NCBI GenBank assembly: GCA_003614675.1
Contig: ML002400.1
Coordinates: forward strand, 1 to 33,906
DNA from: Dimargaris cristalligena
Taxonomy: Eukaryota
Direction of reading: 5' to 3'
DNA: 33,906 nt
Shown: positions 1-33,906 of the stretch, one piece after another
How the letters are laid out: each line of letters opens with the position of its first letter
Position numbering within the stretch: position 1 is the first letter of the stretch
Made by a program: the position numbers and the translations under genes
Notes under the pieces: generated by a model
Told to the model about the DNA's origin: nothing
The model's database searches: none
The model's input: the letters and a program-made list of their open reading frames with translations, nothing else

Positions 1-55
1 GCATAACATGTTGTGGCTCAAATATATCTAATTTCTGGTTATCAATGCCTTGTTT
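1..55 (+). repeat. Exact 55-bp direct copy of 6454-6508 (internal to the large NRPS)
   Basis: gcataacatgttgtggctcaaatatatctaatttctggttatcaatgccttgttt occurs identically at 1-55 and 6454-6508; the copies diverge at the next base (g vs c). Confidence 0.95.
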
Positions 56-84
56 GAAAAGTAGTGTGGCCACTCATTACCTGG
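43..84 (-). repeat. Exact 42-bp inverted copy of intergenic 1606-1647
   Basis: The reverse complement of 43-84 is ccaggtaatgagtggccacactacttttcaaacaaggcattg, which is 1606-1647. It overlaps the 1-55 copy by 13 bp (caatgccttgttt). Confidence 0.95.
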
Positions 85-1236
85 TTCAAGGTGGTACAGC
101 GCCATGACATGCTCCGGGCCCGCTTCCGGCCTATCGATGGGGAAACGATGATCTCTTTCGGCAGTATAGATGGCCCGTCGTCCACCTGTTTCGAGTACCA
201 TCGATTGGATGATATTCGTGACGCATTGAGCCAACTTAATGCCATTAACCACTTGATTAATTTCGATAAGGGACCAATTTCTCAGGTCCGAGTGTTTGAC
301 GTTGATGACATTCAGTATGTCTACATCTCGGTTCACCACTTGGTTTTTGACCTTTTATCGGTACAGATTGTTCGCGAAGACCTAACGGCCTTCCTTACTG
401 GTCAAACTCTCGATCCCATTACCCACTCTTATTCAGCGTGGGCTGATCATCTGTATTCTTTGGCCCAGTTCATCGATCCATGCAGTATTGACTTGCCCCT
501 CGCAGGCATCCCCCTGGCAGTGGAACTTTCTACGGATGGCACACTGATTACTAACGAAACGCGGGAGTACGCCAGGGAATGTATCGGTCAAAGCGCTACT
601 CGCCAGCTCATGACCGTTGTGACCAATCAGCTAGGCGCTGTTCCCGTTGAGCTGATCTTGTCCGCGTTAGTATGTGCCTACCACCGGCATTTTGGACTAA
701 CTCAATTGAGTGTGGTGTATTCAAGCCATGGTCGAAAAGATCCCCAGGGCAAGCTCGATGTCTCTCGTACGGTCGGTTTTTTTGCCTGCCAGTTTCCCCT
801 AGTTTTGCAGAATTCTTTAGATGGCGATTTAGCAATCACCTTGCGTGGCATTCAAGCCACGTTAAGCACAGGGATGGACAGCGGCTTCTTGCGCACTGTG
901 ACCAAAAACCTATATTGCTTCTCCGATGACGAGACTGAACTACAGCGACAGTTCGATGCTGAACCTCAATTCGGGTTTACCTATGTGGACAATATCGGGT
1001 TTCACGATTCCCCGGATTCCACGACTCTCTTGATCGACCGGCCTGCCATGGTTGACGAATTACGCACCACGAAGAGTCAAAATATTTACCCGTATTTATT
1101 CGATTTTGCAGCTTGGAATACTACTCGGGGATTGGAAATCACCACACATTACAACTCTAAGCAATTCCAGGTAGAAACAGTTAGCGGGTTTCTTTCATGT
1201 TGGAAGGAATGTCTCCTTGAGTTAACCCACATTTAG
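64..1236 (+). CDS. 3' fragment of an NRPS: terminal epimerization-like / condensation-superfamily domain (5'-truncated; genuine sequence begins at about 82)
   Basis: Motifs RHDMLRARF, HHLVFDLLS (334-351), SYSAWADHL, SSHGRKD (721-741; E-domain EGHGRE position) and SRTVGFFACQFP (E-domain RTVGWFTxxxP). Stop TAG at 1234-1236. The GTG at 64 lies inside the chimeric segment. Confidence 0.85.
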   Translation: MWPLITWFKVVQRHDMLRARFRPIDGETMISFGSIDGPSSTCFEYHRLDDIRDALSQLNAINHLINFDKGPISQVRVFDVDDIQYVYISVHHLVFDLLSVQIVREDLTAFLTGQTLDPITHSYSAWADHLYSLAQFIDPCSIDLPLAGIPLAVELSTDGTLITNETREYARECIGQSATRQLMTVVTNQLGAVPVELILSALVCAYHRHFGLTQLSVVYSSHGRKDPQGKLDVSRTVGFFACQFPLVLQNSLDGDLAITLRGIQATLSTGMDSGFLRTVTKNLYCFSDDETELQRQFDAEPQFGFTYVDNIGFHDSPDSTTLLIDRPAMVDELRTTKSQNIYPYLFDFAAWNTTRGLEITTHYNSKQFQVETVSGFLSCWKECLLELTHI

Positions 1237-2167
1237 GCTCCGGCCAGTATGAACTGCTTTGATGAAGTATCTGAGCTCCAGAATGTTCCTCGAAATGGTA
1301 ACTAGTATTGGAACGAAGCCAGGCTGCGATTCTAATAAAAAAAGTCGGCAATTAATTGAGTATGTTGGCAATGTAAGTTGGAGAAGGGCCTAGATTTTGT
1401 TTGAACTAATATTCAGAGGATCCGGTGTTCACCATTTAGAGCATAGTTCTTTATTTATAGTTAATTTTTTAAGTGTGCTATTAGCGAATTAAGTCCATCA
1501 AGGTGCCCATAAATTTACCTGTAAAAAAATCAATAATAATCACGTGAATGTATAGTTTGGAGGCCTCAATTCATAGGTGCACTATAGTCGTTGATAATCC
1601 TACGGCCAGGTAATGAGTGGCCACACTACTTTTCAAACAAGGCATTGTTAGTAGCGGGTACAGGTGGGCGTTTAATATAAAGATAAGTGGTGGTTTATTA
1701 ACGATAAGTATTATTAAGAAGCAGTAAATAGTTTTTAAGCAGCTATAGATCGAATGAGCGGGTGGGAGCAATAGTCAACTGGGGACCTATGCGAGGACGA
1801 GCCAGTTGCTCCTTTTATATCGGAGTAATAAGGGGCCTCATTTAGACACAACTTGGAGTAGTAATGGTACGACTGGCAACACTTAATGCCCTCGTAGAGA
1901 AGTCATCAGTTGCATTGTCTAAGGTCGGTGTGTCCCCATTTAGAGCCATAAACGGGGCCCTGGTGATATTAGTACCCTGGCCATATCTGGGGTTGCCCAG
2001 TGCTGCGGCATCAACAGCATCATTGTTCGCCTATTATATTACTCGCACGATTATTTATTGAATTAATTTCGGTAGATAATGAGGGAGGGGGCAGAAGACT
2101 GATCACTATGATATGGAAAAAAGATAATATATAAGGAGAAATGGGCAGTCTGCAAGGTCGGCCAGCC

Positions 2168-5100
2168 CTATATCGAACTATTATCGTTGGGTATTAAAGG
2201 CGGGGCTCCATCTAAAAGGGAGAGGGTGCTATGACGCGAATCTAGGGAGGTGTCTTTTGGAGGAAGTGGGGATATGAAGCCAGTATTGGCCATGTAGGCT
2301 AAACAGCTGTCCATCACATCAGAAATAGGCGGACAGTGCACATTATTGGCTTGACAAAAGGTCTGAGTATGGCTCGTGTCAATGGCCGGAAAATCCATCA
2401 TCTCGGGTAAACTGTCCAAAACAAATAAAAGCAGTGGATAGAGGGCATTGTCGACTGGCCTTTTGACAGCTGCTTTCAGATAGTTACACCAGTTGGTATA
2501 AGCTACGGCATCAAGGGTAAACCCAAGCATGCGGATATGATCAAAAATGTTGTTGTAACTAAACCGAGTGGCCATATCAATGTGAAAAGTCCCCACTGCA
2601 AGGGCATCGGGATTAATTGCAACTTGCACTATTACTTCAGCGGCGTAGTCAACTGGACACATAGCCATTGCACTATCCATGGTGGGAGCCTTGCCCAACT
2701 GGATACAGCCCTTGACAAACCGCCATAGGAAATCGTCAGTATTGACCACTCCAGATTGACTTGCTCCCACAATGAATCCGGGCCGAACAATGGTGCAGGG
2801 GTAGCCCCGGGACTGGGCCTCTAATATAAGTTTGTCGGCGACCCATTTGGTCTGATCATAGCCAGCAGGAATACTGAGCCGACTCCCCTCTAAGTTATCT
2901 GATTCCGGAATCCCGATGACTATCCTAGATTGGGCAGTTGGAGTGATATCAGGTGTGGATGGGGGGGACACAGGGAAAGTGTTGTCAGTGGAATATCCTT
3001 CTTTGTTGGATTTGGTCAAGTGGGTAGGATAGTCGTTAGTAAAGACTGATAATGTTGAAATGAAATGGAAAGGCTTAATATGGTGAGTAGTGGCAAGCTT
3101 GAGGGCCTCTAAGGTACCTAATACATTAGGCCCCCGCAGTTTCTCGTAAGGGTGCATCCAGTGAATTTGGGCCCCATTATGGATCACGACATCGACTATT
3201 TCGGCTAGGGACTTCCATTCAACCTCAGTGATGCCCAAATGGGGCTGTGCTAAGTCACCAACAATAGCTCGGATCTGCTGGCTACCATAACCAACAGACC
3301 AGTTCACCTTAGAGTTAGTCTGGATATGAAAGTCAGGTTCAAATTCTGTGATATCCCACTGGGACTGCCATACTAAGCGATTGATACAGCTCGTCTTGAT
3401 TCGGTCAAAGGCCCGATTGGGGTCCTGAGCCCGAGCCAGACAGTATACAGTGGCTGAAGGGAAATGGCTTAACAAGTTCGTCAGTATAAATGTCCCTAGA
3501 AAGCCAGTGGCACCGGTGAGAAAAAAGGTGGGTGCTCCACCGGACCGGACCTGATCAGGGAATATAAATGATTTGAAGGCCCGATTATTGTGAGTGTTTA
3601 TTAATAGGGGCGGAAGTTGATGGACGAGAGTATCGAAATCAGTTGAATATGTATTAGCTGGTTCAACTAAATTCAAGTCTGGAGTACTGTTGGTATTCAA
3701 GTCCGCTGAATATGCCTTTTGTGAAGAGACTATCTGCGCTATTTTCTCGGCAGGTGGTATATTCACAGTGTTTGTTGTGCCTGCCAACATTAATCGGTCA
3801 ATTTCATTGGCCATACCGTAGATGGTGGGCTCTCGGAATACTAAACTGTGTGGAATATTGGCCCCAAAAACCTTTTGGACTTGAATTGCCAGTCGGGTAG
3901 CTAAAATGGAATGACCCCCCATACTGAAGAAGTTGCTATGTAGCGGGGTTGCTGAATCCAGATCAAGTATATGTTGCCAAATTTTGTTTAGAGAAATTTG
4001 GGTTGGGCTGTAGTTTACCAGGTGATTGCTCACATCGGAAATGCTGCTTATATCCCTCATGGTAGGGGCATATGGCCTGTACTTTTCTGAACTTTGAAAT
4101 GCCTTGTGACAAGGTAAGGATAGCTTGTCTATCTTTCCATTGGCATTCACTGGGAGGTGGGTCAGAGGTACAAAGCAACTAGGGATACTATAGCTGGGTA
4201 ATGTATTATTTAGGCTCTCTCGGACTTCGGATACAAGGGAATATAGATAATTATCTGGACCCTCATCCTCACCTATTATCAAAGGTTTCCCAGAGCTCTC
4301 CCTAGTTGTATAATTGGATGGACCTGTAAATTTTGGTACAATGTAGGATACCAGGACCTGATCGCCATTTGTTGCATGACTCAATATTGTTGCACTTGTC
4401 CGAATCTGGGGGTGATGTAAAATAGTACTGTCAATTTCGTCAAGTTCAACCCGGAATCCCCGGATTTTGATTTGGTTGTCTGTACGCCCTAAGCATTGAA
4501 TTTGGCCATCTGGTAGCCATCGACCAAGGTCACCAGTGCGGTATAGCCTGCCCTGACCAGTGAAAATGTTTTTAATGAATTTGACTGGATTGAGATCAGA
4601 ACGGTTAATGTAGCCTTGACTAACACCAATCCCACCAATGTAAATCTCACCCACTGCTCCAATTGGTACCAGTTGAAGGTAGGCGTCCAAAATATAACAT
4701 TCATAGTTAGCAATTGGACGTCCAATAGTAATTATTCCATTATGGGGCATTTGGGCCCAGTGGCTGATAATAGTGGTTTCAGTAGGGCCATAGCAATTGT
4801 AGAGAGTGACAAAGGGTGCCCATTTTTCTGCAAGTTCTAAGGGAAAGTGCTCGGCACCACACATTAATGTTCTAAGCTGGGGATAGTAATGGGGCTCAAT
4901 AGATGAGATGATTGATACAGTAAGGTAGGCGCACTGTACTGTTGGCAAGACGGTTAAAAAAGTATCCTCATAAAAAACCATGGTTGAGCCATTTAAGATA
5001 AAGGAAAGTACAGTGAAGAGATAGGCATCAAATCCCGGGGGATTCACACTTAATACTCTCTGAGCTGGTTTCCAAATATCTTTAAAGGAGTCATTACAAA

Positions 5101-8100
5101 TGATATTAGCCAAACTATTATGCTGAACCATAACACCTTTTGGCAAACCCGTAGTTCCAGATGTAAAAATAATATAAGCCAAATCATCTGGTTGAATGGG
5201 GTGTACTGAGCTATAGCAAATAGGCTGGCTATTGTCAAAAGTAAGATTGGCCATGGATACTGCAGTAGGCCATTCTGCATCCGCAACTGATGCATTCACA
5301 ATGTGTGAACATTGGGCAGTTTCCACCATGTATTTTTGTCGACTAAAGGGTAGGGTGCTGTTAACTGGTACATAAATGGCACCAATAGACCAAATGGCCA
5401 ACATGCAAATAATTGTATTTGAGTGGTTATCCACGATCACTGCCACTTTATCTCCCGGTTTAACAGGTACTTGTTGCAGGTAGCAGGCCAACCCTTGGAC
5501 ATTGTGGGCCAACCCTGTGAAAGTTTGTGTTTGATTCCCTAACTCGATAGCAATATAGTTGGGATACTTCTTAACTGTAGTAAAAAATATGTCCAAAACA
5601 TTCAGTTTGGGATTTTTAAGAATGGTGGAGTTGGGTGGGCCATGCACAAAGTTCCTTAAAAGCAATTGAACCTCGGTTGGACAAGCCAATTGTGCACTTT
5701 TAATATACTGCCCAGAAGTGAATACATACTTTATATAAGATGTAAAGTTTAGTAGTAAGCTCCGGGCTGTCTCATATTTGAATGTAGCTGGATTATACCG
5801 GAGTTGCAGCTGGGCTGCTGTATTTTGGCGATCAACGACTAGCTGTAAGTCATATGGAAAAAGTGTTTGGGGTTGTTTGGAATGGATGATTTGTACGCCG
5901 GGTCGATTAGAATTGAAATTCAGGGGTCGGAATAGCACACCTATTCGGGCCATACCTGCAACTCTATAAAACATTGGAAGCCCCAGTTCAGCCCCCAGGG
6001 TTTCATTGTTTGGGACTGTATGCACCATGGATACCTGGCATTGCTGGGTAAATCTATGAACTAACTCTGAAAGTGTATTAGGTAAGCCACCAGTGTATCG
6101 AATTGGGTGGGACATATTTGTTGAAATTGAAGTTGTGGTTGATAATTCAGTAGGGCCTAGATCATATTTGTTAAAATCAATGATAATATCCTCCTGACCT
6201 GAAACTCGGAGAATAAAAGCAGTGAATACAGAAACCCAAATAATACTTTCACACACTGACTCGCAACTGGTAAAACTCGATAGCATTATATCCAGATCCT
6301 TGTCAAGGTTGGTTTCCACCACTGAACACTGTAAGTTAGTTGAATATGTTTGTATATAGTCAGCATATAGAGAGAGCTTAGTTGGGGGGTCATGGAGAAG
6401 GGAGGACCAGTAATTAATATCAGCCTCAGATGATTGATGGTTGTTATTATTAAGCATAACATGTTGTGGCTCAAATATATCTAATTTCTGGTTATCAATG
6501 CCTTGTTTCAATAATTCGGCCAGATTCTGGAAGAGCATGCTGTTTCCTACAATCTCATGAACATAGAAGTTGATTGCTGATTTAACTCCACCTGCAGGGG
6601 GCTGGGCAAATTGGTAGAGAGTAGCTTGAATAAGTATGCCCTGTTGAAGATTAAATTGCACTTTTTCTGAAGTAAAATCTATATACTCACTTTCCAGGGA
6701 CCCAGGCATGGCATACTCAATAACTTTGATTTGGACATTAGGGAGAATATGACAAGCAAGTATACCACCAGAGGTAGTAAAGCAGCTACGGAGTGCCTCA
6801 AATTGGGCCACTAGTTGATTGATGGATTTTTGAATATATGTGATGGCAATAGTTTCTGTTGATGTAAATTCACAGCAGTAGTAGAAAGTTCTTAGTGTAT
6901 CTGTGTATTTGCTAAGAGACCATATATTTTGTTGATAATCAGTGATTGAAGGACTTGATAAGACTATACCTAGTTGTTGAGGGGCATCAGTGATGAACCC
7001 TTTGCTTTTTAGATTCCACTCAGCTTTAAGTAATTGGCTAGTAATAACTTGAGCTAAGGACTGGAGGTTATTACAGTTAAATATATCCCTGATAGTAAGT
7101 ATTATACCATATTTCTGATGAATACAGAACTGGAGTCTCTCCCACTGGGCAAGTGTGAGTTTTAGTTGGGACTGAGGAATAGGTGACATTAAGTAGTCAG
7201 AGTTTGACTTGAGAGGCAAGCATAGTTCATTAATAAATACGGTTAGCCACCATTCTGTCTCTTTTAATGCTCCAACTTGGTCTAAGGGAAGGCTTGCGAG
7301 ATAAGCTTGGGCAAAGTATTGAACTCTATGATAAGATTTCTCTGTATAGTCAGCCACATGGGGGAATCCTTTAGTTGAAATAATGGCATCAGGAAAAAGT
7401 ACTTTTGGAACTACAGGAGGGGCTATTGAAGTCTGCAGACGAGCCAATTCTTCCTTAGATACATGGTTAACTATTACTACTAATTGGCTATTTGGCAATA
7501 CGAGGACCTGTGGACAGATGGCCCCAACTTGAAGTAGGGCCTGTTCTAATACCCCAAGATGAGCCCGTTGGTCTTGCAGATTCACCCATTGGGATTTAGG
7601 GCCCAGAATGCAAATGTGGTTATCTGAATTATAGTAGGCAAGACCCAAGTCACCAGTTTGTTGAATATTATTGGAATTTCTTATGTTGGCAAACCCTAGG
7701 TAACCAGGTACCCCAGGTGGGCAAGGATGGCCCCACTGATCAAAAACTACTAAAGAATTATCTCCAAATGGACTATCCATAATAGGTAGGGTGAAGGTAG
7801 CTAATTGATCACCAGGTACCAGACAGTACCCATGAAATAATGATACATTATAGACTAGACAGAGAAGTGATGGTTTGTCTAGATTAATGAGATCTGATGG
7901 AATTGTATGGGCCAAGTTAACAAGTACCAGTTGATCCATATTATGGTATTCATGGGTGAATCTATGGGCAGGAGTAATATGGCAATAGGCTGGGTTGATA
8001 TTATGTGGTGATCCTACAGTTACACTAAATAGTAGGCATGAAAGAATGAGCCAAGTGACTTCTAGACTCCCTAGGTCCAGTGAGGGATCAAAAGTATACC

Positions 8101-11100
8101 CATTCCTATTACTAATATATGACTCAGCTAATGCAAGGGTATGCTTGATATTCACAGTGTTAATAGTAAGCAGAATGGGCCCAGTTGGGCTCCAGCCAGT
8201 TATAAATTGTAAACTAATACCTGAGGTATTTGATTTGGTCATATGATACTGATTAAGCACTGTATCATTAACAGGTATACTGGTACTATCAGTTGGTATC
8301 TTGATTAGGTTAGTATTCTCAGGAAGGTAGGTTAAGTACTCATTAGGGAAAGAATCTGGGCACCACACTACATGGGGCTTAGATAATGCTAAATCCTGGG
8401 CTATCTGTTCAATATTCCTAGTGTTTGATTGAACTATCAGGTAGGCATCCATTTTGATTGTTGCTACTAAATATACAAATAACTGGCTAATATCTCCCAC
8501 AAGGGCTATTATAGTTGGTGGAAAATCTGTAATTATAGCATTAGTACATACTACTAGGGAATTGGCCAGGAGGTCAAGCTGACTAACAGACAGGTCTAAT
8601 TCATTACTCTGGTAGACTAAGTGGTCTGGATGGCTGTGGATAATACCATCCCAAACCTGAGCCAATGATTGGGAGCCCAGGGCAGAAGAGGGATTACAGG
8701 TATTTTGCTTTAGGCCTATAGCTGATGGCTGTGCTATTGGTTTGCTAAGAGTAAGCTGATCAATAGGGGTTTGGGGATCACATATTATTATTTGCTGAAG
8801 TACTACCTGAACCATATTCACAATCTGAGTAATAGAGGTTTCAGAGTAGATATTTGTACTATAGAAAGCTTTCACTTGAATGGAGGAGGGCTGTTCTACA
8901 AAATTGATAGCTAGTGGATATTGAGTAAACTCATGAATATAAATGTCTGATAGGGTTAATTCATGGGTTTGGTTAGGGACTAGGTTGGGAAAATTTTCAA
9001 ATCCCAGGAGTGTATGAAATAGGGGGCCTGTATGGCCCAAATCACCCCATTGGGCAATATCAATAAGTTGGGAGCACTCAAAAGGAATCATATCCACCTG
9101 GTCCTTATAAAGTGACTCAAGCCATGACCCAAGTGGAGAACTACCCAATTGAGCCCTGTATGGTACTGTATTGGTACAGGGTCCAATTACTGTATCCATA
9201 CTAGGTATATTCAAATTTCGGCCAGATATAATCATACCAAAAGTTACATCATCCTGGTTAAGTAGCCGGCCTAATACTAAGGCATAAGCAGCCTGGAATA
9301 GGGTTGCAATTGATATACCAATACTTTGAGTAGCTTGGATTAATTGGGCTTTGGAAATATCCAGAAGTGTTGAATATACTGTGTGACCCACTGGACCAAT
9401 ATACTTAGGGTATAGTAAGGGTGCTGGTGTAATTATGGCATTATGTAGATAGCGAGCCCAAAATACCTGTGCCAGTGCTGGATCTGACTGGGATATATAT
9501 TTCACAACAGTTGGAAAGTTAGTCTGCGGTGGGGGCACAGCTAGCATATGGTTATGATAGGCTACCATCCACTCCTGGAGGAGTAGGGGTAGCGACCAAC
9601 CATCCATTAATGAGTGGTGAATTGTGATAATAATCTCATGGACTTGGCTATTAGTAGTAGGGAACACAAAGTTACGGACCATATGTTCCTGGAGGGAGAA
9701 TCCCTGCCACCGGTTCTCAATAAAAAACACCTCAAGGGAATCAAGAGGCTGGTCTGAAATAGTCCAGGAAGTAGATAAAGAGGAAAGCACCACTTGGAGG
9801 AACCCCTGGGATAGAGTATTGGGAGATTCTATAAAATATGTACGCAGAGGAGAGTGCTGGTTAGCCACAGAGGCCCAGGCCTGGACTAGTCGATCTACAT
9901 CGAGTTGTCCAGTTAGTTTGATTGCCATTTGGATAAGGTAGGCAGACGGGTCTGAAGTCAGGTTCATTAGGAGGCCACCCTGAATGGTAACACATGGTAG
10001 TATGTCTTCAACCTGCGCAAGGGAAATGCCTCTTTGGTGGATTTGTGTCAAGATAGTCTGGAATCCAGTGTCAGAGAGAGCCAAATGTGGGAAGTCATAC
10101 TTGGTAAGCAAAGGTTCATTGGTCATATTCCCTGACTGTATGCTCATACTAGTAAGTTCAGCCAGGTTCTGATACCAGCTGGACATAACTTTGGTAATAA
10201 CATCACTGTGGTATACCTGGGGGTTATATTCCATAATTAATCGAAGGCAGTCACCAACTATTGTAGGCATGGGATTGAGGTCAAAAACAATGTAGTCCTG
10301 GGGGGCAAAGTCATGTAGTCCAAATGAATCGGACCACTCAATAGAAACTGGATCACTACCCTGGTGAGTACTTGAGTTGCTAAACTGGCCAAAGTAGTTG
10401 AACTGGACATCCATTCTCTCAGGGGTTTTAGCCATTAGTTTACGCTTCTCATCAACTTTTACACCTGGCATGTATTTGACTACTAAGTAGGGGAACCCTT
10501 TGGCCGGGATTCTCTGTAAGGCTTCCTTGGTATATTGTAATAGCTGCAAGAGTGACTGTCCTGGTTGAATTTGGAGTACTAGTGGATAGACGGAGGTAAA
10601 CCAGCCTACAGTGCGAGTAATATTTTGATCAGTGGTCCAGGGCTCCCGCCCATGGCCCTCCATACAAAAAGATATTTGGCTGACTCCAATGGTAGTAGAA
10701 AAGGCCTGGGCAAATGTGGCTAATAGTATGTATTGAGGGGTAACTCGCCATTGGGAGGCTAGTTGAAACAGAAGAGTGTTAGTAGACTTAGAATCAAACT
10801 CCAAAGATGCAGAAAGACGGGCTGCAGGATACTTCTCAGTACTTATCTCCACTGGAGGTAGTAGAGCATAAATATCGGGAATTGGGTGGTTTGGATCCAC
10901 CTGCATTGGCCAAACATCTGCGGAGAGAGTACTGCAGTAATCTGCCAATAGGTTAGACCAGGTTTGGAAAGACATTGTCTTTGGTGGAAGGGGTTTATCG
11001 AGAAATAGTGAATTTAAATCCTCAATGAGTATCCGCCAGGAAACCAAGTCCACCAGAATGTGGTGAATAGTAAAGAAAAGTTGGGTGTTCGATGGTTCAG

Positions 11101-14038
11101 CTGGGTCATGGATAATAGCCGCAGCAACTACCGGGCCAGTGGTAAGGTTGAGACTCGATTGGACCTGTAGAATAAAGTCCGAGTAGTCATCCAGGTCCAC
11201 AATTTTCTCTAATACCAGAAGGTCATGGATTGTGGCCGCCTCTGTTGGGATTGACTGAGTCCAACTCTGGCTATTTTCACTGAGTTGGAACCTTGCCCGG
11301 AGAATATCATGGTGGTTAAGTAAGGTAACAAGGGAATCAGTGAGTTTAGAGTGGGATAGTGGGAAATGAGGGTCAACCTGCAAATAAAAGGACTGGTTAA
11401 AATGACTGGGAGTCTTAAAAGGAAGATTGGTAAACCAGTGCTGAATGGGTGTGAGAGTTACATCACCCTTAACTTGGCCCTGGTAAGCAATGTCAGTATC
11501 CGAAATGGCACTGCTTTCTTGCTGAAGGTACAGAGCCTGTTCATTTAGTTTAGGGTACTGGTAGACTAGAGGTATGGTAAACTGATAACCCAGCTGTTGG
11601 AATCTGGATACAAGTAGAATAGCTGAGATTGAGTCACCACCAATCCTAAAGAAATGATCAGAAGTTCTAATTTTATCGGCGCCCTTCTGTAAAACCTGGG
11701 CCCAGGCCTTTTGGAGATCGTACTCGATAGATGAGAGTGGCTTTTCATCAAATGGTGATGTAGATGATTGGTTTACAAGGTGGTCGATTGGTGGAAGGGC
11801 CCTGCGATCTAATTTGCCGTTAACAGTTACCTGAAACTCTAACACTGGTACTAGTATTTGAGGGACCATCTGCTTAGCCAGACGACTGGAAAGGAAGTTT
11901 TGAAGGGAGACAGAGTCTAGATCGGCCGGGCTAGTATACAAAACAAGGGTATCTTGGACTATCGTTGCCACACAGTTTTTTAATCCACTGAAGCTGCCTG
12001 CCACGTGTTCAATTTCCTCGAGCTCGATGCGAAACCCACGCAGCTTAACTTGGTTGTCAATGCGGCCCAGAAATTCGAGTGTACCATTGGGGAGCCACCG
12101 AACACGATCACCAGACCGGTAGACCTGGCCGGGGCCATGGGGGCTAGTAATGAATTTAGATTTGGTTAATTCAGGTAGATTTTGGTAACCGCGAGAAAGA
12201 CCAGATCCTCCAATAAGCAACTCGCCAGGGACACCCACCGGCACTAATTGAAGTTGGTCATCCACCACAAAGTTGGTGACATTACTAAGAGGTCGGCCGA
12301 TCGAAATCTCATCACCAGGACTGATAATAGCTATGCTACTAAAAATGGTGGTTTCGGCCGGCCCATACCCGTTGATTAAGGTGCAATGGCTCGCCCATTG
12401 TGCCTGGAGTTCAGCTGTAAAGGGCTCCCCACCAATTGTAACTGTCTTCAGATTTCGAAAATCAACGGGGTTAAGCCGGGAAAGAAAGGAAGGGGTAAAA
12501 TCCGCTGTATCAACACTCTGTAAGTCCGCGACTATATTGGTAGTAGGGACAATCACGGTCCCCCCGGTACAAAGCCCGTAAAGTACTTCGAATACCATCC
12601 AGTCAAAGGCAACCGACATCATCAATATTGACTGGCGAGTCCCGCAATAGAATTCCATTATAGAGGGATTAGTAATAACGCTGGCCAGATTTTGGTGCTC
12701 AACAAGTATACCCTTGGGACGCCCTGTGGTACCAGAGGTATAAATAACATAAGCAAGGTCGTGTCGGGCTGATGGGTGTGGTTGGAAATCCGATGGATCT
12801 GAGTCGGGTGTTAATAAAGTGAAAGGGTCCACAACTAACGCAGGAATACAAGACTGGGGCGGTATAATGCAATAGGTCGATTCAGCGACAAGCACTAATT
12901 CCGCACCGCTATCCTCTAGAATATACTCAACACGTTCGACAGGGTATTCCGGGTCGATAGGCACATATGCAGCACCGGATTTGAGTACTGCAAGCAGTGC
13001 GATGACGTAAGCGAACGACTTGGAAATCAGCAGGGCAAATCGAGTCTCGGGTCGGGCACCGTACTGAGTGACCAGAACCTGAGCCAGATTGGAACTACAC
13101 GAATTTAGCTGGTGATAGGTCCATTTATATTGACCATGGATGACGGAGATGCTGTGAGGAATGTCTAGAGCTCTGGCGCAGAAAATCTGATGCACAGGCT
13201 GGTCCACGCACCGGATGGGTTCGTTCACGCGGGAGAAGGCCATCAAACGGACCCGTTCTTGCTCACTAATCCAAGGAATATTGCAGATTGATACGGGCGG
13301 CTGACTAGGATCCTTCACAGGCCAGACCCGGGTCACAGCACCTAAAATGGTACCCAATTGACTGGCGAATTCCTCAATGGCAGAGACCCGGAAGGTATTG
13401 CGCGAATACGTAATGTTCAGCACGGAAGAGCCATCCACAGTGGCAAGGTCAATGAGCAATTTAACCCCCATTGTGGTCACCATTGTGGAGGGAAAGGCTT
13501 CGTGATTGGTGGCACTAGAGTAGCTTAAATCGCCGGAGGTACAGCTGGATGCATGCCCGGGGACTCCGGATATACTACACCGTAGGATAACCTCGGGCGA
13601 TAGCGACGACTTGGAGCTGGAATTTGATGATTGGCTGACAGTGCCGTCAAAGACTATGGGCGGTCCCTGGCACTCATCAACGGCTTCGATTAAGGCGGCA
13701 ACTTTGATATCGGGGTCGACGTTGAACAATACCCAGACCAGGGAATCCCGAGCGAAGTTGGAAATCTTGATGGGTCCGGATAAGTAGCCGAATGCCACCT
13801 CTGGCTGGTTATAGTAGCGGCTCAGTAAGATGGCGAGAGAAGCCAAGGCCAACTTGCTAAATTCGGATACTGGATAAGGCTGAATCGTTTCGGGTAGAAG
13901 CTTGTGTTGGTAGGTTTCGATACCATGCTGGACCGAGCGCGGTTTGCCAAGGGGCAATCCGATCTTCGGATAAAACTCGGCAGGGACAGGCGTAAATAAG
14001 GCCGCATCATTAGTGGTCTGGTTGGAGTGTTGGGACAT
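2168..14038 (-). CDS. Multimodular nonribosomal peptide synthetase, ~3956 aa, intronless: partial C-A1-T1-E-C-(degenerate A-T-C)-A3-T3-R
   Basis: One continuous ORF; first ATG at 14038 (MSQHSNQ). A1: YVIYTSGTTGRPKG, NGYGPAETT, YRSGD, QVKLRGFRIEL, NGKLDR. T1: FFRIGGDSI. E: HHILVDLVSW, EGHGRE, RTVGWFTSVYP. C: HHSLMDGWS. A3: YIIFTSGTTGLPKG, YGPTETT, LYRTGDL, NGKIDK. T3: FFSMGGHSI. R: TGATGFLG, GYDQTKWVA. Confidence 0.95.
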   Translation of the reverse strand: MSQHSNQTTNDAALFTPVPAEFYPKIGLPLGKPRSVQHGIETYQHKLLPETIQPYPVSEFSKLALASLAILLSRYYNQPEVAFGYLSGPIKISNFARDSLVWVLFNVDPDIKVAALIEAVDECQGPPIVFDGTVSQSSNSSSKSSLSPEVILRCSISGVPGHASSCTSGDLSYSSATNHEAFPSTMVTTMGVKLLIDLATVDGSSVLNITYSRNTFRVSAIEEFASQLGTILGAVTRVWPVKDPSQPPVSICNIPWISEQERVRLMAFSRVNEPIRCVDQPVHQIFCARALDIPHSISVIHGQYKWTYHQLNSCSSNLAQVLVTQYGARPETRFALLISKSFAYVIALLAVLKSGAAYVPIDPEYPVERVEYILEDSGAELVLVAESTYCIIPPQSCIPALVVDPFTLLTPDSDPSDFQPHPSARHDLAYVIYTSGTTGRPKGILVEHQNLASVITNPSIMEFYCGTRQSILMMSVAFDWMVFEVLYGLCTGGTVIVPTTNIVADLQSVDTADFTPSFLSRLNPVDFRNLKTVTIGGEPFTAELQAQWASHCTLINGYGPAETTIFSSIAIISPGDEISIGRPLSNVTNFVVDDQLQLVPVGVPGELLIGGSGLSRGYQNLPELTKSKFITSPHGPGQVYRSGDRVRWLPNGTLEFLGRIDNQVKLRGFRIELEEIEHVAGSFSGLKNCVATIVQDTLVLYTSPADLDSVSLQNFLSSRLAKQMVPQILVPVLEFQVTVNGKLDRRALPPIDHLVNQSSTSPFDEKPLSSIEYDLQKAWAQVLQKGADKIRTSDHFFRIGGDSISAILLVSRFQQLGYQFTIPLVYQYPKLNEQALYLQQESSAISDTDIAYQGQVKGDVTLTPIQHWFTNLPFKTPSHFNQSFYLQVDPHFPLSHSKLTDSLVTLLNHHDILRARFQLSENSQSWTQSIPTEAATIHDLLVLEKIVDLDDYSDFILQVQSSLNLTTGPVVAAAIIHDPAEPSNTQLFFTIHHILVDLVSWRILIEDLNSLFLDKPLPPKTMSFQTWSNLLADYCSTLSADVWPMQVDPNHPIPDIYALLPPVEISTEKYPAARLSASLEFDSKSTNTLLFQLASQWRVTPQYILLATFAQAFSTTIGVSQISFCMEGHGREPWTTDQNITRTVGWFTSVYPLVLQIQPGQSLLQLLQYTKEALQRIPAKGFPYLVVKYMPGVKVDEKRKLMAKTPERMDVQFNYFGQFSNSSTHQGSDPVSIEWSDSFGLHDFAPQDYIVFDLNPMPTIVGDCLRLIMEYNPQVYHSDVITKVMSSWYQNLAELTSMSIQSGNMTNEPLLTKYDFPHLALSDTGFQTILTQIHQRGISLAQVEDILPCVTIQGGLLMNLTSDPSAYLIQMAIKLTGQLDVDRLVQAWASVANQHSPLRTYFIESPNTLSQGFLQVVLSSLSTSWTISDQPLDSLEVFFIENRWQGFSLQEHMVRNFVFPTTNSQVHEIIITIHHSLMDGWSLPLLLQEWMVAYHNHMLAVPPPQTNFPTVVKYISQSDPALAQVFWARYLHNAIITPAPLLYPKYIGPVGHTVYSTLLDISKAQLIQATQSIGISIATLFQAAYALVLGRLLNQDDVTFGMIISGRNLNIPSMDTVIGPCTNTVPYRAQLGSSPLGSWLESLYKDQVDMIPFECSQLIDIAQWGDLGHTGPLFHTLLGFENFPNLVPNQTHELTLSDIYIHEFTQYPLAINFVEQPSSIQVKAFYSTNIYSETSITQIVNMVQVVLQQIIICDPQTPIDQLTLSKPIAQPSAIGLKQNTCNPSSALGSQSLAQVWDGIIHSHPDHLVYQSNELDLSVSQLDLLANSLVVCTNAIITDFPPTIIALVGDISQLFVYLVATIKMDAYLIVQSNTRNIEQIAQDLALSKPHVVWCPDSFPNEYLTYLPENTNLIKIPTDSTSIPVNDTVLNQYHMTKSNTSGISLQFITGWSPTGPILLTINTVNIKHTLALAESYISNRNGYTFDPSLDLGSLEVTWLILSCLLFSVTVGSPHNINPAYCHITPAHRFTHEYHNMDQLVLVNLAHTIPSDLINLDKPSLLCLVYNVSLFHGYCLVPGDQLATFTLPIMDSPFGDNSLVVFDQWGHPCPPGVPGYLGFANIRNSNNIQQTGDLGLAYYNSDNHICILGPKSQWVNLQDQRAHLGVLEQALLQVGAICPQVLVLPNSQLVVIVNHVSKEELARLQTSIAPPVVPKVLFPDAIISTKGFPHVADYTEKSYHRVQYFAQAYLASLPLDQVGALKETEWWLTVFINELCLPLKSNSDYLMSPIPQSQLKLTLAQWERLQFCIHQKYGIILTIRDIFNCNNLQSLAQVITSQLLKAEWNLKSKGFITDAPQQLGIVLSSPSITDYQQNIWSLSKYTDTLRTFYYCCEFTSTETIAITYIQKSINQLVAQFEALRSCFTTSGGILACHILPNVQIKVIEYAMPGSLESEYIDFTSEKVQFNLQQGILIQATLYQFAQPPAGGVKSAINFYVHEIVGNSMLFQNLAELLKQGIDNQKLDIFEPQHVMLNNNNHQSSEADINYWSSLLHDPPTKLSLYADYIQTYSTNLQCSVVETNLDKDLDIMLSSFTSCESVCESIIWVSVFTAFILRVSGQEDIIIDFNKYDLGPTELSTTTSISTNMSHPIRYTGGLPNTLSELVHRFTQQCQVSMVHTVPNNETLGAELGLPMFYRVAGMARIGVLFRPLNFNSNRPGVQIIHSKQPQTLFPYDLQLVVDRQNTAAQLQLRYNPATFKYETARSLLLNFTSYIKYVFTSGQYIKSAQLACPTEVQLLLRNFVHGPPNSTILKNPKLNVLDIFFTTVKKYPNYIAIELGNQTQTFTGLAHNVQGLACYLQQVPVKPGDKVAVIVDNHSNTIICMLAIWSIGAIYVPVNSTLPFSRQKYMVETAQCSHIVNASVADAEWPTAVSMANLTFDNSQPICYSSVHPIQPDDLAYIIFTSGTTGLPKGVMVQHNSLANIICNDSFKDIWKPAQRVLSVNPPGFDAYLFTVLSFILNGSTMVFYEDTFLTVLPTVQCAYLTVSIISSIEPHYYPQLRTLMCGAEHFPLELAEKWAPFVTLYNCYGPTETTIISHWAQMPHNGIITIGRPIANYECYILDAYLQLVPIGAVGEIYIGGIGVSQGYINRSDLNPVKFIKNIFTGQGRLYRTGDLGRWLPDGQIQCLGRTDNQIKIRGFRVELDEIDSTILHHPQIRTSATILSHATNGDQVLVSYIVPKFTGPSNYTTRESSGKPLIIGEDEGPDNYLYSLVSEVRESLNNTLPSYSIPSCFVPLTHLPVNANGKIDKLSLPCHKAFQSSEKYRPYAPTMRDISSISDVSNHLVNYSPTQISLNKIWQHILDLDSATPLHSNFFSMGGHSILATRLAIQVQKVFGANIPHSLVFREPTIYGMANEIDRLMLAGTTNTVNIPPAEKIAQIVSSQKAYSADLNTNSTPDLNLVEPANTYSTDFDTLVHQLPPLLINTHNNRAFKSFIFPDQVRSGGAPTFFLTGATGFLGTFILTNLLSHFPSATVYCLARAQDPNRAFDRIKTSCINRLVWQSQWDITEFEPDFHIQTNSKVNWSVGYGSQQIRAIVGDLAQPHLGITEVEWKSLAEIVDVVIHNGAQIHWMHPYEKLRGPNVLGTLEALKLATTHHIKPFHFISTLSVFTNDYPTHLTKSNKEGYSTDNTFPVSPPSTPDITPTAQSRIVIGIPESDNLEGSRLSIPAGYDQTKWVADKLILEAQSRGYPCTIVRPGFIVGASQSGVVNTDDFLWRFVKGCIQLGKAPTMDSAMAMCPVDYAAEVIVQVAINPDALAVGTFHIDMATRFSYNNIFDHIRMLGFTLDAVAYTNWCNYLKAAVKRPVDNALYPLLLFVLDSLPEMMDFPAIDTSHTQTFCQANNVHCPPISDVMDSCLAYMANTGFISPLPPKDTSLDSRHSTLSLLDGAPPLIPNDNSSI
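2260..3530 (-). other. Terminal thioester reductase (R) domain, Lys2/alpha-aminoadipate-reductase-like (approximate bounds)
   Basis: FLTGATGFLG Rossmann motif, HNGAQIHWMHPYEKLRGPNVLGT, YxxxK (GYDQTKW), RPGFIVGASQSGVVNTDDFLWRFVKGCIQLG, DNALYPLL. Confidence 0.9.
3800..5600 (-). other. NRPS module 3: intact adenylation domain plus T domain (GGHSI) (approximate bounds)
   Basis: Core A motifs present (GAIYVP, TSGTTGLPKG, FDA, YGPTE, GEIYIGGIGV, YRTGDL, QIKIRGFRVEL, LPSYSIP, NGKIDK). GGHS is the T type normally followed by C/R/TE. Confidence 0.9.
5700..8660 (-). other. Degenerate internal A-T-C module kept in frame (approximate bounds)
   Basis: A remnants: FITGWSPTGP in place of YTSGTTGxPKG, DQWGHPCPPGVPGYL, QWVNLQDQRAHLGVLEQAL; no NGK lysine motif. 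The T-like helical bundle lacks GGxS. The C-like domain has HEIVGNS in place of HHxxxDG. Confidence 0.8.
8780..11460 (-). other. Epimerization domain (about 10150-11460) followed by a DCL-type condensation domain (about 8780-10020)
   Basis: E: LTPIQHWF, HHILVDLVSW, MEGHGREP, RTVGWFTSVYP, FNYFGQF. C: IQGGLL, HSPLRTYF, HHSLMDGWS, DDVTFGMIISGRN, IGPCTNTVP. The preceding T1 has GGDS, typical of a T before E. Confidence 0.9.
11560..13200 (-). other. NRPS module 1: intact adenylation domain plus T domain (GGDSI) (approximate bounds)
   Basis: LKSGAAYVPIDP, YVIYTSGTTGRPKG, AFD, NGYGPAETT, GELLIGGSGLSRGY, GRIDNQVKLRGFRIELEEIE, NGKLDR, FFRIGGDSI. Confidence 0.92.
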
Positions 14039-14202
14039 TTGTAGCAAGGGAAATGGGAAGGTTGAAATATTCAAACGAATACCGAGGTTTGGGCCGGTGG
14101 AAAAACTGTAGCGATTATTGGCACGAATTGCACAGAGTGAGAATGGAGTGTTCAGTAGTTGTGGTTGACTAATAGGCCAATGGTTGACGATTTCGGGTGA
14201 TT

Positions 14203-14208
14203 TTTATA
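14203..14208 (-). promoter_or_regulatory. Candidate TATA box for the large NRPS
   Basis: TATAAA on the minus strand about 165 bp upstream of ATG 14038. Motif and position only. Confidence 0.3.
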
Positions 14209-17200
14209 CTACGTTAGTAAGGACAGCTCTATCTCGCTGGTCATTTGGATTTAGTAAGGGTAATTCAATTTGCCAAGTATTTTCTAGCGTAAAGAGATTA
14301 ATAAACCGGTTTTTAGTTTGCGTATTGTCTCTCTGCCAGCTTTTTTTGAATATGGGTGAAGTTCAGCTTGGTTGTATAAGGTTTTAACTGGTATGTGTAT
14401 GGGAAAATCGGTGGGATGTATATTTTCAATCAGTAGTATTTGCCTCATCAAATGGATTTTTCGTTATACAGCCTTGCTGAACTACTCCCATATCTTTATA
14501 GTCATCAAGGGACACGCGATGCACTGTTTATGCCAAAACAGGTATTTGGTTTTCCCGCGAGGCTCGGGGCATTATGTATTTTATTCCGGACAATCTGCGG
14601 AGTATACCAATATAAAAACTAAATATGTCTACTGCCTATTTGAATGATTGCATGATAGTCATGCTTGAAACCGGAACTATCATGCTTTTTGAATATTTGG
14701 ACAAGACTGTCAAATATCGATTGCTGAGATTTGAGGCAGGCATTTGGTCTATTTGCAAATAATTGTGTACCCATAATATTGTATACCTATGTTCCATACA
14801 TTGATTCAGTACTCATTCACCCCTGATACTTTCTTGAAATCGACGTGACTTGGTCAGTGGTGTTCTTTTAACGGTAGACCTGGGAATGGCCGCGTGAGCG
14901 GCTTGGTTACAAATATTACTCTGGTGGCAATAGGCCTTTCTAATTAACGTAGGTCTGTATGTTATTCATATTAGCTGTACCCATACCCAACTTCAACTTT
15001 ATAGAACTTGCTCTCAGTGGATTTAATATCTAATAGCGATGTAGCACCAGCCACCCATACTTGAAGAGAGGATAGTTGGTCATAAGTATTGGTCGGTATT
15101 TAGTGTGTTTGAATAGAATATGAATTGACCACCAAGGTTCGCATTGTGGGGGGTATCATCGCCCGCCTAGACTCTCCGCTGTATTTAGGCAAGGGGGTTT
15201 TTGTCGATGACACATTGTCTTAGACCCGCTATATTTTGCCAGTGAGGTATCGTAAGCATAGATACTAATGTTGTTCACTCAGCTGATTGTACAGTTGCAC
15301 TGAGCCAATGCTAAGCTAAGATAGCAAAGTAGATTTCTAGTTAACTATAGCAATAATTTACGCAGGTGATGCAGAGAGTATTCAGCAATATCACTGAAAT
15401 AGCCGATGAGGCCGGCATTGCTTAAAGACAACTCGCCGAGTCCGCTGAAAGTGGTTCTGTAAAAATGTAACGCAGCGTGTGTCCTACCACATTGGGTATC
15501 TTGTGATACCTGACGCAAATATCAGCCCCCTGCATTAGTCGATAGGGCATAATATATCTAGTGTCATCACAAAATTAAGATCTGACCCACTTCGGTTGCC
15601 AAGTGATACATTTGTTTTTTTTTGCAGTCCTTTGACAAGTAATGGCTTTCGGTCGAGTAGTAGAACGCGGTGAAATTTTTGGACCGGGTTAGTAGTGTCT
15701 TGGCTTAACCAAGTACTCGCCAACTAAAATATAAAATGATGACTAAAAACTATTCGACGAACATATATTAAGCAAGCCTCGAGATATTTTATAGATTCCT
15801 TACGAAGTCACTCCTAATGTACATTTAACATACATTTCTGCAATGTGGATAAGGGAATGTGGGTTAATAATACCGCTGAATCATTCCCTGATGACCACTG
15901 AGATACCTAGCATGACTGGGGTACTTACTGCTACAAATATCGAGACATATACGTTACCCCCCTCTACTATCCAGGCAACTTCTCTCTATTGGATTATTAT
16001 TCTTAAATATCGAGTTCTATTGTCAAAGCGGCAGACGGCTTGGCTGCCCGATTGTAAAACAGGTTAAGCTAAAGGGCTATATAAGCAGTCGTCAGTTGAC
16101 GAATTCGTGACAATGAAGGTCCGTTCTCATATCTGTAACTCTACTTGCTATTATGGCAGGTATGCTATTGGTTTTAGCCCGGTTGGGAAGTATGGCTCAC
16201 CAATCAAGACCATGTAAATGCCTAAAACGACTGACACCAGTAAAACCCACTATGCAACCAAGTGTGCCTTCTTTCCGTTCTTTCTGAGTCGATTGCCCTT
16301 CGGAGGTATTTAGCCACTTATGATTAGGTCGGCTTGAAAATTGTAGGTTTTCCGGTCGACAACAGGTCAAATATATAGGTAACATATAGGTTAGACTTGG
16401 GTGTTTATTTTTAATTCTATACCGCCAGGGGATAGATCGGCCGTTTATAGTCAGGATTTTATCACAATGTTTCTAATTATATTCAACGATATTTTTGCAT
16501 CGACCACTTGGATTCCCAATATATTTAGCTGTATATAAGTACCGTACCACGTATATTATACTTTATAACTAGTTCGCCAGCTAAAATACCACCCATCTCT
16601 CTACCCTCTGAAGACCTAACAATTGACTGGGACTTCCGGTTGAGACCTGGGATCACTTAACCTGACAATGCATCTCAAGACCACACCGAGCTCTGGAGAC
16701 TTATCATTTATAATTCCAACGATGACGACTATTAGGCACTAGATAGACGAGTAGCGGTCAAGTAGTTTATTAAGAACAAGCCAGGTGTTGGCAATTAGGA
16801 GTCGCAGTAGAGTAGGTGGCTACTAAGTGGGCAATTGTATTTGGATATATAAAGATAACAATTGAAGGCGAACAGACACAATAACATATGGGAGATGTTC
16901 ATTCAGGCTGTATAACGAAAAATCCATTGGATGAGGCCAATATTACTGGTTAAAAGCTATTTTCACATATTTTCGCCCATACACGTATTATGTAAAGCCC
17001 TATACAGCTGGTTTGAATTTCATCCATATCAATAATTAGGGAGAAAGGGAAGAAATTTCTGTCGGTAGATCACAAACATGTCATACGAATAGACGATAGT
17101 CAAAATATTCAGGGGGGACATAATGGGAGGATCCATAATAACTTATATATCGGTAGAGAAGATTGCTTGTGTAAGAATCACCATGTTGACAAGTATTTGA

Positions 17201-17599
17201 AGATGAGATACTCATAGAATAGCCAGGGTATGTCCCCAAGGTACCGTTACAAATGAATGCAAAACGGCAGCAGTAGTAAATTCAAGAGCAATCTAGTTAC
17301 CAGATTATCCTGGACCTCGTGTTACAGATGTGTTAAAGACTTTACCGAGGACTGGTGCCATGCTGAATGCATTGTAATAGCCTTGTACTATACTGGCGCG
17401 GTGGCCATTGAAACTAAACTAAAATTACTACAAAAAATACTACATAGAACCCGAGGGGGTTCCTATAAACGATCAGGCCAATATAATGGATAACCTGAAT
17501 TGAACAGGGGGGGAGGAAGTGGAGGGTGGTTAACATTTCCAAGTGCCTTGTCAAGTATCAATCATCACGGGGTGGTTCGGCGTTGGTCAGGAAAAAAAC

Positions 17600-18184
17600 T
17601 TAAAATTGGGTAGAAATATTACACTTTCCAGGTGTGTTGGGTGAACTTTCGGTGGTTATAATTTGGGGCGGGAATTTGCCGATCCGAATAGACCGATGCA
17701 TCGGGTGTTTTACGCACACTTCTCGCAGAACACTAGGGCCTTTCTCTCAACGATGCCGAGGAATAGGGTGTCGGCTTCACTCGTCCGGCGGTGGGGGGGG
17801 CATGAGGAGGTCCACCTCTTCAACTGGCTCAGGAGATAAATTATTTCTGGCCACATCCTGGCCTCTCTGAGTGTAAGGTTCAGGAAGAGGAGGTTCCGGA
17901 GGAAGCCTGCCAATCTTCACCAGAGACCTCACAGTCCGAGGCAGAGGAGGTGTCTGACGACGCCGCACGCTGGTTGCCCACAAGGGAAAAGGAGGAATTG
18001 AAGGTAGCTGAGGATGCTGCACCCACTCTCCATGAAGGTGGGGCGGGGGAGGAGGAAGAGGAGGCGGGCCACTTAATCCCCCCGGAGGTGACGGAGGACA
18101 CGGCCTTCTATATTGCTGGGGCTAACGGCGGTCAGTTTTGTCATTGGAATAGTAGCCGTTATTATTGGGATGGTTGGGATACAT
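17600..18184 (-). pseudogene. Small Pro-rich reading frame interrupted by in-frame stops
   Basis: From ATG 18184: MYPNHPNNNGYYSNDKTDRR*PQQYRRPCPPSPPGG...MPPPPPDE*SRHPIPRHR*EKGP...STQF*. Stops are TAG 18124-18122, TGA 17779-17777, TGA 17749-17747 and final TAA 17602-17600. It is a GC-rich island in AT-rich DNA with TATAAATA on the minus strand at about 18381-18388. Confidence 0.4.
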
Positions 18185-18598
18185 CTAAATAGCTGTAAAC
18201 CGCTGATGGTTGGGACGCTAAAATTGAACAGTACAGAGGAGGCGAGGAAGGAGGGGGGGAGGAAGCGGTGCCTGTGGCACGAGGGAGGGTAATTGGGCCA
18301 ATATTGGAATTACAAGTAATGTGCGAAGAATGGGGATCAAGGTTGGATCTGATGAGTGAAATAGACAGGGTAAATCGGGGTATTTATAGGCCAGTCGACT
18401 TTAAATAAACCATTCATTCCCCCAACTAACATCGGGTACCTCGTGCATGGGCATTTACTAAATTGATTAAGTCTGTCACGTGAGAGCACTCCGAAATATT
18501 TAATGCATCTTTTTATGTTACCAATTACTGCTGGAGCTTACCATATAAAGCGATTGTCCCCTTTGTTGATTTTCGACTATATTTAATTTATTTTTCGA

Positions 18599-18659
18599 GT
18601 GTGTATATATGTGTATGTGTGTGTGCGTGCGCGGAAGAGGGAGAGTGAGAGTGAGAGTG
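18599..18659. repeat. Compound microsatellite (GT/AT/GC dinucleotides, then GAGAGT x3)
   Basis: gtgtgtatatatgtgtatgtgtgtgtgcgtgcgcg...gagagtgagagtgagagtg. Confidence 0.7.
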
Positions 18660-19880
18660 GGTATTCTTCCACAGCGGCTTGCTAAGCAAATAAATGGATA
18701 ACCGTAATTCTTGTAATTACGATGCGGTCAATTTGGTTCACCTGTTCCAAACAACCAGGGTTAAAGCCCGACTTTTCATGGACGATGTCGATGATTCTAC
18801 AGCCCCGGGACTCTTGGTTGGCGCAGGGGGGGGGGATAGGATGGACGCAGGCCAGCTACATTCACGCGGTCCCAAATGAAGTAGGCGCAAACCTGTACAC
18901 GTCATAGTTGGTCCAATATTTCGGAAGGTTATCAGGCTATCTTCCTGGAAAACATTGGAGTGCCTAAGAAAAATAAAGTGATTGTTTGGGTTGTTGATCG
19001 CATGTCTATGGCCCCGACGCGAACTTCAAACCCTTTATGTCTGCCTAATCCCTGGCAACTGCACGGGAATTCATTAGATCCAGTAGTTGGCTCCAATGAA
19101 CAAAGGCCACACTTGCCGTTTCCGTTTTTTATGACATTTTATCAACAATGGAAATATAATGAAAGTGATGCTATAACCAAGATCGGCTACTGTTGTATAG
19201 GACAGCCGATCTGAAAGATTAAGAGCAAGTGGTACAGTACCTGGTCAAGTGGAGGTTGCCGTTAGTACAAGTATCAAATCAGCATAATTCAATAGGAAAC
19301 GGGAGGGTGGAAATTAAAGTCCGTATCATCGAAATGCTACTTTGGTGTATTGGGCCTAAATTTAACTAATCCAGTTAGTGGGGAACGTTTTAGAACAAGG
19401 AATTATTTAAGCATAGTTTGTATCCGCACCAACACTCCTTATATGCAATTGAACCCGGTGTAGGGGGAGGTGGGAATTGTGCCCGCACTATTAATTGAAA
19501 CAGCGACCCTTAATAATTAACACGACCAGATTTAGGAAAACTACGTAGAACCGGTGTTATAGAAGAGACACATTGGCCAGTCTGTATAACAAGACTTATC
19601 GCTGGTCAGATTAATTATGCAGCTACGTGGTATTTCATTCATATTTAGTGTGCCCTTTACGATGAACTCCACCGACTATACCCCTCTCGTGATTAGAATC
19701 GAATGCGTGAAAAGTAAATTAATAATAATTTATTGGGGATGCTTGCTTTAGTTTAATAATACTACATTGGATATTTTGGTATGTAAATGGCCTATTCCCT
19801 AGTTTAGGGGGAGGGAACTAATCGACCATCTGACTATGGGAATAAAACATGGGGAAATGCGGTGTTCATGGTAGGGTGGA

Positions 19881-22640
19881 TTAACGCACAGTGCTAGTCG
19901 TCTTGTTGGCTTGCTCGGCTCTTTTGGCCATTTCAACCGCCTGGCGATTACTACTGGATGGTCTGCGGTGGAACGCATCGGAAATCTTTTCCTTAAACCG
20001 CTGGAACCCGCTACTCTTACGACGATGGTCGAGGTAGTGGTTGGCCTGTCCGTGACCAGTAGTGCTGGTGGTCGCATTGCTAGTCTGAGGGGCAGCCGAA
20101 CTACGTTGTTGCGGTTGGGGCTGCATCTGGGTCTGTTGTGGGGGGACGCCACCCGTGGTCACCGGGCGCTGGGTTTGGGGGGACGGGCTGGGTGGGGCTA
20201 GTTGCGGGGATCGGGGGTGGGCGGTATTGGGCTCCTGGGGTGGGCCCTCGCGAAGGGCTTCCTGTTCCGACATGTAACGTGAGTCGTTGTCATGGTCGGC
20301 CGCCTGCTTCTGGTAACGACGTTCGGATTTCTCGCGGTCACCGGGGAAGGGGTGGGAATCCAGGGTAGTACCCGGTGGGTGGGTGTCATCCCGGTTCCAG
20401 TTTTCGTCAAAAGACGTGCCGGAGGGGGGGTAGTTGTGGGAAATGGCGGTGCCGGGGGGCGGTTTATGCTCGGGGTCATTCCGATCGATAGGTGCGTTAT
20501 GGTCCAAGCCATGTCTAATTTCACTCTGCTCGTGGTATATCTGCTCCGAGTGGGCGGCGGGGATGGCCGTTCCTGGGGGATGGCGATGGTGAGTTTCGAT
20601 GCCTGCCTCTTGGGCATCCAAGAGGTCCTGGTAGCGCTCAGCACCCATAGGGTGCATTGAAGGAACAGCGGTTCCTGAGGGATGGCGGTCGTGGAGGTAG
20701 CGTTTGTGGCGACGCCGTTCCTCCCGTTCATACATGCGGATACCCCCCGTGCCCTGAAGCCCGTAAAGATCGCTGGTACTACCCCTGGAAGAGATGGACT
20801 CGGAGTCGGACCGGAGGGAACTGCCGCCCCCGATGCCGTAGAGGTGACCGGTGGAGCGCGGGTCTAAGTTGTTTCCCGGGCGCTGGTGAGGTAGGGCGTG
20901 CGGAATATAAGGACCCTTACCACCCGCAATACCGTATTTATACCCCTCGCTATTGGGGTTGGGGTGAAGCGCATCTTCAGGTGGCACGCAGGTGCCGACT
21001 CCACGGGCACCTGCGAGGCCGTAGGTATGGCCCGAGGAGAAACGGTCATCGTAACAGGTGAAGGAGTTGTTGCTGGTATTACGCCGGATGCTGCTTGCGG
21101 GGTCTCCCCGACGGGGGGCTAGGTTGTGGATAGCCAGCCCCTGGGTACCGAGGGCATGGGTAGCGCCCTCGGCTTCCTCCTGGACATTGCCCTCGGAATC
21201 GGTGATCTGAATCCTACTGGGGGCATCCGGGTCGGCCACGGGGGCGGCCTTGGAATCAATACCCACGCCCTGGCAATCGACCACCGGACTGGCGGCGGTT
21301 TCCTGTTCGTCGTTGGGCTGGGCGTGGACGGCGCGACCGGGGCCAACCGGAATCTGAGGGGAATGCACTCCCCCTCCCATACTGTTGCTACTGCTGTCGG
21401 TGTGCAGTGATCGATCGGACTGACGGACCGCAATGACCTCTGGTCGCTCCGCTTTATTGGGACGATGGTCCGATAGGGCCTCCCGGGGCTGAGTCGGGTA
21501 ATTATAGACATCATCCTGGACTGAAGGTGATCCTCGGTCAGACCGAGGGTGGGCGTAGTTGCCGATGGTGTCGGCCAGCCGATGGGTTTCCGGGTCGGAT
21601 TGTATATTGGCCTTGGGCTGCTGGTCGGCGGAATGTGGAGCGTTACTGGAGCGGGTGACCCCGACGGCTGATGCGGCGGCCGCGGCACCTGCGGTGGCCA
21701 TTCGATCAGAGGTATTTGCTAGAGACCTGCCACCCCCCGTCATTATTTGGGCAGCTTTGGCGACTTTGATCTTTTCGCCAAGAGTGGCTTGGCCGGTGGC
21801 GACGTGGGCGGCGGCTTTGGCCGTAGTGGCCACGTTAGCCGCGCCTGGCCCATGCGCGAAACTTAGCCCAGTGGCGGCTGCGGAAGCACCCGCGGGCTTG
21901 CCCGACTGGCTGACCACCTGGGCCGTCTTTTCGTACGCGGTCCGCTGCACACCCCCGGTGTTCTGCTCCGACTGGGGCAAGCGGGGGTTTTGGGGTACCG
22001 ACGACGAGGACGATGGGCCACCCATCATGGGTCCTCTGGAGACCTGGGCGGCCCCGGGCATAGCCTCCCGGGAGGCTCGACGGGTTTCCTGAGCGGCCAG
22101 GCCCGCCGCATTTGTCATCTGGCGATCACTGCTGGATACACTAGCCACACTGGCCTGGGGCCCGGATTGGATAGGGCTGCTGTAGTCACCGATGGTATCC
22201 GACTCTTGGCGCTGGGGGAAATGGCTGTTACTTGACATGGGGTTGCCGCTATGGGCCAACGTAATGGCCTCGGGACTCGCGGCGCTGCCCTTGGACCGGT
22301 AGCCAAACCCACCGGGAACATCGCGGGTGGAGGTGAGTTGCTCCCCATTGGTGTGGTGCGGGGCCTTGCGCTGAGCGACATCATCTTCAGTATTTGATGT
22401 CATGGTACAGTGACACTGGTTTTCATCGCAATCACAGCGGTGGTGGGCCAGGGGGGAGCTCACATGAGGGCTATAGTGTTCGGGTTGCTTACCGCGGCCG
22501 GTGGCGGTGGTGGTCGCCTTGGGCAATTTGTTCTGCCCCATGGGTACGTAGTTGGAAGCGTCGTAACTCGGATCCTCGACATTGATCGGGTTGGACTCGG
22601 AGGAGCCGGTGCCCATGAAGTACTCCAGAATCTTACTCAT
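19881..22640 (-). CDS. Hypothetical 919-aa hydrophilic low-complexity (likely disordered) protein with short internal repeats
   Basis: Long ATG-initiated ORF matching a GC-rich island, rich in S/G/A/P/H/Q, with YG[LI]xG x4 and [HPY]P[PS]GT x5 motifs. No recognizable folded domain. Confidence 0.8.
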   Translation of the reverse strand: MSKILEYFMGTGSSESNPINVEDPSYDASNYVPMGQNKLPKATTTATGRGKQPEHYSPHVSSPLAHHRCDCDENQCHCTMTSNTEDDVAQRKAPHHTNGEQLTSTRDVPGGFGYRSKGSAASPEAITLAHSGNPMSSNSHFPQRQESDTIGDYSSPIQSGPQASVASVSSSDRQMTNAAGLAAQETRRASREAMPGAAQVSRGPMMGGPSSSSSVPQNPRLPQSEQNTGGVQRTAYEKTAQVVSQSGKPAGASAAATGLSFAHGPGAANVATTAKAAAHVATGQATLGEKIKVAKAAQIMTGGGRSLANTSDRMATAGAAAAASAVGVTRSSNAPHSADQQPKANIQSDPETHRLADTIGNYAHPRSDRGSPSVQDDVYNYPTQPREALSDHRPNKAERPEVIAVRQSDRSLHTDSSSNSMGGGVHSPQIPVGPGRAVHAQPNDEQETAASPVVDCQGVGIDSKAAPVADPDAPSRIQITDSEGNVQEEAEGATHALGTQGLAIHNLAPRRGDPASSIRRNTSNNSFTCYDDRFSSGHTYGLAGARGVGTCVPPEDALHPNPNSEGYKYGIAGGKGPYIPHALPHQRPGNNLDPRSTGHLYGIGGGSSLRSDSESISSRGSTSDLYGLQGTGGIRMYEREERRRHKRYLHDRHPSGTAVPSMHPMGAERYQDLLDAQEAGIETHHRHPPGTAIPAAHSEQIYHEQSEIRHGLDHNAPIDRNDPEHKPPPGTAISHNYPPSGTSFDENWNRDDTHPPGTTLDSHPFPGDREKSERRYQKQAADHDNDSRYMSEQEALREGPPQEPNTAHPRSPQLAPPSPSPQTQRPVTTGGVPPQQTQMQPQPQQRSSAAPQTSNATTSTTGHGQANHYLDHRRKSSGFQRFKEKISDAFHRRPSSSNRQAVEMAKRAEQANKTTSTVR

Positions 22641-22838
22641 AGTTGTAGTGGAGAGAGTTGAGGAAAAAGGTACTTTCAGTAGGGGGCGGACTGCAAAAGT
22701 CTGGGGGCTACCTTGGTAACCGTAGGACCAGGGGTTTTAAACACAAAAAAATACGGGGGTGGTGTAATATAATGTTTTTTGGTGGCACGTCTCAACGAGC
22801 GTGTTTCACAGGATCACCAGTAGTTGAACTATGACGCA

Positions 22839-23037
22839 CTGCAAAGGATAAATAGGGTTGATTAGTCAGTGAATGGATGGTGTGGCGGGATTTTAGTAGT
22901 AATTGAATAGTACAAAAAATTAGTAAAGCCGAACCGGCACAGGATTAATCCAATGCGTAAATATAAAATGAGGGGATAAATCCAAAGACATATGTGAATT
23001 AGATAGGTGAGGTGCACTAACGATAAATGAGGGATAC
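22839..23037 (-). other. Possible 5'-UTR intron of the 919-aa gene
   Basis: Minus strand GTATCC donor at 23037, CTAAT branch at about 22865-22861, TTTGCAG acceptor ending 22839. Length 199 bp, similar to the RlmN-gene introns; TATAAA just upstream at about 23071-23076. Confidence 0.3.
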
Positions 23038-23918
23038 GCAAGCAGCTGGGCGGTGGGGCAAAGCCATTGCTTTATATGTGACCAGGCGAGGGGCGCCAAT
23101 GGGTTTCAGACTTTCCACCCACGGCCCGTGATTTGAGCAAGCCAAATCCCTCGAACCCAGCGCCAACCCCGCCAGTTGAAAGGGCGGCTCATTGTTCAGC
23201 CCGTAGCCGGGGGAATGGGCGTTATCACGATTTCCTTATCTCTCTCCTGTTTGATGTTATCCGGAAGCGTATTTGGTGATTTATAAGCTGGGCGGTGTGC
23301 GAGGAAAGGGGATCGGCAAGAGAGGGCTTATAAGCTGGCAAGCTACGCCGGCAACTCGCACCTTCCGAAATCTACCCAATGACTCGAGTCGGGTCCCCCA
23401 GCAGACCACGCTTGGCGCGACTTGACGAGGGTGTCACGTTGCTTGGGCTATATGCACTCATGATCCTGGGCCAACCTCGGAAAATAAATATGCGTCACTG
23501 TGGGGCTGTCTTTCCATTGAATGGCGTCACTGGAAGAGCATGGGAAGGGGGGTTCCTCCCCAGTGATCCTCTATTTCGGGATTACCCACCCATACGGTAC
23601 TACTACGGAGGGGCATCATGCCCCACTTGTATGGGTTGGATTCGTAAGCATCGTAGGGAGTCTCGTAAAACCAGCCGTTGGCTATCTCGTATGCGTGCGG
23701 GGTCTTATTTTGGCCCCATTTTATGCAGTGCTTCGATACGAAAGATAGGCCCAGTAGATACTTCTTATTGGCCTGCCAAGGCCCTTCTCCCTCCCACGCA
23801 TCTCCCTTGGCGTTTGTTAACTTCCCGATTCGTTCCGGTGCCTCTTTCTTATGTTTTATTCTCCGTTGGTTGCATTGCAAAGGCGCCGCGGAATAACCTT
23901 GACCCTGGCCCACCCACC

Positions 23919-26228
23919 ATGGCTGTCACCGCCACCCGACTTCCCATTCCCCTCATTCGGGCCGAGATCCCCTCCAAAGCGAAACAGGTTTGCGACTTCT
24001 GCCGTCGCCGCAAGATAAAATGTGACCGTCTCCGCCCCAGCTGCACCACCTGTCGACAGCGCAATGTGACCTGCCGTTATCTCCCTACCCCCGCCCGTAG
24101 CCGACCCTTTCGACCCCCCGTCCCCTCGACTCTAGTCCGCATATATCCAACTGCCCCACAACTCCTCAGGTTGGTTGCCTCACCGCCCCAGCCCTTGGCT
24201 ACTTCCTCGACAACCGACCTGTCCGCCTCCCCCCAGGATACTACCGCTCCCCCACCTTCCGAGGATCCCCTGGCCTTACTAGACGAGGGCAATGGCTGCT
24301 TGCCGTTGGGTTTTGCCTCCTTACCCGAGACTGACAGCTCCCCACCACTGTTTTCCGGCCTAGAAGGGTCTAGCACCACCGTTTCCTTGGCCGCGCCGTC
24401 CCTGTCCCCGAGCCTCTATGTGTCGCCCCCAGGGGTCCCGGCCGAACCACAGGAAGGAGCGTCTACTCCGCTCCAGCTTGTCGAAGCCCAGCCCCGTTAT
24501 CTGGCGGACCCTGACACCACCATCGCCTTAGACATTCCATTCGCTACCCGCATTGACATTGAACAGCTAAAGCCCCCGGAGCCTGACGAAGCCTGCGTGG
24601 CATGGACCGAGCGGCTGTTCCAAAAGTTTCTCGCCAACAACAACTCATCGTTTGAGTCATATCTCATTACCAAGACCCTCAATCGGGCCCAGCGCCAGCC
24701 CCAGCAGGAGAATGGCGTAACTGTCCATGACCCCGCCTCAGGGATGGTGCACCACTCGGCCATGAGCCGCAGTTTATTCATTCGGACCGACCTGCTGTTC
24801 CACTCCACCGTTCTAGACCACCTCGTCAGGGCCTTCTGTGGGTTCCTTTACCCCGAAACTGACTACCTGCACCACCAACGTGTGTTGGTCCGCCTGGCCA
24901 ATGGCTATATCTCCGATGGCCTTATTCTGGCCCTGGCCACTTTAATCGCCCCCATGTCACCCCACCCCATATTTACGGGCATGCACCCCTTCAGAGCCGG
25001 GGATTGTTATTACCAGCACCTAGTGACCATCTTACACCACTCCCTGGAGGACCAGCACCTGGACTCCTTAATGGTCCTGTTCATTATGTCCCAATACGAG
25101 ATCAGCCGGGGTAATATGCATGCCAGCCAGTGCTACTCCGCCGCAGTGCTCCGTAAATTCCAGCAAATGCGTGGCCACATCATGGATCACCCCCACCCAC
25201 CCCCCATCTCTCTACGCCTATCGGTCGACGATACCGTCACCGGTAGCCCAGGCCAATCCTATCACAGTCTGCCCATTTATGACCTGGTCCTGTTGCGTGA
25301 ACCCATTATTAAAGAAAACCTACGCATTATGTGGTGGTCTCTCCAGGGCCAGGATACCATCGCTGCTCTCATGCTCGGATATCAGCCCACCTTTCACTTT
25401 GACGAAATGTACGTCAACCTACCCCTGTCCGGAGACCAATTGGACCAGTGGGTCAATGTCGCCGTCAATGACCCCACGTCGCCACTCTACACTGACCCCA
25501 ACTACATTTCGTTCCTAATTCGACCCCAGGGATTCAACTCGAATATTTCCCAAACGGTGGAGCTCCAAATCATTGCCCACCAGGTCGCCGAACTGCGCGC
25601 CCACCAAACGGACAACCCGGCCCAGTGGTACCAAAATGTACCCATTATCAACGCTGATCTAGAGCGGTGGCGACGTCGGCACAATATCACCATGGTGCGG
25701 CATCCCATCGTCCCCGTCTGTGCATTGGTTCCGGATGGCTCGGCCTTGTTTACCGCCGCTCCTATCCGGGGCGACAGCCACACCCTAGTCCTATTCCACA
25801 TGGTTCGGATCTATCTCAACCACGCGGGCTCCCTAGACCCCAAGGACCTCCCCCTGGCCAACCCCAACCACCTCGAAACCATATATGATAGCTCGGACCC
25901 CACGCTACTCTGCGGTCGGCAACTCTGCTGGGAGAGCGTCGAGTGCCTCCGCTTCATCCTCGATGAGGCCCCCATCATGCCCGCCTTTTTCCAAAACACC
26001 ATCTTTGTGGGGTCCCTCTACGCCGCCGCCATGCTTTGCATCGAGGCTACCCACCACTCCACCGATCCCGCCCTCATTGACTGGGCCAATGAGTTCATTG
26101 ATGAAATTCTCATGTTCTTCACCCAGTTTGGTCATTTATGGGCCGCCAACCGCTTCGCCGCCCGCCAGATTCGGGAAGTCCGAACGGCCTCGAACTCCAC
26201 AGTCTCCTTAATTCTACACTTTCTATAA
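23919..26228 (+). CDS. Zn(II)2Cys6 (Gal4-type) fungal transcription factor, ~769 aa
   Basis: CDFCRRRKIKCDRLRPSCTTCRQRNVTC binuclear cluster about 25 aa after ATG 23919 (ccaccATGg context), a Pro/Ser linker, and a fungal-TF middle-homology-like region (KENLRIMWWSLQGQD...YVNLP). Confidence 0.9.
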   Translation: MAVTATRLPIPLIRAEIPSKAKQVCDFCRRRKIKCDRLRPSCTTCRQRNVTCRYLPTPARSRPFRPPVPSTLVRIYPTAPQLLRLVASPPQPLATSSTTDLSASPQDTTAPPPSEDPLALLDEGNGCLPLGFASLPETDSSPPLFSGLEGSSTTVSLAAPSLSPSLYVSPPGVPAEPQEGASTPLQLVEAQPRYLADPDTTIALDIPFATRIDIEQLKPPEPDEACVAWTERLFQKFLANNNSSFESYLITKTLNRAQRQPQQENGVTVHDPASGMVHHSAMSRSLFIRTDLLFHSTVLDHLVRAFCGFLYPETDYLHHQRVLVRLANGYISDGLILALATLIAPMSPHPIFTGMHPFRAGDCYYQHLVTILHHSLEDQHLDSLMVLFIMSQYEISRGNMHASQCYSAAVLRKFQQMRGHIMDHPHPPPISLRLSVDDTVTGSPGQSYHSLPIYDLVLLREPIIKENLRIMWWSLQGQDTIAALMLGYQPTFHFDEMYVNLPLSGDQLDQWVNVAVNDPTSPLYTDPNYISFLIRPQGFNSNISQTVELQIIAHQVAELRAHQTDNPAQWYQNVPIINADLERWRRRHNITMVRHPIVPVCALVPDGSALFTAAPIRGDSHTLVLFHMVRIYLNHAGSLDPKDLPLANPNHLETIYDSSDPTLLCGRQLCWESVECLRFILDEAPIMPAFFQNTIFVGSLYAAAMLCIEATHHSTDPALIDWANEFIDEILMFFTQFGHLWAANRFAARQIREVRTASNSTVSLILHFL

Positions 26229-27386
26229 CCCCCCCCCGCGCTATGTGTAACTTCCTTTACCCGTGTATTTTTATTAATTTTTCGGCCGCCCTGTGCCTTA
26301 TCTATTGTATACTGGCGGCATCTGCCAACAATCACTTGACCTTTGGCAAACTGGGTTTTAATAGATCCCTCTGCTAATTGGTGGTATAATTTATTCGATA
26401 AGTTAATGAGTCTTAATGACCAACGCACATTGCAGCCACGATTGGATTCATTAAAAAAATCGCCAGACCCGGAGCCAGCACCCTCTTCTATTGGACCAGA
26501 CCTATCCACCAATAGTTGGAAGATACAGGTGAAGCTGCTGGTATTTTTACCGCTCAATTACATTGGACAAAAGAAGGAAGTTTCTTCTCATGTAATTATT
26601 GCTCGCAAAGGCGGAGCAGCATATCCCCCAGTTGATTTTATGTGATATGTGTTACTCCGCTTTATTTTAGACCAATTGATCCACCAAACGGAATCCCAAT
26701 CATAATTAGGAGTAGAATAACGAGGTTCATACCTGGCACCAGATTCGCCTACTACAAAATATTGTATATCAGATTAACTGACGATAAGCCGTGTCCGAAA
26801 ATCCTGTCTCTCAGATATACTAACCTAGTCTACACACTCAAACAAATAGAATTAGTCAGACCAAAAATATAACCCCCCCGCTTTTTTTCTACTTCACCAT
26901 TAGGTTGGACTTTCCCGAATCTGTCAAGAGACAACAGTAGTTCGTCGGTGCAAGAGCGCTCATCAGTTTTTTGGTGTACTATCTGGTAGCATCATTCAAC
27001 AAATGAAGCTATGGGCTTCTGCTTAGGTCATCTCAACCCTGCGCTGACAGCAAATATCTTTATCATATGTTAAATGGTTACTAACAGGAATATAATAACA
27101 CGTACCATACGCTAGGTTTTAATCGAACAGGCTAAACCGCAGGTCAAGGGCATAAAACACGGACGGGGTAGTATCTTAAACCTATATTTATTTCTGAATG
27201 GAATGACACCCCTTAAACCGCGCAACCAAAAATATAACCGGGTTGCCTAGGCTCATTTTGAAGGGCTCGTTCAGTAGATACCTCAGAGATATTATGGGGA
27301 ATACGTAAAAATAAGTATATTTATACCATTAGGGAAAGAGGGGGGAGCTTATAAACTTTTTAGAGCCATTATCCGACCCGGCCCAT

Positions 27387-29327
27387 TCAAGTCTGGGTAG
27401 GGCGCAGTTGCGCGCTCTGTTTTAGAATGGCGTTACTCCGAAGTTGACCACAAGCCGCCATAATATCTATAGAGGGAGAGGGGGGGTAAGACCATGCAAT
27501 TAGCATTATATTATTAGACATTATGGTTAATAAACAATCTGGCGGTATGGTGAAGCGGTCCAATAGACAGGGTGACTTGTCCAACAAGGTGAGTCGGGGT
27601 TTACACTAACGGGATCGACTTTTAGATAGACGTTTGGGCCAATGGTACCCCATATTACCTTGTCCTTTGGGCCACCGGATGGTTGCTTGGATCCCGCGCT
27701 CCTTAAGGATGTTAGCAAACCGCTCAATTTGGGCGTCATCAGAGCTCTTGAATCGAGTTCCGGGCCACGGGTTAAACGCACTAATGGAGTGGCGAAGGCA
27801 AGCCATTGTAAAGTGGTTGGAAAAAAACGAAGTGTTGTGTATTGCAGTGGTGGGTGTATTTCGAGGTTAGAGCCAGTCGATCCAGACTATATTTTAAATA
27901 GGTGGAGATAGAGGCATGGTTTACGTGGTATCAAGGACCACCTAAAAGACCCCCAGTTCAATTTGAGATATGTGCTTGGGTGGGTTGTCATCATATGGTT
28001 CCAGTAACTTACATGAGGTTAACATGGGATGGAAGGGTTGATATTAGCTTCACCAGCTGCTTCGCCATATCCACGGAGTCGTTGATCCCCTGGAGCATGA
28101 CGTATTCGAAGGTAATGCGCCGGTTATTACGGCCCGCCTCCCGCACAAAATCCTCGCAGGCGCCCAGCAGTTGGGCCAGCGGGTAAGTCTTATTAATGGG
28201 CACCAGCTCATTCCGCAGCTCGTCGGTGACCGCGTGGAGGGAAATCGCCAACGTCACCTCGAGCTCGGAAGCCACGCGGGGGATCAGGGGCACGATCCCG
28301 GAGGTCGACACCGTGATACGGTGGGGACTGAAATTGAGCCCCTTGGGGTCCTTCAGAATCTGTACCGCCGCGCGCAGTTGCCGGTAATTATATAACGGTT
28401 CGCCCTGTCCCATAAACACGATATTCTTCAGCGTTCGGTTCTGCAAATCAACTGGAAATTCCTTAACCTGCCGAATCGCCAACATTACCTGGCCGACTAT
28501 TTCCGCGGTAGTCAAGTTACGGAGCAGCTTTTGGGTGCCCGTGTGGCAAAAGGCGCAGTTTAGGGAACAGCCAATCTGAGACGACACGCACAGCGTTTGG
28601 CGTTCTTCGTCGGGTATAATAACGGCTTCGATCTTCTCGAGACCTCGTCGCGCAGTAGCAGCAGCCGTCGTCGTGGACGGTTGGCTAGGGCTACCGCTCA
28701 GGTCAATGAGCAGCTTGGTGGTATGATCGACCCGGGAAGTCTGGGTCTGTACTACCGTGCCCGGTGTGAAGGAATAGTGGGCAGCAATGCGCTGGCGTAG
28801 AGATTTGGAGAAATTTGTAATCCCGTCTGCCGTGGTGACCCCTGTACATTGACAATGTAACAATAACATAATGATAAACCAGCGGATCAAAACATAATGT
28901 TAATAACTGGATCGTATAATACCCCCTTGGGTAAATGTATGGAACTTGCGACAATTCAGTGGTGCAATCGCAAATACATATTGGTAGGCTTGTTGTATGA
29001 CCTACCTTGAGCGTAGAGCGAGTGCCACAGCTGGTCCATTCGATATTTAGGGACCTTGCCCACTGCCTGGGGCAGAGTTTCGCTCAGCTCGTCATAGGTG
29101 AGACCGTATATATTTGTCCGAGGCAAATCGTCCAGAGAAGCTGACTCTGACCGGAGCGTACTGGCAGTAGAGGAGGAGGGTGAATGGGGAGGCCTAATTT
29201 CCGCTGGGGCCGAAAAGGCTCGATTAAAATTTAAATTAGGGAATCTCCGGTCCTGACTTAAAAGTAGAATCGGGCTGGACCAAGGGCCCCATTGGGCACG
29301 ACGTACATGGCGGCCAATTAGTGACAT
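27387..29327 (-). CDS. rlmN: RlmN/Cfr-family radical-SAM RNA methyltransferase, 4 exons (29327-29006, 28841-28013, 27780-27659, 27466-27387), 450 aa, probable mitochondrial leader
   Basis: TLCVSSQIGCSLNCAFCHTG (CxxxCxxC), RNLTTAEIVGQV, FMGQGEPL, ITVSTSG, LAISLHA, ITFEYVML, VNLIAFNPWPG, GQDIMAACGQL. Three GT-AG introns (164, 232, 192 bp) splice in phase to 1353 nt. Confidence 0.9.
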
Positions 29328-30763
29328 GGCCGCTCCGGGAAAACGAGGGAATTGGCTGAGAAGCAAGTAATGTATGAGTAGAATCGAGACTTTAGGAGTT
29401 CAGTAGCCTAAAAGTCAGGAATGCAATGTCCCTTTCTGGGGAATGCAATTTGGTACTATAAGCTACACTTTTGAAATAGTTGCCGCCTGACTCTCCAAAA
29501 AAAGAAAAATAATGTAGTAAGTGGGTCAAAATATTTCCGGTAGATGAAAGGGAAGATAAGGTCACATGCCTGGTTAAATAGCATCCAAATTGTATAGACA
29601 GCTAGTACATTCACCTGGGGTGGCCAAATGCTCACCTCTTTCGAAATGCTTCAGTTCTTAGAGGTCGGGCAGGCTTGGCCAAACTCGGATTTAATAGCCA
29701 TACCATAGTCAAAGTCGGGGCACCATTTAGTGAAAATATAAATGAAATAGTCAAAAGGCTGGGCAAGTAAACTATGTGTATATCGTTCAAATGTACAATG
29801 TGCATTGACAAAATGAGGGTCTATTGGACTATCTAATGACAAGTCCGGTTGGGGAGACAAAGATCCCGTAGCCTAAAAATGTGGCATGCTTTTTATTACC
29901 ACTTATCTGGTATTTAAACCCGTTTACAGTTGGGTCAAATTTCATCCATATGTGATTAAAAACATATATAATGGTGGCCAGTAGATTTTCCAAATTAAAG
30001 GCATGAAATGTGCGGTCTTGGGAATTTTGACCTAATTGTTCTAAGCCGATTTTGGTAATATATTTATCAGGAATTCTTCCACCCTTAAAATATTTGCAGT
30101 GTTTGAAGTGCTCGCTTGTTAACCAAAATACATTATTATAAGTGCCCACTTATTAAGGAAGAGGAAAAGTGCAATGGCACACTGAAGGAGGGAAGCCTAA
30201 GGTCCAACCATTAAAATTACACATTGTTTACTGATAGTCTATCTGCAGTAATGCAATTCCAAAGGGCCGTGGCAACTATACTAGCATAATTACTCTGGGA
30301 AACTGCTGTTTTATCTAATACATGAAAACATGGCACATTCACTAGATTATGAGCCATTCAGATGTGTCATTCCCTTCCATACCATGCAAGGGTGCCAAAA
30401 ACCCCAGTGATTACATTTACATAATCTCTCACACTGGTGCCTAGGTGATTATCAGCAATCCCTTCTTGAACAATTGTTTTGGTATATCACTGAATATTGG
30501 GAGGCTTCAACCTTCCTATTAAGTCATGTGGGTTACTTAGCATTGGCTATATGATAGTTGAACTGTGGCCATTGGGTCATTGGATAAACTGGTGTGTTGG
30601 GGACTTGCTAGGCCCACTATTGATGTATTGAAAAGAGTGACAAGGTTATATATCCACAAGTGATCTATCATTCTGGGTCTTACCATCACAGCAGGTCTGG
30701 TCACCCTCATGTGAAAACAGACCCACAATTACAGGTTTAATTTTATGAATTATCATCATGGAC

Positions 30764-31300
30764 TGTTACCCAGGTTAACCACTCTTAGTCCATCAAGAGT
30801 TCTGAGGATAGGCTTCTAACAGTAGGCAGGGCTTAGACTCAGCCAAGCGGGCTACTAATGTTAGGATAGGTCACAGTACTAACTAATAAAGGTTAGTGCA
30901 GTTATAGGCAAGGGACATGTATCAGGCACACTTACTAGTTAGTACAAGGGGGTGAGTATATATAGTTTATTGGGGTAAACTAGGGGGTTATAATAAGCTA
31001 AGGAATTGAATTGGTCCCAGTGGGGCCCAGTTATATATATGTAGGGGCAGCTCTTGAGGGAGGTCCCAAGGGAAATGCTACTAAGACTAGGTATAGGTAG
31101 ATAAGGAATCCAGCTAGACAGCTTTGTATCTGGAAGACTCTTATGGGAACTGGAAGAGTCATTTGGATTAGCTGGCTGAGTATTTTGTGTGAAGTATTAG
31201 GGGGCTAGAAGGAGAAGGCTTATATAATAGATGATGGTCCTATAGTACTGGGGGTGGCTATGGGAGGGTTTATATAGTACTATAAGGCCTAATAAGGACA
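30764..31300 (-). mobile_element. LTR-like repeat copy A (inverted relative to copy B)
   Basis: Aligns along its length with the reverse complement of 31586-32130. TGT...ACA ends; on the minus strand a TATA run (31031-31040) is followed by AATAAA (30966-30971). The inner end is uncertain (31300 or 31304). Confidence 0.6.
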
Positions 31301-31585
31301 GACAATCATTAAATCAGGATTAAGTTGGATTAGGAGGGCTAATATGGACATTAAATTTCATAGAAGACACTTGCCAAAAGCTTTGGCCATGGCCCTAACC
31401 CAAGAAGGGTTACTGCAAGGTGTGGCTTCAGATATCCCCAATATATTGTGTCTAACTATACTTAATGGTCATTATGAAACATATACAATGGTAGTAGGCA
31501 TTCATGAATCTTGTTGAATAGGTGACAAAGGGAATACTTTAGTATATATTAGGCTATCTAATCCTTCTTAATTTGGACACCTTAG

Positions 31586-32130
31586 TGTATATTCCTATTA
31601 GGCCTTATAGTGCTACATTAACCTCCCATGGTTACCCCCGGTACTATGGGATTACCCTATACTATAAAACCTTCCCCCTTCTGGACTCCACCTCTTTACA
31701 CTAATCACTCAAGTACTGATCCAAAGACTCTTCCAGTTACCATTATAGTCTTCCAGACCCTAATGGCCATCTGGTTGGCCTATTTTACTATACCTTAGTC
31801 TTAGTAGTATCCTTCCCCCAGGGCCTCCATCTAGAGTTGTCCCCACATATATATAACCAGGCCCTATTGGGACCAGTTAGATTCTGGAGCTTATTCTTAC
31901 CCCCTGGTTTACCCCTAATAAACCCTATATACACTTAATCCCCTCATATTAACTAGTAAGTGTGCCTGATACATGTCCCTTGCCTATAACTGCACTAAGA
32001 GCCTTTATTAGTTAGTACTGTGCCTATACCTAACATTAGTGACCCACTTGGCTGAGCCTAAGCCTCATCTACTGTTAGAAGCCTATCCTCAGGACTCTTG
32101 ATAGACTAAGAGTAGTTAACCCAGGTGACA
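31586..32130 (+). mobile_element. LTR-like repeat copy B
   Basis: Begins TGT and ends ACA; TATATATAA at 31848-31856 and AATAAA at 31917-31922; non-coding; inverted homolog of 30764-31300. Confidence 0.6.
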
Positions 32131-32132
32131 CC

Positions 32133-33744
32133 CTTCTTTACCTGCATTTACATTACCACTTAGTCTGTTAGTACTAGATTTTCACTGCCTGGAATCATTT
32201 AGTGGGTGATGAGACCTAGAGTTTAGTTCTATTAACTACCAGTGTGAATCCATCTGATACATCTGTATGGCAGTGGGTCATTGATTTCTAAGAAGAGTGG
32301 GATCACAGAACTGTGGAGTGGGAGGTTAAAACCCATCACTCCTGATTAGGCACAGAGACACTGGTCATCCTACAGCCTAGGATTGAAAAGGAAGTCATGG
32401 CCATGTCCCAGTTGCCCTAATACTGCTGGTTGTGGTTTGCTACTAGTGAATGAGAGTGGGTTCCCCCCCAGTGACACTATTCACCCCATTTACTTAACCT
32501 AGCTCTACTGTGAAGCCTAGCTCTGTGTCACTTTGGTAGAATTCCAGGAATGTGTTGACAAAGAGGCCTACTACCTTTGCCAATGCTAGTTATTTCCCTT
32601 GCATTTCAAATACCCATTGGAAGTGAAAAATTTTGATGTCCTAGATCAGCTGCCCTGGAAAGTATTAGAATCATATGCAATAGCCTTCCCAGATGCCCCA
32701 ATAGTTTCCTTGGCCCAGGCCATCTTGGTGGGGGCTGTTAAAGTGCCTCAGGATTTAGCCACCACAGCTGGGGAAGCCTTGACCATGTTAAATAGCCTAG
32801 ATGAGACTGCTATTTCAGTACTTCACCTCCCATTGACTGTGTGTACAATTTGCCTGGTTCAGGCTGACTCCTACTGGGTCCTTGGTACCCATTATTTACC
32901 CAATTCCCAATAGGCATATGAGGCTATCCTAGCCCTGAACTCTGACTCCCTGCCAGTGCAGCTGGGCTTCACCACAGTCCTGAACTCCCAGGGCCAGTTT
33001 GCCCAACCAGTCACACTACTGCACACCTTCATGGAGTGGGATCCAGATTATCAACTGGCCCTGGCCAAACTTAGGTATGTCAATTTCCAAAACCAGACCT
33101 GGGAAGAGGCTGAGGGGCTGGTCAAGCAGGCCATCACCCTTCCACCCCACACTGTGGAATACTATTTCCAGCTTAGATGTATCTATTAGGAGAGGGGCAA
33201 GACTTACCAGAGTGACAAGTCCCCGACCCTCAGAGCCTGGTTGCAGGCTGCCCAACTTTTTCCCCAGCTGGATAAGGCCTTCTTTTGGTTGGGTCAGTTT
33301 TACAAATGGGAAGCCTAGGCTAATTCCAATCATCCAGCCCCGGCTCTGGCCCAGCAGACTCTCAAATGCTACTAATGGGCCTTTGAACTCAATCCCCAGA
33401 ACAACAGTAACACTGCCCAGTGGTTGATCTAGTTGTATGCAACTGAGTACCAGTGGACTCTGGTGGCCCACATTACCCAAACAGTTATGCAGGTGAATTC
33501 CTGGACTGGTGGGGCCTGGTAGATCATTACTATAAACCATTGGCACTGGACCAGCTGGTACTTGAAGGCTATTATAACCATGTCTAGTACCCCCAAAAAT
33601 TCTGAATCCTTGGCCATCGAGGGTGGGATCATCATGGTGGTGGTAGTTTGGGAAGGGCTGGGTGAGACTTACTTCTATGACAGAGGTACATGGTGGCCCA
33701 ACAGGTACTCCAGAGCACCCTGGAACTGGTGGAGGCAGAGGTAG
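32133..33744 (+). pseudogene. SKI3: Degenerate fragment of a Ski3/TTC37 (superkiller complex TPR subunit) gene
   Basis: Frame +1 through stops reads EYYFQLRCIY*ERGKTYQSDKSPTLRAWLQAAQLFPQLDKAFFWLGQFY...LKCY*WAFELNP...WEGLGETYFYDRG, which matches the Ski3/TTC37 central TPRs as I recall them. Upstream frame +3 (VIDF*EEWDHRTVEWEVKTHHS*LG...EKEVMAMSQL) resembles the fungal Ski3 N-proximal block. Multiple stops and at least one frameshift. Confidence 0.75.
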
Positions 33745-33906
33745 GGACTGAGACAGAGGCAAACCTGCCCTTAGCTGTATCTATCCACTGTGTAAAGAAC
33801 TGAACTCAAATCCTTGAAAACTGAACTTTATTCAAAAAGATAGGTGATAAAAAGGGAAAGGTGATGATAGACTTGCTGTTCCAAGAGGTGGCAGCAAGGG
33901 GGAGTA

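Follow-up and report, generated by a model that had tools for sequence, protein, structure and literature searches.

Introduction

NRPSs that end in a terminal reductase (R) domain are already known, as is recombination between NRPS domains. Among fungi, terminal reductases are found in the peptaibol synthetases and in the peramine synthetase PpzA. The NRPS that we describe here shares the ...C-A-T-R order of the bacterial enzymes LgrD, MxcG, AusA and MxaA and, by analogy with them, would be expected to release its product reductively using NAD(P)H. In contrast, the R domains sampled from bacterial terminal-R NRPSs are 31–34% identical to this one and form a separate clade.

A further likeness is to the fungal alpha-aminoadipate reductase Lys2 (TIGR03443), an enzyme of primary metabolism. 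The Asub, T and R of the chimeric NRPS are homologous over their full length to those of Dimargaritales Lys2 proteins (41–50% identity), and an Asub insert, HNGALVHW.YPY, RPGYIVG, NTDDFLWRLVKGC and DNALYPLLHFVLDDLP are common to both; the two presumably share their reductive thioester chemistry. Unlike Lys2, the chimera has no ADA domain, no Lys2 A core and no HDPIQRD pocket, and its Lys2-like part forms the end of a multimodular NRPS that is not an enzyme of the lysine pathway. Because the T domain and Asub are also derived from Lys2, hybridity extends into the A domain, unlike in other terminal-R NRPSs.

Dimargaris cristalligena has an expanded set of NRPSs, and the chimera's C domains and its A1 and A3 cores are part of this lineage-specific family. 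The expansion has been described by Ahrendt et al. 2018 (PMC6784888) and by Tabima et al. 2020 (PMC7466969); the available text of these two papers covers only A domains and makes no mention of a Lys2-derived termination region. Full-text literature searches turned up no account of a Lys2-derived NRPS termination unit, although such termini might appear in the supplementary trees of those two papers. Regarding recombination, the available text of Bozhuyuk et al. (bioRxiv 10.1101/2022.12.02.518901) puts a natural breakpoint within the core motif of the T domain, with bacterial NRPSs as donors. It also indicates that recombination at conserved motifs yields working hybrids and that a terminal T-R can be transplanted, features that the present case would share; here, however, the donor was an enzyme of primary metabolism, and the junction falls in the A8 hinge.

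From sequence comparisons, we consider it highly probable that the locus encodes an NRPS of the Dimargaritales family whose A core was joined at the A8 hinge to the Asub-T-R of a Lys2 duplicate, that a single graft was followed by duplication, and that the resulting module has reductive release as its predicted outcome. Since the splice falls in the A-domain hinge, one adenylation domain has two very distant parents. The Dimargaris chimera would thereby be a naturally occurring counterpart of the domain swaps attempted in enzyme engineering.

Results

Domain organization of the locus

The window is the whole stretch of DNA that was analysed, 33,906 nt of D. cristalligena contig ML002400.1 (assembly GCA_003614675.1). 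The NRPS gene and its parts, in their order along the protein, are as follows.

2168..14074, (-) strand: multimodular NRPS ORF, 3968 codons and a stop, uninterrupted
11795..13207, (-) strand: A1 adenylation domain, aa about 290–760, with an ordinary NRPS-type Asub that lacks the insert (Pfam AMP-binding)
11495..11722, (-) strand: T1 carrier domain, FFRIGGDSI (Pfam PP-binding)
10148..11470, (-) strand: condensation-family domain with the epimerase-like motif HHILVDLVSW, putatively E-type (Pfam Condensation, 179 bits)
8747..10009, (-) strand: C2 condensation domain, HHSLMDGWS (Pfam Condensation, 168 bits)
7055..8737, (-) strand: A-like region, aa 1780–2340, probably a decayed module 2 (0 Pfam families)
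5720..6946, (-) strand: low-scoring C3 condensation domain (Pfam Condensation, 62 bits), VHEIVGNS replacing HHxxxDG
4517..5650, (-) strand: A3 core of NRPS type, aa 2809–3186, with GFDAYLF and GRWLP and without the Lys2 A6–A7 insert
4412..4516, (-) strand: junction interval, A8 motif and hinge, aa 3187–3221 (alignment and identity profile)
4085..4411, (-) strand: Lys2-derived Asub, aa 3222–3330, with a 31-aa insert (4238–4330) and the A10 lysine in NANGKIDK (Asub tree)
3779..3997, (-) strand: Lys2-derived T3 carrier domain, FFSMGGHSILATRL (T tree and motifs)
2270..3538, (-) strand: Lys2-derived thioester reductase R, GATGFLG and GYDQTKW (PF07993, TIGR01746 and trees)

The protein is an NRPS with A, T and C domains in modular order. 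Across its whole length, Pfam finds two stretches of PF00501 (448.6 bits), only two of PF00550 (83.3 bits) and three of PF00668 (399.1 bits), and the first ATG of the ORF is codon 13 (window 14038). A search among proteins of 2182–6944 aa found no full-length orthologue; its best match, P0123, is a gene model in which Lys2 is fused to a PPR gene, and was rejected as an orthologue. The window holds a second NRPS gene, tail to tail with the chimeric one.

The middle of the protein is irregular. The region at aa 1780–2340 weakly matches the A6–A10 part of Dimargaritales A domains (best BLASTP 24% over 217 aa, E 2e-5), and no recognizable carrier serine was found after it. With neither an A nor a T domain recognizable in module 2, and with the changed motif in C3, the assembly line may be impaired, or may work non-canonically. 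A related reading accepts the graft but takes this gene for a leftover of the NRPS expansion, in decay or already unable to yield a reduced peptide; the region lacking a Pfam family, the detection of two carrier domains for three C domains and the poorly scoring C3 would all fit such a history. We consider it unlikely, since a run of 3968 stop-free codons has a chance probability of about 1e-96 at this base composition, A1, T1, A3, T3 and R all have intact core motifs, and three diverged paralogues retain the same motifs.

The A3 core has NRPS ancestry

The initial annotation described the A3 core as an ordinary NRPS type that resembles A1. The type is borne out: GFDAYLF is present at the expected place, TIGR01733 scores A3 above its cut-off (329.6 versus 317.4), and the A core tree places it among NRPSs. 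The resemblance to A1 is slight, with 34% identity, and the nearest relative is instead the A domain of another D. cristalligena NRPS, P0247 (52% identity by BLASTP), whose own Asub is of the ordinary type in the Asub tree. In the A core tree, P0247 is the sister of the A3 core (support 99) within the Dimargaritales NRPSs (99), and all Lys2 cores form one clade (100) with the A3 core outside it.

Lys2 cores are 22–25% identical to the A3 core (BLASTP). Using the core as a query in the length band 720–2293 aa, none of the 120 best proteins carried the Lys2 pocket motif, and the top matches were Dimargaritales NRPSs at 41–52% identity. A regular-expression search for that motif, HDP[IVL]QR[DN], found no occurrence in the entire NRPS protein, which lacks a Lys2-type A core with an HDPIQRD-type pocket. 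In the alignment, the chimeras are also without the insert that Lys2 carries from A6 to A7.

The Asub, T and R domains have Lys2 ancestry

The same search with aa 3197–3968 gave the opposite picture. The Lys2 pocket motif was found in 113 of the 120 best proteins (720–2293 aa), the other seven being N-terminally truncated models, although the motif's regular expression is not exclusive to Lys2 and also matches four long NRPSs (one named bacterial, three unnamed) in the 2182–6944 aa search. The best matches to Asub-T-R are D. cristalligena NRPS fragments (47–51% identity) and Dimargaritales Lys2 proteins (41–47%), and the grafted part is about 50% identical to D. cristalligena Lys2. The likeness to Lys2 far exceeds what chance would give. 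TIGR03443, the Lys2 equivalog model, covers only profile positions 614–1329 of 1390 and gives the NRPS 597.9 bits, below its cut-off (1030.1), so that the protein as a whole falls short of Lys2 membership; nor does it have an ADA N-terminal domain or the ~1400 aa Lys2 layout, being 3968 aa long with an NRPS C domain preceding A3.

All seven motifs quoted in the initial annotation, as well as GFDAYLF, lie where it had placed them. They include RTDNQIKIRGFRVELDEID at aa 3197–3215 (window 4430–4486), HNGAQIHWMHPYEKLRGPNV at aa 3632, GIPESDNLEGSRLSIPAGYDQTKW at aa 3721, NTDDFLWRFVKGCIQLG at aa 3778 and DNALYPLLLFVLDSLP at aa 3875. The insert of 31 aa occupies aa 3249–3279 (window 4238–4330), between VSYIVPK (3242) and LVSEVRESL (3280), and the alignments agree that A1 has none. 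Its proposed role as a Lys2 feature needs restricting: its length is 28–31 aa in four Dimargaritales Lys2 proteins and 8–34 aa in 32 other Lys2 proteins, and because of this spread it is no general mark of Lys2. The chimeras carry a Lys2-type 5-residue extension together with an Asub insert of 21–31 aa.

As had been proposed, separate trees of Asub, T and R each place the chimera within the fungal Lys2 clade, and not with ordinary or bacterial NRPS domains. In the R tree (63 rows), the chimeras form one clade (support 100). Its sister is D. cristalligena Lys2 (98), and the two together nest first within Dimargaritales Lys2 (99) and then within Kickxellomycotina Lys2 (95). The Asub tree, a quick search on 88 columns with the A8 motif left out, places the chimeras within Lys2 (100) and with Dimargaritales Lys2 (93); the A1 Asub clusters with the ordinary Asubs. 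The T tree, a quick search on 74 columns, has one branch (99) that separates all ordinary T domains and leaves T3 on the Lys2 side.

A careful tree of Asub, T and R combined (36 rows, 613 columns) nests the chimeras within Lys2 with supports of 100/99, 100/100 and 98/92, and D. cristalligena Lys2 is the sister of the chimeric Asub-T-R at 100/99. A Lys2-only clade that excludes the chimeras appears in none of 200 bootstrap trees, and an AU test rejects their placement outside Lys2 (p 0.012; the tested group was defined after the first tree had been viewed, the hypothesis itself having been stated beforehand). The chimeras lie on long branches (stem 0.32), which could distort their exact place within Dimargaritales Lys2, but hardly their nesting inside Lys2.

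These placements bear on whether there was any graft. [quoted passage not shown] That history is very improbable, because the A3 core falls among Dimargaritales NRPS A domains beside P0247, across a fully supported branch from the Lys2 cores, while Asub-T-R lies deep within Lys2, beside D. cristalligena Lys2.

The junction lies in the A8 hinge

A breakpoint near 4490 had been predicted. Using D. cristalligena Lys2 as the reference, the sliding identity profile crosses over at aa 3140–3200; from the alignment the junction can be placed more tightly, at aa 3187–3221 (window 4412–4516), an interval that includes 4490. Both parents are nearly identical there, which sets the limit of resolution. 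The trees and the identity profile together support the proposed fusion of an NRPS with a Lys2-type sequence at the A-domain hinge. This was likened to A-subdomain exchange; the part exchanged here is the C-terminal Asub, whereas an 'A-subdomain swap' in engineering usually concerns a piece within the A core.

Fusions of neighbouring genes do occur among database models, as in P0123, and an assembly or gene model could have joined an NRPS to an adjacent Lys2 gene. Such an artefact is extremely improbable. The junction lies in a single open frame and within a conserved motif; DNA contigs of three runs from two studies, which may include the window's source, span 2168–6100 unbroken, junction included; the grafted part is just ~50% identical to D. 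cristalligena Lys2; and the same junction is found in four diverged copies. The trees contradict common descent, and the shared junction, the contigs and the ~50% identity contradict misassembly.

A probable single graft followed by duplication

Three partial D. cristalligena proteins (P0003, P0004 and P0364) have the same junction as the window's NRPS in the alignment, which indicates one old graft followed by duplication. The A10 lysine, GGHS, GATGFLG and GYDQ[ST]KW are kept in all four chimeric copies. We propose that the donor would have been a duplicate of the lineage's own Lys2 (alpha-aminoadipate reductase), and that a splice in the A8 hinge motif, or immediately behind it, would have joined an NRPS A core, with its substrate pocket, to the Asub, T and R of Lys2. 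This single graft would have taken place in the lineage leading to D. cristalligena, after its split from the other sampled Dimargaritales, and the chimeric module would then have been duplicated and diverged fast.

With the same junction, the direction of transfer could also have been the reverse, with the Lys2 duplicate as recipient and its ADA domain and A core giving way to the upstream modules and the A core of an NRPS. We regard this as possible but as the less likely course. The data fix the junction and the two ancestries, not the recipient locus, and the two tail-to-tail NRPS genes fit an NRPS-rich locus without deciding the recipient. Arguing mildly against a Lys2 recipient, the upstream part of the ORF shows nothing left over from Lys2, for instance an ADA domain, and the neighbourhood consists of NRPS sequence rather than lysine-pathway genes.

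Predicted function of the chimeric module

The R domain exceeds the curated cut-offs of the thioester reductase family (TIGR01746, 301.3 versus 213.35 bits; PF07993, 221.6 versus 20.1 bits) and aligns lengthwise with the solved R domain of MxaA (4u7w, 215 bits). Its GATGFLG and GYDQTKW line up with their equivalents in 4u7w and in Lys2, and conform to the GxxGxxG and YxxxK patterns, which in R domains are nucleotide-binding and catalytic, respectively. Because the A10, T and R catalytic motifs are intact, the module probably serves to release the product reductively with NADPH.

We infer the module's activity, cofactor, two-electron chemistry and product from its descent and its intact motifs. 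The A3 core would adenylate an amino acid, and the Lys2-type Asub would rotate, loading the Lys2-type T3. A C domain would pass on the upstream acyl or peptidyl group, and the R domain would release an aldehyde with NADPH, cyclisation or further reduction being possible. If the module is active, an A core can operate with a foreign Asub, carrier and reductase, which bears on the choice of cut sites in NRPS engineering.

Probable independent Lys2 grafts in other fungi

Two further grafts suggest a general route to reductive release in early-diverging fungi. We think it rather likely that the C-terminal part of Lys2 is a portable NRPS release cassette in these fungi, recruited independently at least three times from the lineage's own Lys2, with a different junction each time. 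If so, the grafts are natural experiments that mark tolerated fusion sites, between partners whose A cores are just 22–25% identical, and secondary metabolism can obtain its termination chemistry from primary metabolism. The two further grafts also suggest that the mycoparasitic Dimargaritales and Mortierella may make peptide aldehydes, or heterocycles derived from them, that are uncharacterised.

Some of the sequences, including P0364 and P0368, came from a representative search that served as a source of sequences and not as a ranking, for which it is unfit because the repeated Asub-T matches of multimodular NRPSs add up. The placements in Mortierella and Calcarisporiella were obtained from a quick-search R tree, together with identity profiles. 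Six Mortierellaceae NRPSs (P0125–P0127, P0129, P0139 and P0146) have a T-R from their own lineage's Lys2, as does the NRPS P0368 of Calcarisporiella thermophila. Identity of T-R to the own-lineage Lys2 is 70% in the Mortierellaceae and 59% in Calcarisporiella, compared to 39–49% for the Lys2 of the other lineages compared.

Like the Dimargaris NRPS, those of the Mortierellaceae are multimodular and end in a Lys2 T-R; unlike it, they arose independently, with their junction at the Asub/T boundary. The Calcarisporiella protein also differs from the Dimargaris chimera and represents an independent event: its complete Asub is of the ordinary type, and behind it comes a partial second Asub from Lys2. 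Here, the Lys2 piece begins just after A8, giving a tandem Asub.

Architecture of the NRPS

The NRPS occupies a single reading frame of 3968 codons without interruption, whose chance occurrence free of stops is about 1e-96 at the base composition of the window. Pfam detected two adenylation, two carrier and three condensation stretches, with an NAD_binding_4 reductase domain at the C-terminus. By scanning the protein piecewise, we obtained the following domain order.

Domain order of the NRPS (window 2168–14074, minus strand)
aa ~290–760: A1, ordinary NRPS type
aa ~785–860: T1, FFRIGGDSI
aa 869–1309: condensation domain with HHILVDLVSW, which we take to be epimerase-like
aa 1356–1776: C2, HHSLMDGWS
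aa 1780–2340 (window 7055–8737, minus strand): 561-aa region between C2 and C3
aa 2377–2785: C3, 62 bits, motif VHEIVGNS
aa 2809–3935: A3, T3 and R, the chimeric last module

The two halves of the last module have different relatives

We searched both halves of the last module separately against a large protein collection, using the same length band (720–2293 aa). When Asub-T-R (aa 3197–3968) was the query, the pocket motif of Lys2, the fungal alpha-aminoadipate reductase, was present in 113 of the 120 best proteins, which were alpha-aminoadipate reductases wherever named; the remaining 7 were models truncated at the N-terminus. The best full-length matches were Dimargaritales Lys2 proteins (Dispira simplex 46%, Tieghemiomyces 45%, D. 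cristalligena 44–47% and D. xerosporica 41% identity), compared to 34–39% for fungal Lys2 from outside the Dimargaritales in the same search. When the A3 core was the query, none of the 120 best proteins was a Lys2. Its best matches were Dimargaritales NRPSs (P0247, a D. cristalligena NRPS with an ordinary Asub, 52%; D. xerosporica 42%; D. verticillata 41%; Dispira parvispora 41%), followed by other, mostly bacterial, NRPSs at 29–38%. BLASTP identity of the A3 core is 22–25% to Lys2 cores and 34% to its own A1. The NCBIfam Lys2 model (TIGR03443) scored 598 bits on the NRPS against a cut-off of 1030, matching only profile positions 614–1329 of 1390.

The initial annotation had proposed that the C-terminus was grafted from Lys2 at the A8 hinge. 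Separate trees agree with this proposal, placing Asub, T3 and R on the Lys2 side and the A3 core with Dimargaritales NRPSs (support values in brackets). The R tree (63 rows; mixture model, quick search) unites the window NRPS and three D. cristalligena models, P0364, P0003 and P0004, in one clade (100), which has D. cristalligena Lys2 as its sister (98) and is nested within the Lys2 of Dimargaritales (99) and Kickxellomycotina (95); 14 named bacterial R domains lie across a branch with support 100. In the Asub tree (77 rows, 88 columns, A8 motif left out), these four chimeras fall within the Lys2 clade (100, stem length 1.07), together with Dimargaritales Lys2 (93), and the window's A1 Asub and other Dimargaritales NRPS Asubs, including that of P0247, are found among ordinary Asubs. 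In the T tree (74 columns), a branch (99) separates all 33 ordinary T domains from the Lys2 side, where T3 falls.

A more careful Asub+T+R tree (36 rows, 613 columns, LG+G4) recovered the chimeric clade (100/100) as sister to D. cristalligena Lys2 (100/99), within Dimargaritales (100/100) and Kickxellomycotina (98/92). None of its 200 bootstrap trees contained a clade of genuine Lys2 that excluded the chimeras, and forcing such a clade was 34.4 log-likelihood units worse (AU P = 0.012). In the A core tree (59 rows), the 14 Lys2 cores are a single clade (100), and P0247 is the sister of the A3 core (99) within a Dimargaritales NRPS group (99). Dimargaritales NRPS A domains, among them the A1 and A3 cores of the window NRPS, share a group (99) with two A domains from chytrids. 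These differing placements of the A3 core and of Asub-T-R indicate that the histories of the two halves are clearly incongruent.

The junction lies at the A8 motif

We calculated a sliding identity profile across the last module with a 40-residue window.

Identity of the last module to three comparison sets
aa 3101: own A1 42%; bacterial-type NRPS modules 32–40%; Lys2 10–17%
aa 3141–3200: own A1, bacterial-type NRPS modules and Lys2 approximately equal
aa 3281: own A1 27%; bacterial-type NRPS modules 32–47%; Lys2 42–62%

The profile thus crosses over at aa 3141–3200, with Lys2 identity rising from 10–17% to 42–62%. Across the R domain, identity reaches 55–75% to Dimargaritales Lys2 versus 30–57% to bacterial-type R domains.

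The alignment narrows the junction. The A6-A7 insert of Lys2 (~30 residues) is absent from the window NRPS and its three closest relatives, which share NRPS-type residues up to GRWLP (W = aa 3186). Lys2 features in all four chimeras start at PQIR (aa 3222) and include, past this point, a loop longer by 5 residues. Their Asub insert is 21–31 aa long, compared to 28–31 aa in Dimargaritales Lys2, 4–5 aa in four Mortierella NRPS ends and mostly 1–8 aa in 19 other NRPS rows. The junction is therefore within aa 3187–3221 (window 4412–4516), an interval that is the A8 motif, where both parents are nearly identical; it includes the switch claimed at about 4490. The hinge motif RTDNQIKIRGFRVELDEID spans aa 3197–3215 (window 4430–4486), and all motifs quoted in the initial annotation are where it had placed them.

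A single graft followed by duplication

P0003, P0004 and P0364 are partial gene models that start in the NRPS-type A6 motif and run into Lys2-type Asub-T-R, with the same junction in the alignment as the window NRPS, which is 47–64% identical to them over the shared part. None of the four chimeras has lost the A10 lysine, the carrier serine (GGHS), GATGFLG or GYDQ[ST]KW, and the R domain of the window NRPS can be aligned from end to end with the solved reductase of MxaA (4u7w, 215 bits). The shared junction argues for a single graft that was duplicated afterwards. For D. cristalligena, published work describes a lineage-specific expansion of 27 NRPS genes (Ahrendt 2018, PMC6784888), and NRPS numbers are also reported to be high in Dimargaritales generally (Reynolds 2023, PMC9866270). 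For each part of the gene the nearest relatives are D. cristalligena sequences, which suggests that the window stems from this lineage or one close to it.

Window positions 2168–6100 are unbroken, with 0, 0 and 1 differences, in contigs of three public runs from two studies; the source of the window may itself be among these runs. With no more than 50% identity to D. cristalligena Lys2, the grafted T-R is not a real Lys2 gene joined to an NRPS by mistake. Separately, the database model P0123 (D. cristalligena, 2680 aa) has a genuine Lys2 fused to a pentatricopeptide-repeat protein, probably two neighbouring genes merged in the model.

Probable Lys2 grafts in other lineages

In the R tree, four Mortierellaceae NRPSs have R domains that fall within Mortierellaceae Lys2 (100), and the R domain of P0368, a 4345-aa Calcarisporiella thermophila NRPS, adjoins the Lys2 of the same species (99). 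Identity between the Mortierella NRPS and Podila Lys2 rises from 30–50% to 80–90% exactly at the T domain start; its terminal Asub groups with the same protein's internal Asubs (96) and its terminal T with Mortierellaceae Lys2 (100). In the Mortierellaceae NRPSs P0125–P0127, P0129, P0139 and P0146, the terminal T-R is 70% identical to M. alpina Lys2, and the A core and Asub are of bacterial-like NRPS type. The Mortierellaceae T-R thus appears to be an independent Lys2-derived graft with a junction unlike the Dimargaris one. P0368 has a tandem Asub: a complete ordinary one and then a partial one, alignable with Lys2 from just past A8, followed by T and R at 56–80% identity.

Each graft is closest to the Lys2 of its own lineage (window 50% versus 34–37% to others; M. 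alpina 70% versus 40–49%; Calcarisporiella 59% versus 39–48%). Combined, the evidence points to three independent recruitments of Lys2, with those in Mortierella and Calcarisporiella seen through the quick tree and identity profiles only.

Full-text literature searches turned up no account of an NRPS terminus that stems from Lys2; none appears in the portions covered of PMC7466969, PMC6784888, PMC2823734, PMC9365243, PMC8070225, PMC9866270 or bioRxiv 10.1101/2022.12.02.518901 and 10.1101/2020.08.21.262279. In those portions, Bushley and Turgeon (PMC2823734) note only that the R domain is common to Lys2 and several NRPS subfamilies, Bozhuyuk et al. (bioRxiv 10.1101/2022.12.02.518901) place a breakpoint inside the T motif of bacterial NRPSs, and domain swaps are mentioned for monomodular adenylate-forming reductases (PMC8070225). 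Reductase-terminated NRPSs are known, as is recombination among NRPS domains; unusual here are an enzyme of primary metabolism as the donor and a splice that yields a hybrid adenylation domain. The observation of the initial annotation is confirmed and its interpretation supported, with small corrections.

Proposed working of the last module

From descent and intact motifs, we propose that the NRPS-type A3 core, which has GFDAYLF and lacks HDPIQRD, would choose and adenylate the amino acid. The Lys2-type Asub would bring the A10 lysine and rotate to allow T3 loading, a condensation domain would hand over the upstream unit, and the R domain would release the thioester with NAD(P)H. Because Lys2 produces an aldehyde, our first guess for the product is a peptide aldehyde, possibly cyclised next. 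Reductive release is the likely outcome, judged from sequence, and this reading is weakened by the seemingly decayed module 2 and the atypical C3.

In particular, a Pfam scan of aa 1780–2340 matched no family, and the region bears only weak similarity to A6-A10 of the A domains of Dimargaritales (24% over 217 aa), with no carrier serine motif seen downstream. In C3, VHEIVGNS replaces the expected HHxxxDG (window 6539–6562). Module 2 looks decayed or non-canonical.

Other features of the window

64–1236, plus strand: 390-aa ORF with a condensation-family domain (HHLVFDLLSVQIV, 77 bits)
19881–22640, minus strand: 919-aa ORF, no Pfam family
23379–26228, plus strand: 949-aa ORF with fungal Zn(2)-Cys(6) cluster and fungal-specific transcription factor domains
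28009–28890, minus strand: 293-aa ORF with a radical SAM domain (55 bits)

The 390-aa ORF appears to be the C-terminal part of another NRPS gene, starting outside the window; it is convergent with the NRPS, their stops 931 bases apart. The 919-aa ORF has a high content of Ser, Ala, Gly and Pro, lies in a G+C-rich island (0.63 versus ~0.43 around it) and is overlapped by several ORFs in other frames. The 949-aa ORF, likewise high in G+C (0.58), could encode a regulator near the NRPS genes.

Follow-up and report, generated by a model that had tools for sequence, protein, structure and literature searches.

The analysed window, a 33,906-nucleotide stretch of Dimargaris cristalligena (contig ML002400.1, positions 1 to 33,906), carries on its minus strand a long peptide-synthetase (NRPS) gene whose body is strongly depleted of CpG dinucleotides. 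The features on this side of the window are the following.

2168–14074, minus strand: NRPS open reading frame, 3968 codons, no internal stops
4325–11824, minus strand: wide trough of CpG depletion along the gene body, observed/expected (o/e) ratio ~0.1–0.5, down to 0 centrally
6520–9600, minus strand: interval singled out by an earlier sequence-only reading, 11 CpG against 122.7 expected, 118 GpC
6789–9455, minus strand: span of the six CGN Arg codons that survive, whose CpGs lie at 6789, 7440, 7566, 9219, 9267 and 9453
6950–8737, minus strand: A/T-sized stretch, residues 1780–2375, without a Pfam match and with marginal collinear similarity to adenylation domains
7568–9218, minus strand: CpG-free core, 0 CpG and 54 GpC, its centre (8393) close to that of the reading frame (8121)
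11825–14074, minus strand: CpG-normal 5′ part (codons 1–750, A1 domain), 119 CpG against 139 expected, used as internal control

The frame has its first ATG at codon 13 and ends in TAG. Pfam matches comprise two AMP-binding, two PP-binding and three Condensation domains and a C-terminal NAD_binding_4, in the order A1, T1, C1 (E-like), C2, a degenerate A/T-sized spacer, C3 (weak), A2, T2 and R; this modular succession of A, carrier and condensation domains, with a terminal release domain, is that of an NRPS. The protein is collinear with a D. cristalligena homolog, P0002, across residues 25–3415. The species is reported to hold 21 NRPS and 7 NRPS-like genes, and the order Dimargaritales ranges from 25 to 89 (PMC7466969, PMC9866270). 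A 58-bp stretch at 6454–6511 recurs at window positions 1–58.

The sequence-only reading had reported, by eye, no CG between 7568 and 9218. This proved exact: the CG at 7566 is followed by none before 9219, and the 1653-bp gap is the longest within the window. Base composition predicts 64.1 CpG in the core, and the Poisson probability of finding none is ~1e-28, or ~4e-24 when the baseline is the o/e of 0.84 measured for the window itself. In a codon-aware control, the protein was kept fixed and synonymous codons were drawn from the usage of the gene's own codons 1–750; this gave 60.0 ± 5.9 CpG for the core, with no fewer than 39 in any of 2000 draws, and 118 ± 8.3 for 6520–9600, where the reading had noted only a few and 11 are present against ~120 expected. 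GpC o/e is ~0.96 across 6520–9600 and 0.84 in the core, against a CpG o/e of 0–0.1. The desert is no assembly artefact, because contig X5, from a different sample and study, spans 310–9692 with just 6 base differences and contains it as well.

The loss is specific to CpG and runs through all three codon contexts, synonymous and non-synonymous alike. Codons 1501–2500 retain a single NCG among 251 NCN codons (30 of 203 in codons 1–750), 3 codon-boundary C|G pairs against 48 expected (61 against 71 in the 5′ part) and 6 CGN Arg codons, compared with 28 in codons 1–750. Both decay products exceed expectation in the core, TG with 128 against 112.9 and CA with 107 against 84.4; the joint TpG+CpA excess of 38 (17 in the 5′ control) stands against 64 missing CpG, so compensation is partial. 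Overall GC3 drops from 0.46–0.60 to 0.31–0.35, and third positions incapable of CpG membership show a modest drop, from 0.45–0.55 to 0.32–0.51.

The core is the floor of a graded trough of ~7–10 kb along the NRPS frame. From ~0.9 over the gene's first 2.2 kb, CpG o/e falls to 0–0.5 in the body and is 0.5–0.7 in the last 2 kb. On the NRPS side, 22 of the 500-bp windows have o/e below 0.3, and all of them begin between 4751 and 11251. Described earlier as CpG-rich, the 5′ end and the neighbouring genes are CpG-normal: o/e is 0.78–1.05 in 500-bp windows at 12001–14000 and 0.60–1.19 over 61 windows at 14100–29500, and no depletion was found in the window's three other ORF genes (a 919-aa ORF, a Zn2Cys6 factor and an RlmN-like gene). 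Codons 1001–1500 share 58–64% identity with P0002 yet have a CpG o/e of 0.2–0.3, whereas codons 1–250, at 37% identity, have normal CpG; the loss is therefore not merely relaxed constraint. The same comparison weighs on the idea that the region was emptied by a shift in codon usage, by AT drift under relaxed selection, or by selection against CpG-bearing sequence. Central GC (38–40%) does equal that of adjacent non-coding DNA, and the centre is the least conserved part of the protein (25–38% identity to P0002). We nevertheless consider such an origin very unlikely, as non-coding DNA at 14–17 kb with the same 40% GC has a CpG o/e of 0.8, GpC is unaffected, strong depletion reaches the well-conserved codons 1001–1500, and the leftover CpGs are hypermutable. 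Moreover, silent CGN-to-AGR or NCG-to-NCH changes would be expected, where replacements of Arg by Q, H, C or W are observed.

These replacements have a direction. In codons 751–3000, Arg in P0002 faces C, W, H or Q in the window protein at 33 positions, with 4 in reverse, compared with 11 forward and 10 reverse in the control codons 1–750 (Fisher p = 0.003); the 33 comprise 29 changes to Q/H and 4 to C/W. Taking all 15 replacements predicted from CpG decay, the depleted zone has 162 against 94 (binomial p = 2.5e-5) and the control 45 against 39, although this pooled test does not differ significantly between zone and control (Fisher p = 0.12), which we count against a methylation origin. Of the 1175 mismatches, a net 68 (~6%) are excess CpG-type replacements. 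Relative to the homolog, substitutions thus appear polarised from CpG to TpG/CpA, in a protein-level comparison of two sequences without an outgroup in which P0002 may be an ortholog or a paralog. CpG o/e, GpC o/e and substitution bias were the measures named beforehand as able to refute the sequence-only reading, and none of the three does so (0–0.1, ~0.96 and a bias toward CpG decay).

The alignment also bears on a mosaic origin, in which a CpG-poor gene or genome would have donated the centre through recombination, gene conversion or transfer. Shuffling is known among NRPS modules, horizontal transfer has been proposed as a source of non-Dikarya NRPS genes (PMC7466969), and the 58-bp stretch at 6454–6511 is repeated at the window start. 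However, the protein is collinear with P0002 through the whole trough with the alignment unbroken, CpG content changes smoothly on either side with no step, and the Arg to Q/H bias extends into the shoulder (14 against 1 in codons 751–1500), which makes an imported centre extremely improbable.

Selection has filtered what remained. The CpGs at 7566, 9219 and 9267, named earlier as Arg codons, are all CGN Arg; P0002 has Arg opposite 9219 and 9267 and Gln opposite 7566, and 4 of the six surviving CGN Arg codons face Arg there. Arg codons account for 6 of the 11 surviving CpGs, compared with 28 of 119 in the 5′ zone (p = 0.035). This enrichment, together with 3968 codons held open, agrees with the earlier proposal of a selective filter. 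The protein centre is Arg-poor, as had been noted: Arg makes up 0.8–2.0% of residues in codons 1501–2500 and 2.8–4.4% in codons 1–750.

A different outcome awaited the proposal that a mutator drives the degeneration of NRPS modules. P0002, with three AMP-binding and five Condensation stretches in Pfam, likewise has a central region without a Pfam-detectable A domain and with marginal A-domain similarity, yet its Arg content is ~5% and it is not Arg-poor. Because the homolog is equally degenerate but not poor in Arg, the degenerate module predates CpG decay; on this comparison it is old and not a product of that decay. The more exciting claim, that decay led to module degeneration, is corrected accordingly.

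Toward its far end, the window holds a second CpG desert, of a depth equal to that over the NRPS gene and absent from the earlier reading.

30269–33906 (window end), no strand assigned: second CpG desert, 5 CpG against 180 expected, 146 GpC, left edge sharp
30764–32130, no strand assigned: inverted repeat with arms at 30764–31294 and 31596–32130, ~80–82% identity, one CpG in each arm
32590–33318, plus strand: decayed SKI3-like (Superkiller 3, TPR) pseudogene fragment with in-frame TAG at 32911, 33187 and 33316

The SKI3-like pseudogene is dispersed and is frameshifted further downstream. That the window contains another CpG-free block, lying on an inverted repeat and a pseudogene, gives context to a reading by regional methylation. 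Against that reading we count a pair of ~147-bp repeats, very high in copy number, next to the NRPS gene (14350–14496 and 16883–17029): with 2 CpG against 4.7 expected and 3 against 4.6, it is not clearly depleted, so repeats are not uniformly targeted. The 2.4 kb between the two copies has a CpG o/e of 0.82.

Comparison between samples shows that the remaining CpGs are still hypermutable and that loss is ongoing between near-identical strains. Surviving CpGs occupy 0.71% of bases within 6520–9600, and 2 of the 4 differences between X5, an independent sample, and the window there are C>T changes at these sites (p = 3e-4); across 5075–11824, 3 of 9 differences fall at CpG, 2.0% of bases (p = 6e-4). 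These are small SNP counts from contigs of two samples, and CpG sites are enriched ~3-fold among differences in the CpG-normal zone too (4 of 17, at 8.1% of bases). Read depth in the desert core is at baseline, i.e., there is no copy at 90% identity or more. At 9.3–11.3 kb, depth rises 1.5–2.4 fold and contigs break in all three runs, which indicates near-identical copies or alleles there.

Repeat-induced mutation of the RIP type had been offered as an alternative to methylation in the sequence-only reading. RIP, known from Neurospora and other Pezizomycotina, is a genome defence that converts C to T in repeated DNA and lowers GC; its classical thresholds are TpA/ApT > 0.89 and (CpA+TpG)/(ApC+GpT) < 1.03. 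The NRPS core has values of 0.98 and 1.32, and bins of the depleted zone have 1.28–1.39 for the second index, so that the composition is not that of classical RIP. Nor is the target: no repeat within the window matches the core, depth there is at baseline, the trough grades off at its edges, and the 3968 codons contain no stop. What stood of the proposal is a CpG-specific loss biased in the direction of decay; classical RIP did not.

A further candidate is a RIP-like burst triggered by duplication, in which a premeiotic genome defence would have taken the NRPS centre for repeated DNA and deaminated its CpGs in one or a few sexual cycles. This idea gains from the large NRPS family of Dimargaritales, from the contig breaks and raised depth at 9.3–11.3 kb, and from the inverted repeat of the second desert, whose values (1.48 and 0.94) lie on the RIP side of both classical thresholds. 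This repeat is the only place with RIP-like composition. Several observations render the burst unlikely. The trough edges do not coincide with a repeat boundary, and its target is CpG where that of RIP is CpA. Among the 28 CGN Arg codons of the CpG-normal 5′ part, 5 are CGA, from which a burst would be expected to leave TGA stops, yet the frame is intact; Arg codons are enriched among the survivors, the second index stays above its threshold in the trough, and loss continues between two near-identical strains. The baseline depth leaves a family-homology trigger unsupported for the core itself. Neither RID nor RIP is known to occur beyond Dikarya.

Taken together, we regard it as quite probable that the desert is the footprint of long-term regional 5mC deamination at the NRPS body and, separately, at the nearby block of repeat and pseudogene; 5mC as the cause, and whatever recruits it, we infer from the sequence pattern. 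Methylated CpG would be turned into TpG or CpA by deamination, far faster than mutation proceeds elsewhere, and over time almost all CpGs whose loss is tolerable would disappear. Purifying selection would have held the 12-kb frame open, purging nonsense and radical changes and keeping a few Arg codons. The deepest loss would lie at the centre because the anciently degenerate A/T module offers least resistance, and the first ~2.2 kb of the gene would never have been affected. Pfam scans of the window returned no encoded CpG-capable DNA methyltransferase (DNMT1, DNMT5 or DIM-2).

Related patterns are known. CG 5mC has been described at repeats and silent genes in Phycomyces blakesleeanus and at repeats in Linderina pennispora (Lax et al. 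2024, PMC11258239), the latter in the same subphylum as the Dimargaris-like fungus (Kickxellomycotina). The methylation there is regional, in CG context, missing from active genes and found on repeats and some non-expressed genes, and the methylation proposed for the NRPS gene would be of that kind. Here, however, a sequence footprint alone is seen, inside an intact 12-kb coding frame with the 5′ 2.2 kb spared and far deeper (o/e 0) than light gene methylation would give. The available part of that paper describes no coding-gene CpG decay of the NRPS kind; it gives 5mC as scarce in Zoopagomycota, which we count against methylation. In the literature, early-diverging fungi are presented as 6mA-rich and 5mC-poor, with 5mC limited to repeats. 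In Zymoseptoria tritici, Dim2 supports 5mC-dependent C-to-T mutation of methylated repeats (PMC8016269). There, as would hold here, methylation raises the local C>T rate and alters the evolutionary path of the methylated sequence; that case is one of transposon repeats in a DIM-2-bearing ascomycete, and ours one of a single-copy-looking coding region in a zoopagomycete with a putative enzyme.

Plant and invertebrate genes under gene-body CpG methylation have low CpG o/e (PMC12695648). The NRPS gene shares the loss in the body, the spared 5′ end (judged on the reading frame), the partly spared 3′ end and the strongest effect in a very long gene. However, its depletion is much deeper than typical, and the pattern of many constitutive genes is not seen, the three other ORF genes being unaffected and 61 windows showing o/e 0.60–1.19 (in this single window). 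Fungi are reported to be without gene-body methylation, with rare exceptions (PMC13297926, PMC7862722), the former also mentioning RIP. Rather than methylation of the plant or animal gene-body type, we lean towards repressive methylation acting on a gene that is silent or seldom expressed and belongs to a large, partly duplicated family. Most likely this is a known process in an unusual place, a peptide-synthetase gene that is still intact.

A bolder and rather doubtful proposal is that Dimargaritales place heritable CpG methylation within secondary-metabolite genes that are very long or silent, covering the body but leaving the first ~2 kb free, and that its mutagenic load measurably rewrites NRPS proteins (Arg to Gln/His). 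Such a 5′-to-body partition would resemble the 6mA/5mC partition of some protists. If true, epigenetic silencing would itself be a motor of divergence in a large NRPS family of mycoparasites, and an exception both to fungi without gene-body methylation and to the near-zero 5mC of zoopagomycetes.

Our results would place strong regional CpG methylation in the past, and probably the present day, of a Dimargaris-like mycoparasite. If the gene is methylated, CpG methylation reaches an intact coding gene and has altered its protein. The pattern further suggests that CpG o/e troughs may serve as a simple screen for silenced biosynthetic genes in hard-to-culture lineages.

The CpG loss described in the sequence-only reading lies in one gene of the window:

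2168-14074, minus strand: NRPS frame of 3968 codons, uninterrupted

The frame encodes, in order, A1, T1, C1 (E-like), C2, about 600 residues without a Pfam hit, a weak C3, A2, T2 and a reductase domain. Its best homologs, P0002 and P0003, are both gene models for a single NRPS of Dimargaris cristalligena. The homologs ranked next, none of them suited as an outgroup for polarisation, align over 29-37% of the query at 22-31% identity; P0019 from Dispira parvispora stands apart with 70% coverage at 22% identity.

The CpG gap described in the sequence-only reading proved exact: after the CG at 7566 the next lies at 9219, and these 1653 bp form the longest gap in the window. The core (7568-9218) contained 0 CpG against 64.1 expected, with 54 GpC, and the surrounding interval 6520-9600 contained 11 against 122.7, with 118 GpC. 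A codon-aware control held the protein fixed and redrew synonymous codons 2000 times with the usage seen in codons 1-750 of this gene; it predicted 60.0 ± 5.9 CpG in the core, never fewer than 39, and 118 ± 8.3 in the interval. CpG was emptied in all three codon contexts, namely NCG codons, C-G codon boundaries and CGN Arg codons. In 500-bp windows, the gap was the floor of a graded trough. The observed/expected ratio (o/e) was 0.78-1.05 at 12001-14000, descended through 0.49, 0.34, 0.36, 0.17, 0.30 and 0.14 to 0 at 8001-9000, and past the floor climbed back through 0.09-0.23, 0.28-0.51 and 0.35-0.39; it stood at 0.5-0.7 in the 3' end of the gene and at 0.9 past it. The centres of the core (8393) and of the ORF (8121) nearly coincide. 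An o/e below 0.3 was found in 36 of 134 overlapping 500-bp windows, all within 4751-11750 or 30001-33750; across 14100-29500, values in the 61 windows ran from 0.60 to 1.19. The desert is not an assembly artefact, since an independently obtained contig, from a different sample and a different study, covers 310-9692 and differs at 6 bases.

Mutation of CpG to TpG/CpA is indicated by several results. The sum of TpG and CpA was 38 above expectation in the core and 17 above in the 5' control (codons 1-750). Over residues 25-3415 the window protein aligns collinearly with P0002, so that asymmetry between replacements could be tested against an internal control. In the depleted codons 751-3000, Arg in P0002 faced Cys, Trp, His or Gln in the window protein 33 times against 4 in reverse, a protein-level count without an outgroup, whereas the CpG-normal codons 1-750 gave 11 against 10 (Fisher p = 0.003 for the contrast between zones). 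With all 15 CpG-decay replacement types pooled, the depleted zone gave 162 against 94 (binomial p = 2.5e-5) and the control 45 against 39, although the pooled contrast between the two zones was not significant (p = 0.12). Selection against CpG is an unlikely cause: it would be expected to take silent routes, whereas Arg was lost to Gln and His, the replacements that CGN deamination yields. At an equal 40% GC, the non-coding DNA of 14-17 kb has a CpG o/e of 0.8, and general AT drift is therefore no explanation; GC3 at third positions that cannot have belonged to a CpG dropped only modestly, from 0.45-0.55 to 0.32-0.51. Relaxed constraint alone fails as well: the o/e is 0.2-0.3 in codons 1001-1500 despite their 58-64% identity to P0002, and CpG is normal in codons 1-250, at 37% identity.

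The decay passed through a selective filter. The NRPS frame has 0 stops in 3968 codons, and Arg to Gln/His replacements outnumbered Arg to Cys/Trp by 29 to 4, a surplus that fits the purging of radical and nonsense outcomes. The observation that several surviving CpGs are Arg codons was borne out: CGN Arg codons make up 6 of the 11 in 6520-9600 but 28 of 119 among the CpGs of the 5' zone (p = 0.035), and P0002 has Arg at four of these six.

The proposal that a mutator drives NRPS module degeneration was not upheld, as P0002 is also degenerate centrally yet not Arg-poor. P0002 has 3 AMP-binding stretches against 5 Condensation stretches, and in both proteins the central ~600 residues show marginal, collinear A-domain similarity only. 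An HMM built from five intact A domains gave E-values of 0.006 and 0.00025 for the two central regions, and the best BLASTP E-value was 0.054. Where the window protein has 2-5 Arg per 250 residues, P0002 for the most part carries 10-13. With an equally degenerate but Arg-retaining module in P0002, it follows that the NRPS module was degenerate before CpG decay set in. The net surplus of CpG-type replacements amounts to 68 of 1175 mismatches.

The trough's remaining CpGs look strongly hypermutable, as judged from small numbers of unpolarised differences in contig data. X5, an independent sample from a different study, differs from the window at four positions in 6520-9600, and two of these, 7501 and 9527, fall on surviving CpGs as C>T changes of unpolarised direction; surviving CpGs account for 0.71% of bases in that interval (p = 3e-4). 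Over 5075-11824, CpG sites take 3 of 9 differences at 2.0% of bases (p = 6e-4), and over the CpG-normal 11825-20000 they take 4 of 17 at 8.1% of bases (p = 0.044). The per-contig difference counts for X5 agree with the differences found on its long contigs; one further difference, at 10563, falls where coverage comes solely from a contig outside that tally.

A RIP-like process, also suggested from the sequence alone, does not hold in its classical sense for the NRPS trough. There, (CpA+TpG)/(ApC+GpT) is 1.28-1.39, outside the classical indices, and the graded edges and 0 nonsense codons speak against it as well. A1 and A2 share 32% identity in direct comparison, and therefore form no intragenic DNA repeat able to act as a homology trigger; self-BLASTN of the window found no intragenic NRPS repeat. 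The core lies at baseline read depth, with extra depth and shared contig breaks confined to ~9.3-11.3 kb. All three sequencing runs break contigs alike at 9692/9789, 10277/10691 and about 11030, with depth 1.5-2.4 fold higher there, and run X4 holds a variant contig with 6 differences at 10943-10997. The extra depth and breaks (9692-11033) could be due to near-identical paralogous NRPS segments or a second allele; passages of PMC9866270 bear on alleles of a non-haploid genome as a possible source.

A second CpG desert, absent from the sequence-only reading, lies at the far end of the window, with two features inside it:

30269-33906 (to the window end): second CpG desert, 5 CpG against 180 expected, GpC 146
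30764-31294 and 31596-32130: inverted repeat, arms of ~530 bp, 82% identity
32590-33318, plus strand, frameshifted onward to about 33800: decayed Superkiller-3 (SKI3, TPR) pseudogene fragment

The left edge of the desert is abrupt, with CpGs spaced 50-70 bp apart until 30113 and then at 30268, 30848, 31639 and 33224. The arms of the inverted repeat differ by 60 transitions and 33 transversions, and the commonest adjacent double mismatch between them is CA/TG (5 of 23), as independent decay of shared ancestral CpGs would give. Unlike the NRPS trough, the inverted repeat satisfies both classical RIP indices (TpA/ApT 1.48; (CpA+TpG)/(ApC+GpT) 0.94). Half of the C/T differences between its arms (30/60) lie in CpA context, against a background of 23%, and CA/TG pairs from decayed CpGs account for only part of this surplus.

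The in-frame stops of the pseudogene are all TAG (32911, 33187, 33316); against relatives, 33187 aligns with Trp and 33316 with Gln. The frame is 28-34% identical to Ski3 TPR proteins of Dispira simplex and Tieghemiomyces parasiticus, and 64-85% identical to three short 'hypothetical proteins' on three D. cristalligena contigs; the SKI3-like element therefore represents a dispersed family of decayed pseudogenes. One of these three D. cristalligena gene models omits the stretch ending in the 32911 stop, intron-like. When 10 ORFs from the second desert were scanned with Pfam, they returned one TPR_19 hit and nothing transposon-like. Repeated, dead DNA is the usual fungal 5mC target, and CpG erasure in this same genome region covers such DNA. 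Another repeat lies just upstream of the NRPS gene:

14350-14496 and 16883-17029: inverted ~147-bp repeat pair, 76% identical, flanking 2.4 kb

With a summed contig depth of about 50,000 in X5, against about 160 for unique DNA, and dozens of contig ends, the pair is a very high-copy MITE-like family. In contrast to the second desert, it is not clearly CpG-depleted.

Other parts of the window encode the following genes:

23379-26228, plus strand: Zn2Cys6 transcription factor
28009-28890, minus strand: RlmN-like radical-SAM gene

Against proteins of Dimargaris xerosporica, D. verticillata and Dispira parvispora, the RlmN-like ORF shows 56-59% identity; together with the NRPS homologs, this puts the fungal source of the window in or near Dimargaritales (Kickxellomycotina). 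A GC-rich block at 19881-25500 (54-64% GC against 38-47% in most other parts of the window) contains a 919-aa ORF without a Pfam family (19881-22640, minus strand), the 5' half of the Zn2Cys6 factor and several long overlapping ORFs in other frames, which are usual in GC-rich DNA. Among ORFs of at least 80 aa at 14.1-19.9 kb, none was recognisable by eye. The ORF at 64-1236 (plus strand) encodes an E-like condensation domain and probably represents the tail of another NRPS gene, convergent with the first and truncated by the window start; at 23.5% identity to C1 of the main gene, it is ruled out as a recent inverted duplicate. Its CpG o/e is 0.9-0.96, and in X5 it carries an in-frame 24-bp deletion at 971. 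Bases 1-58 are 98% identical to 6454-6511 (inside the NRPS frame, same orientation), 1606-1650 recurs in reverse complement at 40-84, and 1-310 are covered by no long contig from the runs. The window start looks like a chimeric junction or a short dispersed repeat.

The best-supported explanation of the NRPS trough is CpG methylation that stayed confined to this region over a long period and whose 5mC deaminated, turning CpG into TpG/CpA. The CpG specificity, the direction, the selective filter and the continuing hypermutability belong to the data; the methylation itself and the responsible enzyme we infer. A bolder alternative is a gene-body-type methylation pattern, with which the spared 5' 2.2 kb and the centring of the depletion on the ORF agree; however, none of the three other window genes is depleted, and the adjoining NRPS-type C-domain ORF (64-1236) is CpG-normal. 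We lean towards a repressive role, with methylation placed on a gene that belongs to a large family and is rarely expressed. Passages of PMC11258239 report 5mC for Phycomyces, where it sits on repeats and on genes that are not expressed, and for the repeats of the kickxellomycete Linderina; repressive methylation would match these cases.

Passages of three reviews describe fungi as largely without gene-body methylation, and early-diverging fungi as having little, transposon-confined 5mC (PMC13297926, PMC7862722, PMC12695648). Literature linking Dimargaris with DNA methylation, or describing CpG decay of an NRPS gene, was not found among the matches listed. CpG decay under methylation is textbook knowledge, and the NRPS trough would thus be a new instance of a known process, unexpected in both its lineage and its place.
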